A stretch of 64,000 nt of DNA, from NCBI GenBank assembly GCA_964601975.1, contig CAZRPW010000002.1:2152-66151 (forward strand). The letters are read 5' to 3'. The notes beneath the pieces were generated by a model. The model did no database searches and was not told the DNA's origin. It saw only the letters and a list, made by a program, of their open reading frames with translations. The stretch's first letter is position 1. The number at the start of each line of letters is the position of its first letter. The DNA is from an uncultured Bacteroides sp. (GTDB lineage: Bacteria > Bacteroidota > Bacteroidia > Bacteroidales > GCA-2748055). Shown here piece by piece: positions 1 through 64,000 of this stretch. A program made the position numbers and the translations under genes.

Positions 1-352
1 GGTATTCCAGGTGAGCAGCCGATCCTACCCTGGAGGTAAGCTGGGCGATATATACCGCACCTCCAACAGCTTCCAGCTTCTCCTGTTTCCGCAGTTCCTC
101 GGTAATTGTAAGCAGGTCGATGGGCTTCTCCTGCTGGGAAAGCAGTTGTGCCGCCGAATAGATCTGCTGATGAGCCTCTTTGTAGAAGCTGCTCGCCTCA
201 AGTATATCCAGCACCGACAGGATGGCATCCTTCTCCAGCATAATGGCTCCAAGCACAGCCTCCTCCAGGTCCAGGGCCTGGGGCGGAATTTTACCATAAT
301 CAAGGGCTATGGCCGGATTTTTTTTCGGAGTAGGTGTATATTGTTTTGCCAT
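1..352 (-). CDS. dnaB: Replicative DNA helicase DnaB, N-terminal fragment (gene continues beyond window start)
   Basis: Absent from the supplied ORF track because it runs off the edge. My minus-strand translation from the ATG at 352 gives MAKQYTPTPKKNPAIALDYGKIPPQALDLEEAVLGAIMLEKDAILSVLDILEASSFYKEAHQQIYSAAQLLSQQEKPIDLLTITEELRKQEKLEAVGGAVYIAQLTS... This fits the conserved DnaB N-terminal domain pattern (PPQ..E.E.AVLGa.l). The track ORFs at 11..379(+) and 25..303(-) are other frames of this gene. Confidence 0.8.
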   Translation of the reverse strand, partial: MAKQYTPTPKKNPAIALDYGKIPPQALDLEEAVLGAIMLEKDAILSVLDILEASSFYKEAHQQIYSAAQLLSQQEKPIDLLTITEELRKQEKLEAVGGAVYIAQLTSRVGSAAHLEY

Positions 353-486
353 TTTTTATCTGTCTTTTTGGGCTGTTAAAGGTAAGAAATCACAAACTAG
401 AGAGGGTACTTATCCAGCCCACTTATAAACACCCCTGCTCAAGTTTTAATTAACAAATGTTGAAAAATGAGCTATCTTTAAAAACC

Positions 487-1305
487 ATGATACTCAATTC
501 ACCAGCGAAGATAAATATCGGCCTGCATATCATAGCGCGCCGGCCCGACGGATTTCATGATTTACAGTCAGTTATGTACCCGGTCGGACTAAACGACATC
601 ATCGAAATAAGGGAAGCATCCCATGGATCAGATGCCCTTGATTTCAGCCAGTCAGGAATCTCCATCCCGGCCGGACCAGAGAAAAACCTCTGTGAAAAAG
701 CGCATGAATTATTTGCCAAAAAAAGGGTTATTCCTCCAGTGGAAATTCACCTTCACAAACAGATTCCGGTAGGGGCCGGACTGGGAGGTGGATCGTCTAA
801 TGCCTCACTCACCCTGCTGGGTCTTAATCAGCTTTGCACTGACCCTCTTTCCACGGAAACCCTGCATGATATGGCAGCCAGCCTGGGAAGCGACTGTCCC
901 TTCTTCCTTCATAAGCAAGCCATGATGATGGAAGGCCGGGGCGAACGCCTCTCGCCTTCATCTGTCAGCCTTGATGGCCTTTACCTGGTATTGCTGTTCC
1001 CCGATATTCACATTTCTACTCCTGAAGCCTACGCGGGTGTTTCTCCTAAAATGCCTGCCAGGCACCTGGGACAGCTCCTGGATGTGCCTGTAAATAAATG
1101 GAAGGGAAGCATCGTCAATGACTTCGAAAAAGGAATCTTTGAAAAACACCCGAAAATTGAGATGCTCAAGGAGGAACTATACCGTGCCGGAGCCCTCTAT
1201 GTTTCCCTCAGTGGCAGTGGATCATCCATCTATGGAATTTTCCCGCAGCAGCCGGTCCTAACCGATGCAGTCACTCCCTACATCATCTGGAAGGGCAAAG
1301 CCTAG
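487..1305 (+). CDS. ispE: 4-diphosphocytidyl-2-C-methyl-D-erythritol kinase (IspE)
   Basis: The N-terminus SPAKINIGLHIIARRPDGFHDLQSV and the GHMP-kinase motif PVGAGLGGGSSNAS are present. I chose the ATG at 487 (MILNSPAKINIGL); the track ORF starts at 457. Confidence 0.9.
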   Translation: MILNSPAKINIGLHIIARRPDGFHDLQSVMYPVGLNDIIEIREASHGSDALDFSQSGISIPAGPEKNLCEKAHELFAKKRVIPPVEIHLHKQIPVGAGLGGGSSNASLTLLGLNQLCTDPLSTETLHDMAASLGSDCPFFLHKQAMMMEGRGERLSPSSVSLDGLYLVLLFPDIHISTPEAYAGVSPKMPARHLGQLLDVPVNKWKGSIVNDFEKGIFEKHPKIEMLKEELYRAGALYVSLSGSGSSIYGIFPQQPVLTDAVTPYIIWKGKA

Positions 1306-1306
1306 G

Positions 1307-1657
1307 CTATTGAAATTCCAGGAGCAAGTACGCTTTAGATACGTGCTCTCCCTCCTCTACATTCACCCGTTTAATCACACCGTTCTGAGGGGCCTTGATC
1401 TCATTGCGCATTTTCATGGCTTCCAGGATCATCATCGAATCACCGACGGCTACCTCATCACCCTCGGAAACCATCACTTTCTGAATGGTTCCGGGAATCA
1501 CCGATATAACCTTACGCTGATCGGGAAGTTCCCAGGTCTTCCTATTTTTAAACTTGGAAGTAAGCCTGGTTGAATATATGGCCCCACCTATTTCCAGTTC
1601 CTCCATGGGAGGTACAGGTTTTGCTTTTTTTTGCTTAGCTTTTTCTTGTTTGCTCAT
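1307..1657 (-). CDS. Biotin carboxyl carrier protein (biotin/lipoyl attachment domain) of an acyl-CoA carboxylase/decarboxylase
   Basis: The biotinylation motif ILEAMKM lies in a C-terminal lipoyl-like domain of a 116-aa protein. The gene is directly downstream of the carboxyltransferase gene. Confidence 0.85.
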   Translation of the reverse strand: MSKQEKAKQKKAKPVPPMEELEIGGAIYSTRLTSKFKNRKTWELPDQRKVISVIPGTIQKVMVSEGDEVAVGDSMMILEAMKMRNEIKAPQNGVIKRVNVEEGEHVSKAYLLLEFQ

Positions 1658-1666
1658 AACAGCTTT

Positions 1667-3211
1667 CTAAAATGGTGGAATACCGTGTTTCTTGGCAGGC
1701 ATACCTACGCTCTTCTCTCCCGACACCTCCAGGGCATGCAAAAGAGATCTCCTGGTTTCATCGGGTTCAATAACCGAATCAATATAACCCTTGGCAGCAG
1801 CCACATAGGGATTTGCAAATTTCTCTTTATACTCCTGAACCTTCTGTGCCCTCATCTTATCGGGATCCTCCGCACTGGCTATCTCCTTACGGAAGATAAT
1901 ATTGGCAGCTCCCTCGGGACCCATTACTGCCACCTCGGCATCGGGCCAGGCAAATACAAAGTCCGCTCTCAGGTGCCTGGAATTCATGGCTATATATCCA
2001 CCTCCATAAGCTTTGCGGAGAATAACGGTTATTTTCGGAACCGTTGCTTCGCTGTAGGCATAAAGGACTTTTGCACCGTGCCTGATCACACCCGCATGCT
2101 CCTGGTCCACTCCGGGAAGATAACCGGGAAGATCCACAAAAGTTACAATGGGGATATTAAATGCATCACAATAGCGAATGAACCTGCCTGCCTTACAGGA
2201 AGAATCCACATCCAGCACTCCCGCCAGAACCAGGGGTTGATTGGCCACAAACCCCACAGTTTTACCATTCATGGTACCAAAACCAATAACCATATTTGCC
2301 GCCCAGCTCTCCTGTATCTCCAGAAAATCTGATCCGTCCGTAATGGACCTGATCACATTCCGGATATCATAGGGCTGCCTCTTATCGGAAGGAACGATTT
2401 CGGAAATATCGTATTTTTCAAGTGGTTCCCTCACCTCTTTTCTAGGGGGAACATCCGTATTGGACCAGGGAAGATAGGAAAGCAGGGCCTTGATCTGGTC
2501 GAAGCTCTCTTCCTCGGTTTCTGAAAAGAAGTGCGCATTCCCGGTAATCTCGCTATGGACCCTGGCACCGCCCAGCTCCTCCATGGAGATATCCTCACCC
2601 AGGACTGTTTTGATAACCTCCGGACCGGTAATAAACATCTTGGAAATATTGTCCACTACAAAAACAAAATCGGTAAGCGCCGGAGAATATACCGCACCTC
2701 CGGCACAGGGACCAAGGATTACCGAGATCTGCGGAATTACACCCGAGGCAAGGGTATTGCGAAAAAAGATTTCCCCGTAACCGGCCAGGGAGTTTACCCC
2801 TTCCTGTATCCGGGCTCCACCCGAGTCATTAATCCCAATCAAAGGCATTCGCATTTTCAGAGAATGGTCCATAATCTTGGTAATTTTCCTTGCGTGCATA
2901 CTCCCCAGCGATCCACCTGCCACGGTAAAGTCCTGTGCAAATATGCAGACCGGACGACCACCCACTGTGCCCGTTCCTGTAATCACACCATCCCCGTGCA
3001 GAACCTTCAGTTCCATCCCGAAATCACGGGCTTCGTGCTCAACAAAAAGATCATATTCATTGAAAGAGCCCTCATCCAGCAGCTTTAAAACCCGCTCCCT
3101 GGCTGTCATTTTACCCATAGCAACCTGCTTCTGGATAGCCTTCTCGCCTCCCCCCTGAAGAACCTCCTCGCGTCTTTTTATTAGTTCCTGAACCTTTTTT
3201 GTAGAAGCCAT
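1667..3211 (-). CDS. Acyl-CoA carboxylase carboxyltransferase subunit (propionyl-CoA carboxylase beta / methylmalonyl-CoA decarboxylase alpha family)
   Basis: 514 aa. Typical carboxyltransferase stretches are present: RERVLKLLDEGSF, FAQDFTVAGGSLG, GPCAGGAVYSPALTDF, RKAYGGGYIAM. Confidence 0.9.
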   Translation of the reverse strand: MASTKKVQELIKRREEVLQGGGEKAIQKQVAMGKMTARERVLKLLDEGSFNEYDLFVEHEARDFGMELKVLHGDGVITGTGTVGGRPVCIFAQDFTVAGGSLGSMHARKITKIMDHSLKMRMPLIGINDSGGARIQEGVNSLAGYGEIFFRNTLASGVIPQISVILGPCAGGAVYSPALTDFVFVVDNISKMFITGPEVIKTVLGEDISMEELGGARVHSEITGNAHFFSETEEESFDQIKALLSYLPWSNTDVPPRKEVREPLEKYDISEIVPSDKRQPYDIRNVIRSITDGSDFLEIQESWAANMVIGFGTMNGKTVGFVANQPLVLAGVLDVDSSCKAGRFIRYCDAFNIPIVTFVDLPGYLPGVDQEHAGVIRHGAKVLYAYSEATVPKITVILRKAYGGGYIAMNSRHLRADFVFAWPDAEVAVMGPEGAANIIFRKEIASAEDPDKMRAQKVQEYKEKFANPYVAAAKGYIDSVIEPDETRRSLLHALEVSGEKSVGMPAKKHGIPPF

Positions 3212-3284
3212 TTTTTGTGTGTTTGATTTATGGATACAATCTTACGAAAAACTTAGATGCATATAAACTGTTGTAAAATATTTG

Positions 3285-4418
3285 CTATTTGGGAGCCAGC
3301 CTGAATAAAAAGAAGGCAATCACTAAAAAACAGAGATTCGGAAGCCAAACCGCTGCCATCACCGGTAGCATCCCTCCTATTGCAAACTGTTTGGAGAATT
3401 GCTGAAACAATATGAAGGAGAAACTAATAACCACCCCCAGGGCAATCTGCAAACCGATTCCTCCTCTCATTTTCCGGGATGATACTGCGACCCCGATAAG
3501 TGTCAGAATAAACATTGAAAAGGGGAAGGCTATTCTGTTCTGCCGTTCAATCTGGTAAGCTTTTACATTGGTTTCACCCTGCATGAGCTGCTGATCAATA
3601 AACGCATCCAGCTCCTTTAGGCTCATGGTCTCCACGATACTCAGGCGTCTCTGAAAGTCGTCCGGATGAATGGCCAGGGTAGTGTCGATCATCTTCCCCT
3701 CCTCCAGGGTTTCGACCAGACCGTCAATTGTGCGTATATAGTAACGCCTGGCCTGCCACTTGTCTATGGCAGTATCCCACCTGATCTGGTCTGCAAACAT
3801 CTTTGATACCAATTCGCCATCCTCAAATTTCTCAATTGTGAAATTGTATCCCACCTTGGATACATTACTGTAATTCTGCAAGTATATGTATACGCCCGGC
3901 TCGATTTGCCTGTGAAAATCCTTGGTTTTGAATTTGACAGGCCTCTTCCGCACATAGGTCTCCTCGAAATCAAGCTTTACCTTATTGGCATCCGGAATTA
4001 CCTGGTCACTCAGGTAGAATGCCAGGGCGGCAATCAGGAAAGCTGAAAGCATATAGGGGCGCAAGAATCGCTTGAAGCTCATACCACTGTTCAGAATGGC
4101 AATAATCTCTGTATTATATGCCATCCTTGAGGTAAAATAAATAACCGCAATAAATGCAAACAGGGAAGAGAACAGCACTGCAAAATAGGGTATGAAATTG
4201 AGATAATAGTCAAATACGATCTCATGTATTCCAGCGCCGCTCTCAATAAAATCGTCAATTTTCTCCGAGAGATCGAAAATTACTGCAATAGACAGGATCA
4301 GAACAATGGACAGAAAGAAAGTCCCAAGGAACTTCCGGATCACATAGAGATCCAGGATTTTCAGCCCAAGCGCCCTTACAATCTTGTGCTTAAGGCTGGT
4401 ATCATCTTTTCTTTCCAT
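3285..4418 (-). CDS. LptF/LptG-family LPS export permease
   Basis: 377 aa. The N-terminus LKILDLYVIRKFLGTFFLSIVL is typical of the YjgP/YjgQ family. The topology is 3 TM, a periplasmic beta-jellyroll region, then 3 TM. The start overlaps the tgt stop by 43 nt. Confidence 0.8.
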   Translation of the reverse strand: MERKDDTSLKHKIVRALGLKILDLYVIRKFLGTFFLSIVLILSIAVIFDLSEKIDDFIESGAGIHEIVFDYYLNFIPYFAVLFSSLFAFIAVIYFTSRMAYNTEIIAILNSGMSFKRFLRPYMLSAFLIAALAFYLSDQVIPDANKVKLDFEETYVRKRPVKFKTKDFHRQIEPGVYIYLQNYSNVSKVGYNFTIEKFEDGELVSKMFADQIRWDTAIDKWQARRYYIRTIDGLVETLEEGKMIDTTLAIHPDDFQRRLSIVETMSLKELDAFIDQQLMQGETNVKAYQIERQNRIAFPFSMFILTLIGVAVSSRKMRGGIGLQIALGVVISFSFILFQQFSKQFAIGGMLPVMAAVWLPNLCFLVIAFFLFRLAPK

Positions 4419-5506
4419 GGGCTGAATGTGCCGTTTTTAATCTCCTCAAATGCCCTCCGGACCAGCCAGAGGTAAAATGAAAGGTTGTGTATACTTGCAA
4501 TCTGGGCGCCTAGCATCTCGCCCGAGATAATTAAATGACGCAGGTAGGCCCTTGAATATTGTCTGTCGACAAAACAATGACCATCCGGGTCCACCGGTGA
4601 ATAGTCATCCATCCACTTCCTGTTTCTCATATTAAGGATGCCCTTTGCTGTGAAAAGCATCCCGTTGCGTCCGTTTCGGGTGGGCATTACACAGTCAAAC
4701 ATATCTACTCCCCGGGCAATGCCTTCCAGGATATTAACCGGGGTCCCCACACCCATCAGATAGCGCGGACGGTCTTCGGGAAGGATGGCATTGACCTCCT
4801 CGAGCATGGCATACATATCCTCTGCCGGCTCCCCGACCGACAATCCCCCAATGGCATTGCCTTCAGCACCCTGTTCAGCAATGAAGTGGGCCGACTCCCT
4901 CCTGAGTTCAGGAAAAACGCTTCCCTGTACAATGGGGAAAAATGCCTGCTGATGACCATATAAGGGCTCCGTTTCACGGAAGCGCTTCAGTCCCCTTTCA
5001 AGCCATCGGTGCGTTAGCCCGAGCGAATCCTTCGCATATTTAAGCTCGCATGGCCAGGGTGTACACTCGTCAAAGGCCATCATGATATCAGAACCGATGA
5101 TCCGCTGCGTATCCACAACCGATTCGGGACAGAACAGGTGCTTGGACCCATCAATATGAGAGTTGAACCAAACACCCTCCTCCATGAGCTTCCTGGTAGC
5201 TGCAAGTGAAAATACCTGGTATCCCCCGCTATCGGTCAAAATGGAGCGATCCCAGTTTATAAACTTGTGCAAGCCCCCGGCATTTTTAATAATTTCCATT
5301 CCGGGCCTCAGATAGAGATGGTATGTATTTCCAAGGATAATGGGGGCGTCAACCTCCTCCGACAACTCCCGCTGATGAACACCCTTCACGCTTCCGGCCG
5401 TCCCAACAGGCATGAAAACAGGCGTTTGAATCTCCGAATGGTCTGTTTTAAGAACGCCTGCCCTGGCCTTGCTGCCCGGATCACTATGTAATAATTTGAA
5501 TTCCAT
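4376..5506 (-). CDS. tgt: tRNA-guanine transglycosylase (queuine tRNA-ribosyltransferase)
   Basis: Motifs ARAGVLKTDHSEIQTPVFMPVGT, LTDSGGYQVFSL, MAFDECTP and GLSVGEP are present. I chose the ATG at 5506 (MEFKLLH); the upstream extension to 5536 is unlikely. Confidence 0.95.
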   Translation of the reverse strand: MEFKLLHSDPGSKARAGVLKTDHSEIQTPVFMPVGTAGSVKGVHQRELSEEVDAPIILGNTYHLYLRPGMEIIKNAGGLHKFINWDRSILTDSGGYQVFSLAATRKLMEEGVWFNSHIDGSKHLFCPESVVDTQRIIGSDIMMAFDECTPWPCELKYAKDSLGLTHRWLERGLKRFRETEPLYGHQQAFFPIVQGSVFPELRRESAHFIAEQGAEGNAIGGLSVGEPAEDMYAMLEEVNAILPEDRPRYLMGVGTPVNILEGIARGVDMFDCVMPTRNGRNGMLFTAKGILNMRNRKWMDDYSPVDPDGHCFVDRQYSRAYLRHLIISGEMLGAQIASIHNLSFYLWLVRRAFEEIKNGTFSPWKEKMIPALSTRL

Positions 5507-5589
5507 AAAATCGTATAACCTGCCAAAGATAAACAATTGTTGAAAATCAACTTTTTCTTTTAGAAGGCTTGCACTTACATTTGCATTGC

Positions 5590-6732
5590 ATGGATCTGAA
5601 ACTATTAATTGAAAGCACCGGGGTACCTGAATGGATCCTGCTTGCGCTGTTTTTAATCACCCTGGTGATACAGTGTGTATATTACCTCGGTATATACATC
5701 AGGCTGGCGTTGTTCAAACCAGGCGAAAGCAAGCTAAGCAGCAAGGGAGTATCAGTGATTATATGCGCCCGGAACGAAGCCGAAAACCTAAAAAAATTCC
5801 TGCCCCTGATCCTGGCCCAGGATTATCCCGAATTTGAGGTGGTGGTTGTAAATGATTGCTCCACCGACCAAAGTGAAGCTTTGCTATCGGAAATGAAAGT
5901 TCAGCATCAGAATCTCCGCTTCACCAACATCCCTGTAAATGAAAAATTCACCCACGGGAAAAAACTGGCCCTCACCATTGGCTTAAAAGCAGCCAAATAT
6001 GAGCATGTAGTGCTTACCGACGCCGATTGTTACCCTGCAGGAAAAATGTGGCTTCAGTCCATGGCCGGAAAACTTGAAGGAGAAAAAGATATTGTTCTGG
6101 GCTATGGAAGATACGAAAGACAAAAAGGCATGCTGAACAGCATTATCCGCTATGAAACGGCTTTCACAGCTTTGCAGTACTTTTCTTTTGCCCTGAAAGG
6201 GAAACCTTATATGGGAGTGGGAAGAAACCTTGCCTATCGGAAAGCGCTGTTTTTTCAAAATAAAGGTTTTTCGAGCCACTACCACATTGCTTCGGGCGAC
6301 GATGATCTTTTTGTGAACCAGAATGCTGTAAAAAGCAATACCTCTATCGTTTTCGGTGCAGAGGGCCATACGATTTCCCTTCCAAAAAAGAAGACGGGAG
6401 CATGGATCCGGCAGAAACGGCGACACCTCGCTGCCGGAACACTTTACAGTAAAGGTTCCCGGTTCAGACTGGGAACAGAACTTATAAGCAGGATTCTCTT
6501 TTATTCCTCATTTATTTTACTGGCAGCACTGAGTTCCTGGCTATGGCCTGCAGTAATACTGTTCGTGGTATTTCAGATCATCAGGCTGATCATTTTCAAA
6601 CTGGGGATGATGCGTTTGACTGAAAAATATTTATTACTACCTTCGCTCATTCTTGACCCCTTGTTACCGCTTATTTTGGGAATCATTTGGGTCACTAATT
6701 TTTTTATAACTAAAAAACAACCATGGAGTTAA
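5590..6732 (+). CDS. Family 2 glycosyltransferase with N- and C-terminal TM segments
   Basis: The GT-A signature is VSVIICARNEAENL...VVVVNDCSTDQS plus the DxD-like LTDADCYP. Hydrophobic helices lie at both ends. I chose the ATG at 5590. Confidence 0.8.
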   Translation: MDLKLLIESTGVPEWILLALFLITLVIQCVYYLGIYIRLALFKPGESKLSSKGVSVIICARNEAENLKKFLPLILAQDYPEFEVVVVNDCSTDQSEALLSEMKVQHQNLRFTNIPVNEKFTHGKKLALTIGLKAAKYEHVVLTDADCYPAGKMWLQSMAGKLEGEKDIVLGYGRYERQKGMLNSIIRYETAFTALQYFSFALKGKPYMGVGRNLAYRKALFFQNKGFSSHYHIASGDDDLFVNQNAVKSNTSIVFGAEGHTISLPKKKTGAWIRQKRRHLAAGTLYSKGSRFRLGTELISRILFYSSFILLAALSSWLWPAVILFVVFQIIRLIIFKLGMMRLTEKYLLLPSLILDPLLPLILGIIWVTNFFITKKQPWS

Positions 6733-7328
6733 ATTCCAATCTTTCGCTGAAAGCGCAACAAGATATGGAACTGGTGGAAAAAGCCAGAAAGGGAGATCAA
6801 CTTGCCTATGGAGAACTTCTGGGCAGGTACAGAGATGCCATATACTTCATGTTGCTTAAAATGGTAAACAGTCCGGTGGATGCAGAAGACCTGACCATCG
6901 AAGCATTCGGGAAAGCCTTTAAAAACATTGATCAGTACACCCCCAACTATGCATTCTCCACCTGGCTTTTCAAAATTGCAACCAATAACTGTATCGATTT
7001 TATCCGGAAGAAAAGAGCCAGTCATGTTTCTCTCGACCAGACCCTGAACGGAGAAGATTCTCTTGCTCCTTCATCAATGATTCAGTCCGATGCGCCGGAC
7101 CCTGAATTAACGATGATCAACCAGCAGAAAATCAAACATATGCGCAACGTGGTTTCAAAACTGAAGCCCCGCTATCGCCAACTGGTTGAACTGCGGTATT
7201 TCAAGGAGTACTCCTATGATGAGATTGCTTCAGAACTTGACATTCCCATCGGGACTGTCAAGGCTCAGCTTTTCAGAGCCCGGGAACTACTCCTGAACAT
7301 CCTCAACCGCTCAAAGGAAAAGCCATAA
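6723..7328 (+). CDS. ECF-type RNA polymerase sigma-70 factor (no adjacent anti-sigma gene)
   Basis: Region 2 reads YGELLGRYRDAIYFMLLKMV...FSTWLFKIATNNCIDFIRK. The region 4 HTH reads YSYDEIASELDIPIGTVKAQLFRAR. The start overlaps the GT2 stop by 10 nt. Confidence 0.85.
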   Translation: MELNSNLSLKAQQDMELVEKARKGDQLAYGELLGRYRDAIYFMLLKMVNSPVDAEDLTIEAFGKAFKNIDQYTPNYAFSTWLFKIATNNCIDFIRKKRASHVSLDQTLNGEDSLAPSSMIQSDAPDPELTMINQQKIKHMRNVVSKLKPRYRQLVELRYFKEYSYDEIASELDIPIGTVKAQLFRARELLLNILNRSKEKP

Positions 7329-7331
7329 TTC

Positions 7332-7949
7332 ATGGAATTGATCCGGAAATACTTTCCCCGGCTCGACGCTACCCAGGAGAGACAGTTTAGTAAACTTATC
7401 GAGGTCATCCCCACCCTGAATCAACAGGTAAATGTAATCTCCAGAAAGGATATTGAACACCTCGAAGAGCGACACATTCTTCACTCCCTTTCCATTGCCA
7501 AAAAGTTCACTTTTGAGCCCAATCAAACCGTCGTTGATGTGGGAACGGGTGGTGGCTTCCCTGGCATTCCACTTGCAATCCTGTTTCCAAAGACCCGCTT
7601 CATCCTGGTGGATTCCATCGGCAAAAAGATCAGGCTTGTTGATGAAGTATCTTATGCCCTGGAATTAAAAAACGTCAGGGCTCTTCACCAACGGGCAGAA
7701 AGCCTGGGCGGCTCTGCAAACTTTGTGGTATCAAGGGCTGTAAGTGCTTTCCCTAAGCTTCACGAGTGGACCTGGCGTTTGATCAAACCAGGCAGGGGCC
7801 AGGAGATGAATGGCCTGATCGCATTGAAAGGGGGCGATCTTGAAACGGAGTTGAGCCCATTCAGAAAAAAAGTGAAAATATTTCCCATATCGGACTGCTT
7901 CGAAGAGTCGTTTTTTTCAACAAAAGCTATTGTATATCTAAAAAAATGA
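7332..7949 (+). CDS. rsmG: 16S rRNA (guanine527-N7)-methyltransferase RsmG
   Basis: 205 aa. The SAM-binding motif VVDVGTGGGFPGIPLAI and the GidB-like N-terminus (NVISRKDIEHLEERHILHSL) are present. Confidence 0.9.
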   Translation: MELIRKYFPRLDATQERQFSKLIEVIPTLNQQVNVISRKDIEHLEERHILHSLSIAKKFTFEPNQTVVDVGTGGGFPGIPLAILFPKTRFILVDSIGKKIRLVDEVSYALELKNVRALHQRAESLGGSANFVVSRAVSAFPKLHEWTWRLIKPGRGQEMNGLIALKGGDLETELSPFRKKVKIFPISDCFEESFFSTKAIVYLKK

Positions 7950-7979
7950 CTACTTTTGCACCCTCAAAACACGATTGTT

Positions 7980-8138
7980 ATGAAGAGGACATTTCAGCCA
8001 TCAAACAGGAAAAGAAAGAATAAACACGGGTTCAGAGAGCGCATGGCAACAGCCAGCGGTCGCGGTGTTATTGCGAAGCGCAGAGCGAAAGGCCGTAAGA
8101 AACTTACAGTTTCTGATGAGCCCAGGCACAAAGCATAA
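7980..8138 (+). CDS. rpmH: 50S ribosomal protein L34
   Basis: [44 protein letters not shown] is the near-universal L34 sequence. The ATG is at 7980. Confidence 0.95.
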
Positions 8139-8165
8139 AGTTTTTTAGTACTGTACAAAGAATAA

Positions 8166-8197
8166 TAACTAACCGGAATCCGGTTGGTTATTTTTTT
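8166..8197 (+). terminator. Rho-independent terminator after rpmH
   Basis: TAACTAACCGG-AAT-CCGGTTGGTTA forms an 11-bp stem with one G.U pair. It is followed by TTTTTTT at 8191-8197. Confidence 0.7.
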
Positions 8198-8253
8198 GCC
8201 CTGACTTTAGATCAGTTTTTTGTAATTTGCCAACTATTTTACCAAAGGCAAGC

Positions 8254-10956
8254 ATGGCAAAAAAGGCAGCTCATAAAAATACCAGCCCAGATATTCAGTT
8301 TCTCCTCCCGGATCAGGAACCAGATTCTCAATCCATCGGGCACCTCTCCGCTTTCATTGAAAAGCTCAATCAGGAGCAAATCGTCCGTGCAGGTAAGAAG
8401 GACACGCTGCATGATGGCTATGTGGTGATTTTCGAATCACTCGGCATGGAACACCAGGTGAACCCCGGTGAGTTCCTCCGGCTTCCTCTTCCGGCCTCAA
8501 ACACCAGCAGGGCATACTGGGATTTTTCCTTTAGCGGAAAAAAAGGAGACGGTCTGGGAGGAATTATAGTTCCTTCCGATGTATTCAGCTACCTGCTTTC
8601 CGTACATGGACAGGAGGGATTTCCTGAAAACGGGATAAGCAGGTTGATTCTGGAAAAACTTGGATTCCGCCAGGAAAAACTGCTCATAAACCAGGAGCAT
8701 CCTTTCCCTGGCATTCAAAAATCTGTTACTCCTTTGATGGAGCGACTGAAATTGAATCTGGCCTGGAATACAGTCCTCCCCCTTAAAGAAACGCGAATCC
8801 CAGCTCTTAAACAACTCTTCTTCACCAGGGAGCACCCCCTTTTCAGGCTGGCATTCTTTGCAACTGCCATAGCCATATTCCTGATTATCCCCATTTTGAG
8901 CCTGGATGCCGGATTATCTGGCGATGATGAAAAACACTATCAGCATGCAGAAAAGGTCTATCGCTATTTCGCGGAAGATGACCCGGCTGCACTGAACGAC
9001 CCGCAGCATAAACTCAACTTTTACGGCCAGTCCTTTGATTTTTTCACCTACATGGTGATCCGTTTTTTCGGAATTGAGTCACCCTATGAAGCCCGGCATA
9101 TCATGGTGGCACTTGCAGGTGCGGCAGCCATTCTTTTCACGGGTCTGTTTGTCAAACTGTTTTCGGGGTACTCGGGCGGATTGCTGGCAATGATCCTGAT
9201 GTTCCTTTCTCCCAGGTTCCTGGGCCATGCTTTCAATAACCCCATGGATATCCCCTTCGCCCTGGGAAACATTTTCACCCTTTATCATATGGTGAAGTTT
9301 CTTTTGAAACTACCCAGAATCAGTATCCGCTCAGCCATCTGGATAGCCTTGGGCATAGGATTTACAAATGGGATCAGGATTGGGGGACTCCTGCTGGTTC
9401 CCTACCTCTTTTTATTTGCCGGGCTCTACCTGCTGATTCATAAATGGCCCTGGAAATTTTTCTCCGCACTCTGGTGGAAATTTGCCCTCAGGGGGATGGC
9501 TACGCTTATCCTGATCTCCCTGTCAGGGTATATACTGAGCCTGCTTACCTGGCCCTACGCGCTTCAGGATATCATCAACCATCCCATCAAGGCTTTTAAA
9601 GTGATGTCCGATATACAGGTATCCATCAGGGTGCTTTACGACGGAGCTATTCACTGGTCCGATAATCTCCCCTGGCACTACATCCCAAAAAACATCCTAA
9701 ACACCGTACCGGCAATCATCCTGATTGGATGGCTGGCTTCGGGCTTTACCTGGTTTAAGGACCGGAAGAATGGCTTTGGCTTTTGGTATTTCATCCTGTG
9801 GTTCACCATCCTTTTCCCTGTTTTGTTTATAATTTACAGGGAATCGAATGTCTATGGAGGCTGGCGGCATATGATGTTCATCTATCCTTCAATGGTGGCA
9901 CTTTCAGCCATGGCATTGAGCAGCCTTATCAGACTTACCCCGAAGAATGGAATCCGCTATGCTGCTCTTGCTGCTTTAGCAATCGGACTATTCCATCCCC
10001 TGAGGCATATCATTCGCAACCATCCCAATACGTATATCTACTTCAATGAAATTTCAGGTGGAATAGGAAAAACATTGGGGCGTTTCGAAACGGACTACTA
10101 TACCAACAGTCTGAAACCTGCTTCAGACTATTTCATTGATTCAATACTACCTGAACTTGAAAATAAAAATGGGGAACCCATAAAAATTGTAAGCAATTTC
10201 AACATCAATTATTATTTCCGAGAGCATCCCGACCGGGTCCAGACCTCCTACAGCAGGTATTATGACAGGGGAAAATATGACTGGGATTACGCGATTCTTT
10301 ATTGTAATTACATCCACCCTTCACAGCTAAAAAATGGATTGTGGCCCCCAAAAAACACCATTCACGAGATCAAAGTGGATGATGTGGTGGTGGCGGCCAT
10401 CGTTGAAAGAAAAAACAAGGACGATTACCTGGGGTCCAAATTTCTTGCCGAAGCAATGCAAGAAATGAGCGAGGTAAAATTGAATCGTGCACTTCTGCTT
10501 CTTCAAAGTGCTGTTGAGTATGACCCAAACAATGAAATTGCCAGGCTGGAAATCGCCAACGCCTATGCAGCCTTCCTTCGCTTTGATGATGCAAGGAAAG
10601 AAATGGATGAGTTACTGGAGATTTACCCGGATTACGATAAAGCCCTGAACACCAAAGGATATACATATTTAATGGAATCGGAATACACCCGAAACCCGGC
10701 GCTTATTGATAATGCCATCCAGTACATCAACCTTGCCATAATGTCCAATTATAAATTTTATTCGGGCTATTACAACCTTGGCTTGTGTTATGGAAGAAAG
10801 GACGACAAGGCCAATGCCGAATACAATCTGAGGCAGGCCATCCATTACAATTCCAAATTTAAACAGGCCTATATTAAACTTGCCGAGCTTTACGAGCAAT
10901 ACGGAGAGGATGAAAAAGCCAGGCAGGCAAGAAGCTTCGCCAGCAGATTGCCCTGA
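8254..10956 (+). CDS. Polytopic membrane protein with a GT-C (family 39/PMT-like) glycosyltransferase core, C-terminal TPR repeats and an unassigned ~190-aa N-terminal cytoplasmic domain
   Basis: About 12 hydrophobic helices span residues ~200-600. The first loop carries an acidic motif (LSLDAGLSGDDEKHYQHAEKVY), as in the GT-C DE/DD motif. The C-terminus carries TPR-like repeats (AEAMQEM..LLLLQSAVEYDPNN, YPDYDKALNTKGY, YYNLGLCYGRKDDKANAEYNLRQAIHYNSKFKQAYIKLAELY). I chose the ATG at 8254. Confidence 0.65.
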   Translation: MAKKAAHKNTSPDIQFLLPDQEPDSQSIGHLSAFIEKLNQEQIVRAGKKDTLHDGYVVIFESLGMEHQVNPGEFLRLPLPASNTSRAYWDFSFSGKKGDGLGGIIVPSDVFSYLLSVHGQEGFPENGISRLILEKLGFRQEKLLINQEHPFPGIQKSVTPLMERLKLNLAWNTVLPLKETRIPALKQLFFTREHPLFRLAFFATAIAIFLIIPILSLDAGLSGDDEKHYQHAEKVYRYFAEDDPAALNDPQHKLNFYGQSFDFFTYMVIRFFGIESPYEARHIMVALAGAAAILFTGLFVKLFSGYSGGLLAMILMFLSPRFLGHAFNNPMDIPFALGNIFTLYHMVKFLLKLPRISIRSAIWIALGIGFTNGIRIGGLLLVPYLFLFAGLYLLIHKWPWKFFSALWWKFALRGMATLILISLSGYILSLLTWPYALQDIINHPIKAFKVMSDIQVSIRVLYDGAIHWSDNLPWHYIPKNILNTVPAIILIGWLASGFTWFKDRKNGFGFWYFILWFTILFPVLFIIYRESNVYGGWRHMMFIYPSMVALSAMALSSLIRLTPKNGIRYAALAALAIGLFHPLRHIIRNHPNTYIYFNEISGGIGKTLGRFETDYYTNSLKPASDYFIDSILPELENKNGEPIKIVSNFNINYYFREHPDRVQTSYSRYYDRGKYDWDYAILYCNYIHPSQLKNGLWPPKNTIHEIKVDDVVVAAIVERKNKDDYLGSKFLAEAMQEMSEVKLNRALLLLQSAVEYDPNNEIARLEIANAYAAFLRFDDARKEMDELLEIYPDYDKALNTKGYTYLMESEYTRNPALIDNAIQYINLAIMSNYKFYSGYYNLGLCYGRKDDKANAEYNLRQAIHYNSKFKQAYIKLAELYEQYGEDEKARQARSFASRLP

Positions 10957-10969
10957 TAAATAAGAAAAC

Positions 10970-12412
10970 ATGAAAATTGCGATTATAGGGGCTGGTCCGG
11001 CCGGCATGACGGCAGCTTATGAGCTTTCAAAAGAGATTAGAGGCAAGGTGTCAGCCCTCGATGTGTATGAGAAGAGTGATTCAGTGGGTGGGCTCTCAAA
11101 ATCCCTTTCCTTATGGGGACAACAACTTGACCTCGGGCCACATCGTTTCTTCTCTCACGACTCAAGCATCAATGAGCTTTGGCTGGAGGTGGTAAAGGAA
11201 GATTATGAAATCGTAAACCGACAGACCAGGATTTACTATAAGAAACGTTTTTTTGATTACCCGATAAAGGCTTTCAATGCGCTTAGTGGCCTGGGCATTT
11301 TCGAAGCCGCTTTATGCGTGCTCAGCTACATGGCTGCACGCATCTCTCCTCCCCGTGACACCTCGACCTTCGAAGGATGGGTGATCAGCAGATTTGGAAA
11401 AAGACTCTATACCATTTTCTTTAAAACTTATTCGGAGCGTTTATGGGGTATACCCTGTAATGAACTGGATTCAGATTTTGCATCTCAGCGCATTAAAAAA
11501 CTATCCCTCTTCGAGGCCATAAAAAATGCACTCTTCCCGGGATTAGGAGGCGATCATGCAACCCTGGTGGATCAGTTTGCATACCCGGTTGGGGGCACGG
11601 GAGCCGTTTATGAAAAAATGAGGCGCTTCACCGAATCCATGGGAGGCAGGGTGATGACGGGCACAGGAGTTGAGCGCATTGTTACCAGCAATAACATCAT
11701 CAGTGCGGTGCAATTGGAAAACGGTGAGCTTGTCGAATATGACCATGTTATTTCCACCATGCCCCTCACTCAAATGGTTGAAAGGCTTCCCGGGCTTCCA
11801 TCCGAAATTCTGCTTCAGACCCAAAAGCTGAGATTTAGAAATACAATCCTGGTTTACCTGAAGGTTGACCGCACAGACCTATTTAGCGACCAATGGCTCT
11901 ATATCCATGACCAGTCGGTGAACTTTGGAAGAGTTACAAATTTCCGGAATTGGATTCCTTCTGTATATGGAGAATCTGAGTCATCCGTCCTTTGCATGGA
12001 ATACTGGTGTAATTTTGAGGATGAGCTCTGGTCTATGAATCCGGAAGAGTTAATCCTGATGGCAAAGCAGGAGATTGTCGCGGCCGGACTGGTTCCGGTG
12101 GGGCAGGAAATGGAAGGGAAGATCGTGAAACTGCCACGCTGTTACCCTGTCTATTTCAAAGACTACAGGGAAGCCCTGGCTCCTGTTGAGAAGTACCTGA
12201 GTGGAATCGACAAGCTGCATGTGATCGGGAGATACGGAGCCTACAAATACAATAATCAGGATCATAGCATCCTCATGGGTATGCGGGTTGCTGCAAACAT
12301 TATCCATGGTGCCGGTCACAATCTCTGGGGAATCAACACCGACTATGAAGTTTACCAGGAATCATCGGTCATTACAAAAACCGGGCTTGTAAAAAAACCA
12401 GCAGCATCATAA
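10970..12412 (+). CDS. FAD-dependent oxidoreductase, UDP-galactopyranose-mutase/protoporphyrinogen-oxidase-like
   Basis: The N-terminal Rossmann motif is MKIAIIGAGPAGMTAAYEL...GG. The motif FFKTYSERLWGIPCNELDSDFASQRIK resembles the Glf-family FF.pYT.K.WG signature. Confidence 0.7.
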   Translation: MKIAIIGAGPAGMTAAYELSKEIRGKVSALDVYEKSDSVGGLSKSLSLWGQQLDLGPHRFFSHDSSINELWLEVVKEDYEIVNRQTRIYYKKRFFDYPIKAFNALSGLGIFEAALCVLSYMAARISPPRDTSTFEGWVISRFGKRLYTIFFKTYSERLWGIPCNELDSDFASQRIKKLSLFEAIKNALFPGLGGDHATLVDQFAYPVGGTGAVYEKMRRFTESMGGRVMTGTGVERIVTSNNIISAVQLENGELVEYDHVISTMPLTQMVERLPGLPSEILLQTQKLRFRNTILVYLKVDRTDLFSDQWLYIHDQSVNFGRVTNFRNWIPSVYGESESSVLCMEYWCNFEDELWSMNPEELILMAKQEIVAAGLVPVGQEMEGKIVKLPRCYPVYFKDYREALAPVEKYLSGIDKLHVIGRYGAYKYNNQDHSILMGMRVAANIIHGAGHNLWGINTDYEVYQESSVITKTGLVKKPAAS

Positions 12413-12445
12413 ATGAATAAGTATTACATTTGAAAAAACTAAGGA

Positions 12446-13249
12446 ATGGATTTTTTAAGATTCCTCATCAGCAAACAATTTCTCAGACACCTGGGCCTGG
12501 CATTAGCTATAGCCCTGATCCTCCTGCTATCCATCATTGTCTGGCTGAAGATCTACACGCATCATGGACAGGCCATCCTGGTTCCGGATCTAACGGGACT
12601 TTCGGAAGAAGAAGTGGCCGATGTGGTCAGTTCAAGAGACCTGAGGTTCGAAGTTATTGATTCAGTCTACTCCCAGGAGATGCCCAGGGGCACGGTCATC
12701 AAACAAAATCCCTCTGCCAGTTCAAAAGTCAAAAAAAACAGAAGGGTCTTTTTAACCATGAATGCCACGAACCACGAAATGGTAGTTATGCCACAGCTGG
12801 TGGGCCTCTCCATCAGGCAGGCACGGCTTGCACTTCAGAACGCCGGACTGATCCTGGGGGAAATACAATACAGACCGGATTATGCAGTCAACAATGTACT
12901 GCAACAAATGCATGCAGACTCCGTTATAAATGAGGGAAGCTCCATCAGGAAAGGCGATGTGATCGACCTTGTACTGGGGATGGTGAGTTCCAAAACCACC
13001 CGGGTTCCCGACCTGATTGGACTGGGCCCCGAGTTGGCCGGAGAGATCATTACCGACTACTTCCTTAATTTAGGAGCAGTCACCTATGATGAATCCATGG
13101 CCAACGAAGAAGACAGTGCAAATGCCTTCGTATGGAGGCAATACCCTGAATTTGATGAATTCAGAAGGTTGAACATGGGTATGGAGGTGGACATCTGGCT
13201 GACGATCGATTCGACGCTTCTTCCAGTGGCCGACACCCTCATTAATTGA
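12446..13249 (+). CDS. Membrane-anchored PASTA-domain protein (no kinase or PBP domain)
   Basis: An N-terminal TM (LGLALAIALILLLSIIVWL) is followed by three ~65-aa repeats. The repeats begin VPDLTGLS, MPQLVGLSIRQARLAL and VPDLIGLG, which is the PASTA pattern. Confidence 0.75.
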   Translation: MDFLRFLISKQFLRHLGLALAIALILLLSIIVWLKIYTHHGQAILVPDLTGLSEEEVADVVSSRDLRFEVIDSVYSQEMPRGTVIKQNPSASSKVKKNRRVFLTMNATNHEMVVMPQLVGLSIRQARLALQNAGLILGEIQYRPDYAVNNVLQQMHADSVINEGSSIRKGDVIDLVLGMVSSKTTRVPDLIGLGPELAGEIITDYFLNLGAVTYDESMANEEDSANAFVWRQYPEFDEFRRLNMGMEVDIWLTIDSTLLPVADTLIN

Positions 13250-13268
13250 AGCGGATACCGAATAGTGC

Positions 13269-15140
13269 ATGAATAGATCAGTAAGATTTTTAGCGGGTAT
13301 TTTTATTTACCTTCTTGCCGTAAATGGCCTGAAGGCTCAGGAAATAGTCACACCCCTGGCAGGTAATCCTCCTGCAGAAGCATATTACAGTGTAAACAGG
13401 AAAATGAAAAAATCTTCCTTTGCCATCACCCTGGAACTACCTGTATTTGAGGATTTCTCCAATTCCTATATTGAACCAGACCCCTCTCTATGGAGCGATG
13501 CAGATGCCTTTGTTAACAATAACTACTGTATCAACCCGGTCACAAATGGCGTAGCGACCCTTGATGCCATCGACTACCAGGGAAGCATATACGAAGGGGC
13601 CACTTTCGACCCAGTAAGCTTCGTGGCAGACCACCTCACAAGTCACCCGATCAACCTTGCCTATCCTCCCGGCGACAGCATCTATTTCAGTTTTCTTTAC
13701 CAGCCAAAGGGTCTGGGTGAAGTTCCCGAAGAACAGGATTCCCTTTTGGTCGATTTCTATTCCCCCTCAGATACAGCATGGATCAATGTCTGGAGAACAC
13801 CGGGAACTGAATTGCATGATTTCAAAACAGTGATGATCCCCATTACAGAAGCAAATTTCCTTACCGACTCTTTCCAGTTCAGGTTCCGAAACCGGGCCAG
13901 CCTTGCCAATACACAAGACTTTCCCGACAAACTTGCAAATGTGGATCACTGGAACGTGGATTACATCCGGCTCGACCGCAACAGGTTTGCTGCCGACACC
14001 ATACTCAGGGATGTTGCATTTATTTCCGGTATTGAACCTTTGCTGAAAGACCTTAGCTCCATACCCTGGTCTCATTTTGAAGATGCCAGAGACGTGGTTT
14101 TTGATGAAAGTGTCAGGGTACGTTATTTAAATAATGACACTATTGCAAGAAATGTAACACGTTCATTCTTAATCGAGGAACCCTATTATGGTGAATCCTA
14201 TACGCCGGCGACTCCTACCGCCCAGGACCTCCCTGCACAGGAGGACACGATTGTGGAATTCAACTACTTCTATCCCATTGATTTCGGTCGGGGCAACTCG
14301 GCACTTGTAAGGATCAAGGCTTCACTCAGAACCGAAGCTTTTGACCCTAAGAATAATGACACGGTCATCTACGACCAGTTGTTCAAAGACTACTATTCCT
14401 ATGACGATGGCACTCCCGAGGCAGGATGGGGACTCAGGGGACAGGGCACCAAGAATAGCAGTGTCGCGGTGAAGTACCATTCATATACAGCTGATGAAAT
14501 AGGAGGAGTAGATATTAGTTTCAACCAGTTATATGACTCAGTAAACCTTTCCTACTACTTCAAGCTCATGGTATGGGACGATAACGAAGGCATCCCGGGC
14601 AGCAGAATATTTGAAGATGAAAAGGACCTTGTACCAGACTACACCACCAGGCACCCGGGTTTTATCCGCTATTATTTCTCCGAACCCGTACAGGTCGAAG
14701 GCGACTTTTATGTGGGATGGCAACAGTATAATCAGTATATGCTGAACGTGGGCTTAGACCTGAATAGCCAGGTTTCTTCCTCTGTCCTTTTTTACAACTA
14801 CCAGGGAGTATGGGAGGAATCCAAATACCCGGGGGTAATCATGCTCAGGCCCTTCCTTTATGACGAGTCTGTGGGTATCCGTGATCAGGATTCGGAAATG
14901 GAAGCGCTTCAAATCTACCCCAACCCTGCCTCCGACCTGATCTATATCAAGCTTCCGGATGAGAGAGAAACCGAGGATATTCTGGTAGATGTTTATGATA
15001 GTTCGGGCAGATTAGCCCTGCAGAATATGGTCCGCCACGACCAACAAATGGATGTAAGTGCACTCAGCGGCGGTATATATTTCCTGAAACTGCGAGGCAG
15101 CCAGGGACTATACCATGCCAAATTATTGATTAACAAATAA
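13269..15140 (+). CDS. Secreted protein of unknown function with a T9SS C-terminal sorting domain
   Basis: A signal peptide (LLAVNGLKAQE) is present. The C-terminal ~80 aa read LQIYPNPASDLIYIKL...GIYFLKLRG..YHAKLLINK, the type-A T9SS CTD pattern. Confidence 0.7.
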   Translation: MNRSVRFLAGIFIYLLAVNGLKAQEIVTPLAGNPPAEAYYSVNRKMKKSSFAITLELPVFEDFSNSYIEPDPSLWSDADAFVNNNYCINPVTNGVATLDAIDYQGSIYEGATFDPVSFVADHLTSHPINLAYPPGDSIYFSFLYQPKGLGEVPEEQDSLLVDFYSPSDTAWINVWRTPGTELHDFKTVMIPITEANFLTDSFQFRFRNRASLANTQDFPDKLANVDHWNVDYIRLDRNRFAADTILRDVAFISGIEPLLKDLSSIPWSHFEDARDVVFDESVRVRYLNNDTIARNVTRSFLIEEPYYGESYTPATPTAQDLPAQEDTIVEFNYFYPIDFGRGNSALVRIKASLRTEAFDPKNNDTVIYDQLFKDYYSYDDGTPEAGWGLRGQGTKNSSVAVKYHSYTADEIGGVDISFNQLYDSVNLSYYFKLMVWDDNEGIPGSRIFEDEKDLVPDYTTRHPGFIRYYFSEPVQVEGDFYVGWQQYNQYMLNVGLDLNSQVSSSVLFYNYQGVWEESKYPGVIMLRPFLYDESVGIRDQDSEMEALQIYPNPASDLIYIKLPDERETEDILVDVYDSSGRLALQNMVRHDQQMDVSALSGGIYFLKLRGSQGLYHAKLLINK

Positions 15141-15143
15141 AAT

Positions 15144-16169
15144 ATGACGAACCCGGAACCCGACAGTCACGAGCTTTTTGAACATTTCAGGTTCAAAGCC
15201 GATCCGGGACAATCAAGCCTGAGAGTGGACAAATTTCTATCCAACTACCTCGAAGGAACCTCCAGAAGCCGGATACAGTCGGCTGCAAATGCCGGTAACA
15301 TCCTTGCAAATGATGTGGCGGTTAAACCCAATTACAAGGTTAAACCCGGCGATATTATCAGCATAGTTCTTCCCCATCCTCCCCGCAAGATTGAATTAAT
15401 CCCGGAGGATATCCCCCTGAATATCGTCCATGAAGATGAGGATGTGATTGTAGTGAATAAGGCTCCCGGAATGGTAGTCCATCCGGGCTATGGAAACTAC
15501 ACGGGTACTATGGTCAATGCCCTTATGTACCATCTTAAGGACAATGAGTTATTCAGCAGCGGGGAAGAGCGGCCCGGACTGGTGCACCGTATTGACAAAA
15601 ACACCTCCGGATTGCTGGTGGTGGCAAAAAATGAATTAGCTCTGAACAAGCTGGCCAGCCAGTTTTACAACAAAACATCCACCCGTACCTACAACGCGCT
15701 TGTTTGGGGCGACATGAAGGAAGAAGAAGGCACCATCACTGGAAATATTGGTCGAAACCCAAAAAACAGGAAACTGATGCACCTCTTTCCCGAGGGGGAC
15801 CAGGGGAAAGTTGCAATCACCCACTACAGGGTACTTGAAAGGCTGGGTTATGTGAACCTGGTTGAGTGCCGACTGGAAACCGGGCGAACCCATCAGATCA
15901 GGGTCCATTTTCAACACCTTGGACACCCGCTATTCAATGATCCGGAATACGGGGGTGATAGCGTAATCCGGGGAACTACCTTCACCAAGTACAAACAGTT
16001 TGTCCATAATTGCTTTGAATTGATGCCAGGCCAGGCCCTGCACGCAAAAACCCTGGGATTCGTTCATCCGCGAAGCGGAAAAGAGGTAAGCTTTGATTCT
16101 GAACTTCACCCCGGCTTTACAGAGGTACTCCGGAAATGGCGCAGCTATATCCAGGGACGAAACGACTAA
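15144..16169 (+). CDS. rluD: RluA-family 23S rRNA pseudouridine synthase (RluD-like) with an S4 domain
   Basis: The S4 domain is RVDKFLSNYL..SRSRIQ. The catalytic motif is HRIDKNTSGLLVVAK. GRTHQIRVH is also present. Confidence 0.9.
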   Translation: MTNPEPDSHELFEHFRFKADPGQSSLRVDKFLSNYLEGTSRSRIQSAANAGNILANDVAVKPNYKVKPGDIISIVLPHPPRKIELIPEDIPLNIVHEDEDVIVVNKAPGMVVHPGYGNYTGTMVNALMYHLKDNELFSSGEERPGLVHRIDKNTSGLLVVAKNELALNKLASQFYNKTSTRTYNALVWGDMKEEEGTITGNIGRNPKNRKLMHLFPEGDQGKVAITHYRVLERLGYVNLVECRLETGRTHQIRVHFQHLGHPLFNDPEYGGDSVIRGTTFTKYKQFVHNCFELMPGQALHAKTLGFVHPRSGKEVSFDSELHPGFTEVLRKWRSYIQGRND

Positions 16170-16303
16170 AAAAAATCACAATTATCCAATCCTATTAAGC
16201 ATTCATGGATGAATGGGCCCATTCGGTAAAATGGAATGCCCTTTACCACGGTAATATCACATAAAAGATTGTAACTTTAATTTAACATTGAGGAGAGAGA
16301 TAC

Positions 16304-17269
16304 ATGAACATTGCAATAATTACCGGAGGAGATTCATCGGAAGCGGTGATCTCGGTTAAAAGCGCCAAAGAGGTCAGCCACTGGCTGGAAAAAGCAGGGC
16401 ATAAGTGTTTTACAGTTGTAATTTCCGGTGCTAATTGGCTGGTTCAAACACAGGGAGAACAGATTCAACTGGATAAGAACCATTTTGGATTTAAGGGCCC
16501 CCAGGGAGATATAAGTTTTGATTTTGCATGGAACATGATTCATGGCACCCCCGGAGAGGACGGTAAACTCCAGGGCTACTTAGATATGATCGGCATCCCC
16601 TATAGTTGCTCCAACCATCTCTCATCGGCTCTGACGTTTAATAAATACGCCTGTAAAACCATTCTCAAGCAACATCATGTTCTTACCCCGGAGGCAAGTC
16701 TGATTCGGAAAAATCAGCATACAGATCTTGAAGCCATAGCCGAACATGTTGGGTTCCCCTGTTTTGTAAAACCCAACAGCGGAGGTTCTAGCTTCGGTAT
16801 TGCAAAAGTTGTCCGTTTCGATGAGCTGCAGCCTGCGATTGAAGAAGCGATGAAAGAGGACCGGGAAGTAATTATTGAACGCTACATCAAAGGAAGAGAA
16901 ATCACCTGCGGTGTTTTTAAAAGTAAAGGGGAATTCACAATACTGCCGATAACGGAGATTATAACCAAAAATGATTTCTTTGACTATGAAGCAAAATATA
17001 CCTCCGGAAAAGCCGAAGAGATCACTCCGGCTCAAATCCCCGAGGGGCTGGCACGAAAATGCAGCGAACTGGCCTGCCAGATTTATGATCTGACCGACTC
17101 GTCGGGGATTATCAGGGTAGACTTCATCATCAAGGGAAACCAGCTCTACTTCCTGGAACTAAACTCCATACCGGGAATGTCAAAAGAAAGTATTATTCCC
17201 CAGCAGGTTGAAGCGGCCGGACTAAAAATGGAGAAGGTCCTGCAATCTATAATCCTCGACCGTATCTGA
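16304..17269 (+). CDS. ddl: D-alanine--D-alanine ligase
   Basis: ATP-grasp motifs are present: HGTPGEDGKLQGYLDMIGIPY, FPCFVKPNSGGSSFGI, EITCGV, LELNSIPGMS. Confidence 0.95.
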   Translation: MNIAIITGGDSSEAVISVKSAKEVSHWLEKAGHKCFTVVISGANWLVQTQGEQIQLDKNHFGFKGPQGDISFDFAWNMIHGTPGEDGKLQGYLDMIGIPYSCSNHLSSALTFNKYACKTILKQHHVLTPEASLIRKNQHTDLEAIAEHVGFPCFVKPNSGGSSFGIAKVVRFDELQPAIEEAMKEDREVIIERYIKGREITCGVFKSKGEFTILPITEIITKNDFFDYEAKYTSGKAEEITPAQIPEGLARKCSELACQIYDLTDSSGIIRVDFIIKGNQLYFLELNSIPGMSKESIIPQQVEAAGLKMEKVLQSIILDRI

Positions 17270-17285
17270 TCTTTGCCCAGGGCTC

Positions 17286-17759
17286 ATGAAGACCACTTTT
17301 CACTTACTAATGATCGCCATGCTCACACTGGTGGCGGCAGGATGTTCCTACTCCGACCCGGACATCTATTATGTGGAGCCCATTCCTGGCGACTCGGCCA
17401 GGCTTGTGGTGAACACCAACCTGGACTCCATTGATAATGCAGAGGTGATTGACAGCCTGCTTTTCAAATACAGGGCCGAGATTGAGGGGGGAGAACTATA
17501 TGCTGCACAGGGAAAGGTTGAAGACCAGCCTCTGTATATTTACTATGCCAATTATGATCCCGACACCCTTTCAGGTCCTTACATACTATCAGACTCTTTC
17601 TGGATCATGCAGGATCTGCAGGCAGGTCCGGGAATCAGCAAGCTGCAATTTTCGATCTACTACAGTTCAAATACAAATAGCCTGGCCGATGCGGTAGGTC
17701 TTGAAGCCCATGTGCTGAACCTGGAATATACAATTACACTGGAGGGGGAGGCGAAATGA
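17286..17759 (+). CDS. Hypothetical lipoprotein
   Basis: A signal peptide with lipobox-like LVAAGC|S is present. I recognised no family motif. The gene overlaps the next gene by ATGA. Confidence 0.55.
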   Translation: MKTTFHLLMIAMLTLVAAGCSYSDPDIYYVEPIPGDSARLVVNTNLDSIDNAEVIDSLLFKYRAEIEGGELYAAQGKVEDQPLYIYYANYDPDTLSGPYILSDSFWIMQDLQAGPGISKLQFSIYYSSNTNSLADAVGLEAHVLNLEYTITLEGEAK

Positions 17760-18466
17760 AAACAAAACTACTCCCCTTATTGCTTCTTGCCATCCTTAGC
17801 GTCCGACCTGCGATAGCTCAGAACAATGCCTTTTGGGCCGGGTTCGGCATCCAGGCTTCCCGTATGGACGACCTGAAATACTACCAGGAACTGATCCTGA
17901 ATAACTGGCCGGTGGAAGGAAAGAAAACATCATCCTTCCCCATTTACACCACCGGCTCGTTTGGTTTCATGAAGCAGCTGTACCCTGCAGTGAGAATCGG
18001 AGGAGGATACAGCCACTCGGTCACCGGGGCAAAGTCAGACTATACCGACTATTCGGGTTATGTGAGCTCTGAAATGCTTGCTACATCACACCGGGCAGGC
18101 GCTTATGGATCTTATTTACTTCTGGGAGGTGATTGGATTGAGCTCTCCCTGAGCGGCAAGCTTGAAATAAAATACACCACCATTGAACTTACATCCTCCA
18201 TTTATGCCCTGGGTTATTCCGATCGGTATTCCACCCTGTACAGTTCGATTAGTCCGGGAGGATCGGCTGGACTGGAACTCCTGGTTCACCTTAGAGACTT
18301 TTCCTTTGGCCTGGAGGGAGCTTATGAAGCAGATGTGCCGGGCAAACTATATGACAGGGATACAAAGGATGACCTGCTTGATCCTGCGGACCCGGACCGC
18401 ATACTTACAAGCGACTGGAGTGGTTGGTACACTCAGTTAAAAGTCCTGTGGTGGATCGACAATTAG
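17756..18466 (+). CDS. Hypothetical small outer-membrane beta-barrel protein
   Basis: A signal peptide (AILSVRPAIAQN) is present. The sequence has alternating aromatic/Gly-rich strands and ends in an aromatic-rich strand (WYTQLKVLWWIDN). Confidence 0.5.
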   Translation: MKTKLLPLLLLAILSVRPAIAQNNAFWAGFGIQASRMDDLKYYQELILNNWPVEGKKTSSFPIYTTGSFGFMKQLYPAVRIGGGYSHSVTGAKSDYTDYSGYVSSEMLATSHRAGAYGSYLLLGGDWIELSLSGKLEIKYTTIELTSSIYALGYSDRYSTLYSSISPGGSAGLELLVHLRDFSFGLEGAYEADVPGKLYDRDTKDDLLDPADPDRILTSDWSGWYTQLKVLWWIDN

Positions 18467-18471
18467 CCATT

Positions 18472-19248
18472 TCATCCTTCCCTGATCATCCGGATAAATT
18501 CAGCGATCTTTTCCTCTGAAAAACCTCCTGCTTCAAGCATTCTGATAAATGCACTTCCAATTATGGCCCCGCTGGCAAAAGAACTGGCAGTGCTAAAGGT
18601 CTCATTGTTAAAAATGCCAAATCCCACCAGGCGGGGAATCTTCAGGTTCATGGACTCGATACGTCGAAAATAATCAAGCTGATGATCCTTTACCCCGGAT
18701 CGTGCCCCGGTGGTGGATGAATCTGCAACCATGTACATAAAACCCTTGCATAAGCCTGCAATTTTCAGGATTCTCTCCTCATCGGTATGCGGAGTAATGA
18801 GGAGAACATGGTGGATCCCATATTCTTCAAAGGTCTTTTGGTAAACCGCCTCATACTCATCCGGTGGAAGATCGGGAATGATCACTCCATCAATACCCAC
18901 CCGGCGGCAACTCTCCAGGAATTCTGTTATCCCAAACCTGAGAATGGGGTTCAGGTAGCCCATGAGCAACAAAGGGATCTGAACCCTCTCCCTTATATTT
19001 TCCAACTGAGAAAAGAGCAATGAGAGACTCATGCCATTGGCGAGCGCCAACTGGCTGCTATTCTGGATAACCGGACCATCGGCCAGGGGATCCGAAAAAG
19101 GAATTCCGATTTCCACCATATCGGCACCATGCGCCTGCAGGGCCTCCAAAATCCGGCAGGTATCATCCAGAGCCGGAAAACCGGCTGTCATATAAATGGA
19201 GAGGATATTTCCCTGTTTCTCCGTAAAAAGCGTATCAATTCTGTTCAT
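18472..19248 (-). CDS. trpA: Tryptophan synthase alpha subunit
   Basis: Motifs YMTAGFP, GADMVEIGIPFSDPLADGPVIQ and GFGI are present. It is the last gene of the trp operon. Confidence 0.95.
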   Translation of the reverse strand: MNRIDTLFTEKQGNILSIYMTAGFPALDDTCRILEALQAHGADMVEIGIPFSDPLADGPVIQNSSQLALANGMSLSLLFSQLENIRERVQIPLLLMGYLNPILRFGITEFLESCRRVGIDGVIIPDLPPDEYEAVYQKTFEEYGIHHVLLITPHTDEERILKIAGLCKGFMYMVADSSTTGARSGVKDHQLDYFRRIESMNLKIPRLVGFGIFNNETFSTASSFASGAIIGSAFIRMLEAGGFSEEKIAEFIRMIREG

Positions 19249-19257
19249 TCTTTCTCC

Positions 19258-20439
19258 TTATATATCCAGTTTAGCAATATAGGTCTCCATATCCTTATCT
19301 CCCCGGCCCGACAGGTTAACCACGACCACATCATCTGAGCCAAAAGATAGCTTCTCCAGTGCAGCCAGGGCATGAGCTGATTCCAGGGCCGGGATGATTC
19401 CCTCCTTCCGTGTGAGGAGCAATGCAGCCTGAAGCGCTTCATCATCAGTGGCTGAAAGCACCTTAGCCCTTCCCGAACTGGCCAGCCAGGCATGCAGTGG
19501 CCCCACTCCCGGATAATCGAGTCCGGCCGAAATAGAATACGGCTCCACAATCTGACCATCATGGTCCTGCATGAGCAGTGTTTTACTTCCATGTATAATC
19601 CCATGGCTTCCAAGAATGCTGGTGGCAGCTGAAGCGCCGGAATCCACACCCAGTCCGGCTGCCTCGACCGAGACCAGCTTCACTTCTGGATTATCCAGGT
19701 AGTGATAGTAAGCCCCCGCAGCATTACTTCCGCCTCCCACGCAGGCAATCACATAATCGGGGCACTCCCTGCCGGTTTTTTCAGCCAGTTGAATCCGCAT
19801 CTCACTGGAAATCACAGCCTGAAACCTGGTGACCATATCTGGATATGGATGAGGACCGACCACTGAACCGATGATATAATGTGTATCGACCGGATTGTTG
19901 ATCCAGTCACGAATGGCTTCATTGGTGGCATCCTTCAGGGTTTTACTCCCGCTGTATACAGGGATCACCTCGGCACCCAGCATCCTCATCTTTTTTACAT
20001 TGGGAGCCTGACGCTCTACATCCACCGCACCCATATATACGATACAATCCAGTCCGCTCAGGGCACAGACGGTTGCTGTAGCCACGCCATGTTGTCCGGC
20101 CCCGGTTTCGGCAATAATCCGCCGCTTACCCAGATGGCGTGCCAGGATAATCTGGCCCACTGTATTATTGATCTTATGCGCACCTGTGTGGTTCAGGTCC
20201 TCCCTTTTTAAGTAAATATTCGTGCCGTAGTATTCCGAAAGACGACCGGCTCTGTAAAGCGGACTGGGCCTCCCCACATAATCCTTCAATAGAGAGGTAT
20301 ATTCCTCCCTGAACGCTTCCGATTCAATAATCTCCAGGTAGCGCCCTTCAAGCTCCTTCACATTGGGGTATAGCATCTCCGGGATATAAGCCCCCCCAAA
20401 TGCACCGTAAAAACCTTTTTGATCCACACTGTATTTCAT
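19258..20439 (-). CDS. trpB: Tryptophan synthase beta subunit
   Basis: GRPSPLY, the PLP lysine motif LKREDLNHTGAHKINN, and GGGSNAAG are present. Confidence 0.97.
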   Translation of the reverse strand: MKYSVDQKGFYGAFGGAYIPEMLYPNVKELEGRYLEIIESEAFREEYTSLLKDYVGRPSPLYRAGRLSEYYGTNIYLKREDLNHTGAHKINNTVGQIILARHLGKRRIIAETGAGQHGVATATVCALSGLDCIVYMGAVDVERQAPNVKKMRMLGAEVIPVYSGSKTLKDATNEAIRDWINNPVDTHYIIGSVVGPHPYPDMVTRFQAVISSEMRIQLAEKTGRECPDYVIACVGGGSNAAGAYYHYLDNPEVKLVSVEAAGLGVDSGASAATSILGSHGIIHGSKTLLMQDHDGQIVEPYSISAGLDYPGVGPLHAWLASSGRAKVLSATDDEALQAALLLTRKEGIIPALESAHALAALEKLSFGSDDVVVVNLSGRGDKDMETYIAKLDI

Positions 20440-20451
20440 CTTTCCTATTTT

Positions 20452-21096
20452 CTAATTTCCATATTTTCTTATTCGCGCTATAAAATGCTCCAGTTTTTCA
20501 ATATTCTTCAGACCGGGGGCATCCTCAAACCTGCTGTTCACATCTACTCCACGGAACATCAGGTGATCAACCTTCCCAATGGCTGCTCCATCCTCAGGTC
20601 CGATTCCACCGCTGAGCAAAAACGGAACCGGAAGCGCATATGCACTAAGAAGATCCCAATCAAATTTTTGGCCTGTCCCCCCTTTGCCCTGGGCAGCTGC
20701 ATCAAAAAGGAAATAGTGAACCACCCCATAGTACTCCTCAAGGCTACCTGGCGTCAATAATTGATCCGGGCCAAGAGCCTTTATCACATGCACCCCTTCA
20801 TTCACAAGCGACTTGCAATAATCCGGAGACTCGTTGCCATGTAACTGCACCACATCGAGCCAACCCAGCTCAAGCTTACTTCTGACTGATAAGACAGGCT
20901 CATTCACAAAAACCCCCACCCTCGATACCCTGTCTTCGGGAATATGAAAAAGGGCCTCATCAGGTTTATCACCCACATACCTTTTCGATCCACGGAAAAA
21001 TATATATCCAACGAAATCGGGTCCCAGCTCACAAAGCTGTTCAATATTTCCAGGCTCGGTCATGCCGCAAACCTTTATCTTCAGTCCATCGCTCAT
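20452..21096 (-). CDS. trpF: Phosphoribosylanthranilate isomerase
   Basis: LKIKVCGMT, VQLHGNES and LLSGGI are present. I chose the ATG at 21096; the track start at 21114 is a TTG. Confidence 0.9.
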   Translation of the reverse strand: MSDGLKIKVCGMTEPGNIEQLCELGPDFVGYIFFRGSKRYVGDKPDEALFHIPEDRVSRVGVFVNEPVLSVRSKLELGWLDVVQLHGNESPDYCKSLVNEGVHVIKALGPDQLLTPGSLEEYYGVVHYFLFDAAAQGKGGTGQKFDWDLLSAYALPVPFLLSGGIGPEDGAAIGKVDHLMFRGVDVNSRFEDAPGLKNIEKLEHFIARIRKYGN

Positions 21097-21100
21097 CACT

Positions 21101-21877
21101 TCAAAGTTTTTCAATGAAACTCCTGCAGGCCTCGCCCGGATCGCTCTGCTTCATAAAGCGCTCTCCCATAAGGAAGAGCTTAAAACCTGCTTCGAACAGC
21201 AAAGCAATTTCTCCGGGAGAGTTGATGCCGCTTTCAGAGACCGGAATTACGCCTTCGGGCATCTTCCCGATCAGGTCCAAGCTGCGTCCTGTATCCACCT
21301 GGAAGGTCTTCAGGTCTCTGTTATTCACCCCCACAAAACCAATAGAAGGCACATACTTCTCCAACTCAGCTTCATCATGCACCTCGAGCAACACATGCAT
21401 CCCGAGCGCTTCAGCTTCGCCTGCCAGATCAGCCAGCTCCTGCTTTCCGAGAATTGCAGCAATGAGCAGGATCATATCCGCACCATAGGCACTTGCTTCA
21501 TGAACCTGGTAAGGATCGATGATGAAATCCTTCCTCAGCAGGGGCAGACCGGGACAGGCCTCCCTGGCATCCGCAAGGTCACGGAACGATCCTCCAAAAA
21601 ACTTCCGGTCGGTGAGTACACTCATCACGGAAACACCTGCTGCCTGGTAGGCAAGCGCTACCTCCTTTGGATCTGACTTTATATTCAAAGCACCTTTGGA
21701 AGGTGATCTGCGCTTGAACTCGGCGATAATCCCCGGCTTTCCTTCCCCGGGCAGTATAATGGGGTTGACCTTTCTCCGGTAGTTGGGAAAAGAGGCCAGA
21801 TTTGACAGGGGGCGCTTCTGTTTCCTGAGCAGCAGCTCCATCCTTTTGTGTTCAACGATGGTATCCAGAATATTCAT
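21101..21877 (-). CDS. trpC: Indole-3-glycerol-phosphate synthase
   Basis: IIAEFKRRSPSKG, LRKDFIIDPYQV, VGVNNRDL and SESGI are present. Confidence 0.95.
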   Translation of the reverse strand: MNILDTIVEHKRMELLLRKQKRPLSNLASFPNYRRKVNPIILPGEGKPGIIAEFKRRSPSKGALNIKSDPKEVALAYQAAGVSVMSVLTDRKFFGGSFRDLADAREACPGLPLLRKDFIIDPYQVHEASAYGADMILLIAAILGKQELADLAGEAEALGMHVLLEVHDEAELEKYVPSIGFVGVNNRDLKTFQVDTGRSLDLIGKMPEGVIPVSESGINSPGEIALLFEAGFKLFLMGERFMKQSDPGEACRSFIEKL

Positions 21878-22869
21878 TATTTACCCTCCACCAGATTTGT
21901 AAATGCTTCAAGGGCGGCCCCCGATTTCAGCGAGATCCTTGCACGCTCAAGCGAATTGTCCAATCCCTGGTCCTCATCCATACAATAAAGGGCAAAGGCC
22001 GCATTTGCCAGAACCACATCGTTCTGCGCCTTCGTGCCATTGCCCTTCAGGATCTCCAGAAAGATTCCGGCTGCCTCCTCCACGGTGGATCCGCCATAGA
22101 TTGCCCCTGCCTGTACTAGTTCAAGACCCAAATCTTTTGGTGAAAGGGTTCGCTCAGTTTTCAGAGTAAGTGCCTTAAATGAGCCCGTCAGAGAAATTTC
22201 ATCATAACCATCCATGGAGTGTATGATGCAATACTTCTTCCCGGACTCCTGGTACAAATAGTGGTAGAGCCTGGCCACATCCAGACTAAACACTCCCACC
22301 ATTTGGTTGCCGGGTGATGAGGGATTTACCATGGGACCCAGCATATTGAAAAAGGTTTTAATACGCAGGCTCCGTCGAACAGGAGCCACATTCTTCATGG
22401 CCGGATTAAACAACGGGGCATGCAGAAAACAAATGTTGTAGCGATCTATCTCCCGCCTTAACTGGTCCGGATCGTTAGAAAACTTATACCCGTAATACTC
22501 CAGCACATTCGAGGAGCCACAGGCCGATGAGACACTGTAATTGCCATGTTTTGCAACCTTCTCCCCTGCCCCGGCAACCACGAAGGAAGTGAGGGTGGAA
22601 ATATTGAAGGTGTTTTTCTCATCCCCCCCGGTTCCACACACATCGATTGTATTAAAATCCGACAGGTCCACCGGTTGGCAAAGGTCCATCAGTGCATCCC
22701 GGAACCCTGCCAGCTCTTGTACTGTAATGCTCCTCATAAGGTATACCGAAATAAAGGCTGCAATCTCAGCATCATTATACTTACCCCCGGCCATGTTGGT
22801 CATAATCCGACGGGCATCTTCTTTTCCCAGGGTCCTGTGATCAAATAAATATTGTAATGTGTCTTTCAT
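21877..22869 (-). CDS. trpD: Anthranilate phosphoribosyltransferase
   Basis: IDVCGTGGD, FNISTLTSFVVAGAG..VAKHGN and NMLGPMVNP are present. It overlaps the trpC start by 1 nt. Confidence 0.95.
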   Translation of the reverse strand: MKDTLQYLFDHRTLGKEDARRIMTNMAGGKYNDAEIAAFISVYLMRSITVQELAGFRDALMDLCQPVDLSDFNTIDVCGTGGDEKNTFNISTLTSFVVAGAGEKVAKHGNYSVSSACGSSNVLEYYGYKFSNDPDQLRREIDRYNICFLHAPLFNPAMKNVAPVRRSLRIKTFFNMLGPMVNPSSPGNQMVGVFSLDVARLYHYLYQESGKKYCIIHSMDGYDEISLTGSFKALTLKTERTLSPKDLGLELVQAGAIYGGSTVEEAAGIFLEILKGNGTKAQNDVVLANAAFALYCMDEDQGLDNSLERARISLKSGAALEAFTNLVEGK

Positions 22870-22900
22870 AAAAATATCGTTTCACTTATTTAGCAAGTGG

Positions 22901-23009
22901 TTAATAGCAAATAGTTATTGGTGAACAGTAAATAGCAATTAGTTATTGGCAATTAGTAATTAGGAAGACCCATTTGCCAATTGCTATTTGCTATGTACCA
23001 TTTGCTATT
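22901..23009. repeat. Intra-operon repeat/hairpin element between trpG and trpD
   Basis: The octamer AATAGCAA occurs at 22903 and 22931. Its reverse complement TTGCTATT occurs at 22981 and 23002, and as 7/8 at 22988. Two ~25-nt direct repeats have a ~27-nt period: TTAATAGCAAATAGTTATTGGTGAA at 22901-22925 and GTAAATAGCAATTAGTTATTGGCAA at 22928-22952. An inverted partner TTGCCAATTGCTATTT lies at 22975-22990. Confidence 0.6.
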
Positions 23010-23574
23010 TTTTTACCCAATTCAATATCATCTTCCCTCCAAACTCGGTCAAAACCGATTCGGGATGAAACTGCACCCCCCTCACATCATGTTCCCGGTG
23101 TCGCAGGGCCATAATAAAACCCTCATCATTTTCAACGGTAACTTCCAGTGCTGCGGGAAGTGTTTCAGGCTCCACCACCCAGGAGTGATATCTGCCTGCA
23201 TCAAAATCCACCGGGACACCCTCCAGCAGATAATCACCCTCAATCACCTGTTTCATTTGTCCGCTCACACCATGGTAAACCTTCGAAAGGTTTACAATTG
23301 AGCCACCGTATGCCTGGGCAATGGCCTGGTGACCCAGGCAAACGCCAAGGATGCTTTTTGTAGCGCCATATCTCTTTATCATCTCCAGGGTAATCCCCGC
23401 TTCTTCAGGTATTCCCGGCCCCGGACTAATAAGGACCTTATCATACTTATCAACTTCATCCAGGGAAATCTGGTCGTTTCTGAAGACATCCACAGGCTGC
23501 TTTATGACCCTCTCAATGTATTGGACAAGGTTGTAGGTGAATGAATCGTAATTATCAAGTACCAGTATCTTCAT
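23005..23574 (-). CDS. trpG: Anthranilate synthase component II (glutamine amidotransferase)
   Basis: MKILVLDNYDSFTYNLVQY, the catalytic Cys motif GVCLGHQAI, and FHPES are present. The ATG is at 23574. Confidence 0.93.
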   Translation of the reverse strand: MKILVLDNYDSFTYNLVQYIERVIKQPVDVFRNDQISLDEVDKYDKVLISPGPGIPEEAGITLEMIKRYGATKSILGVCLGHQAIAQAYGGSIVNLSKVYHGVSGQMKQVIEGDYLLEGVPVDFDAGRYHSWVVEPETLPAALEVTVENDEGFIMALRHREHDVRGVQFHPESVLTEFGGKMILNWVKK

Positions 23575-23581
23575 TGTCTTT

Positions 23582-25000
23582 CTATTTATCATGATTAAGG
23601 CCCTGGGCCATTTTAATTGCAGATTTCAAGGCAGCCAGCTTATTGTTCACTTCTTGCAGTTCGCCCTCTTCGGTCGACTCAGATACCACACCGGCACCAG
23701 CCTGGTAGTAGAGTACGTGATCACGTGAGAGGAAGGAACGGATCATAATGGCATGATTGATATCACCATTGAAGCGAATGAATCCGATGGTTCCTCCGTA
23801 GTAACCCCGGCGCTTCCCTTCATAACGGTCGATCAGCTCCATGGCCTTGTATTTCGGAGCTCCTGAAAGCGTTCCGGCAGGAAAGGACTCTGCCATGATC
23901 CGGATGGTATCCGCATTTTCAGGAAGGGTCCCTGACACCTTTGAAACCATGTGGATCACGTGCGAAAAGAACTGGATCTCGCGATAAAACTCAACCCTTA
24001 CCTGGTCGGTGGTCCTGCTCAAATCATTTCTTGCAAGGTCTACCAGCATCACGTGCTCAGCATTTTCCTTATCATCATTTGCCAGTTTTATGGCAAGTTC
24101 CTGATCCTCCCGGTCATTTCCCGTCCGCTTGAAAGTACCCGCAATGGGATTTATACTGGCCTTCCCTCCTTTCACTTCGATCTGGGCCTCGGGGGAAGAA
24201 CCAAATATCCTGTAGCTTCCATAGTCAAAGTAGAAAAGGTAAGGGGAGGGATTTATAGATCTCAGGGCCCTGTATACATTAAATTCATCACCGGTAAAGG
24301 ATTGAGAGAACTGCCTTGAAAGAACAATCTGGAACACATCTCCTCTGAAGCAATGCTCTTTTCCCTTGCTTACCATATTGCGATAATCCTCATCACTCAG
24401 GTTAGACATCTCGCTACCCTCCAGGTCAAAACCGTAGGTAGCGATATTCCGGTTGTGCAAAAGAGAACTTACCTTATCTATCTCGCTCTCCCCTCCATTA
24501 ATAATGTGTTCGAAAAGCGTAAGTTCATTTGAAAAATGGTTGATCGCAAGTACAAAACGAAAGAAATTGTAGCGCAGTTCCGGGATCTCCTCCTTTTCCG
24601 GCATAGGAGAAGAGAAAGTAATATCTTCGAAATACTGAACAGCATCATAGGAAGTATAACCAAATACACCATCGACCATCATATCCTCAGCGCCAGCGCT
24701 AATCTCAAATGAGGAAATAAACTGGTTGAGCTGCTCTACTGCCCCCTGCTTTTTGCTCAGCGGAGTCTGAACAGTCTCTTCCCCGGGCATGGAGATGCTG
24801 CACTGGCCCCGATGTACCATCAGTTCAGCCACAGGATCCATGCAGATGAAGGAGTAGGAATTCTCCTTGCTGTGATAATCAGAACTCTCCAGCAAGAGGG
24901 AGTTAGGGTATATATCTCTTACTTTCAGGTAAATGCTGACGGGCGTAATGATATCAGCAAGAATTTTTCGGGATTCAACCCTGATGCTTGTTTTGGTCAT
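23582..25000 (-). CDS. trpE: Anthranilate synthase component I
   Basis: LLESS, PSPYLFYF, the chorismate-binding domain motif GTLSGAPK and GGTIGF are present. Confidence 0.95.
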   Translation of the reverse strand: MTKTSIRVESRKILADIITPVSIYLKVRDIYPNSLLLESSDYHSKENSYSFICMDPVAELMVHRGQCSISMPGEETVQTPLSKKQGAVEQLNQFISSFEISAGAEDMMVDGVFGYTSYDAVQYFEDITFSSPMPEKEEIPELRYNFFRFVLAINHFSNELTLFEHIINGGESEIDKVSSLLHNRNIATYGFDLEGSEMSNLSDEDYRNMVSKGKEHCFRGDVFQIVLSRQFSQSFTGDEFNVYRALRSINPSPYLFYFDYGSYRIFGSSPEAQIEVKGGKASINPIAGTFKRTGNDREDQELAIKLANDDKENAEHVMLVDLARNDLSRTTDQVRVEFYREIQFFSHVIHMVSKVSGTLPENADTIRIMAESFPAGTLSGAPKYKAMELIDRYEGKRRGYYGGTIGFIRFNGDINHAIMIRSFLSRDHVLYYQAGAGVVSESTEEGELQEVNNKLAALKSAIKMAQGLNHDK

Positions 25001-25019
25001 TTTTTTAATTTTTTGTCAT

Positions 25020-25052
25020 AAAAAAAGGCTTCCCCGCCGTGGCGGGGAAGCC
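25020..25052 (-). terminator. Attenuator terminator hairpin in the trp leader
   Basis: The minus-strand RNA reads GGCUUCCCCGCC-AC-GGCGGGGAAGCC: 12-nt perfectly complementary arms from 25027 to 25052. The innermost pairs must open to form a loop. The hairpin is followed by UUUUUUU (25020-25026), and the trpE ATG at 25000 lies 20 nt further downstream. Confidence 0.8.
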
Positions 25053-25081
25053 CTTATAATGTTATGCACAAATAGGGTAAC

Positions 25082-25141
25082 CTACGCTCCGGCCTTACGG
25101 ATCATAAATTGCCACCACCAAAATGTGCGATTAAGTTTCAT
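25082..25141 (-). CDS. trp operon leader peptide (19 codons, three tandem Trp codons)
   Basis: Minus-strand ATG AAA CTT AAT CGC ACA TTT TGG TGG TGG CAA TTT ATG ATC CGT AAG GCC GGA GCG TAG translates to MKLNRTFWWWQFMIRKAGA*. The TGG triplet lies at 25112-25120. The ORF ends 29 nt upstream of the terminator stem. Confidence 0.7.
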   Translation of the reverse strand: MKLNRTFWWWQFMIRKAGA

Positions 25142-25231
25142 GTCTTTGTGTTTACAGGGATCAAAATAAGAGAAAGATTTCTATTAATCCAAATTTGATT
25201 ACTTTCGAGTTTGAATTTTCAGGATCATTCA

Positions 25232-25981
25232 ATGGCAAATAAATACTTAAGGAATATTGCACTCTTCTTCACCATCTGGGTGATAGTCATGGTTATATAC
25301 GCTGTGTCGTCCAGGGTAACAGACCTCGAATATCTCTGGAAATTTTTTTTACTTCCCGCCCTCTTTCTTTCGTTAATTGCTGCCCTGGCAACCACTTTTG
25401 AGCATCTATTCAAAGTCAGAAAGGGAATCAACTGGATATTTCTGGCGCTTGCCGTAGGCTGCGACCAGGGCATAAAGGCCTGGCTCTTCTCCCTTGAATG
25501 GGAATCCATCTCCATCCCCTTGATTAAACCTGTATTTTTCATCGAGCCCACTCAGAATACCCTGGGCTCGTACCTCTGGGTATTACTGGGATTAAAGGAA
25601 GGCTCCCATCTGCTCAATATCATTCTTTTCAGCCTCATTGGCATCCTCTTCATAGAGATCTGGCGCTTCTATGTAAGCAGAAAGCGGAACTCCTTCTGGA
25701 TCAATGGGTTTATCCACCTTTTCCTGGCCGGACTCCTGGCCAATTTGATTGATAATGCCTTCTGGGGAGGATCCTTGGATTATATAACCATCAAGCCCTT
25801 TTATACCTTCGATTTGAAGGATCTCTACATCACCCTCTGCGAACTCTTCCTGATCACAGAACTGATCGACAATAAGTTGCTAAAGAGATTCCTGAACATG
25901 CCGAAGGAGGACAGCAAGCGAATCAATAAGGACTTTTTCGCATTTATAAAAAAAGATTTCCGAATCGGCAGGAAGTCTTAA
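25232..25981 (+). CDS. Divergent signal peptidase II (LspA)-like polytopic membrane protein
   Basis: The LspA-like motifs are CDQGIKAW (compare lDQ.tK), NTLGSY (compare N.GaaF), LANLIDNAFWGGSLDYI (compare GN..DR...G.VvDf) and FDLKDLYI (compare FN.AD..I). There are extra N-terminal TM helices and a basic C-terminal tail. The assignment is tentative. Confidence 0.5.
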   Translation: MANKYLRNIALFFTIWVIVMVIYAVSSRVTDLEYLWKFFLLPALFLSLIAALATTFEHLFKVRKGINWIFLALAVGCDQGIKAWLFSLEWESISIPLIKPVFFIEPTQNTLGSYLWVLLGLKEGSHLLNIILFSLIGILFIEIWRFYVSRKRNSFWINGFIHLFLAGLLANLIDNAFWGGSLDYITIKPFYTFDLKDLYITLCELFLITELIDNKLLKRFLNMPKEDSKRINKDFFAFIKKDFRIGRKS

Positions 25982-28962
25982 TTCCCATTCCCCAGGTTAA
26001 ACTGGAAGAGTTGTTCTCCCTCCTGGAACTGAATGGCCCGCCGTTGTTCAACGAACTTGAAATCGAGGTTGATGGTCTTGTTTTCGGTAAACTGGACTTT
26101 GTAAGATCCCCGCTCAAGGCGGAAATTCTCCCCATAAACATTGTAAATACTTACCTCGTAGGAACTGGCTTTGGGAAGGTCCAGCACATAGCTGCCATAT
26201 CCACTGGTAAGAACCGCAAAACTTTCACCGCTTTCGCTAACTGCCGTCACACGTATCCCCGCCATTGAAATGGCCCCCTCTGTGGAATTCGGATCGCGGT
26301 CTATGATGATTCTGCCCTTAATTTTATGACTTTCAACAAGCGGCAAATAGTAAACCATGTCGTCATTGATCTCGATGGTCTGATTAGTCCCATTCAGAAA
26401 GTAGAGATTCTCAAGCTCTGAAAGCGAGAGGATTGAAAGATCATAAACCCCCAAGGGGATATTTTCATAGTTTATCTCACCGGTAGGATCGGTAATCATT
26501 CCGATCTCTGCAAATCCGCTTCTCTTTTCCACATTCTTCTTTGGATCCCTGGAAAGATTTATAAGCACATTGGAGATGGGTTTTTCATTATCCCCTTTAA
26601 TACCATCTCCATTCAGATCATTAAAGCCAATGATGGTGAGATCATAGAATCCCAGCCGGGGTTGTTGAATATCAAAAGCCTTACGCACACCCACAAAAAC
26701 ATTCAAATCACGGGTGGTAATCTTACCGATCTCAGAATCACGACGGGTCACCCTGTAAAGATTCACACTTGTAAAAATGTTCCAGGTTTCTCTAACTCTC
26801 ACATTTCCGGTCAGGTTGAAAATCAGGTTTTCGCGCATGGAGGGCATGTAGTAAGAGTAGTTCGCGTAAGCACTCAGGCGCACGGCCTCCTTTAACAAAT
26901 ATCTTTCATAATAAGGCCTGATATGGAAGGCCTGGTTAATTACCGGGTCATCCGATACAACCACTGTTCTGTATATGTCGGCCGCTTCTCCCGAAGTATA
27001 ATAGGCATTTAGTTTGAAGGCCCTGTCGTAATAATTGATCCCAAGGGTATAAGTCCACTTATTACCGGGACCTGCATTCTCAGCCCCCGGACCCACAATC
27101 TCATAATTATAGAACATCATGTTAAAGGAAGCATTGGGAGTGATGCTGCGCTGATTCCTCATCCTGAAAGAAACCGAGCCCATTAAACCGGGCCGATAAT
27201 TTGAAAACCTCGTCCGGTAGCCATTATAACTACTGTAGGAATTTCTAACGGTACCAAAATATTGTGGCCCCACCTGGTAGATAACCTTACCCATGTTGTA
27301 TGCCATAAGCACACGCGCATTTTCATTTAGATTTTTGTTGGGCTCGTAAATGAAATTTATGGGGTAGCGGGTTGTTGAATAGTTGTTGCGGTAATAACGT
27401 GCATTCAAATAAAGACTTTTTTGAAATCGATAATCTCCCGAAAAATTAATACGATTCATACCGCTGTTTCTCAGGTAAGTATATAGGGTGTTGGTATTAT
27501 CCAGATTCAGGTTCATACGACTTCCGTTATAACGATACTTCAGCTGATATGCGATGCCCACAACCGTAGTATCATCATCCTGGAACATTTCATGTTTAAA
27601 CTGGCTCAGCGAGGTGGCCGTCGCCAGATCGAGACTATGACTCCTGTATGTGTAGCCTCCCCCCAGGTGAATAGTAGAATGGCTATATCGCTGATCAGTG
27701 CTTGTTTCAAGAGTGACCCCTGCATTCAGGTCCACATTGCGAAGCACAGTCTCATAACCCACAAAACCTCCAATATTTTTATTATAGGGGTTTTGTACCA
27801 AACTGATCTCGGCCAGGTTACGGCTGCTAATTTGTTGAGTGGCATGTATCCCTCTTCCTGAAAGGGTATGTAGCGTACCAACCCCGATTCGATCGCCTAG
27901 CAGCACCATAGTGCTGTGATCCGTATATAGTGCCATAAACCTCAACTGATCATAGAGGTTCATATTCCTGTTCATCTCCGGGGCAAAATAGAAGTTGTAA
28001 TAGCCCAGAGAATAGGATAAATTCTGATCTTCGGGAAAAAGCACCTTTCCAAAGACCCTTGCAGAAGACTTTATGCGTTGTTGGGAAAGCAGGTTATAAA
28101 AGGTAAGTTCGGCATTGACTGGTGCATTCTGAATAGGGTGACGATTTACGACTTTGCTTTCCAATACAGTGGTTCGAACCGAACCCCAGGTTGAGTTATC
28201 TGCCGTGGATGCTCTGATATCAAGATTGTGGGCTTTCCATGAGTTTCTAAAGGCCTGCTCTTCTGCATATGAAAGATCCCTCCTGCTTTGAATTCGGAAT
28301 TTCAGGCTGGTATCCTTGTTCGCCGGGACCTCCACATAGAGGAAACTGTCTGCCTCCAACTCATCCCTGAACTGAATCAATCCCCCCATATCAAAGGAAA
28401 GCTTGATGATCTCATTGGAGTTGCCTGTATTACTCAGGTTTACATCCACATCGCTATAGGGTTTATATTCTGAGAAATAAAGCTGGTCGACGCTTAAGCG
28501 CATATCCCATTTCGATATGGGCTTCACAGAGATATAGGCATTGGTATAATTGTATAAGTCCTTCCCAAACAACTCTGCTCCAAGCACAAAAGACACCCCT
28601 CCTACGGTATTCCCCGGCATAGCAATCCTCACCGGAATCAGCCGGGTCTCGCCGGCATCAATGCTAAGGCTATCAAGCTCTTTTCCAACAAAGGCCCAGG
28701 AATCCGGGAAATTAAACCTGATAATACCCGAGAGTCTTTCATTGCTGCGATTTGCTATTTCCAGCACATTGAAAAGACTTCCGGGCTTCTCCAGCTCCAC
28801 TTCTGTTTTAACAAAGCGTAATGTAAACAAGCTATCCGGGGCTTGCTGTTGGGAAAAGAGACTGATGACAGGCAAGAAAAGCAGACATAAAGCACAAAGA
28901 AATTTCGCGCTTGTATTTCCCAAGGCAGTAACCCTTCTAAATATTTTAGGCCCTCCTGTCAT
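25978..28962 (-). CDS. Large outer-membrane protein, usher-like in domain order (function unknown)
   Basis: A signal peptide (FLCALCLLFLPVISLFSQQ) is present. There are two N-terminal Ig-like modules (LEIANRSNERLSGIIRFNFP...IPVRIAMP; VNLSNTGNSNEIIKLSF...VEVPANKDTSLKFRIQ). A ~480-aa Tyr/Asn/Gly-rich region of alternating beta-strands follows. The C-terminus has an SdrD-B/Cna-B-like module (FNDLNGDGIKGDNEKPISNVLINL) and a carboxypeptidase-regulatory-like module (IKGRIIIDRD...IRVTAVSESGESFAVLTSGYGSYVLDLP). I chose the ATG at 28962; the track start at 28992 is a GTG. Confidence 0.55.
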   Translation of the reverse strand: MTGGPKIFRRVTALGNTSAKFLCALCLLFLPVISLFSQQQAPDSLFTLRFVKTEVELEKPGSLFNVLEIANRSNERLSGIIRFNFPDSWAFVGKELDSLSIDAGETRLIPVRIAMPGNTVGGVSFVLGAELFGKDLYNYTNAYISVKPISKWDMRLSVDQLYFSEYKPYSDVDVNLSNTGNSNEIIKLSFDMGGLIQFRDELEADSFLYVEVPANKDTSLKFRIQSRRDLSYAEEQAFRNSWKAHNLDIRASTADNSTWGSVRTTVLESKVVNRHPIQNAPVNAELTFYNLLSQQRIKSSARVFGKVLFPEDQNLSYSLGYYNFYFAPEMNRNMNLYDQLRFMALYTDHSTMVLLGDRIGVGTLHTLSGRGIHATQQISSRNLAEISLVQNPYNKNIGGFVGYETVLRNVDLNAGVTLETSTDQRYSHSTIHLGGGYTYRSHSLDLATATSLSQFKHEMFQDDDTTVVGIAYQLKYRYNGSRMNLNLDNTNTLYTYLRNSGMNRINFSGDYRFQKSLYLNARYYRNNYSTTRYPINFIYEPNKNLNENARVLMAYNMGKVIYQVGPQYFGTVRNSYSSYNGYRTRFSNYRPGLMGSVSFRMRNQRSITPNASFNMMFYNYEIVGPGAENAGPGNKWTYTLGINYYDRAFKLNAYYTSGEAADIYRTVVVSDDPVINQAFHIRPYYERYLLKEAVRLSAYANYSYYMPSMRENLIFNLTGNVRVRETWNIFTSVNLYRVTRRDSEIGKITTRDLNVFVGVRKAFDIQQPRLGFYDLTIIGFNDLNGDGIKGDNEKPISNVLINLSRDPKKNVEKRSGFAEIGMITDPTGEINYENIPLGVYDLSILSLSELENLYFLNGTNQTIEINDDMVYYLPLVESHKIKGRIIIDRDPNSTEGAISMAGIRVTAVSESGESFAVLTSGYGSYVLDLPKASSYEVSIYNVYGENFRLERGSYKVQFTENKTINLDFKFVEQRRAIQFQEGEQLFQFNLGNGN

Positions 28963-28981
28963 CCTATACTTCAAAACAACA

Positions 28982-29596
28982 TTAGAATCCACCTCCTGTG
29001 GGGATAAGTTCCAATTCGATTTCTACCCGATAGTAATCAGGAGCCTCTCCCAAAAGGGAACCATTGCCTCCCTCCGCTACCGGCAATCCACATTCATAGG
29101 AAATAACCAACTGGTTCATGTCCCAGACCAGGTCCTCAAAAGTCCCATCAGAATCTGTATAGGAGCATAGAATCTCAGAACCAGCAGGCAAATCAATAAA
29201 GCCCTCGGAAGTAAAACCCGTGCCAAACCCCATATAGTTCTCAGCTTTTATCCTTATACGATTAAGATCCAGGCTATTTGCATCACCCATAATCTCGGTG
29301 GCACCATTAAAAGCCCGCACCTGTAATTCGAATCCGGTAAGGTTGGTACCTGCCTGGGCCGAGTCCACCATGGTGACCCCCAATATGGTCCCCTGATCAA
29401 CAACCTCTCCCTCTTTGTACTTTTTGATGGAATTGAAATTGAAAGGAATATCCCCGCCATAAATGAGTACCAATCTAGCATAATTGTACTCCTGAGCCGC
29501 AGCTCCTGCCGAGAACATGAATATAGAGAACACGATTAAAAGCCGAAACTTTACCCCCTGGGTCCTGATCATAAACAAGTTGCGTGTTTCCAACAT
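28982..29596 (-). CDS. Secreted pilin-like beta-sandwich protein, paralog B
   Basis: A signal peptide (SIFMFSAGAAAQE) is present. It shares GGDIPFNFNSIKKYKEG, YECG and the C-terminal APDYYRVEIELEL with the upstream gene. An alternative start is the ATG at 29572. Confidence 0.5.
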   Translation of the reverse strand: MLETRNLFMIRTQGVKFRLLIVFSIFMFSAGAAAQEYNYARLVLIYGGDIPFNFNSIKKYKEGEVVDQGTILGVTMVDSAQAGTNLTGFELQVRAFNGATEIMGDANSLDLNRIRIKAENYMGFGTGFTSEGFIDLPAGSEILCSYTDSDGTFEDLVWDMNQLVISYECGLPVAEGGNGSLLGEAPDYYRVEIELELIPTGGGF

Positions 29597-29603
29597 TTAA
29601 AAC

Positions 29604-29636
29604 AGAAATAGTCAACCAGAAAGGCTGACTATTTCT
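29604..29636 (-). terminator. Intercistronic stem-loop between the two pilin-like genes (possible partial terminator or mRNA stabiliser)
   Basis: AGAAATAGTCA-N11-TGACTATTTCT forms a perfect 11-bp stem. On the transcribed strand it is followed by GUUUUAA and then the ATG at 29596. A second 6-bp hairpin, AACCAG-TCTTC-CTGGTT, lies at 29647-29663. Confidence 0.5.
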
Positions 29637-29686
29637 AAAATCCGATAACCAGTCTTCCTGGTTGAATCCTTTGAACTCAAATCAGC

Positions 29687-30370
29687 TTATTTGATTCCCA
29701 GTTCAAATAAAACATTGGTTACATACCTGTCAGGAGCCGGACTTGGGTCCTGGTTCAGGATGCTTTCAGCTTCCATCTCATTAGGATTTCCGGAAGTTTC
29801 ACCAGTTCCACATCTCCATATCATCTGGAATGAATTATCAACTCCATCACCGGCATTGGCAGCAGCAAGACCATTGTCGTCGATCAATGCAACAGGATAG
29901 GCTTCAAGACCAGCAACTGCAGTACCGTTCTCAGTAGGGGCACTCCATAGTTCACCAGTTCCAGCACCCTGAACAATACCTGCTTCAAAAAGATGGGTTC
30001 CTTCTGATGACAGGGTGTAACCTACATTGTTCAATGCAAGCGTTGCTGTAGGATCATCTGTACCGATAAAGGTAGCCTCCTCAGATCCGTAATTAAGTAT
30101 CCAACGTGCCGATGATGCAATATTAAAGTCTGTTATATAAAAATCTCCACTGGCTGCGGGATTGGCAGCACCGGCACCTGATAACCCCAGACGGTAATCA
30201 TCAATTGAGTTAAATACAAACTCTATATTTCCCCCGTTGGTGATAGTCATTCTCAGCACCTGGTTCAGGTTCACTGCTACAGGAATCACCTGCCTGTCTT
30301 TTACTGCCTGGGAAAACCCAACCATTCCAATGGTTAACATTCCAAGGATCACAATTGCTCTTTTCTTCAT
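29687..30370 (-). CDS. Secreted pilin-like beta-sandwich protein, paralog A (candidate major subunit)
   Basis: A signal peptide (IGMVGFSQA) is followed by an alternating-hydrophobic N-terminal strand (VIPVAVNLNQVLRMTI). The composition is Gly/Ala/Thr/Asn-rich. The motifs GGNIEFVFNSIDDYRLG and WRCG are present. The C-terminal strand APDRYVTNVLFELGIK resembles the G.Y...v.v ending of SCPU/Csu/DUF4402-type fimbrial subunits. Confidence 0.5.
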   Translation of the reverse strand: MKKRAIVILGMLTIGMVGFSQAVKDRQVIPVAVNLNQVLRMTITNGGNIEFVFNSIDDYRLGLSGAGAANPAASGDFYITDFNIASSARWILNYGSEEATFIGTDDPTATLALNNVGYTLSSEGTHLFEAGIVQGAGTGELWSAPTENGTAVAGLEAYPVALIDDNGLAAANAGDGVDNSFQMIWRCGTGETSGNPNEMEAESILNQDPSPAPDRYVTNVLFELGIK

Positions 30371-30402
30371 AACTTTCTTTTTTAAATAGATATAGGTTAA
30401 TA

Positions 30403-30410
30403 TATATTTG
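30403..30410 (+). promoter_or_regulatory. Bacteroidota -7 promoter motif (TAnnTTTG) upstream of the chaperone-like gene
   Basis: TATATTTG lies 68 nt upstream of the ATG at 30478, in the divergent intergenic region. Confidence 0.35.
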
Positions 30411-30477
30411 CTTTAAATAAAGCCACAGCTAATTTTGATTAAAATTAATCCTTCTTGATTATACTTATTTGACCAAC

Positions 30478-31296
30478 ATGCAAATTTTATCAACAAAACA
30501 TAAGCTTATCCTGATTAACCTTTTTTTAACAGGGGGAATATGTGGGTTTTCCCAGGACTTTGAGATTGCCCCGGTACTGGTTGCCTTTGATGCAAACCCG
30601 GGTGAAACCCAGACACAAACACTGGCCCTCAGGAACCACGGCAACGAGAAACAAAAGTTTGTATTAAACCTTGCTGATTATACGGTAAATGAAGAAGGTG
30701 CCAAAATATCAAGTGCCGCCGGATCATCGAATCGCTCCCTTACAGACTGGATTGCAATCAACCCCTCCTTCGTTGAATTGAATCCCAATGAGGCTGCCAG
30801 CATCAACCTGAATATAACAGTTCCCCGAACCGGATTTAACACCCGATGGGGCATGATCCAGGTGGAAGTTGCCAAAGAGCAGATAGCATCAGATGCAGAC
30901 AAGCAATTGGCTGCCGGAGTACTCGTAGTACCCAGAATAATTGTCCTTGTAAAACAAAGCCCAAGATCAAATCAGAATTTCGAAGGAAAGGTCAGCGGAC
31001 TGAGGGAGGTGGAAAACCCAAAAAGCGAATTTCGAAGTTTTGAAGCAACCATCACAAACACGGGAGATAAAATTCTGGATGCCCGGGCATTTCTGGCAAT
31101 TGCCAATCTTGAAACTGCCGAAGAAAAGCAATTCAATCCAATGCCAGTAACCATCTATCCGGAACAAAAAAGAAAACTGATGCTTACCTTACCCGAGACC
31201 CTGGGACCCGGTCAGTATGCCCTGGCTTTCCTGCTCGATTACGGGCACCGTTCGGCCATCGAAGGAGCCCAGATTCTATTAAGTGTTGAACAATGA
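30478..31296 (+). CDS. Periplasmic two-domain Ig-fold protein, fimbrial-chaperone-like (function unknown)
   Basis: A signal peptide is present. Domain 1 reads FEIAPVLVAFDANPGETQTQTLALRNHGNEKQKFVLNL...WIAINPSFVELNPNEAASINLNITVP. Domain 2 reads FEATITNTGDKILDARAFL...IYPEQKRKLMLTLPETLGPGQY. The size and two-Ig layout resemble PapD-like or DUF916-like assembly chaperones. Confidence 0.45.
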   Translation: MQILSTKHKLILINLFLTGGICGFSQDFEIAPVLVAFDANPGETQTQTLALRNHGNEKQKFVLNLADYTVNEEGAKISSAAGSSNRSLTDWIAINPSFVELNPNEAASINLNITVPRTGFNTRWGMIQVEVAKEQIASDADKQLAAGVLVVPRIIVLVKQSPRSNQNFEGKVSGLREVENPKSEFRSFEATITNTGDKILDARAFLAIANLETAEEKQFNPMPVTIYPEQKRKLMLTLPETLGPGQYALAFLLDYGHRSAIEGAQILLSVEQ

Positions 31297-32483
31297 TCCG
31301 AATTACGATCCTGTGCATCATCCTGCTCTTTGCCACAAACTTATCCGGACAGGAGACTTTTGTCTCCTTCTGGGATAAGGAGCATCAGCATATCAGGGAG
31401 ACCTTTCAATACAAGCTATCCGGATCTGATACAATCCGGATGGGATCCTACCAGATTTTCTACAGCAGTGACACCCTTTGGCAATCCGGATCCTATGTAA
31501 AAGGGAAGATGAACGGCCTCTGGCTGGACTATTATCCTGACGGAACCCTGAGGCAGGAACTACCCTATCAAAAAGATAAACTGGAAGGCGTACTGAGGTA
31601 TTACTATCCGGATGGATCACTTTACCAGGAGGCCGCCTATAAAAGTGATGTTTTAGAAGGCCAGACCATCCTCTACCATCCAAATGGAAAAGTGAACGAA
31701 AAAGCCAGCTACAAAGATGGAAAGAGAAATGGGAAAGTGGATTGTTACCATGAGAATGGAAAAACAAGGTTCTCAAAGAGCTATCTAAATGGAAGAGAGG
31801 ACGGACCTCAGCTGATCTATTACGAAAATGGCTACATTCGGGAAGAATCCTGGATGAAGGCTGGGAAATATAATGGTGAGTTCAGGGGATATTATAAAGA
31901 TTTTGAAGATGGGACCCTGCAAAAGATCTGTCACTACCGGGACGGGATGCTGGAAGGAGACTTCACCGGCTATTATCCCTCGGGACATATAATGCTTAAG
32001 TGCCAGTATCAGAATAATCAAATCCAGGGTGAGTGGATCAAATATTTCGATCCCCTGCTGCCCGATTCCTCAGCTCAAATCCAGGAAAAGGGATTTTACA
32101 AGAATGGAGAAAAGAGCGGTATCTGGCAAAGTTTCTATCCCAATGGAACTGTTTACACTGAAGGTAAGTATTCAGGAGAGAAATTCCAGGGATCATGGAC
32201 CATCTACTTCCCCAACGGAGCCATTAAACAAAAGGGCAGTTATATGGATGGCAGGGCCACAGGGGAATTTCTTTTTTATTATGAATCCGGTAACCTGAAA
32301 AACAAAGGATCCTACCTGGATGATCAAAAAACAGGCACCTGGATTACCTATTATGAAACGGGGGAAATCATGACCGAAATTCCTTTTGTGAACGGACAGC
32401 GCCATGGCACCGCAAGGGCCTTTAATGAAGAAGGCAAAATTGTAGAAACTTTGAAATATGATAAAGGCAGGGAACTTCGGTAG
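31293..32483 (+). CDS. Secreted MORN-repeat-variant (YwqK-like) repeat protein
   Basis: A signal peptide is present. It is followed by ~14 tandem ~23-aa repeats of the form G.w..YY.nG.l..e..Y..gk..G. The start overlaps the preceding gene by ATGA. Confidence 0.7.
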   Translation: MIRITILCIILLFATNLSGQETFVSFWDKEHQHIRETFQYKLSGSDTIRMGSYQIFYSSDTLWQSGSYVKGKMNGLWLDYYPDGTLRQELPYQKDKLEGVLRYYYPDGSLYQEAAYKSDVLEGQTILYHPNGKVNEKASYKDGKRNGKVDCYHENGKTRFSKSYLNGREDGPQLIYYENGYIREESWMKAGKYNGEFRGYYKDFEDGTLQKICHYRDGMLEGDFTGYYPSGHIMLKCQYQNNQIQGEWIKYFDPLLPDSSAQIQEKGFYKNGEKSGIWQSFYPNGTVYTEGKYSGEKFQGSWTIYFPNGAIKQKGSYMDGRATGEFLFYYESGNLKNKGSYLDDQKTGTWITYYETGEIMTEIPFVNGQRHGTARAFNEEGKIVETLKYDKGRELR

Positions 32484-32868
32484 ATGGTTTATTTTAATAC
32501 CACTGCTGGCAGGCATTTGTGTTTCCTGTGACGAGACTGGCACGGGGAACTATACGTCCATTGAAGGTATATATACATGCCAGGAATCATCACCCCATGC
32601 CGGTGTCAGGCAGTATCCGGTTGAGATTGATAAGGTAAAAGATTCCGAAGACCTTTACATAATTATCAATTTTCACAATAAAGGTGAAAACGAATTTGTC
32701 TATGCTGAGCTGGAGATTGACACCCTCAGGATATCTAATCAGACCCTTGTAGATATCAGAGTGGATGGAAAAGGTATAGTTGCAGAAGAATACAGGTCCA
32801 TCCACCTCAACTACCTCACCGATGATGGCACTACCCTGCTTGATTACTACAGCACTTACAGTCGCTAA
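32458..32868 (+). CDS. Small hypothetical lipoprotein
   Basis: The N-terminus WFILIPLLAGICVSCDE is a lipoprotein-like signal. No family was recognised. It overlaps the preceding gene by 26 nt. Confidence 0.45.
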   Translation: MIKAGNFGRWFILIPLLAGICVSCDETGTGNYTSIEGIYTCQESSPHAGVRQYPVEIDKVKDSEDLYIIINFHNKGENEFVYAELEIDTLRISNQTLVDIRVDGKGIVAEEYRSIHLNYLTDDGTTLLDYYSTYSR

Positions 32869-33365
32869 TTCGGCGCCACAGGCTGAACCGGGTATTGCTC
32901 AAAAATAGCTGCAGCCACCTTTGGGAAATTCTCAGCCCTTTTTGCCGGATCGCCGGATAGTTCACCCACAGCGGAGGCATGCCACACATGCTTCTGGGTG
33001 CGGACATCAAACATATCCAGGGCGATTGCACGTTCCATATAGGAGCGGGTAGGGTAATAGTAGTAAGAACGGTCCATTGCCTGCCTGTGATAAACTGTAA
33101 GCTGAATCGTTACATCGGGATTCACCTCTGAAAACTTAAACCCCCGGTTCTCCATCTCCCGGGCAAAAGCCACCCGGATTCTCTCAAGCTCCATCCCGGT
33201 AATCGTCTTCTTATTACCATCCGTAAAATCCAGAAAGGTGTAGGTTTTATATGATTCAAAAGGTGCTGTATTCTCAAGGTCTGTATAAATCCGAACCGAG
33301 GGTCCGCAAGCGTTAAGAAACGCAAGCGATACCATTGCCAAAAACATGAATATCCTGTTCATCAT
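32865..33365 (-). CDS. DUF4136-like lipoprotein
   Basis: The lipobox is AFLNAC|G. It is followed by SVRIYTDLENTAPFESYKTYTFLDF, typical of the DUF4136 family. Confidence 0.6.
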   Translation of the reverse strand: MMNRIFMFLAMVSLAFLNACGPSVRIYTDLENTAPFESYKTYTFLDFTDGNKKTITGMELERIRVAFAREMENRGFKFSEVNPDVTIQLTVYHRQAMDRSYYYYPTRSYMERAIALDMFDVRTQKHVWHASAVGELSGDPAKRAENFPKVAAAIFEQYPVQPVAPN

Positions 33366-33410
33366 CTCCTCTTTTGGTTATGGAAGAAATGGAGCAAATA
33401 CTATGCCAGC

Positions 33411-34337
33411 TTAGCTTACAGAAAACTTTATCCCGGTGAGCTCCTCTGACAGCTCCCATAGTTTCATGGCTGCGTCCGGAGTTACCCTTTTGGGATCAGG
33501 CTTTTCAGGAGATGGCCAGCCCTTCATGCGAAGCATCCCCGAGGGACCATAAAATGCGCCCTGTTCAACATCGGCTGCAGTGGCAGCATAGAGAGAGGGC
33601 AGGGCGCCCATCTCGCCTGACTGCGCAATGAAGCGGTTGGCCAAATTAAAAAAATCAGCCTTCTTTTTTGATCCTGCCATTAACATTCCTTTGGCCTGCA
33701 GGGAGGTATCCGCATATCCGGGATGTGCTGCTGCAACAGTCACGACAGAACCTGACTCCTTCAGCTTCCCCGCCAGTTCCATTGTAAAAAGCAAGCTCGA
33801 TAGTTTACTCATACCATAGGCTCCCCATTTGCTATAAGCCTGTTCCCAGTTTATATCAAAAAACCTCATCTTTCCGAATCGGTGGGCAAGGCTGCTCACA
33901 TTTACGATCCGGGCTCCCTTTCTGTCTCTCATCCCCTTCCAGAGCAGAGCGGTCAGTGCAAAATGCCCGAGGTAGTTCACCCCAAACTGCATTTCAAAAC
34001 CATCTTCTGTTTTCAGATAGGGAATGGCCATTAGTCCGGCATTGTTGATTAGCAGCTCAGGCCCCTCGTTGCCGGAAAGGTAAAGTTGTGCAAAAGCCTT
34101 TACCGATGAGAGGCTGGAAAGATCCAGCTCCCATAATTCCGGCTCAACTTCCGGATTAAATTCCAGAATTTTCTGCCTGGCCAGCTCACCCTTCTCCAGG
34201 TTTCTGCATGCCATAATCACCCTTGCTCCCTTTTGAGCAAAGGCAAGGCTTGTAAAAAATCCCAAACCGCTGTTTGCGCCTGTAATCACTACTCTTTTCC
34301 CCTGCTGTGTTGGCATATTCTCCCTGGTCCACTTCAT
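33411..34337 (-). CDS. Short-chain dehydrogenase/reductase (SDR)
   Basis: The cofactor-binding motif is VVITGANSGLG and the catalytic motif is YGMSK (YxxxK). I chose the ATG at 34337. The 76-codon upstream extension in the track overlaps the next gene's start and is probably not translated. Confidence 0.85.
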   Translation of the reverse strand: MKWTRENMPTQQGKRVVITGANSGLGFFTSLAFAQKGARVIMACRNLEKGELARQKILEFNPEVEPELWELDLSSLSSVKAFAQLYLSGNEGPELLINNAGLMAIPYLKTEDGFEMQFGVNYLGHFALTALLWKGMRDRKGARIVNVSSLAHRFGKMRFFDINWEQAYSKWGAYGMSKLSSLLFTMELAGKLKESGSVVTVAAAHPGYADTSLQAKGMLMAGSKKKADFFNLANRFIAQSGEMGALPSLYAATAADVEQGAFYGPSGMLRMKGWPSPEKPDPKRVTPDAAMKLWELSEELTGIKFSVS

Positions 34338-34443
34338 ATTTGTATAATTTAAATTCAAAAAAACAGATGATCCGATGGGGTAAACACGGTCCACATGCAT
34401 CTTCAATGTAAAGAGTCTGAAATTAGTACAAATCTTACACATC

Positions 34444-35736
34444 ATGAAAAGCACTATGAGAATAAAAGGAGGCGGACTGCTGGCAGGATTACTCATGCTG
34501 AGTACAACGGCCCTGGCCTTACCCCGAATCGAAGAAGAGTTTACCGACACCCTCAATTTTGACACCTACAATGGTCTTGTGGTAGATATGGTAAACAGTC
34601 GTAACCTGCCCTTTGCCACCATTGAAGCTATAGGGAGCAATGTGGCAACTGTCTCAAATATTGATGGCGAGTTTATAATTAAAATAGCCAAAGACTCGAA
34701 GGTCTCGGAACTAAAAATCTCCTACATTGGATTTGCCAATGAAATCGTTTCCCTCTCAGATTTCAAAGAAAATCGAGCCAAAATAATCGGCATGAAACCA
34801 AGCGCTGTTCAATTGAAAGAAATTACGATCCGGCCACAGGATGCCCTGGAACTTATGGTGGATGTTCTCGCAAATATCCGTGAAAACTACAGTGTGGATC
34901 CAATGATGATGAGGGGATTCTATCGTGAAACCATCCAGAGAGGCAAGAACTATGCATCCATTTCAGAAGCGGTGGTTGATATATTTAAAGGAAGTTATGT
35001 AAATGATTTCCAGATAGACCAGGTAAAACTATTCAAAGGCAGGAAGAGCGCCGACGTAGAAAAGATGGATACTGTTTTGTTCAAGGTACAGGGCGGTCCA
35101 AGCACCACCATTTTACTGGATGTGGTAAAAAATCCTTACATCCTTCTATCGTCAGATTATGGCGACATCTACGATTTCAACCTGAGCGATGTAATTAGCA
35201 TTGATGACCAGCTTCACTATGTGGTTTCATTTAACCAGAAAGAACACATATCGGAGCCCTATTATAATGGCCGATTTTATATTGACATGGAGAAACTTGC
35301 CATTACAGAAGCTGTATTTGAATTAAATACCGAGAATGAGGAAGAGGCTGCCCGTCTCTTTATCCAGAGAAAACCCATGGGCATGAGCATCATTCCTGAA
35401 AAAGCAGCCTACCGCGTAAAATATACAGTGGAGGATAATCGCTGGTATTTCCGCTACGCCAGGGCAGAGGTCAAATTTAAGGTAAGCTGGAAAAAGAAAC
35501 TCTTTAACACTACCTACTCCACCATGTCGGAGTTGGCAATTACAGACCGAACCTATGAAGGCATTGAGAAATTCTCCGGGAAAGAACGATTCAGGACAAA
35601 CGATGTGATGAATGATAAGGTATTCACTTTCTTCGACCAGGGATTCTGGGAAGGATATAACGTCATAGAACCCGACCAATCGATCGAGAGTGCCATCAAG
35701 CGACTGAATCGCAAATACCTGAAGAGAAACGGTTAA
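34444..35736 (+). CDS. Carboxypeptidase-regulatory-like domain protein (unknown function), STN-less paralog of 37389..38921
   Basis: A signal peptide is present. The CarboxypepD_reg-like module reads VVDMVNSRNLPFATIEAIGSNVATVSNIDGEFIIKI. The C-terminal ~300 aa are clearly homologous to 37389..38921 (RGFYRETIQRGKNYASISEAVVDIFKGSY versus TAYYRESVKRNEHCMLFSEAVLNVAKGPY). Confidence 0.6.
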   Translation: MKSTMRIKGGGLLAGLLMLSTTALALPRIEEEFTDTLNFDTYNGLVVDMVNSRNLPFATIEAIGSNVATVSNIDGEFIIKIAKDSKVSELKISYIGFANEIVSLSDFKENRAKIIGMKPSAVQLKEITIRPQDALELMVDVLANIRENYSVDPMMMRGFYRETIQRGKNYASISEAVVDIFKGSYVNDFQIDQVKLFKGRKSADVEKMDTVLFKVQGGPSTTILLDVVKNPYILLSSDYGDIYDFNLSDVISIDDQLHYVVSFNQKEHISEPYYNGRFYIDMEKLAITEAVFELNTENEEEAARLFIQRKPMGMSIIPEKAAYRVKYTVEDNRWYFRYARAEVKFKVSWKKKLFNTTYSTMSELAITDRTYEGIEKFSGKERFRTNDVMNDKVFTFFDQGFWEGYNVIEPDQSIESAIKRLNRKYLKRNG

Positions 35737-35752
35737 GCCTATATATAGATTG

Positions 35753-35820
35753 AAGCGCTGTCTCCCGATTTGTGTAACTTTACCGTCCACTTACAGCACA
35801 TGCAGAGACAGCGCTTTTTA
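35753..35820 (+). terminator. Long-loop hairpin with a short T-tract between the paralog gene and the ECF sigma gene
   Basis: AAGCGCTGTCTC (35753-35764) pairs with GAGACAGCGCTT (35805-35816), a perfect 12-bp stem with a 40-nt loop. It is followed by TTTTA. Confidence 0.45.
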
Positions 35821-35829
35821 TAAAAACCC

Positions 35830-36381
35830 ATGATCCTGAAAGAACAACATCAGCTGAGAAAGATCAGGAAGGGGGATATCGCTTCCTTCGAGAAGCTTTT
35901 CTTCAGTTTCTATCCCGGCCTTCTAAAATATTCAGAGCGCCTGGTTCGAAAGGCCGAGATTGCAGAAGAAGTTGTTCAGGATGTGTTCTACAATGTATGG
36001 AAAAACAGGGAATCAATAAGAATCACCCATACCTGGAAAAGCTACCTCTTTCGATCGGTATATAACAATTCGATGATGTACCTGAGAAAAACACGCAGAG
36101 AAGTAAGCCTGGAGGAGGGACTTTTCCTTGAAAAGGAAGGAAGTGCTCCCAATCCCATCGAGGAACTTGAATTTAACGAGACTTCAGCTATGATTGCGGA
36201 TACAGTAAACAGTTTGCCCAAAAGAACACGGGAAATTTTCCTGATGAACAGGCATGAAGGTTTGAAATACAGGGAAATTGCAGAACAGCTTTCGATATCT
36301 GTAAAAACGGTTGAAGCGAATATGGGTAAAGCACTGAAGGCTTTGAGAAAAAGCCTGGAGAAATATGGAGAAGAACAGTGA
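35830..36381 (+). CDS. ECF-type RNA polymerase sigma-70 factor
   Basis: Region 2 reads FEKLFFSFYPGLLKYSERLV...VQDVFYNVWKNR. Region 4 reads LKYREIAEQLSISVKTVEANMGKALKALR. Confidence 0.85.
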   Translation: MILKEQHQLRKIRKGDIASFEKLFFSFYPGLLKYSERLVRKAEIAEEVVQDVFYNVWKNRESIRITHTWKSYLFRSVYNNSMMYLRKTRREVSLEEGLFLEKEGSAPNPIEELEFNETSAMIADTVNSLPKRTREIFLMNRHEGLKYREIAEQLSISVKTVEANMGKALKALRKSLEKYGEEQ

Positions 36382-36383
36382 GC

Positions 36384-37379
36384 ATGAAAAAAAATAAGAT
36401 CTGGATCTCCATGGCCAGGTACCTTGCCGGTGAAATGGAGACGAAAGAGGAGATTGAATTCAGAAAGAGGTCTGATTGTGACCTCGATCTGCAAAAAGAA
36501 TTAAAGCAAATGGAAAAGAGCTGGACATACTATGGTAATCAGGCATCTCCCGAAGATGATGATTTACAAAATGCATGGAGAAATCTGCAGCAGCGGCTTG
36601 AAGTCGACGGTCTGCTCGACCCTTCCCATTCATCACCAGGAATACGAAGCAAAGCCAGCAGTCTGAAGATCGCCGCTTCCATCCTGCTGGCACTAGCCAT
36701 CGGCATTCCATCCCTCTGGTATGGAGTGATCCGCAACAAGGAAAATCCATCCACAATACAGCACTTCTCCGAGAAGGGTGTCAGCACCATCGACCTCCCC
36801 GACGGAAGCCGTGTTTACCTGAATGAAGGATCCGGAATCAGCTACCCGGAAAGCTTTGACCAGGGCCGAAGAATTAAACTCGACGGGGAAGCATTTTTTG
36901 AGGTCATGTCCAACCCGGCCAGCCCCTTTACTGTCAGATCCGGGCAGGTAACTGTATCTGTCCTCGGAACCTCTTTCAATGTAAAAAGGGGGGACAGGCA
37001 GGAGGACATTGAGGTGTTCGTGAAAACCGGAAAAGTAAGAATGTTTTTGGAAGATCCGGATGAATTCATCACCCTCGAACCTGGCGATCTGGGCAGGGCC
37101 AAAGAATCAACGCTTTCCCTCCTGGAACAATCCGATCCGAATTATATTTCATGGAAAACAAAAGATTTTAAATTTGTAGACGAAGAACTTGGTAAAGTCC
37201 TCCGTGAACTTGAAGAATCATACCATGTGAAAATTCGTGCCGAAGGAGTCCAATTGAGCGAGTTAAGGATTACATCTGCCTACAGCGAGCAATCTATTGA
37301 TGCTATTCTGGAAACCATTGGTGCAGCTTTCGGTCTGAATGTTCAAAAAAAGGAGGAGCTTTACCACCTGACACCATAA
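36384..37379 (+). CDS. FecR-family anti-sigma factor/sensor
   Basis: The N-terminal anti-sigma segment is followed by one TM (IAASILLALAIGIPSLWYGV). The FecR periplasmic motifs are IDLPDGSRVYLNEGSGISY, LDGEAFFEV and VSVLGTSFNV. I chose the ATG at 36384; the GTG at 36378 overlaps the sigma stop. Confidence 0.85.
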   Translation: MKKNKIWISMARYLAGEMETKEEIEFRKRSDCDLDLQKELKQMEKSWTYYGNQASPEDDDLQNAWRNLQQRLEVDGLLDPSHSSPGIRSKASSLKIAASILLALAIGIPSLWYGVIRNKENPSTIQHFSEKGVSTIDLPDGSRVYLNEGSGISYPESFDQGRRIKLDGEAFFEVMSNPASPFTVRSGQVTVSVLGTSFNVKRGDRQEDIEVFVKTGKVRMFLEDPDEFITLEPGDLGRAKESTLSLLEQSDPNYISWKTKDFKFVDEELGKVLRELEESYHVKIRAEGVQLSELRITSAYSEQSIDAILETIGAAFGLNVQKKEELYHLTP

Positions 37380-37388
37380 AAGTAGCCC

Positions 37389-38921
37389 ATGAGGCCCGGC
37401 CTGGCACTTCTTCTGCAAATTCTATTCCTGTCGGCTCCCCTGAGCCTGACCGGTCAGGATGCTATTCCTGACCTTCAAATTACCCTTAGCCCAAAGACCA
37501 GGACTGTGAACCAGGTTCTTGAGGAAATTACCCTTCAGAGCGGCTACTATTTCACCTATAATTCAGCACTGATCGCCGGAAGGGAACGAATCCGTATTGG
37601 CTTCAATGACATTGGCCTGAAGGAAGCACTTGACAGCCTGTTTCAGGACCCGGCACTCGGTTACAGAGTAGTTGAACGAAACATTGTTATTTTCAAGAAA
37701 AACGATCAGCCCGCCTTTCCGGTCCTTCCGGAAATAGGCCGAACCCTCATCAGGGGAAGGGTGATAGACAGCCGCTCTGGCAAAGCGCTCCCCTATGCGA
37801 CCATCGCGCTCTACGGAACCTCCCTGGGATCCATAAGCAACGAATCTGGCATCTTCTCATTCAAGATCCCGTCCGATCTAAATGATCCCTTCCTTGTCAT
37901 TTCATATATGGGATACAAAAATATGTTACTGCCGGTAAGCTACCCCGTGGAGCAGGAACTGAACATAGAAATGAATCGTGAGACCATTCCGCTCCAGGAG
38001 GTTATAATCAGGTATTCCGATCCGGTTAAGATTCTCAGTGAAGCCATCAGCAGAATTCCCAAAAACTACCTGCAGGAACATTCCGAGATGACGGCCTACT
38101 ACAGGGAATCTGTAAAAAGAAATGAACACTGCATGCTTTTTTCTGAAGCGGTTCTCAATGTGGCAAAGGGACCCTACTCAGATTTTGGCAGCGAAGATCA
38201 GGTTAGCATCCAGAAAGGGAGAAAAATCAGTGATCTCTCCAATGAAGACACCGTCATCATTAAGCTTCGCTCCGGAATCAAGGCATCATTTGAGCTGGAC
38301 ATCATAAAAAACAGGCCCGATTTCCTGGGGGAAAAATTCCTGGACTATTATGACCTGGAATTCACCGATATGATGAGCTATGGAGAGAGGCTTGTCTACG
38401 TCATCAGCTTCCGGCAAAAAAGTATGATTCCACAGTTGATGTTTCTGGGAAGGATTTATATTGACCAGGAAAACCTGGCCATCATTGCAGCCGATTTTGA
38501 ATTCAACCCACAATTGATCCAAAATGATCCGGGCTTGTTCCTGGTCAGCCGCTCTCCCCGGGTAAGGATCCGTCCGCTACTGGCAAGATATCATGTGGAT
38601 TACAGGCAAATAGCGGGGGTATTTCACGTAAGCCAGGTAAGGGCGGAGGTGGAGATGAAGGTCAGGAAGCGCAGGCGGTGGATCGGCGCAAAATACCGCA
38701 TCGCCATTGAGATGGCCATCACTGATGTGATTCCCGGTGAACGCATCCGGATCGCCCCTTCGGAAAGAGTAAAGCCAAATACGGTTTTGGCCGATCAACC
38801 CTTCGATTTTGCGCCCGACTTCTGGGGCATCTATAACACCATTGAGCCGGAAGCGACTCTGCAGGAATCGCTCAGCAAGATTGAACACAGCATCCAGGAG
38901 ATCAGGCATGACCAGGAGTAA
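37389..38921 (+). CDS. STN domain plus carboxypeptidase-regulatory-like domain protein lacking a TonB-dependent plug or barrel
   Basis: A signal peptide is present. The STN-like module reads TVNQVLEEITLQSGYYFTYNSALI...IGLKEALDSLFQDPALGYRVVERNIVIFKK. The CarboxypepD_reg module reads IRGRVIDSRSGKALPYATIALYGTSLGSISNESGIFSF. The remaining ~300-aa domain is shared with 34444..35736. The total length of 510 aa is too short for a TBDT barrel. Confidence 0.65.
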   Translation: MRPGLALLLQILFLSAPLSLTGQDAIPDLQITLSPKTRTVNQVLEEITLQSGYYFTYNSALIAGRERIRIGFNDIGLKEALDSLFQDPALGYRVVERNIVIFKKNDQPAFPVLPEIGRTLIRGRVIDSRSGKALPYATIALYGTSLGSISNESGIFSFKIPSDLNDPFLVISYMGYKNMLLPVSYPVEQELNIEMNRETIPLQEVIIRYSDPVKILSEAISRIPKNYLQEHSEMTAYYRESVKRNEHCMLFSEAVLNVAKGPYSDFGSEDQVSIQKGRKISDLSNEDTVIIKLRSGIKASFELDIIKNRPDFLGEKFLDYYDLEFTDMMSYGERLVYVISFRQKSMIPQLMFLGRIYIDQENLAIIAADFEFNPQLIQNDPGLFLVSRSPRVRIRPLLARYHVDYRQIAGVFHVSQVRAEVEMKVRKRRRWIGAKYRIAIEMAITDVIPGERIRIAPSERVKPNTVLADQPFDFAPDFWGIYNTIEPEATLQESLSKIEHSIQEIRHDQE

Positions 38922-38963
38922 GCTATTCAGGCACTCTTTTGATTTTTACTTTATCTTTATTAA

Positions 38964-40211
38964 ATGAAATCCCTGGTGTATATTTTTAGCCTCCTGATGA
39001 TTGGGAGTATTTCTCACGGTCAAACGGCGAGGGTCGTGGGCTACTTACCCACTTATCGATTTAACACAAGCGCTCAGATCGAGTACTGTAAACTGACACA
39101 TTTAAACCTGGCTTTTGCCAATCCGGATAGTGCCGGAAATCTTCAAATACCAGATTATACAACAGTTGTTTCGGATGCTTTGAGTGATAACCCTGCTATA
39201 ATTATCTGCATATCACTGGGTGGTGCAGGCCTAACAAGCGCACAAAAAAGCGCTTGGTCCAACTTCATTGATATCCCTTCCAATCGACCCGCATTTATTA
39301 GCAGCATCGTTGAATACGTGCTGGCCAATCAACTGGATGGAGTAGATATGGACCTGGAATGGGATGATGTCACATCCGGTTATAGTGATTTTATTACTGA
39401 GCTGGATACAGCTTTAAATACACACGACAAACTCCTTACGGTAGCCTTCCCAAACCACACGCTTTACAGCCATGTTTCCAGGGAAGCTCTAGACGCTTTT
39501 GATTTCATCAATATCATGGCATACGATGCCACCGGACCATGGAACCCCTCTTCTCCCGGCCAGCATAGTTCTCTTAACTTTTCCTCGAAATGCATCAACT
39601 TTTGGAAAAATACTGCCGGGGTTTCAGGAAACAAACTGACCCTTGGTGTTCCCTTCTATGGCTATGATTTTGTGAGTCCCTCACTTGCAAATGCTGTCAC
39701 CTATGCCCAAATGGTAAATAGCAATCCTTCCTATGCTGATTTAGATACTGTTGGAAATATTTATTATAATGGCAGGCCAAGCATTGAATCAAAAGTCATT
39801 CTTGCGAACAGTGAAGTTTCAGGAATCATGATCTGGGAAATTGGTCAGGATTCATTCGATGAATATTCCCTGCTCACCACCATTCATAACAAGTATACCT
39901 CGCTGGGTATAACAACAACAGGCCTTTGTGGAAATGAAAATGCATTGTCAGGCATCGAGCCAGAATGCCATAAGCACTGTAAAATATATCCTAATCCGGC
40001 TCATGGTTTTTTAACAATTAAAGATCCCGCAAAAGAACCTTCAAAAATCATAATTACAAATTCTTCGGGACAATTTATCAATATTGATGCAATATCAAAT
40101 CATACAGATGAGTGGCACATAGATGTGTCAAAATTTCAAAAAGGACTTTATTTTATTAAAATTGTAAGCAAGGATGATGTCCTGGAAATACATAAAATAA
40201 TGGTGATATAA
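38964..40211 (+). CDS. Glycoside hydrolase family 18 (chitinase/endo-beta-N-acetylglucosaminidase-like) with a T9SS C-terminal sorting domain
   Basis: The GH18 catalytic motif DGVDMDLEW (DxxDxDxE), INIMAYD, and the C-terminal KIYPNPAHGFLTIK...GLYFIKIVSK are present. Confidence 0.85.
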   Translation: MKSLVYIFSLLMIGSISHGQTARVVGYLPTYRFNTSAQIEYCKLTHLNLAFANPDSAGNLQIPDYTTVVSDALSDNPAIIICISLGGAGLTSAQKSAWSNFIDIPSNRPAFISSIVEYVLANQLDGVDMDLEWDDVTSGYSDFITELDTALNTHDKLLTVAFPNHTLYSHVSREALDAFDFINIMAYDATGPWNPSSPGQHSSLNFSSKCINFWKNTAGVSGNKLTLGVPFYGYDFVSPSLANAVTYAQMVNSNPSYADLDTVGNIYYNGRPSIESKVILANSEVSGIMIWEIGQDSFDEYSLLTTIHNKYTSLGITTTGLCGNENALSGIEPECHKHCKIYPNPAHGFLTIKDPAKEPSKIIITNSSGQFINIDAISNHTDEWHIDVSKFQKGLYFIKIVSKDDVLEIHKIMVI

Positions 40212-40624
40212 TGGAAAAAGAATCGGCCGAAAGGATGGAGAAACTTGTCAGGCAAAAGCTTGAAGGGAAGAGTTACACCGAAATCAGGGCAGAGCTGAAA
40301 GCATCCGGAATGTCATCCGAAGAAATCGCCGCGCTCATCAGAGAAGTCGATGAAAAGGTCTTGCAGGAGGCAGTGAAGGAAGGAACTCCGGAGAAGTCAA
40401 TGCAATGGTACAGAGGCGGACTGGTACTGGCAGTTCTGGGACTGCTCCTCACCATTGCATTTAATGTGGGGCTTATTCTGAAAAACGTCCATCCATTAGT
40501 GGTTTACGCCCCCTTTATCGCAGGAATTCTCCTGATGTTCTATGGAAGGATGATGCAGCGCCGCCAGCCTGAAAAGAAAAAAGAGGGTACGGGAGCCATT
40601 CGAAGGAAAAGACCCTTTAAATGA
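40211..40624 (+). CDS. Hypothetical membrane protein (two TM helices, basic tail)
   Basis: A charged helical N-terminus is followed by LVLAVLGLLLTIAFNVGLIL and VVYAPFIAGILLMFYG. No family was recognised. Confidence 0.45.
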   Translation: MEKESAERMEKLVRQKLEGKSYTEIRAELKASGMSSEEIAALIREVDEKVLQEAVKEGTPEKSMQWYRGGLVLAVLGLLLTIAFNVGLILKNVHPLVVYAPFIAGILLMFYGRMMQRRQPEKKKEGTGAIRRKRPFK

Positions 40625-40634
40625 GAGAAGAGCT

Positions 40635-41273
40635 ATGGTAGAAGAGATTGTAAAAAAGAGATTCCCATTTTTTGAATCGGGACTAAGGGATGCCATCATG
40701 GAAGAAGGCACCTACAGGAAATTTGCTGCCGGTGAGGAGTTGATGCGTGAGGACCAGTTTATCCGTTCATTTCCAATTGTCATATCAGGCCTGATCAAGG
40801 TCTGCCGGACCGATGAGGCCGGCAATGAACTGCTCCTCTACTACCTGCGGCCGGGTGAGGTCTGCACCGTAACCCTGATCTGCTGCATGGACCGCACCCG
40901 TAGCCGCGTCAAAGCAATTGCCGAGGAGAAGACTGAGGCAATCCTTGTTCCGGTGGAACTGCTGGACAGCTGGATGACCGAATACCAGACCTGGAAGGAA
41001 TATGTAATGCATTCCATGCAGAAACGTTTCGACGAATTACTGGATGCCCTCGACAGTATTGCATTTCTGAAAATGGATGAACGGCTCGAGAAATTTTTCA
41101 CCGATCGCTATAAATCTACCGGAACAAGCCTCTACGAGGGCTCTCACCAGGATGTTGCACAGGCCATGAACAGCTCCCGTGAAGTGATCTCCCGCTTACT
41201 GAAACAAATGGAGAAAAAGGGGATGGTTTTTCTTTCCAGGGGCCGCATCGATTACTCCCCCCTTTGTGACTAA
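40635..41273 (+). CDS. Crp/Fnr-family transcriptional regulator
   Basis: A cNMP-binding-like beta-roll (GEELMREDQFIRSFPIVISGLIKV...LLYYLRPGE) and a C-terminal HTH (SHQDVAQAMNSSREVISRLLKQMEKKGMV) are present. Confidence 0.8.
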   Translation: MVEEIVKKRFPFFESGLRDAIMEEGTYRKFAAGEELMREDQFIRSFPIVISGLIKVCRTDEAGNELLLYYLRPGEVCTVTLICCMDRTRSRVKAIAEEKTEAILVPVELLDSWMTEYQTWKEYVMHSMQKRFDELLDALDSIAFLKMDERLEKFFTDRYKSTGTSLYEGSHQDVAQAMNSSREVISRLLKQMEKKGMVFLSRGRIDYSPLCD

Positions 41274-41328
41274 AGTTACTGTATAATTCTTTCCTCCTTG
41301 TTTTCTTTGCCACCTATATTATTTGCAA

Positions 41329-41904
41329 ATGAAAACAGTTCAGGTAAAATCATATAGTGAATTAGAAAGCCTTGTTTCCGGGCCAGAACGCTCGATCCTG
41401 CTCCTTTACAAAGCTGGGAGTGAACAGAGTGAATGTGCTCTGAAGCGCATCTGTAAACTGGATTCCGAAAAGGAACAGTCTGTTCTTACGTCCGATGTAA
41501 GTACCGTTCGAGACATCCATGGAAAATTGGGTGTTGACACAGTCCCCAGCCTGGTCATATTAAACCACCATAAGGTGGTGAATATCATCAAAGGCTGTCA
41601 GACCGAATCCTCCTATCATTCACTTATTTCGGGAAGACAGTTAGGCTCCAGTCCTTCTGCAAAAGGAAAAGCGAAACAGGTAACCGTCTACTCCACTCCT
41701 ACTTGCTCGTGGTGCACCACACTGAAAACTTATCTTGACAGTCAAAAAATCTCCTACCGGGAGATCAATATTGCTTCAGATACTTCAGCTGCGGAAGCCA
41801 TGGTAAGGAAGAGCGGCCAGCAGGGGGTACCCCAGACAGAAATAAACGGACAGATGATCGTGGGTTTTAACAAAGCCAGGATTAATCAGCTCCTTGAGAT
41901 ATAA
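41329..41904 (+). CDS. Thioredoxin-fold protein: N-terminal Trx-like domain without CxxC fused to a C-terminal glutaredoxin-like (YruB/NrdH-type) domain
   Basis: The C-terminal domain reads VTVYSTPTCSWCTTLKTYLDSQKISYREINI...GVPQTEINGQMIVGF, with a CSWC active site. The N-terminal ~100 aa have Trx-like secondary-structure periodicity (VPSLVILNHHKVV). Confidence 0.65.
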   Translation: MKTVQVKSYSELESLVSGPERSILLLYKAGSEQSECALKRICKLDSEKEQSVLTSDVSTVRDIHGKLGVDTVPSLVILNHHKVVNIIKGCQTESSYHSLISGRQLGSSPSAKGKAKQVTVYSTPTCSWCTTLKTYLDSQKISYREINIASDTSAAEAMVRKSGQQGVPQTEINGQMIVGFNKARINQLLEI

Positions 41905-41943
41905 TGAGTTCGACTCGTTTAGTAAACCTAAAAACAATTAAAA

Positions 41944-42225
41944 ATGAAAGAGTTACAGCCAATTAATCAACATGTGCTTCTTGAATTGGAAGCCTCAGAA
42001 GAGAAAACTGCTTCAGGTATCATTATACCGGATACCGCCCAACAAAAACCAATCTTTGCCAAGGTACTGGCATTAAGCGGGATCGAAGATCCTGAGATCT
42101 CAGTAGGCGATGTGGTTTTTTATAAGAATTTTTCAGGCACTGAACTGGAATTTGACGGACGGAATTTCTTAATGATGCCCTATGCCGATATTCTCGGACG
42201 TGTTGTAGAGACCGATAAAATCTAA
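41944..42225 (+). CDS. GroES-family co-chaperonin paralog (no adjacent groEL)
   Basis: LQPINQHVLLELEASEEKTASGIIIPDTAQQKP...VGDVVFYKNFSGTELEFDGRNFLMMPYADILGRV aligns along its full length with the Cpn10 pattern. Confidence 0.75.
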   Translation: MKELQPINQHVLLELEASEEKTASGIIIPDTAQQKPIFAKVLALSGIEDPEISVGDVVFYKNFSGTELEFDGRNFLMMPYADILGRVVETDKI

Positions 42226-42282
42226 TTCAGGTTTTCCAGGCTAAGGCAATTTCACCATTATCAAAATCTTTAGGTTTCTGCC

Positions 42283-42327
42283 GAAGGGCTGTTCCGCCTT
42301 GGCGGACAACAGCCCTTCTTTTTTTTT
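42283..42327 (+). terminator. Rho-independent terminator after the GroES-like gene
   Basis: GAAGGGCTGTTCCGCC-TT-GGCGGACAACAGCCCTTC forms a long GC-rich stem with a 2-nt (AC) bulge in the 3' arm. It is followed by a run of 9 T. Confidence 0.8.
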
Positions 42328-42367
42328 GGCTATATTTAGCGCCTTGAAATCCCATAAATGATTTAAT

Positions 42368-44473
42368 GTGAAAAACCTCATCATCCCCATTACACTTTCA
42401 GTCATCCTGTTTACAGGGTGTCAAACGAATCCACAAGAGACCATGAATCCCTTCCTTACCGAGTATGATACGCCCTTTGGTGTACCCCCATTTGATATAA
42501 TTGAAAACGACCATTTTTTGCCTGCCTTTAAAGAAGGCATTCGTCAGCAGGAAGCTGAGATCGCAGCCATCGTTGCCAACAAAGAAACACCCACCTTTGA
42601 AAATACAATCGCTGCTTTTGACATCAGCGGGGAGGTTCTCAGAAAAGCAAGTGGCGTATTCTATAAACTTCTTTCGGCCGAAACCAGCGCTGTGATTGAC
42701 TCTATTGCCCGGGAACTGGTTCCCCTGACTTCTGCACACCACAGCAACATGATGTTGAATGATACACTTTTCCTGAAGGTAAAAGCGGTCTACGAAAACC
42801 AGGAGCGCATGAACCTGTCGGCCGAACAAACCCGGGTACTAAAGAAGATCTACCAGGGTTTCGAGCGCGGCGGTGCCAACCTTGATGAAGAGGGAAAAGC
42901 AAAGATCCGGAAGATCGATGAGAAACTTTCAATGCTGACCCTCACTTTCGGGAACAATATGCTGGCTGAAACAAACAGCTACAGCTTGGTCATAGAGGAT
43001 GAAGCTGACCTGGACGGACTCCCCGAATCGGTTCGTTCGGCAGCTGCAGATGCAGCCGCTGCTGCAGATATGGAAGGTAAGTGGATTTTTACCCTGCACA
43101 AACCCAGCTGGATTCCTTTCCTGCAGTATTCTGAGAAAAGGGAACTTCGTGAAGATATTTACAGGGCCATGTTTAAACGAAGCAATAATAATAACGAATT
43201 TGATAACAAGGCGATTATTGCTGAGATTGTATCACTTCGAATCGAACGTGCAAATCTCCTGGGTTATGAAACCCATGCAGATTATAACCTGGCAAACCGC
43301 ATGGCCAAGGAACCGGCCAATGTCTATGATCTATTGATGACCATCTGGGAACCTGCACTTATAAAGGCCAAAGAAGAAGCGGCTATGATGCAGGAGATGA
43401 TTAATAAAGAGGGAAACAGATTCAATCTCGAATCCTGGGACTGGTGGTACTATGCAGAAAAGATCCGGAAAGAAAAGTATGAGCTGGATGAAGAAGAGCT
43501 TCGCCCCTATTTCAGCCTTGAAGCTGTGAAAGACGGACTATTCTCTGTGGTTAATAATTTGTACGGCCTGACCTTCGAAGAGCGAAGCGATCTTCCCCGA
43601 TACCACGAAGAGGTAAAAGCATTTGAAGTAAAAGAAAAGGATGGCTCTCACCTGGGGGTTATATACATGGACTTCCATCCCAGGCCAGGTAAAAAAGGGG
43701 GAGCATGGAGCACTTCCATACGCCAGGCCCACATGGAAAAAGGAGAATGGATAGCCCCGGTTCACATGATTGTTATGAACTTCACGAGGCCCACAGGAGG
43801 TAAACCTGCCCTGCTGAGCTTTGATGAGACCCTCACCTTCTTCCATGAGTTTGGACATGCGCTTCACTCCATGCTCACCAGGTGCGAATACCTCACCACA
43901 TCCGGTACAGCTGTTGCGCAGGACTTTGTTGAACTTCCATCGCAGGTTATGGAAAACTGGGCAGCCCATCCCGAGGTAATGAAAAACTACGCAAAACATT
44001 ACGAAAGTGGAGAGATGATTCCGGACGAACTGATCGCAAAACTGGAAGCTTCAGGGAAATTCAACCAGGGATTCTCCACCGTTGAATATCTTGCTGCCTC
44101 GATCCTTGATATGGATTATCATACCCTCAAGGATGCAGGCGATCTGGATGTGGAGGCCTTTGAAAAGCATTCCATGGATAAAATCGGGCTCATCAATGAG
44201 ATCATTCCCCGCTATCGGTCCACGTATTTCTCCCATATCTTTGCCGGAGGATATTCGGCAGGCTACTACAGTTATATATGGGCTGAGGTGCTGGACAAGG
44301 ATGCCTTTAACGCCTTTCTAGAAACCAGCCTTTTCGACCAGGAAACAGCGCTTTCATTCAGGCAGAATATCCTTGAAAAAGGAGGATCTGTTGAAGAGAT
44401 GGAAATGTATGTGAACTTTCGGGGCAAAGAGCCTACCATCGACGCATTGCTGAAAGGTCGGGGCTTAAACTAA
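42368..44473 (+). CDS. dcp: M3-family zinc metallopeptidase (peptidyl-dipeptidase Dcp-like), lipoprotein signal
   Basis: The zinc motif is FFHEFGHALH. The length is 701 aa and the N-terminus is LSVILFTGC|Q. The start is a GTG at 42368. Confidence 0.85.
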   Translation: MKNLIIPITLSVILFTGCQTNPQETMNPFLTEYDTPFGVPPFDIIENDHFLPAFKEGIRQQEAEIAAIVANKETPTFENTIAAFDISGEVLRKASGVFYKLLSAETSAVIDSIARELVPLTSAHHSNMMLNDTLFLKVKAVYENQERMNLSAEQTRVLKKIYQGFERGGANLDEEGKAKIRKIDEKLSMLTLTFGNNMLAETNSYSLVIEDEADLDGLPESVRSAAADAAAAADMEGKWIFTLHKPSWIPFLQYSEKRELREDIYRAMFKRSNNNNEFDNKAIIAEIVSLRIERANLLGYETHADYNLANRMAKEPANVYDLLMTIWEPALIKAKEEAAMMQEMINKEGNRFNLESWDWWYYAEKIRKEKYELDEEELRPYFSLEAVKDGLFSVVNNLYGLTFEERSDLPRYHEEVKAFEVKEKDGSHLGVIYMDFHPRPGKKGGAWSTSIRQAHMEKGEWIAPVHMIVMNFTRPTGGKPALLSFDETLTFFHEFGHALHSMLTRCEYLTTSGTAVAQDFVELPSQVMENWAAHPEVMKNYAKHYESGEMIPDELIAKLEASGKFNQGFSTVEYLAASILDMDYHTLKDAGDLDVEAFEKHSMDKIGLINEIIPRYRSTYFSHIFAGGYSAGYYSYIWAEVLDKDAFNAFLETSLFDQETALSFRQNILEKGGSVEEMEMYVNFRGKEPTIDALLKGRGLN

Positions 44474-44503
44474 AACCCCTGTTCAATACATCACAAAACC
44501 TGA

Positions 44504-45922
44504 TTAAACGCCTTTTCCTTTGATTATGGTAATGACCGTATAGAAGAGAATTTTCAAATCCACAAAGAGGGACCTGTTTTCAATATAGAGAATATCGAAA
44601 CGGAGTCGCTTAACCATCTCCTCTACATTTTCAGCATAGCCATACTTAACCTGGCCCCAGGAAGTGATGCCCGGCTTTACCTTATGAAGGTGAACGTAAT
44701 GGGGAGCCTGTTCCGTAATTTTCCTTATAAAATAGGCTCTTTCGGGACGGGGACCAACCAGGGCCATATCGCCTCTCAATACGTTGAAGAAATTGGGAAT
44801 CTCATCTAATCTGTGCTTTCGCATAAACTGACCAAAGCGAGTCACCCTGGGATCATGCTTGGAGGATAATTCCGGACCATTTTCTTCCGCTTTATGATAC
44901 ATGGATCTGAATTTATAGATATGGAATTCCTGTCCATATCTCCCCACCCTTGGCTGCTTGTAGAAAATCGGCCCCGGCGAGGAAAGCTTGACCCCTAAGC
45001 CAAGACACAGGATCAAGGGCGAAAGGACCACCAGCGCCAGGATGGAAATAACCACATCCATCAACTGCTTCACATTTTGCTGCCAGGCAGGCATTACATC
45101 ATGGGTTACCTCCGCGAGAGGAGTCCCAAAGATCGTGGTACTCTTCACCTTTCCTGTGAGAATATCGGTCATACTGGGAATCGCGCTCACTCTTAAATCC
45201 AGAAGAGATAAGCGGTTAACAATATCTCCGATCTTTCCATGCTCTGATGGCTCCAGGGCTATGATTACCTCTTCCACATTCAACTTGCGTAAAATGCCCT
45301 CCATGTTTTCATAGCTACCCAGCTGAGGAAGATAATCCTGCAGCTGGTAATGAACTTTCTGATGCACATTGATAAAACCCAGAATCTCGTGTCCGCTCGA
45401 CTTTTTCTGATCCTTTATATCCATATACACATCCACTGCATTTTCGTTACTACCGATCATCACTGTCTTAAAACCAATCTTTCGTTGATGTACCCTTCTG
45501 ACAGTCCTGCTTGTCAGGATCATCCTTGGCACCATGGTTAAAGTCAGATGCAAAAGGAACAGGGTGAAAAAAAGAATGTAATAATTGGTATAGTCAACGA
45601 TCGTATCATCCAGAATCAGGAGAAAAAATATCATCAAAACCCCCAACAGAGAGGTTGTAATGGTCCTCGTAAAATCATCCAGCCTCGATCGTCTGAAAAC
45701 ATGATTATAAAAACCCGTAAAATAGTAGAAGATAATCCATGCAAAAGGGAGCCCAATGGCCCCTGCCCAGAACCGGGAACCCAGCGCAATAGGAATTTCA
45801 ATACCAAAAACCTGCGGCTCAATCTGCAGCTTTCTGAATATATAAAACAAAATCCAGGCCGCCGAAGCAGCGAGGAAGTCAAAAAGGATGTATAGCAGGC
45901 GTTTGCTCCTTTGGTTTTTCAT
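44504..45922 (-). CDS. Polyprenyl-phosphate glycosyl-1-phosphate transferase (WbaP/bacterial sugar transferase family)
   Basis: There are N-terminal TM helices, a central NAD-like domain and a C-terminal sugar-transferase domain (FYKQPRVG..G..F.IYKFRSM, DEIPNFFNVLRGDMALVGPRP, KPGITSWGQV). Confidence 0.85.
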   Translation of the reverse strand: MKNQRSKRLLYILFDFLAASAAWILFYIFRKLQIEPQVFGIEIPIALGSRFWAGAIGLPFAWIIFYYFTGFYNHVFRRSRLDDFTRTITTSLLGVLMIFFLLILDDTIVDYTNYYILFFTLFLLHLTLTMVPRMILTSRTVRRVHQRKIGFKTVMIGSNENAVDVYMDIKDQKKSSGHEILGFINVHQKVHYQLQDYLPQLGSYENMEGILRKLNVEEVIIALEPSEHGKIGDIVNRLSLLDLRVSAIPSMTDILTGKVKSTTIFGTPLAEVTHDVMPAWQQNVKQLMDVVISILALVVLSPLILCLGLGVKLSSPGPIFYKQPRVGRYGQEFHIYKFRSMYHKAEENGPELSSKHDPRVTRFGQFMRKHRLDEIPNFFNVLRGDMALVGPRPERAYFIRKITEQAPHYVHLHKVKPGITSWGQVKYGYAENVEEMVKRLRFDILYIENRSLFVDLKILFYTVITIIKGKGV

Positions 45923-46042
45923 TCAACTCTGACCTCTGAATTTTATAACTGCAAATCAAGCCAAATAATTGCATGCATGACAAAAAAAATGGCCATATAT
46001 GTTCAAGAATATACGCTATATTTGGATTCATAATGGATAAAA

Positions 46043-46684
46043 ATGGATAATTTTCGCCATAAAGGTCTAAGAAAGAAGCTAATAGAAGAGATTCGAGGGA
46101 AAGGAATCCGAAATGAAGAAGTATTGAATGCTATGGACCGGGTTCCAAGGCATCTATTCATGGACAGCAGTTTTATAAACTTCTCATACAACGACAAAGC
46201 TTTTCCTATTTCGGCCGGACAAACCATCTCCCAACCCTTTACGGTTGCTTTTCAAACCGAGTTACTGGAAGTTAAAAGACACCTCAAAGTACTGGAGGTA
46301 GGAACCGGATCGGGTTACCAGACAGCCGTTCTGTTGGAGCTTGGTGCACGGGTATATACAATTGAAAGACAGAGACAGCTTTTTTTGGAAGCGCAAAAAA
46401 CACTTTCTCCGCTTCACTACAAACCGGTTTATTTCTATGGAGACGGTTATGAAGGTGTCCCTTCCTATGCACCCTTTGACAGAATCCTGGTCACAGCAGC
46501 AGCACCAGAAATACCGGACAAACTACTGGCACAGTTAAGTATTGGTGGAATCCTGGTGGTTCCGGAGGGGGGCTCGGCCGGTCAAAAAATGATTCGGGTC
46601 GAGCGTTTATCAGAAAAGGAGTACAAAAGAAGTGAGCATGGCAACTTCTCATTTGTCCCGCTACTAAGGGGAAAAAACAATTAG
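46043..46684 (+). CDS. pcm: Protein-L-isoaspartate O-methyltransferase
   Basis: QTISQP, the SAM-binding motif VLEVGTGSGYQTAVL, and DRILVTAAAPEIP are present. Confidence 0.9.
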   Translation: MDNFRHKGLRKKLIEEIRGKGIRNEEVLNAMDRVPRHLFMDSSFINFSYNDKAFPISAGQTISQPFTVAFQTELLEVKRHLKVLEVGTGSGYQTAVLLELGARVYTIERQRQLFLEAQKTLSPLHYKPVYFYGDGYEGVPSYAPFDRILVTAAAPEIPDKLLAQLSIGGILVVPEGGSAGQKMIRVERLSEKEYKRSEHGNFSFVPLLRGKNN

Positions 46685-46685
46685 A

Positions 46686-47324
46686 ATGATCCATACCGAA
46701 GCAATCATATTCAATAATTTCCAGGTAAACACCTACCTGATATGGGATGATAGTCTCGAATGCCTGCTGGTCGATCCTGCATTCTATTCCTGGGAAGAGC
46801 AGCAGTCCTTATTATCCATGATTAAGGAAAAAGGTCTCGCCCTGAAAGGGCAAATCAACACCCATTGCCACGTAGACCATATACTGGGGCTCGATTTCCT
46901 TAAATCGGAATACGGTCTCCCGATCAGAGCCCACCGGGAAGAATTAAAGATCATCACCAATGCTCCCCTGATGGGCGACCTCTTTGGCTGGAACGTAAAG
47001 CCCATTGATGGCATTGATGAATTCCTGGAAGAGGGAAAAGACATTCCCATTGGAAAGCATCTGCTTAAGGTCCTTCATGTTCCTGGCCACTCACCTGGAA
47101 GCGTTTCATTCTATTCTAAAGAAGGAGGATTTGTGATCACCGGCGACGCACTCTTCTCCGGGAGTATAGGCCGAACCGATCTGCCGGGCGGCGATTATGA
47201 CACGCTCATCGGATCAATAAAGGAAAAATTACTTACACTTCCCCCGGAAACGCTGGTCTTCCCGGGACATGGCCCCTCCTCAAATATCGGTCGCGAGAGG
47301 GATGAAAATCCCTTCCTGAAGTAG
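46686..47324 (+). CDS. MBL-fold metallo-hydrolase (glyoxalase II-like)
   Basis: THCHVDH (HxHxDH), VPGHSPGS and TGDALF are present. Confidence 0.85.
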   Translation: MIHTEAIIFNNFQVNTYLIWDDSLECLLVDPAFYSWEEQQSLLSMIKEKGLALKGQINTHCHVDHILGLDFLKSEYGLPIRAHREELKIITNAPLMGDLFGWNVKPIDGIDEFLEEGKDIPIGKHLLKVLHVPGHSPGSVSFYSKEGGFVITGDALFSGSIGRTDLPGGDYDTLIGSIKEKLLTLPPETLVFPGHGPSSNIGRERDENPFLK

Positions 47325-47370
47325 ATTAAACAACATGATTTCTGACATAAAATTTGAAGTCCCTTTTAAC

Positions 47371-47378
47371 TATATTTG
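47371..47378 (+). promoter_or_regulatory. Bacteroidota -7 promoter motif (TAnnTTTG) upstream of gcvP
   Basis: TATATTTG lies 41 nt upstream of the gcvP ATG. Confidence 0.35.
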
Positions 47379-47418
47379 GGCTTCTGTTCAAAAATCATGT
47401 TAAGCAATTATTCAAGGA

Positions 47419-50298
47419 ATGAAACAAGATAATTTTAGCCAACGCCACCTGGGTCCGGACAAGACCGAAATCGATAAGATGTTGAAGAAAATTGGTGCTG
47501 CATCACTGGACGAACTGGTGGAGCTTACCGTTCCTGCATCCATCTATAACAAACAGGCCTTGAAGCTTCCAGAAGGAATCGACGAAAGCAGCTACCTGAA
47601 AAAGATGAGGGAAATTGCCAGGAAAAATAAGCTCTTCAAATCCTACATCGGGCTTGGCTATTACAACACCATTTTGCCCTCTGCAATACAAAGGAACATC
47701 CTTGAAAATCCAAACTGGTACACTTCCTATACCCCATACCAGGCGGAGATTTCCCAGGGGCGCCTTGAGGCCCTGCTTAATTTTCAGACCATGGTGATGG
47801 ATCTTACCGGTATGGAGATAGCAAATGCCTCTCTTCTGGATGAAGCTACTGCCGCCGCCGAGGCAATGATCATGTTATATAATGCCCGAAGCCGAAGTGC
47901 AATAAAAGCTGGGAAAAATAAATTCTTTGTGGATGAAAATATATTCCCCCAGACTAAAGCCGTACTTATAACCCGATCACAGCCATTGGGTATTGAACTC
48001 GTGTTTGGAGACTATGAACAGGCAAAACTTGACGATAGTGTTTTCGGCTGCCTGGTTCAATACCCAGCTGCCGACGGAGCTGTAAGGAATTATGCCGATT
48101 TCACCCTCGCAGCCCACGAAAAGGAAATTGCCGTGGCTGTTGCTGCCGACCTGATGAGCCTGGTTTTGCTCACTCCTCCGGGTGAATGGGATGCTGATGT
48201 GGTGATTGGTTCCACCCAGCGCTTTGGAATTCCCATGTTTTATGGAGGACCACATGCTGCCTTTTTTGCCACAAAGGAATCATTCAAAAGAAACATTCCC
48301 GGAAGAATTATCGGAATCTCTATAGATGTAAATGAAAAACCTGCCCTGAGGATGGCACTTCAGACCCGGGAACAGCATATCAAAAGAGAGCGTGCCACTT
48401 CGAATATCTGTACAGCTCAGGCTCTGCTTGCCAGCATGGCGGGGATGTATGGCGTCTATCATGGTCCGGAAGGTCTGCAGAGAATTGCTTCCAACATCCA
48501 TAGCGGCGCTGTTTATATGGCCGCTCAGCTGAAAGCCTTGGGATACCATGTGGTTCATGAAAACTTCTTCGACACCCTTCTGGTAGAAATGCCGGGTTCA
48601 CTCACCACTGAATCTGTGAAGAAGCTGGCCATTGAAAAGGAGATTAACCTTTACTACCATGATGAAAAACGGCTTCAGTTCTCCACAGATGAATCGACCC
48701 TTGAAGCAGAATTGAATGAACTCCTGGAAGTTTTCTCAATAGCAGTAAAAAAAGTGGTCCAATACCAGGAATGTATTGAAACCACTACTGCATTTGATAA
48801 ATCATTTATACGCAGGTCGAAGATCCTGACTCAGGACGTCTTTAGCAACTATCGATCGGAAACGGACCTGATGCGCTACATCAGGATGCTTGAGAAAAAG
48901 GACATCTCCCTGACCCAATCCATGATCTCCCTGGGGTCGTGTACAATGAAGCTGAACGCTGCAACTCAGCTGATGCCTGTAAGCTGGCCCGAATTTGCAT
49001 CCCTGCACCCCTTTGTCCCCATCGACCAGACCGAAGGAACCAGCCAGTTAATCAACGAACTCGAGGCCGGACTTAAAGAGATCACCGGTTTTGAAACCAT
49101 TTCATTCCAGCCTAATTCCGGAGCCTCGGGTGAATATGCGGGACTGATGGTCATCCAGGCCTACCACCAGAGCCGGGGCGATTCCCACAGGAATATCGTA
49201 TTGATACCGGCCTCAGCACACGGCACCAACCCGGCCAGTGCAGTGATGGCCGGACTGAGCGTAAAAGTTGTCAAATGCGACGATCGTGGAAATATCGACA
49301 CGGCCCATCTGAATGAGCTTGCGGAAGCCCATAAAGAAGAGCTCTCATCCATCATGATCACCTACCCCTCCACCCATGGAGTATTTGAGGATAATATCCG
49401 TGAAATTATCGACATGGTTCATGAGAAGGGCGGACAGGTATACATGGACGGGGCCAATATGAATGCCCAGGTGGGCCTCACCAGCCCTGCCTATATTGGG
49501 GCAGATGTATGTCACCTGAACCTTCACAAAACCTTTGCCATACCCCACGGTGGTGGCGGACCCGGCGTTGGCCCCATTGGCGTAGCCAACCACCTGGTTG
49601 AGTTCCTGCCCACCCACCCCCTGGTAGAGACCGGCGGAATCAAGGGAATAAGCGCGGTTGCTGCTGCACCCTATGGAAGTGCAGGAGTACTGGCCATCTC
49701 CCACAGTTATATCCAAATGCTTGGAGCAAGCGGGCTCACCGAATCCACGCGCATTGCCATCCTGAATGCAAACTATGTAGCCACCTCACTGAAGGATCAC
49801 TATGACATCCTTTACAGGGGAACCGAAGGCAAAGTGGCTCATGAAATGATCCTCGATTGCAGGAAATTTAAGGCCATGGCTGACATTACCGAGGCAGACA
49901 TTGCAAAAAGACTGATGGATTATGGCTTCCATGCTCCCACCCTCTCTTTCCCTGTACACGGCACCCTGATGATGGAACCCACCGAAAGTGAATCACTGGC
50001 CGAGCTGGACCGCTTTATTGAGGCCATGATTGATATTCATAAGGACATCATGGAGATCTCCGAAGGAAGACAGGACGTAGAAGGCAGTGTGTTGCGCCAT
50101 GCCCCTCACACCGCTGAAGTCCTCCTGGCCGAAAACTGGGAAAAAAAATACTCAAGAGAGAAGGCAGCCTTTCCCCTGCCCTGGGTAAAAGAGAACAAAT
50201 TCTGGCCCCCGGTAAGTCGGATTAACGACGGCTATGGAGACCGGAACCTGGTCTGCAGCTGCGAGCCCCTGGAATCGTACAGGGATTCATCGGAATAG
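47419..50298 (+). CDS. gcvP: Glycine dehydrogenase (decarboxylating), single-chain P protein
   Basis: The length is 959 aa. NWYTSYTPYQAEISQGRLEALLNFQTM and the PLP lysine region CHLNLHKTFAIPHGGGGPG are present. Confidence 0.95.
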   Translation: MKQDNFSQRHLGPDKTEIDKMLKKIGAASLDELVELTVPASIYNKQALKLPEGIDESSYLKKMREIARKNKLFKSYIGLGYYNTILPSAIQRNILENPNWYTSYTPYQAEISQGRLEALLNFQTMVMDLTGMEIANASLLDEATAAAEAMIMLYNARSRSAIKAGKNKFFVDENIFPQTKAVLITRSQPLGIELVFGDYEQAKLDDSVFGCLVQYPAADGAVRNYADFTLAAHEKEIAVAVAADLMSLVLLTPPGEWDADVVIGSTQRFGIPMFYGGPHAAFFATKESFKRNIPGRIIGISIDVNEKPALRMALQTREQHIKRERATSNICTAQALLASMAGMYGVYHGPEGLQRIASNIHSGAVYMAAQLKALGYHVVHENFFDTLLVEMPGSLTTESVKKLAIEKEINLYYHDEKRLQFSTDESTLEAELNELLEVFSIAVKKVVQYQECIETTTAFDKSFIRRSKILTQDVFSNYRSETDLMRYIRMLEKKDISLTQSMISLGSCTMKLNAATQLMPVSWPEFASLHPFVPIDQTEGTSQLINELEAGLKEITGFETISFQPNSGASGEYAGLMVIQAYHQSRGDSHRNIVLIPASAHGTNPASAVMAGLSVKVVKCDDRGNIDTAHLNELAEAHKEELSSIMITYPSTHGVFEDNIREIIDMVHEKGGQVYMDGANMNAQVGLTSPAYIGADVCHLNLHKTFAIPHGGGGPGVGPIGVANHLVEFLPTHPLVETGGIKGISAVAAAPYGSAGVLAISHSYIQMLGASGLTESTRIAILNANYVATSLKDHYDILYRGTEGKVAHEMILDCRKFKAMADITEADIAKRLMDYGFHAPTLSFPVHGTLMMEPTESESLAELDRFIEAMIDIHKDIMEISEGRQDVEGSVLRHAPHTAEVLLAENWEKKYSREKAAFPLPWVKENKFWPPVSRINDGYGDRNLVCSCEPLESYRDSSE

Positions 50299-50335
50299 CC
50301 TGCCGGCAGATATTATCGGGAATGAACCGGGCAGA

Positions 50336-50743
50336 TTAAACCTCTGCCCCGGTTTTTGACTTCGCCTCCGCCTTTACCTCATCCCGGGCACTCATCTCCT
50401 GCCCACTGTTCCGGGGTGAGAGAAAAAGGAAGTTATCACAAACGATTTCTGTACTGTAGCGCTTGTTCCCATCCTTGTCGTCCCAGCTGTTGGTGGATAT
50501 TTTTCCCTCCACAAAGAGGGCATCCCCCTTATGCACATGCTGCTTCACAATATCTGCAGCCTTGTTCCATACCACAATGCGGTGCCATTCTGTTTTTGAC
50601 ACCTCCTCCCCTTCCTTGTTCTTGTAGACTTCATTGGTCGCCAGGGGGAAATTGGCCACAAAGGCCTCCCCGTCACGTTCAGAAACTCTGGGCACCTCAC
50701 CCACATTTCCAACCAGCGTCACTCTGTTTACTCCGTATTTCAT
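50336..50743 (-). CDS. ssb: Single-stranded DNA-binding protein (short form, no acidic C-terminal tip)
   Basis: The OB-fold reads VNRVTLVGNVG...TEWHRIVVWNKAADIVKQHVHKGDALFVEGKISTNSWDDKDGNKRYSTEIV. The C-terminus ends ...KSKTGAEV rather than the usual D-D-(I/L)-P-F. Confidence 0.85.
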   Translation of the reverse strand: MKYGVNRVTLVGNVGEVPRVSERDGEAFVANFPLATNEVYKNKEGEEVSKTEWHRIVVWNKAADIVKQHVHKGDALFVEGKISTNSWDDKDGNKRYSTEIVCDNFLFLSPRNSGQEMSARDEVKAEAKSKTGAEV

Positions 50744-50947
50744 AATAATATGATTTGGTTACATAGCTTAATGTGATGAGGAGAGGGGATATCAGCTAGC
50801 TTATTGCAACTGGGTGATATATTAGGACTTTTAGGAAAGATTCCCAAATTGCGCTTTATTTGCGTTCTTACCTGTGCGAATCGGGAGCAAGCTTACAGGA
50901 TCTCCATCACATAATAGAATTTCAAAACAAATTTTAACAGAAAAAGC

Positions 50948-52183
50948 ATGGCTAATAAATTAATCATCATACTGTTCGGCATAATATTCTTCAGCACGGC
51001 TCAAAAGGTTGAAGCCCAGAGAACCCACATTATTGAAATGGGTATAATCGATAGTCTGCATTCCGACATTCTCAATGAATCAAGAGAAATTTACATTCAC
51101 CTGCCTGAAAGTTTTGATGAAAGCAGCAAGCATAAATACCCCGTAATCTATGTTCTGGATGGGGAGCTTATCCTTAAAGCAGCAGCGACAGTGTATGATT
51201 TTTACTGGGGAGGATATATGCCAGAAATGGTCATCATTGGTATATCAAATCATAAAAACAGAACAAGGGACCTGACAACATCTGAGGTGGAATTTCGTCG
51301 TGGTGCAGCATTTAAGCAGGAAACTGGCGGTGCTGAAAATTTTACCGCCTTTATTGAAAAAGAACTCATCCCATATGTGGAGAAAAACTATCCTGTCACC
51401 GGATACAGAACCCTGATCGGCCACTCCTATGCAGGTCTCTTTACAATCTCTGCTTTAATCAATCATAGCGATCTCTTTGAGAATTATCTGGCCATTGATC
51501 CCAGCCTTGACTGGGACAATCAGAAACTGCTTAAACAATCGAAGGAGATATTCAGTCAGGAAAGCTTCAAAGGAAAATCAATCTTTCTAACTCTAGGAGG
51601 GCAGCTGCACATGCAAAACAGCGGGATCAATATTGAGAATGTGATGGAAGATACTAGCGAATACACATTATTTGCCCGTTCAAATATTGAATTCTACAGA
51701 GCAGCTAAAAACAACGTTCAGAGTGGCTTAAATATCCAATGGAAATATTATCCGCACGACTTGCATGGAACCATACCCTTGCCATCCATTCTGGATGGTC
51801 TTATTTTTCTCTTTGATTGGTTCCAGATGGAAGATACTGACAAAATCAATAATCCTGAGACACCCCTGGACGAACTGCTCCAGGTAATCAGGAAAAGGGA
51901 ACAAAAACTAGAAGCGCATTTTTCTTACTTTGTTCCTCCTTATGATGAGGGTTTATTAAACATGCTTGGATACATGTATATGGAGATGGGAAAGCTTCAA
52001 AAATCCCTTGCCATTTTTCTCTTAGGCATCGAATATTTCCCCTCCAGCGCAAACGCCTACGACTCTCTGGCCGATTATTATGTAACCCAGGGCGACTTCA
52101 AGAATGCCCTGATCAATGAAACCAGGGCATTTGAAATCAGCGGAAGTGAATACCACCGTCAAAGAATGGAAGAATTCAAATGA
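50948..52183 (+). CDS. Alpha/beta hydrolase (putative esterase family) with a TPR-like C-terminal extension
   Basis: A signal peptide is present. YPVIYVLDG, the nucleophile elbow GHSYAG (GxSxG), and a C-terminal helical repeat (GIEYFPSSANAYDSLADYYVTQGDFKNAL) are present. Confidence 0.75.
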   Translation: MANKLIIILFGIIFFSTAQKVEAQRTHIIEMGIIDSLHSDILNESREIYIHLPESFDESSKHKYPVIYVLDGELILKAAATVYDFYWGGYMPEMVIIGISNHKNRTRDLTTSEVEFRRGAAFKQETGGAENFTAFIEKELIPYVEKNYPVTGYRTLIGHSYAGLFTISALINHSDLFENYLAIDPSLDWDNQKLLKQSKEIFSQESFKGKSIFLTLGGQLHMQNSGINIENVMEDTSEYTLFARSNIEFYRAAKNNVQSGLNIQWKYYPHDLHGTIPLPSILDGLIFLFDWFQMEDTDKINNPETPLDELLQVIRKREQKLEAHFSYFVPPYDEGLLNMLGYMYMEMGKLQKSLAIFLLGIEYFPSSANAYDSLADYYVTQGDFKNALINETRAFEISGSEYHRQRMEEFK

Positions 52184-52656
52184 TTATTCGTAAGATAAAA
52201 AGGGAGGATAATCCCCACCTGGCAAAGATGATCCGGGATGTATTTGAGGAATTTGATGCCCCACGCCAGGGAACTGTGTATTCCGACCCCACTACCAACG
52301 ATCTGTACGGCTTGTTCCAAAAACCAGGATCTGTACTCTGGGTGGCTGAAATAAATGGGAAAGCAGTGGGTTGTTGCGGAATATATCCCACCGAAGGACT
52401 GGAAAAGAACTACTGCGAACTTGTAAAATTCTACCTGGCCAAATCCATCAGGGGGAATGGAAGCGGGAAATCCCTCATGCAACACTCCGTTGATTCGGCC
52501 CGTGAACTGGGATATAGCAAACTTTACCTGGAGAGTCTGCCCCACTTCTCAAGGGCCATTGGCATGTACGACCGGCTTGGTTTTAAAAGACTTGCTGTAC
52601 CCCTTGGACAATCGGGTCATACAGGCTGCAGCATCTGGATGCTAAAAGAGCTTTAA
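52180..52656 (+). CDS. GNAT-family N-acetyltransferase
   Basis: The acetyl-CoA-binding segment is RGNGSGKSLMQHSVDSARELGY (R/Q-x-x-G-x-G/A pattern). The length is 158 aa. It overlaps the esterase gene by ATGA. Confidence 0.8.
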   Translation: MIIRKIKREDNPHLAKMIRDVFEEFDAPRQGTVYSDPTTNDLYGLFQKPGSVLWVAEINGKAVGCCGIYPTEGLEKNYCELVKFYLAKSIRGNGSGKSLMQHSVDSARELGYSKLYLESLPHFSRAIGMYDRLGFKRLAVPLGQSGHTGCSIWMLKEL

Positions 52657-52715
52657 TTTTTATCGAAAAACCACCTAATTCATGTACTTTTGATTTCAAT
52701 TTAAAAACGATTGAT

Positions 52716-52913
52716 ATGGCCATTAGTGAAGACGCTGTCCGACTTAGAAAAATGATAGAACATGCAATAGAGGATCATCTAATTACTCATGATGAATTAG
52801 ATAAAATACACAGCCTTGCCACAGAAGATGGTCACATCGACCGTCACGAGCAAGCCCTGCTCGACCAGCTGCATCAGATGATCGAAGACAAGTCTGTGAA
52901 GTTATTCGGCTAA
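52716..52913 (+). CDS. Small acidic, His-rich helical hypothetical protein
   Basis: 65 aa with a repeated helical pattern (HAIEDHLITHDELDKIH / HIDRHEQALLDQLH). No family was recognised and coding status is uncertain. Confidence 0.35.
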   Translation: MAISEDAVRLRKMIEHAIEDHLITHDELDKIHSLATEDGHIDRHEQALLDQLHQMIEDKSVKLFG

Positions 52914-54748
52914 AGGGTCAGTACAAGTACCCAATCCACCTCCATAGGCATCGAGGTGGCTGGTGGCGCACCGGGATTACGAAGGCCGCCTCCACTGAGC
53001 GAAGTTACTGAACCATCCTGCATTTCACCACCCTCCCGGGGGTTAAACCACTTTACAGAATAGTTCCCGGCTTTATCAAGCCTGATCCCCGCCTTCCCTG
53101 TGCCAGCAGGAAGATAAACCACATACAATTCTCCCGGTTTTGCCAGGCAGTAGGCATCTTTGGGCTCCACGAGTTCATCCATCACCTTCATCTCCTCCAG
53201 GGGAAAACCCTTTACAAATTGTGTGGCCAGGGTAGATTGCTTCCACCAGTTGGCCCGGCTCCGGAAATCTTCACAATTCAGATCGTTGTGTGGAAACCTG
53301 TAGCCGAAATACCATTCAACTCCTCCTCCACCTGCCATCAGGGTACCCCAAAGACAATGGTGCCGGATGGTATCATGGTCCGGATCATGCGAATCGGGCA
53401 TGACTCCTTTGTGGGCCGGACCAATTTCGTCAAGATTTACGACCCACCTTTTCCCGGACTTTTCCGACTCTTCCACCCACTTCAGAACGCGCTCATGAAC
53501 CCTGCGGGGGTCTGCAATCTGCATGGATGGACCATCCAGATACTCAAAACCCAACATGGGAACCAGGTATTCATCCTGGTGCTCATCGTTGGAATGGGTA
53601 TGTAATACCACGTTGGATGGATAGGGATTAACCCTTTTGAGGTAGGCCATCATATCCTTTTTTTGCTGATCGGTCTGACCGATAGGTGACCAGTGGGTGG
53701 GGCCGTTTTCTTCTCCAATATTCCAGGTAACAGCAGCATGGTGACCAAACCTGGCCACCAGTTCACGCAGGTAAACACGTCTCTGAACATCGGTAAAACC
53801 TGCATCCAGCAGTACCTCGTTCTCGGTCTCTTGCAAAACCAGGTGCATCATCATCCCTTTTCTTTCCATATGATCGAATACCAATTCCCACTGATCGAGT
53901 TTACTGCAGTCGAAACGGTAACGCTCACCGTAATCTGAATAAGGCCACACATCCTTTCCATCACCCAGGATATTAAGGGTGAGCATGTATACCGAATTAA
54001 CACCCTCCGAATGCAGGTAATTGATTGCGCCGATCATTCCTTTTCCCTTCCCGTTTTGCCAGGTGGGATCTCCCTCGTGCCAATCAGCCACATGGGTTTC
54101 ATAACTGTGCAGGCTCTCCCTTACATTGGCCTCCCCTTCCCTTACCACCTTCTTCAGGCTAAAACGGGAAGTCTGGTCGAAACCCTCATAGGCCAAAAAG
54201 TTTTCCGGACTATCGGCTCCGTTTTTGATCCACAGATCGCCACTCTCCTGGAAGGTGAAATAACCTTTCCCGCCATTCACAATACGCCCGAGGGCTCGAA
54301 AATCGGGTGCACTCTTATCCGACGCAACAATATCAATACTGCCCTCAGCTCCGTCTGCCTCCATTGGATCGCCCGGATCATCACCATCCACAACGGCAAT
54401 ATTCTTCCCTTTCCTGAAAAGAACCTTGTAATCCCACTGACCTATGGCATCAGGTCTGAAATGAACCTTCCAGACATTGCCATCCCTGGCCGAACTCTCC
54501 GCGGCATTTCCATCGGCTGCATAATAACCGGGGACAGAATAGCTTACATCACCCTGGGTAAAAAGCACCTCCAGCTTATAATCCAGGAATGGATTCGCCT
54601 CGGCCCATTCGGAAGTTGCAGGTCCAGCAATTTCCAAAGTAACCTTATGCCATTGCTGTAGTTCACCTGTAATCTTTACCGGCTCTGTTTTTGTGCTTTG
54701 GCACGAAAAGAACAATGCCACAAATAATATGTAGATGGAGTATTTCAT
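52910..54748 (-). CDS. DUF5060-type N-terminal domain plus TIM-barrel glycoside-hydrolase-like (GH5/DUF4038-like) protein
   Basis: The lipoprotein-like signal is LFFSC|Q. The N-terminal domain reads ITGELQQWHKVTLEIAGPATSEWAEANPFLDYKLEVLF...YYAADGNAAES..G..WKVHFRP. It is followed by a ~400-aa region with a NIGEENG-type acid motif. Confidence 0.6.
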   Translation of the reverse strand: MKYSIYILFVALFFSCQSTKTEPVKITGELQQWHKVTLEIAGPATSEWAEANPFLDYKLEVLFTQGDVSYSVPGYYAADGNAAESSARDGNVWKVHFRPDAIGQWDYKVLFRKGKNIAVVDGDDPGDPMEADGAEGSIDIVASDKSAPDFRALGRIVNGGKGYFTFQESGDLWIKNGADSPENFLAYEGFDQTSRFSLKKVVREGEANVRESLHSYETHVADWHEGDPTWQNGKGKGMIGAINYLHSEGVNSVYMLTLNILGDGKDVWPYSDYGERYRFDCSKLDQWELVFDHMERKGMMMHLVLQETENEVLLDAGFTDVQRRVYLRELVARFGHHAAVTWNIGEENGPTHWSPIGQTDQQKKDMMAYLKRVNPYPSNVVLHTHSNDEHQDEYLVPMLGFEYLDGPSMQIADPRRVHERVLKWVEESEKSGKRWVVNLDEIGPAHKGVMPDSHDPDHDTIRHHCLWGTLMAGGGGVEWYFGYRFPHNDLNCEDFRSRANWWKQSTLATQFVKGFPLEEMKVMDELVEPKDAYCLAKPGELYVVYLPAGTGKAGIRLDKAGNYSVKWFNPREGGEMQDGSVTSLSGGGLRNPGAPPATSMPMEVDWVLVLTL

Positions 54749-54841
54749 ATAAAATATTTTATCTTCAATTGATTTTTGAAGCGATCAAATTAGCTACTTT
54801 CCCTGTGCAAAGCAAATGGATATCTAATATAAGTATTGGCC

Positions 54842-57067
54842 ATGGATTATGATGCCATCATCATCGGCGGCGGACTCGGCGGACTCTCGGCCGGAGCAAT
54901 CCTGGCCAGGAAAGGAAAAAAAGTTTTGCTACTGGAGCAGCACTACGTTCCCGGAGGTTGCGCCACCACTTTCAAACGTAAAGATTTCCTCATGGAAGCA
55001 GGGCTCCATGCCATGGATGGTCACCTGATTGATGAAAGCAAAAACCATTCCCTACTTAGATTTCTGGGGGTTATGAAACACCTGGATTTTCAGACTCTTC
55101 CTGAGTTTTTCCATATTCAGAACAGCCGCATAGATTTCACCTTCCCCAACGGCTCGGAGCAAGCTGTTGAAGCATTGATCAGGGCCTACCCTGACCAGGA
55201 AAAGGGAATCAGGAAATTCTTCAAACTGATTCTTGGAGTTCAGGATGAACTTTCAAAATTCCCTGGAAATACAATTGAAAAAATCTGGAAATTCCCGCTC
55301 TTTCCCATCCTCTTTCCCAACATTCTGAAGACTTTCAGCAGAACCCTTGGATACTTCCTGGATCGCTACATTTCCAACGAGGATTTGAAACTGATCCTCC
55401 AGGGTAACCTGGTTTACTACCATGACGACCCCTATAGCATGTCGATGGTGTTTTTCGCCAAAGCACAGGCAAGCTTCATTCATCATGGTGGATTCTTTGT
55501 GAAGGGAGGATCACAAAAGCTATCCGACTCCCTTGCAAGGGTAATTCAAAAAAACCAGGGCAACATCCTTCTTGGTAAAAGGGTCAACCAGATTTTGCTT
55601 GAAGGGAAAAAAGCAGTGGGGGTTTCATTCAAAGATGCATTCAACCCACGGCTCTCTGAACAAAAGGTTTACGCAGCAAGTATAATTCACAGCGGGGCTG
55701 TGCCCCTGGTTAAAGATTTACTGACTGGCAGTGCACGGAAGATAGTTACCAGAAAGACAAAAGACCTTACGCCCTCCTGCTCCCTATTCTGCATCTACAT
55801 AGGGTTTTCCAGGGAGATTGGGAATCTGACTAAAAGACACTACTCCACCTTCATCTATGGCGATCATGTACAATCCCTCAAACATATCCAAGCGAACAAC
55901 TATGGAAACTGGTCACAGCGAAATTTTGTTTTTGTCAATTACAGCATGATTGATTCGGGACTGGCCCCGGCAGGCAAGAGCTTCGGAACCATTTGCTCGG
56001 CCGATAAGCTGAGCGACTGGGAAGGGCTTGATGAACAAGCTTACAAAATAAAAAAGCAGGAGGTTGCCCTTATTATGCTTGAACGACTCGAAAAAGCTTT
56101 TCCTGGTATTACCCCTCTTATTGAAAGCTATGAAGTTGCCACCTCACGTACCATCAAAAGATACACAATGAATCCCCATGCTGCGCCCTATGGATATGCG
56201 CAAACTCCTTCCCAGGCAGGATTCAAAAGGCCTTCCTACCAGAGCCCGGTCAAAAACCTCTGGTTTTCCGGGAACTGGACCTTTCCCGGGGGTGGATTCA
56301 CCGGCGCACTTGTAAGCGGTTTTCTTTGCGGTCTAAAGGTAAATGATAAGCTCGATAAAAAAGGAATAAGTACTGAAGGGCTGAGATTTAATGATCAGCG
56401 TACAGTGCGCTTAATCGGCAAAAAGGAGATTGCTGACTCAAGCCTGGAGCTGACTTTTGAAAAGCCGAAAGACTTTGTATTTCAGCCTGGACAATACGTC
56501 TATCTTTCACTTAAGGACCCGGCCTATATGGAAATGGATGTCCCCGTCCGCCCGCTATCCATAGCCTCTCATCCGGATACTGATTACCTGAGCTTCATAA
56601 TGAGAAAGAGTAAAAGCAGTTTCAAGCAAAGCTGTGAAGCCCTTCAAACCGGCGACAAGGCCACCATTTATGGTCCGGCCGGGAGCTTCATCCTGCGCCC
56701 TTCCCCAAAAGGTTTTGTATTCCTGGTCTCCGGCATTGGTATTTCTCCTGTCCTGCCCATGCTCGGGGAACTCGAGAAGCGAGGCTATGAGGGCCCGGTC
56801 TGCCTGATCAGTACAAACAGGGAAGAGAAAGGGGCTGCCTTCCATGAAAAACTGATGGAGCCCAAACTTAAGAACTATACCTATGTACCGGTTTTCACCG
56901 GAAAGGAAAAACGTATCTCCGCTGAAACATTAAAAAAAATCCCTGCCGATCTAAGAGAGATGGAATACTATATTGTGGGAACCAGCAACTTTCTCAACTC
57001 CATGACCAGGATGCTGGATGAATGCGGGGTAGGGCGCACCCAAATAAACACTGACGATTTTGGATAA
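54842..57067 (+). CDS. Fusion protein: CrtI/phytoene-desaturase-family FAD oxidoreductase (N-terminal ~510 aa) plus ferredoxin-NADP-reductase-like FAD/NAD(P) module (C-terminal ~230 aa)
   Basis: The N-terminus reads YDAIIIGGGLGGLSAGAILARKGKKVLLLEQHYVPGGCATTF. The C-terminal module carries RPLSIAS (RxYS-type FAD motif), GPAGSF and FLVSGIGISPVLPM (GGxGxxP-type NAD motif). I chose the ATG at 54842. Confidence 0.7.
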   Translation: MDYDAIIIGGGLGGLSAGAILARKGKKVLLLEQHYVPGGCATTFKRKDFLMEAGLHAMDGHLIDESKNHSLLRFLGVMKHLDFQTLPEFFHIQNSRIDFTFPNGSEQAVEALIRAYPDQEKGIRKFFKLILGVQDELSKFPGNTIEKIWKFPLFPILFPNILKTFSRTLGYFLDRYISNEDLKLILQGNLVYYHDDPYSMSMVFFAKAQASFIHHGGFFVKGGSQKLSDSLARVIQKNQGNILLGKRVNQILLEGKKAVGVSFKDAFNPRLSEQKVYAASIIHSGAVPLVKDLLTGSARKIVTRKTKDLTPSCSLFCIYIGFSREIGNLTKRHYSTFIYGDHVQSLKHIQANNYGNWSQRNFVFVNYSMIDSGLAPAGKSFGTICSADKLSDWEGLDEQAYKIKKQEVALIMLERLEKAFPGITPLIESYEVATSRTIKRYTMNPHAAPYGYAQTPSQAGFKRPSYQSPVKNLWFSGNWTFPGGGFTGALVSGFLCGLKVNDKLDKKGISTEGLRFNDQRTVRLIGKKEIADSSLELTFEKPKDFVFQPGQYVYLSLKDPAYMEMDVPVRPLSIASHPDTDYLSFIMRKSKSSFKQSCEALQTGDKATIYGPAGSFILRPSPKGFVFLVSGIGISPVLPMLGELEKRGYEGPVCLISTNREEKGAAFHEKLMEPKLKNYTYVPVFTGKEKRISAETLKKIPADLREMEYYIVGTSNFLNSMTRMLDECGVGRTQINTDDFG

Positions 57068-57070
57068 ATA

Positions 57071-60000
57071 TCAAACGCGTGGAGCCCCTGAGGCCTCTGT
57101 TTGTCTCGAAACAATAGCTGCAGTGCGGATATAGGGAACAATCACATCATTCATCCTGTCACTGGTACCATCGTAGGTGATGGTCACAACCGGAACTCCG
57201 GTCTGCTCCCTGATCTTTTCTGTCATCGCTTCTGTAACCAGTGCAGGACAGCAGAAAGATGGGTTGGTCTGCACGAAAAGAGAAACATCTGGGTAGTTCT
57301 CCATAATGTAAAAAATCTTCAGGAGGTTGTCATAAGACTCTCCCGAATGCAATAGGTCGATGTTATAATCCTTCAGGCTTTTCTCAAGCCTAAGGGGCCT
57401 GATTACCGGCGCCGGACCCAGAATTTTTCTGAATGGTTTGTAATATCTCTCATCCATGAACTTCAAGAGATTCAGAATGACCCTGTTCTTCCCGGTCTCC
57501 ACCCTTTCGCCCCTTTGAATGGCCCGACGGAAAATATTCTCGATGGTGAGCTTTGCATAATCATTATAAGGCGTAACCAGTGCCTCACCACCCGCGTTCT
57601 CTATGGATTTGATCAGGTCCTGGTTCATGATGTGGTTATCCCGGATATACAGGTCACCAAAAATGGCCACCAGCGGCTTTCGCCTGTCCCTGTCATAATC
57701 AATCGCCTCAAACATTCCAAGCCCCTCCCTGATGGCTGCCTCTATGGAGCGCTTGCCTGAAAGGGCTTCTACCAGGATCTGGTGCACCTCCTCATTGACC
57801 GCATCGGTCTCGCCGAAATTCTCCTCGTAGGGCCTGATACGGCAGGCTACTTTCCGGAAGAGCCCTCCCAGCATATAGGCAAAATAGCCGTAATAGGTGG
57901 CTCCGAGCGACAGTTCCCGGTGGGTAAGTTCCCCCGAATAAACAGCTGCCTTCTCCATCCCTTTACCGTAATTCTCGAGGATGCGCTTAATATAGTAGGG
58001 ATATTGTCTGATGTTACAGGTCCCCTTGCTCTCCATCATCCAGAGAATAGTCTTGTCCGGATTAAGCCGGTGGCGCTCAATATAGTCCATGTAATCCTGG
58101 GCAATCACATTGATGGGTAAACACTGTCCCGTATTGTGAACCATGCTTTTCCTGATACCAAGCTCACTTGATTCCAGCAGTCTTGCATCGAAACCCGCCC
58201 GTCTCAGGTTGGCCTCTATCAGGGGGCTTACATACATGTCCCAGTTGGGTATCAGCAAGGTTTTTTGTCCTATCACCTTATCCACCTTTGGGAGCAGGCT
58301 CCCAAGATCGGGATTAGCTTGACTGCCCGCTGAACGGGCGTGGTTTCTGAAGGACCTCAGAGCAGCTTCAACCCTGGTTTCATAGCCCGTATTGGAATCG
58401 TGTTCATCAATCTGTATGACCAGGTAGGGCTTCCCATAGAGATTCATTAAATGCTTGAAATATTCGAGGATGAATGAATCAGGTGCACACTTGAAAGCAG
58501 TCACCAGCACAGGGTAGAGATTCGGGGTCCTGCAGATTTGTTCAGCTGCCCTCATTATATGGGAAGCAAAATGCCAGGGGATTTTCTTTAGCAGCGAATT
58601 AAAAGCATCATCTCTTTGAGCATCCACCGCAACCATATCCTGTGAGTAGGCCCTGATTCCCATATCAGAGAAAATCCTGGGGATGCCTTTGTTGAGTGTT
58701 TCGGAAAGCACCACATAGGGCCTTCCCAGCAATACCACCGATAGGTCACCAGGATCTTTCTGTCCTTCCCGGAATAAACTCTCCAACTCCTCTTTCATAA
58801 ACCTGGCTCCTTCCCGGGCCTTGTGCAGGGCAGCTGAGATATCAGACAACTTCAGCTGATAAAAACCCGCTTTCTTTAATTCCTTCAGAAGTATTGCTCC
58901 ATTAGAATCCCCCGTCTTACTGAAATTTAGCATGGGGCTAATCAGCTTTTGCTTTATTTTATTTCCCTCCAGGAAGGCAAGGGATCCACTATACTGGGTG
59001 TAATAGCAGAAGTTCTGATCGTTTTTCCCCGGACTCAGCCTTGCTTCCAGGTAGATGGGCAAAAAAACGTAATCGCAGGTCTCTGTAAGCATCGCCACAT
59101 GCCCGTACATGGCATCAATGGGTGCACAGAATTCGGCTCCTGCAATCTTTTTCCCTGCCTTGAGAGTATCCTTAAAGCCCTCACTACATACGATTTCAAT
59201 TCCCAGCTCCTTGAAAAACAGCCTCCAGAATGCCTGGTCCTCCACAAGGTGGAGGGTATAGGGCAACCCGATGGAAGGCTGATTTACAGTACTTTTTCCC
59301 TGCCGTGGCCCTATTGCCTTCAGAAGCCGCCTGCGTTCCCTCATCAGGTCGAAGTCCTCCCCTGCCTTCCTTACAAATTTTTTGGTCTCGTAATCTCGTC
59401 CACAGAGAAAACCATAGGCCAGTTTCTCGCCCTTCACCTTTGCCACAGAGATGGTACAATGGTTCAGGCAGAGATCACAAGTCTCGGTCTCCACCGGAAT
59501 CTCCTTTTTATAGAGGTCCAGTCCCCTGAACTTCGAAACACCTTCATGCTCCTCCTTAATGATCAGGGCTGTTCCCAGGGCACCGGTGAGATGACAGAGT
59601 GGGGAAACAAAGAGAGATTTACCCAGACGTTGCTCAAATGCAGCAACAAGGGCCCGGTTTTTTGCGGTGGCTCCCTGGAAGCAGATCTGCTCACCTATGT
59701 GCGCCTCACTGGCCACCTTTTTCAGGTAATTCTCCCGTACGGAATGAATCACAGTGGCAAGCATTTCTTCCACACTATAGCCCTGGCTAAGGAGTTGGTT
59801 GATGTCCCGTTCCATAAATACCGTGCAGCGATCACTTGCAAGTGGAGCCCTCCGTCCCATGGCCAAACGCTCATAATCCTTCAACTGAACGCCCAGCCTG
59901 CCGGCAAGCTCTTCAATGAAACTCCCTGTGCCTGCTGCACAAACCGTATTCATGTGGGAGAAAGTGACCACTCCCCCTTTCATCTGAGTAAACTTTGCGT

Positions 60001-61318
60001 CCTGTCCGCCAATCTCGATAATCGTATCAGTATCCGGATTCAGTTCATAGGCAGCCCTTGCATGGGCAGTAATCTCATCCACATCCTGGTCAGCACCCAC
60101 AATCCCACCAATAAACTTACGGCCCGAGCCCGTAGTCCCACAGCCCAAAAAATCCGGTTCAATACCATGGTCCGACAGCAGGCTGTCCATGGATTCAAAA
60201 ATTGCCTGAACAGCGAGTAGAGGCTGCCCCAGCGTATAAGTATAAAACCCGGCAACCTCTTTGCCGGAAATATCACACAAAACAGATTTTGTACTTGTGG
60301 AACCCACATCGATACCCAGGTAAAATTTAGCTTTGCCACTTGACGGCAATGCATATATGTCCACCTGCACCTTCCCGGAATGACCGCTATGCGAAGCACT
60401 GAACTCCCTGTAGCTGAAAGGCTCCTGCCTGGCAGAAGGATTCACGGGGCCTTCCAGGGCTTCAAAAAAATATTCCTTCTCACCCTGCTCGGCCAGGATC
60501 TTTGAGAAATCCATCAAAGGCATAGTCTTTCCCTCCTTAATCTCTTCAAGCAGCAGGATAGCAGCTCCGAGTGCAGGCAGATGATGAGAGAGGGGATGAA
60601 ACGCTATTTCCTTCCCGATCATGTCCTTAAGATGCTTTAGAACCGAGCGATTCAGGGAGACCCCGCCAGTCATCATTATAGGAGATTCCGGTGCCGATTT
60701 ATTGAAAAGGGTATCGGCGATATTTTCGGCCAGCCCTTTGCAGAGGCTGTCGCAAATGGCTTCCAGGCCATATCCCTTCTGCTGGGCATGAATCAGGTCT
60801 GTTTTAGCAAAAACAGAACACCTGGCAGCAATATCTGGAACAGCACCCCGATTCTGCAGAGCCATCTCAGACAGCTGAGCGGTATCCTTAAGGTTCAGCC
60901 GTAAAGCCTGCTGATCCAGAAAACTACCAGTACCCGCAGCACAGGAGGAACTATGACTGGTATGGGAATACCCCCCATTCTCATCAAGCTCCATGAGGAA
61001 GAAGCGCTCAGCACCTACATGAAGTACCGAACGGGCATTCAGGCCGAGATGTGATATAGCAGCCATCAGGGATACCTGGGTGTCATATATCCTGATCTGC
61101 CGATGAAAGGGAGTTTTTCCCGATGGGGCAGTAATCCCCAGGATCCGTTCAGGTTTATACTGATCGAGTAATTTCACCAGGGTGCTCCTGATATCACCGT
61201 GGTGCAGAGCATACTTGTGATCGATCAAGCTGCCACTTTGATCGATCTGCACCAGGGATATTGATACCGAACCCACATCAAGTCCCAGGATGAATCTATT
61301 TTGCTCACATTTTTTCAT
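57071..61318 (-). CDS. Giant fusion: two BcrAD/BadFG-type (2-hydroxyacyl-CoA dehydratase activator-like) ATPase domains plus a C-terminal dehydratase-component-like (DUF2229-type) region
   Basis: ATPase domain 1 reads FILGLDVGSVSISLV and later CAAGTGSF. ATPase domain 2 reads YLGIDVGSTSTKSVL and later CAAGTGSFIEE. A Cys cluster (ETCDLCLNHCTI) is followed by ~750 aa. I chose the ATG at 61318; the track start at 61357 is a TTG. Confidence 0.75.
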   Translation of the reverse strand: MKKCEQNRFILGLDVGSVSISLVQIDQSGSLIDHKYALHHGDIRSTLVKLLDQYKPERILGITAPSGKTPFHRQIRIYDTQVSLMAAISHLGLNARSVLHVGAERFFLMELDENGGYSHTSHSSSCAAGTGSFLDQQALRLNLKDTAQLSEMALQNRGAVPDIAARCSVFAKTDLIHAQQKGYGLEAICDSLCKGLAENIADTLFNKSAPESPIMMTGGVSLNRSVLKHLKDMIGKEIAFHPLSHHLPALGAAILLLEEIKEGKTMPLMDFSKILAEQGEKEYFFEALEGPVNPSARQEPFSYREFSASHSGHSGKVQVDIYALPSSGKAKFYLGIDVGSTSTKSVLCDISGKEVAGFYTYTLGQPLLAVQAIFESMDSLLSDHGIEPDFLGCGTTGSGRKFIGGIVGADQDVDEITAHARAAYELNPDTDTIIEIGGQDAKFTQMKGGVVTFSHMNTVCAAGTGSFIEELAGRLGVQLKDYERLAMGRRAPLASDRCTVFMERDINQLLSQGYSVEEMLATVIHSVRENYLKKVASEAHIGEQICFQGATAKNRALVAAFEQRLGKSLFVSPLCHLTGALGTALIIKEEHEGVSKFRGLDLYKKEIPVETETCDLCLNHCTISVAKVKGEKLAYGFLCGRDYETKKFVRKAGEDFDLMRERRRLLKAIGPRQGKSTVNQPSIGLPYTLHLVEDQAFWRLFFKELGIEIVCSEGFKDTLKAGKKIAGAEFCAPIDAMYGHVAMLTETCDYVFLPIYLEARLSPGKNDQNFCYYTQYSGSLAFLEGNKIKQKLISPMLNFSKTGDSNGAILLKELKKAGFYQLKLSDISAALHKAREGARFMKEELESLFREGQKDPGDLSVVLLGRPYVVLSETLNKGIPRIFSDMGIRAYSQDMVAVDAQRDDAFNSLLKKIPWHFASHIMRAAEQICRTPNLYPVLVTAFKCAPDSFILEYFKHLMNLYGKPYLVIQIDEHDSNTGYETRVEAALRSFRNHARSAGSQANPDLGSLLPKVDKVIGQKTLLIPNWDMYVSPLIEANLRRAGFDARLLESSELGIRKSMVHNTGQCLPINVIAQDYMDYIERHRLNPDKTILWMMESKGTCNIRQYPYYIKRILENYGKGMEKAAVYSGELTHRELSLGATYYGYFAYMLGGLFRKVACRIRPYEENFGETDAVNEEVHQILVEALSGKRSIEAAIREGLGMFEAIDYDRDRRKPLVAIFGDLYIRDNHIMNQDLIKSIENAGGEALVTPYNDYAKLTIENIFRRAIQRGERVETGKNRVILNLLKFMDERYYKPFRKILGPAPVIRPLRLEKSLKDYNIDLLHSGESYDNLLKIFYIMENYPDVSLFVQTNPSFCCPALVTEAMTEKIREQTGVPVVTITYDGTSDRMNDVIVPYIRTAAIVSRQTEASGAPRV

Positions 61319-61497
61319 AGCGTAGATGAAAAAACTCCCTAAGCTAAATATATTCAATAAATCCTTGTTCTCTAAAGAAAGCGTGCGAAATAAAAGTTCT
61401 TACCTGCCATAAAGCCTGAACAGCATAAAAATGGTAAGAAATAGTCCGTTTTTCAGAATAATTAATCAGTTTTACATTTTAAACCCATTCAGGCCCC

Positions 61498-63075
61498 ATG
61501 AAAAAGCATGTCATTCAAATTCTGATCTCTGTCCTTCTTTTAACTGTAACTCCAATGACCGGATTCGGCCAGCTATCCTCCAGGGAAGTGGACCGTTTGG
61601 TTGAAGATGCCATGGAAAAATTCAATGTGGCCGGCGTGGCCGTAGGGATTGTAAAAGACGGAAAGATTTTCCTTGCAAAAGGCTATGGATTAAAATCGGT
61701 GGAGGGAAAAGAAAAAGTAGATGCTAACACCTCTTTTGCCATAGCCAGCAACAGTAAAGCCTTTACCACAACAGCCCTGGCACTCCTGGTGGAAGAGGGC
61801 AAACTATCCTGGAATGACAGGGTGGTGGAGCACATCCCTGAATTTAAAATGTATAACGAGTACGTCACCCAAAACTTCATTATCCTGGATCTGCTTACAC
61901 ACCGCAGCGGACTTGGACTGGGTGCGGGTGACTTACAATTCTGGCCCTCGGGGTCTGATTTCACAATGGCTGATCTGCTCACCAATTTTCAATATTTCGA
62001 GCCGGTTTCCGCTTTTCGTACCAAATATGACTACGACAACATTCTATACATGGTGGCAGGAGAAGTAATCCGTAGGGTTTCCGGTCAAAGCTGGGAAACT
62101 TATGTGCAGGAGCACATCCTTGACCAGATCGGGATGAAGCACTCATCCACCCTGCCCCCATCCATGTCTGGACTGGAGAACCTGGCCACACCGCATATGG
62201 TAGTGGATGGCAAGCTGGAAACCATTGCCTGGCATGAGCACAACCCGGAGCACATGAATGGTGCCCTGGGAGCAGTCCTCTCCAATGCAAATGATATCAG
62301 CCAGTGGCTGCTGCTTCACCTGAATGAGGGCAGATATGGCGAATCCCTTGAAAAACAACTTTTTTCAGAAGCCACACAGAGGCAAATGTGGAAAATCCAT
62401 ACCACTAAAAATGTAAGGCCCAGCGAAAGATATAATCCGCACTTCGCAGGCTATGGACTGGGCTGGAACCTGGGTGATATGAATGGAAAGATGGTAGTAT
62501 ACCATACCGGGGACCTTTCCGGCATGTTGTCGAAAACCATGATGATCCCCGAACTGGAACTGGGTGTGGTGGTGCTTACAAATTCCTACTACGGGGGTGG
62601 AGGTCTTTTCCAGGCTGTATCACAGACGATTGTGGATGCTTACCTGGGACTGGAACCCTACGACTGGACCGCTTATTACCTGGAAAGGCATGTAAACAGC
62701 CAGGGTAGTGCCGGTACCGAGGTTAATCGGGTTTGGGAAGTTGTAGAAAACGGCGATCACCATGGTATAATAATAGACAACTATGTGGGAATATACAGGG
62801 ATAAGTGGTTTGGCAAGGTGGAGATCTACCTGCAGGATGGGAAACCCTGGTTCAGGTCGTTCCGCTCACCGCAACTCACCGGCCCCATGTACCATTACAA
62901 GGCCAATTCCTTTGCTATCAGATGGGAAAACCGGGAACTGGATGCCGACGCTTTCGCTATTTTCAGCCTGGATGAAGAAGGCCTGGCCCGGCAAATCACC
63001 ATGAAGGGGGTTTCGCCCGACATCGATTTTAGCTACGACTTCCAGGATCTATTTTTTGAACGGGTAAAGGAATAA
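61498..63075 (+). CDS. Serine hydrolase of the class-C beta-lactamase/PBP4-like family with a C-terminal lipocalin-like (DUF3471-type) extension
   Basis: A signal peptide is present. The active-site SxxK (ASNSKAFT), YDN (Y-x-N) and HTG-like YHTGD motifs are present. Confidence 0.8.
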   Translation: MKKHVIQILISVLLLTVTPMTGFGQLSSREVDRLVEDAMEKFNVAGVAVGIVKDGKIFLAKGYGLKSVEGKEKVDANTSFAIASNSKAFTTTALALLVEEGKLSWNDRVVEHIPEFKMYNEYVTQNFIILDLLTHRSGLGLGAGDLQFWPSGSDFTMADLLTNFQYFEPVSAFRTKYDYDNILYMVAGEVIRRVSGQSWETYVQEHILDQIGMKHSSTLPPSMSGLENLATPHMVVDGKLETIAWHEHNPEHMNGALGAVLSNANDISQWLLLHLNEGRYGESLEKQLFSEATQRQMWKIHTTKNVRPSERYNPHFAGYGLGWNLGDMNGKMVVYHTGDLSGMLSKTMMIPELELGVVVLTNSYYGGGGLFQAVSQTIVDAYLGLEPYDWTAYYLERHVNSQGSAGTEVNRVWEVVENGDHHGIIIDNYVGIYRDKWFGKVEIYLQDGKPWFRSFRSPQLTGPMYHYKANSFAIRWENRELDADAFAIFSLDEEGLARQITMKGVSPDIDFSYDFQDLFFERVKE

Positions 63076-63098
63076 GCCCAGGCTCACCAGGAACTGCA

Positions 63099-63794
63099 CT
63101 AGCCCATGAGGGATATGGATTGAAGCCTCTTCAAATCAAGCACCTCAATGCAGCGTCCCTCAAGCCTGATAATACGATCGCGTTCAAATTCCTTCAGGAT
63201 CCTGATCGCACTGTCTTTAGACATGCTTGTATAATCCGCAATGTCCTGACGGGAAATCTCATTCCCGATGCAGCTTGATTCATAAATTTCATCCGAAAGA
63301 TAAATCAGGGCATCAGCTACCCGGCCCGGCATTTGTTTCTGACTGAGACTGACCATGCGATCAAGGGAACGCCCATAGTTGGTGCTGCATAATTTTATAT
63401 AAAGCCTGGCAAAATCACCATTTATTCCAAGGACTTCATTGAAGTTCTCCACATCCAGGAAACAGACAAGGGTCTCCGAGATGGCCACGACACTGTAGCT
63501 GTGTTTTCCTGTGTTATGAACACCAGGAGCCCCCACCAGTTGCCAGGGCTTAACAAAGTCAAGGATCAGGTTCCTGTCGTTAAATCCTTCGACATATTTC
63601 CGGGCAAATCCCTCCACCACCGATATCAGGGTTGTGGCCGAGGTACCCTGTTTCAGGATCATTTCTCCTTTGTTAAACCGAACCGAATAACGATCCCTGT
63701 TCACAATGGCTAGCTCTTCTTCAGAAAGAACCTGAAATAGCGGTGACTTCTTGTTGCATGTGTCACAACCTTCACATAATTTCAGTTTATTCAT
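63099..63794 (-). CDS. Crp/Fnr-family transcriptional regulator with an N-terminal Cys cluster (Fnr-like)
   Basis: The N-terminus MNKLKLCEGCDTCNKKSPLF carries CxxCxxC. A cNMP-like beta-roll and an HTH (SRQDIADYTSMSKDSAIRILKEFERDRII) follow. I chose the ATG at 63794. Confidence 0.8.
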   Translation of the reverse strand: MNKLKLCEGCDTCNKKSPLFQVLSEEELAIVNRDRYSVRFNKGEMILKQGTSATTLISVVEGFARKYVEGFNDRNLILDFVKPWQLVGAPGVHNTGKHSYSVVAISETLVCFLDVENFNEVLGINGDFARLYIKLCSTNYGRSLDRMVSLSQKQMPGRVADALIYLSDEIYESSCIGNEISRQDIADYTSMSKDSAIRILKEFERDRIIRLEGRCIEVLDLKRLQSISLMG

Positions 63795-63843
63795 TATAAA
63801 AGCAGTCTGTAATTGAGGTATTTTGAATAAAAATAAAAAAAAA

Positions 63844-63857
63844 CTGATCCAGATCAG
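63844..63857. promoter_or_regulatory. FNR/CRP-box-like palindrome upstream of the Fnr-like regulator gene
   Basis: CTGATC-CA-GATCAG contains the core TGAT-N6-ATCA (TGATCCAGATCA), the same half-site spacing as the FNR consensus TTGAT-N4-ATCAA. It lies ~50 nt upstream of the ATG at 63794. Confidence 0.4.
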
Positions 63858-64000
63858 CAAAAGCGATGACTTATCTCTGCAAAAAAGACAGTAAACATCG
63901 ATGTGAAATCCTTCACACTAAGACTGGGAACCACTACCTTAGCGCATGAATAGGCGTGTTTCCACACTGCCAAAACTAACACGAAAGCAAATGAGAAGAG

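Follow-up and report, generated by a model that had tools for sequence, protein, structure and literature searches.

A candidate usher-like outer-membrane barrel encoded beside TLP-1-type pilin genes in an uncultured Bacteroides sp.

What is the function of a predicted giant outer-membrane barrel whose gene lies beside genes for pilus subunits? In the window, the 64,000-nucleotide stretch of DNA from an uncultured Bacteroides sp. analyzed here, the open reading frame of about 1000 aa described in an earlier note was found on the minus strand and encodes a predicted secreted protein of 994 aa counted from its ATG (big994; Table 1). Considered together with its neighbors, big994 probably belongs to a chaperone-usher-like pathway of Bacteroidota that assembles pili of the TLP-1 donor-strand-exchange type, and serves there as a non-canonical usher and outer-membrane component. 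It would do the job of a fimbrial usher without a detectable sequence relationship to ushers, export taking place through the barrel.

Table 1. Features of the big994 locus (positions in the window).
Feature	Position	Strand	Basis
big994 gene, candidate usher-like assembly pore	25978..28962	-	ORF, AF2 model
big994 C-terminal beta-sandwich 2, CarboxypepD_reg-like, aa ~899-972, predicted periplasmic	26047..26268	-	Pfam; low AF2 confidence
big994 C-terminal beta-sandwich 1, SdrD_B/Cna-B-like, aa 772-877, predicted periplasmic	26332..26649	-	Pfam, AF2
big994 ~26-strand transmembrane beta-barrel (predicted), aa 282-763	26674..28119	-	AF2, Foldseek
big994 Ig-like beta-sandwich 2, aa 152-266, predicted periplasmic	28165..28509	-	AF2
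big994 Ig-like beta-sandwich 1, aa 46-146, predicted periplasmic	28525..28827	-	AF2 strands, pLDDT ~80-87
big994 signal peptide, ~aa 1-37	28852..28962	-	Read from sequence; putative cleavage LFS/QQQ
p204, short pilin paralogue without N-terminal donor strand	28982..29596	-	hhalign
Hairpin between p227 gene and p204, 15 bp then UUUU, terminator/attenuator-like	29603..29637	-	Consensus scan
p227, major pilin, TLP-1a/b protomer homologue	29687..30370	-	AF2 model (pLDDT 81), Foldseek
TATATTTG, candidate match to Bacteroides-type -7 promoter motif, upstream of chaperone operon	30403..30410	+	Read from sequence
chap275, two Ig-like domains, periplasmic, candidate pilin chaperone	30469..31296	+	Module conservation, hhalign
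MORN396, secreted MORN-repeat protein, accessory	31293..32483	+	Pfam MORN_2, E 2e-41
p136, small predicted lipoprotein (…VSC/DETG)	32458..32868	+	Read from sequence; overlaps MORN396 gene end

All 41 close homologues of big994 are annotated as 'hypothetical', and the family profile matches 989 clusters (50% identity clustering). Met1 is invariant across 33 homologues; an alternative start at an upstream GTG (28992) was rejected, as it would run into the preceding gene. No curated Pfam family matches big994 above its cut-off, and the TonB-dependent receptor, Plug, Usher, LptD and T9SS C-terminal-domain families are unmatched at E ≤ 1, in agreement with the earlier statement that a TonB box, plug and T9SS C-terminal domain are absent. 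The AF2 model (mean pLDDT 76, with most barrel blocks at 85–95; helices of low confidence at aa 6–36) reproduces the domain order read previously, namely two Ig-like domains, a barrel, a Cna-B-like and a CarboxypepD_reg-like domain, the C-terminal Pfam matches being weak. The barrel region had been described as rich in Tyr, Asn, Gly and Ser; it is enriched in Tyr (9.7%) and Asn (10.1%) relative to the N-terminal part of the protein (3.5% and 6.6%, respectively), but not in Gly or Ser.

The first Ig-like sandwich was found by Foldseek to match HYDIN/ASH-type Ig arrays, and one relative shows an NPCBM_assoc match. Counted from the AF2 secondary-structure string rather than from coordinates, the barrel contains about 26 strands, with inter-strand loops of 8, 5, 14, 3, 5, 4, 4, 2, 5, 2, 12, 4, 8, 2, 11, 2, 4, 3, 9, 3, 20, 4, 3, 3 and 3 residues, and no plug-sized insertion was seen in this strand and loop count. 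The loops alternate between longer and short, the usual pattern of outer-membrane proteins, and the N-terminus is therefore expected in the periplasm. A conserved helix (659–670) lies inside the longest loop, directly before RPYYERY, the best-conserved motif of the family. The only PDB matches of the barrel in Foldseek were large outer-membrane barrels of 22–26 strands, every one with a low TM-score, namely LptD, MtrB, PapC/FimD and TonB-dependent transporters. Neither outcome that the earlier note named as refuting its reading was seen: a barrel is predicted, and no confident match to a characterized family unrelated to secretion or assembly was found. This secretion/assembly-type reading is further supported by upstream genes for TLP-1-type donor-strand-exchange pilins and by the weakly PapD-like chap275.

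The first C-terminal sandwich matches Pfam SdrD_B weakly (E 1.4e-6, under the curated cut-off) and carries a conserved FNDLNGDGxK motif, N781, D782, G785 and G787 being nearly invariant. The second, modeled by AF2 as a beta domain at aa ~904–972, likewise matches CarboxypepD_reg weakly (E 2e-3), and this family exceeds the Pfam cut-off in some relatives (51 bits versus 32.3 in P0101). In longer relatives, the CarboxypepD_reg-like domain is followed by a terminal OmpA or SPOR domain, both of which bind peptidoglycan, and both termini of big994 should therefore be periplasmic; big994 and its close relatives contain neither domain.

The connection to TLP-1 is provided by the major pilin, p227. 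TLP-1 is a tubular pilus found by cryo-EM in pond water (CryoSeek; fibrils TLP-1a/b, PDB 9IKJ and 9IKK), whose assembly by donor-strand exchange was demonstrated by cryo-EM, and for which the paper names no source organism, genes or assembly machinery (PMC11494351). The donor is subunit n+4, giving four donor-strand chains per fiber (PMC11494351), which could not be extruded as a unit by one usher-type pore. In a Foldseek search of the PDB with the p227 model, 9ikj_A and 9ikk_A were the top two matches (E 1.2e-5, probability 1.00, ~250 aligned columns, TM-score just 0.43) and TLP-1a/b the only ones at E ≤ 1e-3. TLP-1 chains were also the top PDB sequence matches for three queries (E 0.04–0.45), with similarity to p227 restricted to the N-terminal ~65 residues. 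The two proteins have in common an N-terminal motif spanning the donor strand (~VIPVAVNL in p227) and the next strand (QVIPVAVNLNQVLRMTITNGGNIEFVFNSIDDY versus QNVTVTMDLQPVLQLSMQGSETVSFVFSQISEY), and both have a cleaved signal peptide. In the AlphaFold database, the best relative that was reported for TLP-1 comes from a Flavobacteriales bacterium, an order in which the p227 module also occurs. The predicted structure shows p227 to be homologous to the TLP-1 protomer at the fold level. However, the identity is just 17–18%, and the window organism is therefore not the TLP-1 producer. The next Foldseek matches (CfaB, CS17, CooA, CsuE, EcpA and SafA) include alternative and archaic chaperone-usher pilins (CfaB, CS17 and CooA of class 5, Csu, EcpA), whose incomplete Ig-like fold, completed by the N-terminal strand of a neighbor, resembles p227. 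These pilins match far more weakly (E 3e-3 to 0.7) and use subunit n+1 as donor, unlike TLP-1, and p227 is larger (~205 aa mature), with long surface loops.

Alignment of the p204 and p227 families (hhalign, A3 versus A5) gave a probability of 98.4% and E 9e-15, with a 13-residue gap falling exactly on DRQVIPVAVNLNQ, the donor strand. Because this paralogue lacks exactly the donor strand, p204 is likely to be a tip or initiator subunit, as judged from sequence. The hairpin following the p227 gene has an RNA fold z of −4.1, and perfect stems of 12–19 bp, mostly U-tailed and differing in sequence between loci, lie 3' of the pilin gene in 25 of the 29 related loci examined.

The true start of chap275 is probably the ATG at 30478. 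Its Pfam matches are weak and to Ig-like families (fn3_5, WxLIP_PGBD, Cep192, ASH, MSP), with none to PapD_N or PapD_C. In size and in its two Ig-like domains it is similar to PapD-like chaperones (FimC, PapD, EcpB and others), and it aligns weakly but collinearly with nine E. coli members in hhalign (78%, E 1.8e-5 with signal peptides kept; 11%, E 2.6e-3 with signal peptides removed; z 6.1 against shuffles; controls 0.8–0.9%), the G1-strand IVPRIVVLVKQSP corresponding to SRIKLFxRP and INDYG to LMDYG. However, the equivalent of FimC Arg8 is missing, the position being Leu/Val. The x-L-x-N-x-G-N motif previously taken to link chap275 with big994 turned out to be a generic Ig-domain motif, indicating no specific homology (hhalign probability 0.8%). 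The Bacteroides-type −7 promoter consensus is TAnnTTTG, matched upstream of the chaperone operon. The MORN396 start overlaps the chap275 stop by 4 nt, and at identities as low as 30% the two genes are still neighbors. p136 is also kept in related loci; at one locus (L033), a small lipoprotein unrelated to p136 follows the barrel gene. N-terminal export signals were read on all six products, five having a signal-peptidase-I-type site followed by Gln and p136 being a lipoprotein.

The gene context carries the most weight. Major subunit, short subunit and barrel form a module, in most cases accompanied by chaperone-like and MORN genes, that recurs in Bacteroidales, Paludibacteraceae and Flavobacteriales and persists to a barrel identity of 25% (L031), including two further OmpA-type loci (L035, L036) and a Flavobacteriales MAG (L043). 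The two pilin genes adjoin the barrel gene wherever the upstream flank suffices, p204 being the immediate neighbor. In nearly all loci, the barrel gene has chaperone and MORN genes no more than 8 kb away, on the other side but still linked in L024 and L029; in L025 and L026, no chaperone gene was found within 8 kb. No second conserved outer-membrane barrel was found in the module loci.

As a predicted giant barrel clustered with a TLP-1 building block, big994 is therefore the best candidate for the TLP-1 export/assembly pore. How closely does it resemble an usher? As in PapC and FimD (Usher PF00577, PapC_N, PapC_C), a huge barrel is preceded by periplasmic beta-sandwiches and followed by two; this usher-like layout, already noticed in the sequence, is upheld by the AF2 model and by the OmpA/SPOR domains of relatives, which put the flanks in the periplasm. 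The big994 gene lies directly 3' of the pilin genes with a two-Ig-domain chaperone-like gene close by, p227 has a chaperone-usher-pilin-like fold with an N-terminal donor strand, p204 lacks this strand like tip adhesins, and a stem-loop lies 3' of the major-subunit gene. Recognizable sequence similarity to ushers is indeed lacking (no Pfam match; hhalign 0.6% with FimD and 0.15% with an alignment of seven E. coli ushers). True ushers have 24 strands, a plug and one N-terminal domain, whereas big994 has ~26 strands, two Ig-like domains at the N-terminus and Cna-B-like and CarboxypepD_reg-like ones at the C-terminus, and no plug was seen in its barrel sequence; OmpA or SPOR domains are added in many relatives, and the system is found in Bacteroidota. 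LptD and MtrB, both among the Foldseek matches, are 26-strand barrels; however, big994 lacks the N-terminal jellyroll of LptD and an LptE or MtrA/C partner. PorE, a periplasmic T9SS tether with CarboxypepD_reg-like and OmpA_C-like domains, resembles in its C-terminal half the CarboxypepD_reg–OmpA tail of big994 relatives, but it lacks a barrel and is a lipoprotein. All three lie in a gene context wholly unlike that of big994. Points against an usher-like reading are the missing usher similarity and plug and the strand number (26 versus 24), the fall of the chaperone match on removal of signal peptides and the Leu/Val at Arg8, the N-terminal restriction and low TM-score of the TLP-1 similarity, a four-chain fiber facing one usher-type pore (PMC11494351), the two loci without a nearby chaperone gene, and a MORN protein and lipoprotein without counterparts in classical chaperone-usher systems.

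In the proposed usher-like pathway, N-terminal export signals would carry the six products out, and chap275 would cap the open groove of p227 and p204 in the periplasm, as its weak PapD-like alignment and module linkage suggest. Chaperone–subunit complexes may dock on the periplasmic Ig-like/beta-sandwich domains of big994, by analogy with the N-terminal and two C-terminal domains of ushers. p204 would enter first and end at the tip, because its acceptor body is present and its donor strand exactly deleted, and p227 subunits would add singly, each N-terminal strand inserting into the previous subunit. The growing chain would exit through the ~26-strand barrel, the sole outer-membrane barrel of the conserved module; another route is disfavored because neither p227 nor p204 contains a lipobox or T9SS C-terminal domain, as judged by sequence reading and family searches. 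The 8-nm tubule, in which four donor-strand chains pack laterally, could form only extracellularly, and, more speculatively, several big994 barrels side by side would probably be needed. The OmpA/SPOR C-termini of many relatives may tether the machine to peptidoglycan, and the terminator-like hairpin may keep p227 more abundant than p204 and the barrel.

An n+4 donor with four chains is awkward for a single pore, and TLP-1 fibrils were recovered free from filtered water (PMC11494351), both of which favor a curli-like route. The big994 channel would then free unpolymerized pilin kept soluble by chap275, and the fiber would grow extracellularly on a nucleator or anchor (p204 or p136), with no usher-catalyzed exchange at the pore. 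The missing plug and usher similarity fit this route, TasA donor-strand fibers can polymerize chaperone-free (cited in PMC11494351), and archaeal cannulae appear to be another such case. We nevertheless regard it as unlikely: the module conserves a dedicated two-domain protein aligning with PapD-like chaperones, the periplasmic domain layout of big994 mirrors that of an usher, a subunit with no donor strand is more easily placed at a distal tip than in a nucleator close to the cell, and uncapped groove-open subunits are normally unstable, as established for chaperone-usher pilins.

Slightly less probable still is a role of big994 as a base in the outer membrane, tethered to peptidoglycan, that would hold or organize the fiber, the pilins crossing by another machine. 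Many relatives do carry OmpA/SPOR domains and are named only 'OmpA family protein' by the sources, the CarboxypepD_reg and OmpA arrangement recalls PorE, and plug and usher motifs are absent; however, 26 strands far exceed the needs of an anchor, OmpA and SPOR domains are entirely missing from big994 and its close relatives, the pilins bear no T9SS or lipoprotein export signal, and the module conserves no other outer-membrane barrel. That LptD, MtrB and TonB-dependent transporters score similarly to PapC in the Foldseek search would be expected if big994 were an unrelated large porin or transporter (for nutrient uptake, or an LptD-like or MtrB-like sheath) merely neighboring the pilin genes. 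This is very improbable, since the order pilin, short pilin, barrel stays constant between orders and at identities from 99% to 25%, the remaining flanking genes all varying, only 20 nt separate the p204 stop from the barrel-gene start, and a TonB box, plug, OstA/LptD and cytochrome partner are all absent.

Overall, if the usher-like reading is true, big994 supplies candidate assembly machinery for the orphan TLP-1 pili.

The 994-aa barrel protein big994, the candidate usher-like pore, starts at a Met that never varies among the 33 homologues aligned as A1; a GTG at 28992 provides an alternative start, which would run into the upstream gene. Pfam matches to the protein were sub-threshold, with SdrD_B at 780–862 (E 1.4e-6) and CarboxypepD_reg at 899–942 (E 2e-3). 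Nothing meaningful was obtained from NCBIfam or PHROGs, and the barrel-family profile found no match at E<=10 among PDB sequences. From A1, AlphaFold2 modelling (pLDDT 76 on average and largely 85–95 in the barrel blocks) predicted a signal peptide, beta-sandwich domains at 46–146 and 152–266, 26 long strands within 282–763, and, at lower confidence, beta domains at 772–877 and ~904–972. ORF, domain order, barrel and loops all bear out the layout that an earlier note had described for this gene, namely two Ig-like domains, a barrel-like core and two C-terminal modules. The core was also found to be rich in Tyr and Asn, as that note had it, but the Gly/Ser richness claimed with it was not recovered, neither residue being enriched in the barrel segment. 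The inter-strand loops taken from the secondary structure of the model (8, 5, 14, 3, 5, 4, 4, 2, 5, 2, 12, 4, 8, 2, 11, 2, 4, 3, 9, 3, 20, 4, 3, 3 and 3 residues) alternate between longer and short, which in the model is the pattern of an outer-membrane protein with a periplasmic N-terminus. The longest has 20 residues, and no plug-sized (~75-residue) insertion is present in the barrel, in agreement with the earlier report that no plug motif could be seen. The most conserved stretch of the protein, aa 660–693 (…DIYR…NQAFHIRPYYERYF…), begins in the sole helix predicted in the barrel region (659–670) and extends into the next strand; this stretch might line the lumen or act in gating.

A search of 1.84 billion representatives with the big994 profile matched 989 clusters at 50% identity at E<=1e-3, 247 of them at E<=1e-30, many being 1170–1440 aa in length. 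All 41 close homologues (48–99% identity, from Bacteroidota/Bacteroidales metagenome-assembled genomes) are named 'hypothetical', and the only source names across the family are this and 'OmpA family protein'. Among the long relatives sampled, a C-terminal OmpA domain was found in P0101 and P0129, and a SPOR domain in P0047 and P0060. Both domains bind peptidoglycan, and these ends therefore place the C-terminal beta-sandwiches in the periplasm. Since the strand count is even, the N-terminal domains would be periplasmic too.

What relates this protein to the fimbrial ushers, and what separates it from them? No usher profile (Pfam Usher, PapC_N, PapC_C) was found in big994 at E<=1, and hhalign gave A1 a probability of 0.6% against FimD and 0.15% against an alignment of seven E. 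coli ushers, so that the lack of recognisable sequence similarity already remarked on in the note holds for profile comparison as well. PapC and FimD have 24 strands and a plug between strands 6 and 7, whereas the big994 model has 26 strands and no loop long enough for a plug domain. Ushers carry a periplasmic N-terminal domain and two C-terminal beta-sandwiches, and big994 has two Ig-like domains before and two beta domains after its barrel; these flanking domains are analogous to those of ushers, not homologous. A usher-type operon combines donor-strand pilins with a dedicated periplasmic chaperone, and the module around big994 has the same make-up in its conserved linkage, in the fold of its major pilin candidate and in a chaperone-like partner. 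Thus, big994 lies outside the usher family by sequence and by its lack of a plug, and matches it in overall layout and gene context, which supports and extends the usher analogy first drawn from the sequence. Two other classes of barrel, TonB-dependent transporters and LptD, were rejected, as no plug/TonB or OstA-type match was found at E<=1 in Pfam or NCBIfam.

Coordinates of the module features and of neighbouring or related genes (window positions unless a locus is named; / marks the predicted cleavage site)
Feature	Position	Strand	Remark
big994 ORF	25978..28962	-	994 aa counted from ATG
Conserved stretch of big994	26884-26985	-	aa 660–693
p204 gene	28982-29596	-	small gene upstream of barrel gene
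Hairpin	29637-29603	-	15 bp, then U residues; between p227 and p204 genes; fold z = -4.1
p227 gene	29687-30370	-	small gene upstream of barrel gene
chap275-MORN396-p136 operon	30469-32868	+	divergent
p136 gene	32458-32868	+	predicted lipoprotein
Predicted signal-peptidase-I site	28852-28962		FS/QQQ
Predicted signal-peptidase-I site	30311-30370		FS/QAV
Predicted signal-peptidase-I site	29494-29596		AA/QEY
Predicted signal-peptidase-I site	30478-30560		FS/QDF
Predicted signal-peptidase-I site	31293-31355		SG/QET
Tryptophan-biosynthesis run	19258-25000	-	trpB-, trpF-, trpC-, trpD-, trpG-, trpE-like products
LspA-homologue gene	25211-25981	+	signal peptidase II homologue
DUF4136 lipoprotein gene	32865-33365	-	right past the module
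Secreted protein gene	34444-35736	+	430 aa
TPR + SpoIIE protein gene	L031:4662-6614
TPR + SpoIIE protein gene	L035:4800-6713
TPR + SpoIIE protein gene	L036:4742-6670
Collinear module	L033:3069-11576

In the 30 genome loci compared, the genes for the major pilin candidate p227 and its short paralogue p204 were found wherever upstream sequence exists, and the operon of chap275 (candidate pilin chaperone), MORN396 (MORN-repeat protein) and p136 (small predicted lipoprotein) in nearly all. Two Paludibacter loci, L024 and L029, have this operon on the opposite side of the barrel gene, with linkage kept. The Paludibacter-type loci L025 and L026 contain the pilin, short pilin and barrel genes, but the 8 kb to each side hold no gene for a chaperone or MORN protein; these genes may lie elsewhere in the genome, as the relocated operons would suggest, or be absent. 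The distant locus L031 has a barrel at 25% identity with an OmpA domain, together with subunits of 210 aa (31%) and 153 aa (27%), and divergent genes for a 297-aa chaperone-like protein (37%) and a 399-aa MORN protein (30%). The module was also seen in L032, L035, L036 and the Flavobacteriales genome L043. In L033, all module genes are collinear (GerE/LuxR-type regulator, chaperone, MORN protein, subunits, 1068-aa barrel and small lipoprotein), and its three small subunits (166, 177 and 165 aa) no longer match the p227 and p204 profiles. It looks as if subunit types change more quickly than the machinery does, which is also the case for classical fimbrial operons. MORN_2 is the only curated family among the six module proteins in Pfam, NCBIfam and PHROGs scans.

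The other genes around the module differ from one distant locus to another; in the window, neighbouring genes match Peptidase_A8 (LspA) and DUF4136. The LspA homologue has an N-terminal membrane extension of ~75 residues, and its gene is convergent with the barrel gene, the 3' ends overlapping by 4 nt; this adjacency occurs in close relatives and not in distant loci, and is probably plain synteny. The DUF4136 lipoprotein gene is likewise syntenic in close relatives only, and the gene for the 430-aa secreted protein lies further on. The trp genes, read from ORF translations only, form an ordinary biosynthesis run that bears no relation to the pilus finding, trpE being syntenic in close relatives. 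In all three OmpA-type loci sampled, a gene for a 637–650-aa protein with TPR and SpoIIE (PP2C phosphatase) domains separates the chaperone operon from the pilin genes, and L035 and L036 also have a SiaC-family gene within ~6 kb, which suggests partner-switching control of the pilus; no gene of the TPR-SpoIIE type was found in the window.

TLP-1a, like TLP-1b, is an 8-nm tubular fibril imaged by cryo-EM in filtered pond water, in which the Ig-like fold of protomer n is completed by the N-terminal strand of protomer n+4 (PMC11494351). Their organism, genes and assembly route were not identifiable by the authors of that 2024 CryoSeek study, whose best predicted-structure relative was a Flavobacteriales bacterium protein (PMC11494351); no later identification of the source organism or genes was found in the literature searched. 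For all three p227-type queries, the top PDB sequence matches were 9ikk_A and 9ikj_A, with E values of 0.45 for the p227-family profile, 0.13 for a 48-sequence profile and 0.04 for a single distant member. In the HMM alignment, TLP-1 residues 6–68 pair with p227-family profile positions 27–89 (aligned segments QVIPVAVNLNQVLRMTITNGGNIEFVFNSIDDY… and QNVTVTMDLQPVLQLSMQGSETVSFVFSQISEY…), starting just past the predicted signal-peptide cleavage site, which places an N-terminal donor strand directly after the cleaved signal peptide. Sequence similarity is limited to the N-terminal ~65 residues, and a search with the C-terminal half of p227 alone did not find TLP-1. The fold was compared through an AlphaFold2 model of p227 (pLDDT 81, pTM 0.71, N-terminus disordered), searched with Foldseek against 350,542 PDB chains. 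The only chains at E<=1e-3 were 9ikj_A (TLP-1a) and 9ikk_A (TLP-1b), at E 1.2e-5, probability 1.00 and 17–18% identity over ~250 columns, with a TM-score of 0.43 that is low because of the signal peptide and free N-terminus in the model. The next matches were the chaperone-usher pilins CfaB, CS17, CooA, CsuE, EcpA and SafA. The predicted fold of p227 is therefore that of the TLP-1 protomer, and the low confidence of its N-terminus in the monomer model resembles that of the reference protein in the TLP-1 paper (PMC11494351).

The small module proteins p227 and p204 are accordingly read as pilins of the TLP-1 type, p227 by its modelled fold. As for TLP-2, PDB entry 9IKK carries this label but is TLP-1b, and the dipeptide glycofibril that a 2025 preprint calls TLP-2 is unrelated and was rejected as kin. 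Assignment of p227 and p204 to the type V pilins (FimA/Mfa1) was also rejected, as their signals are of the signal-peptidase-I type without Cys and no Pfam or NCBIfam match was found. Comparison by hhalign shows the p204 and p227 families to be homologous (probability 98.4%, E 9e-15), and the sole gap in the alignment, 13 residues in p204, falls exactly at DRQVIPVAVNLNQ, the donor strand. Mature p204 starts ~five residues ahead of the strand that follows. In chaperone-usher pili, the subunit without an N-terminal extension enters first and sits at the distal tip. By analogy, we infer that p204 would be the first-entering, distal-tip subunit.

The chaperone-like protein chap275 may be a remote relative of PapD-like chaperones. 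Its family matches Ig-like Pfam families weakly and no others: fn3_5 in 18 of 18 members, Cep192_D6 in 13, WxLIP_PGBD in nine, ASH and HYDIN in a few and MSP, which shares the PapD-like fold, in two; PapD_N was matched by none of the 18. Comparison with FimC alone gave nothing in hhalign, and the family profile had no match at E<=10 among PDB sequences. Against nine E. coli PapD-like chaperones with signal peptides included, hhalign gave 78% (E 1.8e-5), with 217 columns aligned in collinear order through both domains; as controls, the same chaperone alignment reached 0.9% with the barrel family and 0.8% with the pilin family. The alignment pairs PSFVELNPNE with TPPLxxLxA, LMDYG with INDYG, and IVPRIVVLVKQSP with SRIKLFxRP, the G1 donor strand of PapD-like chaperones; the G1-like strand of chap275 contains …VLVVPRIIVLVK…. 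Because signal peptides partly drove the 78%, the claim was downgraded: with mature regions, the probability was 11% (E 2.6e-3), with the same motifs still aligned and a score of 27.7, against a mean of 15.1 (sd 2.05, maximum 19.2) for 24 block-shuffled controls (z 6.1). The conserved Arg8/Lys112 pair of FimC, which binds the C-terminus of the subunit, is not present in chap275, the Arg8 column being Leu/Val and not basic; within the G1-like strand, Arg156 is almost invariant and precedes the Lys112-aligned column by two residues. This sequence evidence is suggestive of remote homology to PapD-like chaperones. Specific kinship between the N-terminal Ig domains of big994 and this neighbour was rejected, with an hhalign probability of 0.8%.

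In five of the six module proteins, Gln comes immediately after the predicted signal-peptidase-I site, which fits the 'Q-rule' reported for exported proteins of Bacteroidota. The predicted lipoprotein p136 has acidic residues after its lipidated Cys (C-D-E-T), like the surface-export signal of Bacteroidota lipoproteins, and might be surface-exposed. None of big994, p227, p204, chap275, MORN396 and p136 carries the C-terminal sorting domain Por_Secre_tail in Pfam (nor, p136 aside, in NCBIfam), and they were rejected as T9SS cargo. The hairpin after the p227 gene has counterparts in related genomes, as perfect stems of 12–19 bp occur 3' of the pilin gene in 25 of the 29 loci examined, mostly followed by a U-rich tail; the stem sequences vary by lineage (L023, L024, L026, L032) with pairing preserved. 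Attenuation by a hairpin after the major-subunit gene is reported for classical fimbrial operons, and the hairpin fits a similar role here, in which it would keep the major subunit in excess. In the divergent operon, the chap275 stop and MORN396 start overlap by 4 nt and p136 starts before MORN396 has ended; upstream of the chaperone gene there is a motif of the TAnnTTTG type.

Neither a lipobox nor a T9SS domain is present in the pilins, whose signals are of the signal-peptidase-I type, and the barrel is the only outer-membrane protein of the module; big994 is hence proposed as the export and assembly pore, which would be supplied with chap275-pilin complexes, p204 entering first and p227 joining afterwards through donor-strand exchange. 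Geometry is the chief difficulty, as a 26-strand barrel offers no passage to an 8-nm tube. Given this width, either several barrels would extrude chains jointly, to be zipped up once outside, or the subunits would polymerise extracellularly in a curli-like manner. An n+4 donor means that TLP-1 is built of four donor-strand chains, and under the broader proposal that follows, several barrels would need to push out chains in parallel that zip into a tube outside the cell. No usher system is known to work by such parallel extrusion.

By analogy of layout and gene context, big994 most likely does the work of an usher, and the pilus that it would serve is one of published structure. The broader proposal is more tentative and somewhat doubtful: that big994 is the first of a new class of outer-membrane translocon for pilus assembly, evolutionarily independent of PapC/FimD and widespread in Bacteroidota, which with a highly diverged PapD-like chaperone, a MORN protein and a lipoprotein builds four-chain TLP-1-type pili. 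The module is possibly an independent invention of usher-like assembly. Bacteroidota are noted for type V pili and T9SS adhesins and not, to our knowledge, for chaperone-usher pili. If true, the phylum would gain a further outer-membrane assembly route, a donor-strand pathway whose usher is either non-homologous or diverged beyond recognition, and one would have to ask whether ushers evolved on more than one occasion. Overall, TLP-1, an orphan structure, gains candidate genes, a candidate machine and, at the level of the phylum, a candidate source in the Bacteroidota, Flavobacteriales among them, and with a barrel family as large as this one, both its origin and the assembly of a four-chain donor-strand tube become experimentally approachable.

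Follow-up and report, generated by a model that had tools for sequence, protein, structure and literature searches.

A barrel-less STN protein with a predicted LolA/RseB-like domain accompanies an ECF sigma/FecR pair in an uncultured Bacteroides sp.

The 64,000-nucleotide stretch of DNA from an uncultured Bacteroides sp. analysed here (the window) contains, at positions 34377 to 38921, a four-gene operon that is a new variant of cell-surface signalling: an ECF sigma factor and a FecR-type anti-sigma factor are accompanied by an exported 510-aa protein that has neither plug nor barrel and is not a transporter. What defines cell-surface signalling is that a TonB-dependent transporter (TBDT) doubles as the sensor, and STN domains are textbook features of TBDTs and secretins. 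In the 510-aa protein, a signal peptide is followed by an STN domain, a CarboxypepD_reg domain of the SusC NTE type, a TonB-box-like strand (LQEVIIR) and, in place of plug and barrel, some 240 residues predicted to adopt a LolA/RseB-superfamily fold. The explanation we favour, with moderate confidence, is that this protein senses from within the periplasm, docking on FecR via its STN domain and, like RseB, responding to a hydrophobic ligand of the envelope.

All features of the operon lie on the plus strand. Their 5' to 3' order is a conserved ECF-type promoter-like motif (34377..34402), the gene for a 430-aa exported paralog of the 510-aa protein without STN (34444..35736), a terminator-like hairpin (35752..35820), and the genes for the 183-aa ECF sigma factor (35830..36381), the 333-aa FecR-type anti-sigma factor (36378..37379) and the 510-aa protein (37389..38921). 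The FecR gene overlaps the sigma gene by 4 nt, and the 510-aa gene begins 9 nt downstream of the FecR gene; the paralog gene is assigned to the same operon because in a distant clade only 0-17 nt separate it from the sigma gene. The initial annotation had placed the last three open reading frames exactly at these positions, and its sigma/FecR/510-aa trio stands; the boundary it drew (35830-38921) does not, having missed the paralog and the promoter motif. The GH18 gene that follows, to which a link had been implied, is outside the module: it adjoins the 510-aa gene in no related locus compared, and the downstream slot varies among these loci. The gap between the two genes is 42 nt rather than 43. 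No TBDT gene was found at or beside the module, with large open reading frames checked up to 44 kb of the window, and the conserved module contains no tonB or exbBD gene.

The sigma factor is of the Bacteroidetes FecI-like type, matching the NCBIfam model TIGR02985 (Sig70_bacteroi1; E 9e-48, 162.5 bits against a cut-off of 126.4) and Sigma70_r2 and r4_2 in Pfam. The anti-sigma factor consists of a cytoplasmic N-terminal region, one TM helix (approximately residues 96-118), a periplasmic FecR domain (PF04773, residues 134-221; E 3e-15, 56.9 bits) and an STN-like FecR_C domain (PF16344, residues 264-325; E 1.1e-8, 35.5 bits), both matches being above cut-off. Within its 'LGTSFN' motif the G and T are invariant in 56 of 56 orthologs (here Gly197-Thr198), and this dipeptide matches the site of self-cleavage in E. 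coli FecR, Gly181-Thr182 (PMC12036975). FecR_C is the STN-binding domain in PupR and FoxR, and the C-terminal domain of FecR/PupR proteins is bound by STN signalling domains before the signal, shielded from proteolysis (PMC7186176; PMC11637429). The gene order sigma, FecR, STN protein, the two FecR domains and the Gly-Thr dipeptide are as in FecI/FecR/FecA signalling, including the Bacteroidetes pairs of ECF sigma and anti-sigma factors with SusC-like transducers. Unlike in those systems, the partner here has a LolA-like domain instead of a plug and 22-strand barrel, the module holds no SusD or other transport gene, and an STN-less paralog heads the operon.

The 510-aa protein was characterised from its open reading frame by domain searches and structure prediction. 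Its signal peptide, read from the sequence (residues 1-22; 37389..37454), is cleaved between LTG and Q and lacks a lipobox cysteine; across the family, position -1 is A, S or G and position +1 is Q in 39 of 53 members, consistent with the signal-peptidase-I 'Q-rule' of Bacteroidetes. A T9SS sorting domain (Por_Secre_tail), present in the neighbouring GH18 protein, was not matched in the 510-aa protein. The absence of a lipobox, a barrel and a T9SS tail makes a periplasmic location probable. In the STN region (approximately residues 30-104; 37476..37700), which includes the peptide at residues 39-104 that had been read as STN-like, PF07660 scores 17.1 bits (E 0.0048), under the gathering score of 28.4 bits. 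The assignment is rescued by the homologs, as 27 of 53 diverse members match STN at E<=0.01 (best 3e-11) and one that is 45% identical (P0121) reaches 38.7 bits, above the gathering score; the STN-bearing TBDTs of one related locus (L059) likewise score just 20-23 bits. The structural model (overall pLDDT 85, pTM 0.77) shows two beta-alpha-beta units of the STN/N0 fold in this region (pLDDT 83-95), for which Foldseek returned FpvA, FoxA and secretin N0 domains. Neither Plug nor TonB_dep_Rec was matched by Pfam, the model contains no closed barrel, and the SusC/RagA model TIGR04056 gives 34 bits against a cut-off of 368, its match spanning just model positions 3-83 of 981, which correspond to the NTE. 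The N-terminal 210 residues are collinear with the STN-NTE-Plug TBDTs of L059, and homology stops just past the TonB-box position. Lacking plug and 22-strand barrel, the 510-aa protein cannot be an outer-membrane transporter or importer, which agrees with the earlier proposal of a partner other than a TBDT that bears STN and CarboxypepD_reg domains and has no room for a barrel. The profile searches, structure prediction and locus survey suggested with that proposal all favour it.

The NTE (approximately residues 118-199; 37740..37985) is recognised by CarbopepD_reg_2 (PF13715) at 53.9 bits against 32.2 (E 1.9e-14, residues 121-207) and has the 7-strand Ig-like fold of such domains, superposing on the SusCdex NTE (9hfj) with a TM-score of 0.87 and an rmsd of 1.8 A (Foldseek); a profile search also matched SusC and RagA structures in their NTE portions. 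It leads into a flexible linker with the TonB-box-like motif IPLQEVIIRY (residues 200-209; 37986..38015), in which pLDDT falls below 50 at residues 202-205. Few parts of the family are as well conserved as the motif [IV]-[SP]-[IL]-Q-E-V-I-I-R: of 53 members, 49 have E204, 46 have R208 and about 50 have V or I at positions 205-207. This strand aligns with 'LNEVVVSTS' of the TBDT 9gbc and with 'VELDEIVIRERAP', which takes the TonB-box position in the L059 TBDTs, so that QEV[IV][IV]R occupies the position homologous to a transporter TonB box and is a putative one. The succession of STN, NTE and TonB-box-like strand is collinear with the N-terminus of STN-bearing Bacteroidota TBDTs. In Bt1763 the Ton box, DEVVVTG, is unstructured and lies after the NTE, and the NTE has been proposed to confer TonB-paralog specificity (PMC7782687). 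Conservation of the strand means that 'non-transporter' does not extend to 'TonB-independent'.

Residues ~210-450 (38016..38738), which the initial annotation had called an unrelated domain of ~300 aa, are predicted to form a helix and a long curved antiparallel sheet, with pLDDT mostly 85-98. Foldseek relates this model to DUF1329 (4z48, 2e-7), P. gingivalis LolA3 (9tp6, 9e-7), a LolA-superfamily structure (3buu, 5e-6) and RseB (2p4b, 6.5e-5), as well as to the lipid-binding sheets of MTP and lipovitellin; RseB and MucB were matched at ~3e-6 with the first model. TM-scores against LolA-like structures are low, at ~0.39. No Pfam match to PF17131 (LolA_like) or MucB_RseB was obtained in the 510-aa protein, and LolA_like is weak in homologs (1 of 53 at 0.003, plus P0205 at 0.0065). 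DUF5686 (PF18939), absent from the 510-aa protein by the same search, matches weakly in 4 of 53 homologs (best 1e-5), so any kinship is at most distant. The best structural matches, LolA/LolB, LolA3 and DUF1329, are single-domain carriers of ~200-240 aa without STN, NTE or linkage to a sigma/anti-sigma pair, whereas the domain here is larger and has invariant polar residues. R239, E240, E253, D304 and Y401 are invariant in it, as is W479 in the tail (38739..38921), which carries a conserved FWG..N.I.PE motif and ends in a polar helix (residues 491-509). This set of six is atypical of a plain lipid pocket and could point to a polar ligand (glycan or peptide) or to catalysis.

About 443 clusters (50% identity) match the 510-aa protein at E<=1e-30. 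Lengths are mostly 490-540 aa among the best 150 of these, and both length and all three domains are kept down to 26% identity. A survey of how regularly FecR precedes this short architecture, as the initial annotation had proposed, found FecR directly upstream of the 510-aa homolog in 54 of 54 species-representative loci, an adjacency far beyond chance. The same holds for five of seven further members at 26-37% identity, including one at 26% with FecR 1 nt upstream (L084); the other two, L082 and L083 (the latter on a short contig), are orphans with no FecR nearby. All four genes occur in the same order in 48 loci and in the distant members P0298, P0204, P0160, P0148 and P0193. All carriers of the module are uncultured. 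The family is at present labelled only 'carboxypeptidase-like regulatory domain-containing protein'.

In the paralog that opens the operon, a CarboxypepD_reg domain (NTE; CarbopepD_reg_2, 3.7e-10) is followed by the TonB-box-like strand LKEITIR and by a LolA-like domain; its alignment with the 510-aa protein covers residues 123-498 of the latter at 33% identity (E 6e-64). The paralog gene precedes sigma in the 48 loci and likewise in L080, L085, L086 and L088, and the STN-less form occurs alone in Flavobacteriaceae, without any regulator. Alignment of the upstream regions of 49 loci revealed a single conserved block, the promoter-like motif aTAGGGTA-N13-GCATCT (CGGTCA in a distant clade), and a regex scan placed it at the matching position in nearly every locus with flanking sequence, including L080, whose homolog is 30% identical. 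The window copy, GGGGTA-N14-GCATCT, lies ~40-65 nt upstream of the first gene and departs from the consensus in having G in place of A and a spacer of 14 nt instead of 13. It occurs once in the window, and no regulon members beyond the operon itself were identified; we infer that the motif is the sigma factor's own promoter. The hairpin between paralog and sigma has a 13-bp stem (35752-35764 with 35805-35817), a 40-nt loop of conserved sequence (TTGTGTAACTTTACC...TCCCTGTAC) and a following U-run. Its folding energy (MFE -25.2 kcal/mol, z -4.7) and covariation (88% of cells paired, both-side changes in 7 of 13 pairs, a score reached by 0 of 500 shuffles) indicate a conserved structure, present in one copy per locus, without a match in Rfam and missing where the paralog and sigma genes abut.

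In the mechanism we favour, the 510-aa protein would be exported by Sec, cleaved by signal peptidase I and retained in the periplasm, where its STN domain would dock on FecR_C, as TonB-dependent transducers dock on FecR with their signalling domains; this contact is suggested by homology and synteny. At rest, the docked STN would keep FecR intact and sigma sequestered. The LolA/RseB-like domain would act as the sensor, and its loading with a hydrophobic envelope molecule (a lipid, an LPS-type or a lipoprotein acyl moiety), or alternatively the engagement of the TonB-box-like strand, may disturb the STN-FecR contact. FecR, which keeps the Gly-Thr self-cleavage dipeptide, would then be degraded by regulated proteolysis, and the freed sigma would drive the promoter upstream of the STN-less paralog, so that the operon is probably autoregulated. 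Because it is located before the hairpin, the paralog is probably the main output, and it probably handles the same ligand in a homeostatic loop. The logic would be that of an RseB-like periplasmic sensor grafted via STN onto a FecI/FecR relay.

RseB/MucB is a LolA-like periplasmic protein that binds the periplasmic domain of the anti-sigma factor, blocks its proteolysis and dissociates in response to lipid or LPS signals; for MucB, release is reportedly triggered by lipid. The present module resembles RseB/MucB-RseA/MucA-sigma-E/AlgU in having a protein of predicted LolA-like fold, here probably soluble in the periplasm, beside an ECF sigma/anti-sigma pair. It differs in that the 510-aa protein is outside the MucB_RseB family by sequence, the anti-sigma factor is of the FecR and not the RseA type, an added STN presumably does the docking that in RseB falls to the C-terminal domain, and NTE and TonB-box-like elements are also present. 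Like Dma, it is a Bacteroidota-specific departure from the three-protein cell-surface signalling scheme that would serve to monitor the envelope or the exterior. Dma involves no STN and has its anti-sigma factor fused to an 8-strand outer-membrane barrel, whereas here FecR is normal and the novelty lies in the partner.

The proposed docking and sensing can be refined, rather than replaced, by an energy input, a possibility to which we give a minority weight: a TonB homolog may grab both paralogs and pull against an anchor such as FecR, a partner protein or the outer membrane, in the way proposed for FecA-FecR, and this pull would be required for signalling and perhaps also for the LolA-like domains to extract or transfer ligand. 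The conservation of the QEVIIR-type motif, its setting in a low-pLDDT linker aligned with the TonB boxes of 9gbc and the L059 TBDTs, the like arrangement and proposed TonB-paralog specificity in Bt1763 (PMC7782687) and the release of the FecR C-terminal domain by TonB force in E. coli (PMC12036975) argue for such a pull. However, a soluble protein offers TonB no obvious anchor, the motif may be a mere structural linker from a TBDT ancestor, and the conserved module encodes neither TonB nor ExbBD. We also think it unlikely that the 510-aa protein serves output or feedback, with the signal entering elsewhere (for instance via FecR itself, an unlinked TBDT or the 430-aa paralog), the STN tethering or titrating FecR and so stabilising the anti-sigma factor, and the LolA-like domains performing sigma-induced lipid or lipoprotein handling. 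Both paralogs do lie within sigma's own putative operon, the lone STN-less form of Flavobacteriaceae implies an autonomous function, and overproduced STN domains just inhibit signalling in Pseudomonas (PMC11637429); yet in known FecIR systems the STN protein encoded beside FecR is the sensor, and the fact that the STN form is strictly inherited together with FecR, while STN-less forms can stand alone, speaks for the acquisition of STN as a signalling input.

That the adjacency is operonic without an STN-FecR contact, the N-terminal module being degenerate or secretin-N0-like, or that the C-terminal domain does not work as LolA-like proteins do, seems improbable to us. The sub-threshold STN score, the homologs that fail to reach E<=0.01, the secretin N0 matches and the low LolA-like TM-scores would fit such a reading, but close homologs exceed the STN threshold, true TBDTs score as low, the N-terminus is collinear with theirs, FecR retains FecR_C and the synteny is invariant. 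A truncated pseudogene of a full-length TonB-dependent transducer, which might be suspected from a TBDT resemblance confined to the N-terminal 210 residues, is refuted, in line with the initial annotation: length and three domains persist to 26% identity, the C-terminal domain folds well and carries invariant positions, and no barrel remnant lies downstream, where the slot is variable.

A large, strictly syntenic family pairing FecR with a barrel-less, probably periplasmic STN protein would break the definition of cell-surface signalling, and the FecI/FecR relay would prove rewirable to periplasmic or envelope cues. We know of no described RseA/RseB system in Bacteroidota, and the module would give this phylum a candidate envelope-lipid stress sensor, while assigning a function to hundreds of sequence clusters. 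Comprising just four genes, a promoter and a hairpin, it would be a compact test bed for a SusC NTE and adjacent Ton box without a barrel. A bolder and rather unlikely extension is that STN, NTE and TonB-box modules serve soluble periplasmic LolA-like proteins and that TonB pulls on a barrel-less protein, triggering FecR cleavage or driving the extraction or hand-over of a lipid or lipoprotein ligand. If true, this would be a TonB-energised periplasmic system of envelope surveillance or lipid handling, with its own sensor paralog and without counterpart in Proteobacteria.

We identified protein domains by Pfam and NCBIfam profile searches across four co-directional genes on the forward strand of the window. 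The first gene (34444-35736) encodes a 430-aa protein, and the second (35830-36381) a 183-aa ECF sigma factor of Bacteroidetes type (TIGR02985, 9e-48) that overlaps by 4 nt the gene for a 333-aa FecR anti-sigma factor (36378-37379; FecR 3e-15, FecR_C 1e-8). A 9-nt gap separates the latter from the gene for a 510-aa protein (37389-38921), in which CarbopepD_reg_2 matched residues 121-207 (1.9e-14) and STN gave a sub-threshold match at residues 54-104 (17.1 bits, E 0.0048). The ORF listing agreed with the coordinates and the peptide quoted in the initial annotation, which had proposed that this barrel-less protein carries an STN domain and partners FecR as a signalling input other than a TonB-dependent transporter (TBDT). 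Neither Plug nor TonB_dep_Rec was found in the 510-aa protein by Pfam profile search, and the NCBIfam SusC/RagA model scored 34 bits against a cut-off of 368. Next to the first gene, the mechanical call of a short-chain dehydrogenase ORF (33411-34565, reverse strand) is too long by approximately 76 codons and apparently overlaps the start of the 430-aa gene; since the dehydrogenase homologs align only from residue ~77, the divergent intergenic region is really about 100 nt long and holds a promoter-like motif.

Although the 510-aa protein taken alone falls below the Pfam gathering score for STN, the domain was matched by 27 of 53 diverse family members at E ≤ 0.01 (best 3e-11), and the homolog P0121, with 45% identity to the 510-aa protein, scored 38.7 bits, above threshold. 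Two undisputed STN-bearing TBDTs at the related Flavobacteriaceae locus L059 (1707-4400, reverse strand, and 8011-10674, forward strand) reached only 20-23 bits, also under the gathering score, indicating that a low score is normal for this Bacteroidota subtype and that Pfam under-calls STN there. One of these two TBDTs also matches FecR_C (7e-8) across the same region as STN. Both have the order STN, CarbopepD_reg_2, Plug, as the initial annotation had described for such transducers; a published description uses the wording "NTE preceding the STN" (PMC7782687), opposite to the order seen here. In a four-way alignment, the first 210 residues of the 510-aa protein were collinear with the L059 TBDTs through STN and CarboxypepD_reg. 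The structure model places two beta-alpha-beta units in the STN region (pLDDT 83-95), for which Foldseek found matches in FpvA and FoxA (their signalling domains) and in the N0 domains of secretins. The homolog matches, the P0121 score, the collinearity with TBDTs, the model and the Foldseek matches bear out the proposed STN domain, and the assignment is established at the family level.

A first model of the 510-aa protein, built from close homologs, was mediocre (pLDDT 73), while a second, using 53 representatives with 26-45% identity, reached pLDDT 85 and pTM 0.77. Following the signal peptide (residues 1-22), the model shows the STN domain (residues 30-103), a seven-strand Ig-like domain (118-195), a low-confidence linker (200-209), a helix and then a long, strongly curved antiparallel sheet (~210-450), and a poorly ordered stretch ending in a polar terminal helix (451-510). 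Compared against the PDB with Foldseek, the Ig-like domain resembled the CarboxypepD_reg domain of SusC type (NTE) of SusCdex (9hfj; TM 0.87, rmsd 1.8 Å). The C-terminal domain was best matched by the DUF1329 LolA-like protein 4z48 (2e-7), followed by LolA3 of P. gingivalis (9tp6, 9e-7), the LolA-superfamily protein NE2245 (3buu, 5e-6) and RseB (2p4b, 6.5e-5 with the second model; RseB and MucB at ~3e-6 with the first), and it also matched the lipid-binding sheets of MTP, lipovitellin and ApoB. A profile search against PDB sequences found relatives for the NTE and weak ones for the STN, and none for the C-terminal domain. This domain is certainly neither a plug nor a closed barrel, and the model suggests, with moderate confidence, a LolA/RseB-superfamily-like fold. 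R239, E240, E253, D304, Y401 and W479 are invariant in the family. The 901-aa homolog P0205 shows two matched stretches and a weak LolA_like match at residues 701-752; it appears to contain a tandem duplication of the C-terminal domain.

The 510-aa protein starts with a classical signal peptide. Cleavage by signal peptidase I in Bacteroidetes follows a "Q-rule", with which the family residues agree (A, S or G at position −1; Gln at +1 in 39 of 53 members), so that processing by this enzyme is consistent. The protein has no lipobox cysteine, no barrel and no T9SS C-terminal domain, the last of which is present in the GH18 neighbour; on the simplest reading it would be soluble or peripherally associated in the periplasm. 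In the low-pLDDT linker, the NTE is directly followed by IPLQEVIIRY, a segment among the best conserved of the family: E204 is kept by 49 of the 53 members and R208 by 46, and approximately 50 have V or I at positions 205-207. It aligned with LNEVVVSTS of the solved TBDT 9gbc and with VELDEIVIRERAP and IELTEITVFGERP, which occupy the TonB-box position in the L059 TBDTs and are immediately followed there by the plug. The TBDT homology of the 510-aa protein stops exactly past this TonB-box-like strand. In the transporter Bt1763, an unstructured Ton box (DEVVVTG) comes after the NTE and is needed for function (PMC7782687).

To define the family, we used a word-indexed search, which gave 357 matches, the best 120 being nearly all 493-519 aa long with precomputed STN and CarboxypepD_reg domains, and an exhaustive search of 50%-identity representatives, which gave 443 clusters at E ≤ 1e-30. 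Lengths of 490-540 aa prevailed among the 150 best of these clusters, whose alignments began at about residue 10 of the 510-aa protein. Every named source is a Bacteroidales or Bacteroidota MAG, the distant members looked up by cluster all come from metagenomes, and the products are named "hypothetical" or "carboxypeptidase-like regulatory domain-containing protein". In a survey of one genome per GTDB species (79 loci), FecR lay directly upstream of the STN-type homolog in all 54 loci whose upstream flank reached 1 kb or more (32-74% identity), and the full order of 430-type paralog, sigma, FecR and 510-type gene was present in 48. Seven additional members were looked up individually: P0298, P0204, P0160, P0148 and P0193 (28-32% identity) belong to the same module, and P0272 and P0227 are orphans. 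At L084 the homolog has 26% identity and FecR ends 1 nt upstream; L083 is a short contig, and at L087 the contig ends within the first gene. In a distant clade, where the paralog and sigma genes abut, 0-17 nt separate the paralog stop from the sigma start, indicating that the four genes form one operon.

The short length of the 510-aa protein could be explained by truncation of a full-length TBDT, its N-terminal 210 residues resembling those of a transporter. The conserved length, fold and invariant residues rule out this reading, and the claim of the initial annotation that the gene is no pseudogene fragment holds. A barrel could alternatively be supplied by a TBDT encoded nearby, and none was present among the large ORFs checked in the window up to 44 kb. 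We consider it quite probable that FecR has in the 510-aa protein an STN partner that is not a TBDT. A functional tie to the chitinase-like GH18 gene with its T9SS sorting tail (38964-40211, forward strand), which starts 42 nt past the end of the 510-aa gene, was rejected, as none of the 79 related loci contains a GH18 homolog. Between the module and the orf137/Crp pair, gene content varies among loci: 14 carry an S9-like peptidase there, the distant clade has Dxs, and different genes fill the slot in other loci. The GH18 gene is likely a lineage-specific insertion.

The genes further downstream (40211-42225, forward strand) encode a small membrane protein with a weak DUF2207_C match, a regulator of Crp/Fnr type, a thioredoxin-like/glutaredoxin fusion and a GroES-like protein. 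Only in closer relatives do the first two keep synteny with the module; the genes may represent a cluster for redox or stress functions.

The 430-aa protein is an STN-less paralog, with a signal peptide, an NTE, a TonB-box-like strand (LKEITIR) and the same C-terminal domain as the 510-aa protein (33% identity across residues 123-498, E 6e-64). In Flavobacteriaceae (L059-L079), the STN-less form stands by itself, unaccompanied by sigma or FecR. In 10 of 21 loci (for example, 6001-7146 and 7231-9474 at L063), the gene directly after it is class A PBP-like and encodes ~747 aa, which may point to a role in the cell wall or envelope or may reflect mere shared ancestry. At L059 the neighbourhood comprises the two TBDTs, Nramp and SDR, and no firm functional clue emerged from this or the other Flavobacteriaceae contexts. 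From the distribution of the two forms, the STN-less one seems to be the ancestral working protein and the 510-aa protein a sensor derivative that gained the STN domain.

Upstream of the paralog, the sole conserved block in 49 loci was aTAGGGTA-N13-GCATCT, with CGGTCA in the distant clade, located ~40-65 nt ahead of the ATG. A regex scan found it at this position in nearly every locus with flanking sequence, including L080 and L081. The copy in the window (34377-34402, forward strand) reads GGGGTA-N14-GCATCT; its spacer is 14 nt long and its first position is G. With two blocks and a place ahead of an ECF operon, the motif is consistent with an autoregulated promoter that depends on sigma, and it is a candidate recognition sequence of this ECF sigma subgroup; a scan of the window for second copies that could define a regulon gave matches at chance level only. 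In the window's clade, the gap between paralog and sigma genes contains a hairpin supported by covariation, with a 13-bp stem (35752-35764 with 35805-35817) and then a U-run (element 35752-35820, forward strand). Its 40-nt loop is strongly conserved in sequence (TTGTGTAACTTTACC..TCCCTGTAC), and its MFE is −25.2 kcal/mol (z −4.7). Over 34 loci, pairing holds in 88% of cells, and double changes occur in 7 of 13 pairs, including GC, GU, AU series; none of 500 shuffles reached the observed score, and slid controls were 30-59% paired. The hairpin region had no relevant match in Rfam, and the element is single copy per locus, not a dispersed repeat, and missing in the clade where the two genes abut. 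We read it as a terminator or attenuator, by which the first gene would be expressed above sigma, FecR and the sensor. A housekeeping promoter in its loop (TTTG / TAnnTTTG) was considered and dropped, the spacing being unsuitable.

Compared to FecIRA-type cell-surface signalling, the module shares three defining features, namely sigma, FecR and an adjacent STN partner, but departs from it in the fourth, since the partner is not a TonB-dependent transporter. The 510-aa protein stands outside the RseB/MucB and LolA sequence families, and the likeness is at fold level only. The Dma anti-sigma factors, also of Bacteroidota, break with the canonical scheme in another way (PMC10927553). The architecture was undescribed in the literature searched (STN with LolA, RseB or FecR; DUF5686; CarboxypepD_reg with ECF) and goes unmentioned in the main text of the ECF reclassification paper.

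FecR has a single TM helix (~residues 96-118) and two periplasmic domains, with Gly197-Thr198 of its LGTSFN motif invariant in 56 of 56 orthologs. E. coli FecR cleaves itself between Gly181 and Thr182, and TonB acting on FecA frees its C-terminal fragment, starting a proteolytic cascade (PMC12036975). In Pseudomonas, structures and genetics show the transducer signalling domain bound to the anti-sigma C-terminal STN-containing domain before the signal, which stabilises the anti-sigma factor and guards it against proteolysis (PMC7186176; PMC11637429). We propose a mechanism that resembles RseB-RseA in logic and FecA-FecR in docking chemistry, and in its entirety we hold it to be only slightly favoured. 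Its ligand class, a hydrophobic envelope molecule, is considerably more doubtful, as the invariant residues could equally suit a polar ligand; at the single locus L086, a FadL/Toluene_X-type outer-membrane channel for hydrophobic compounds (6655-7965, forward strand) lies immediately 3′ of the 510-type gene, which is compatible with a hydrophobic one. The 510-aa protein would be a periplasmic sensor whose STN domain grips the FecR C-terminal domain in a protective resting state. This contact would be broken once the LolA/RseB-like domain is loaded with ligand, possibly with TonB acting on the Ton-box-like strand, and the ensuing degradation of FecR would free sigma. The operon promoter would then become active, with the STN-less paralog as the main product, which would take up the handling of the same ligand and reset the system.
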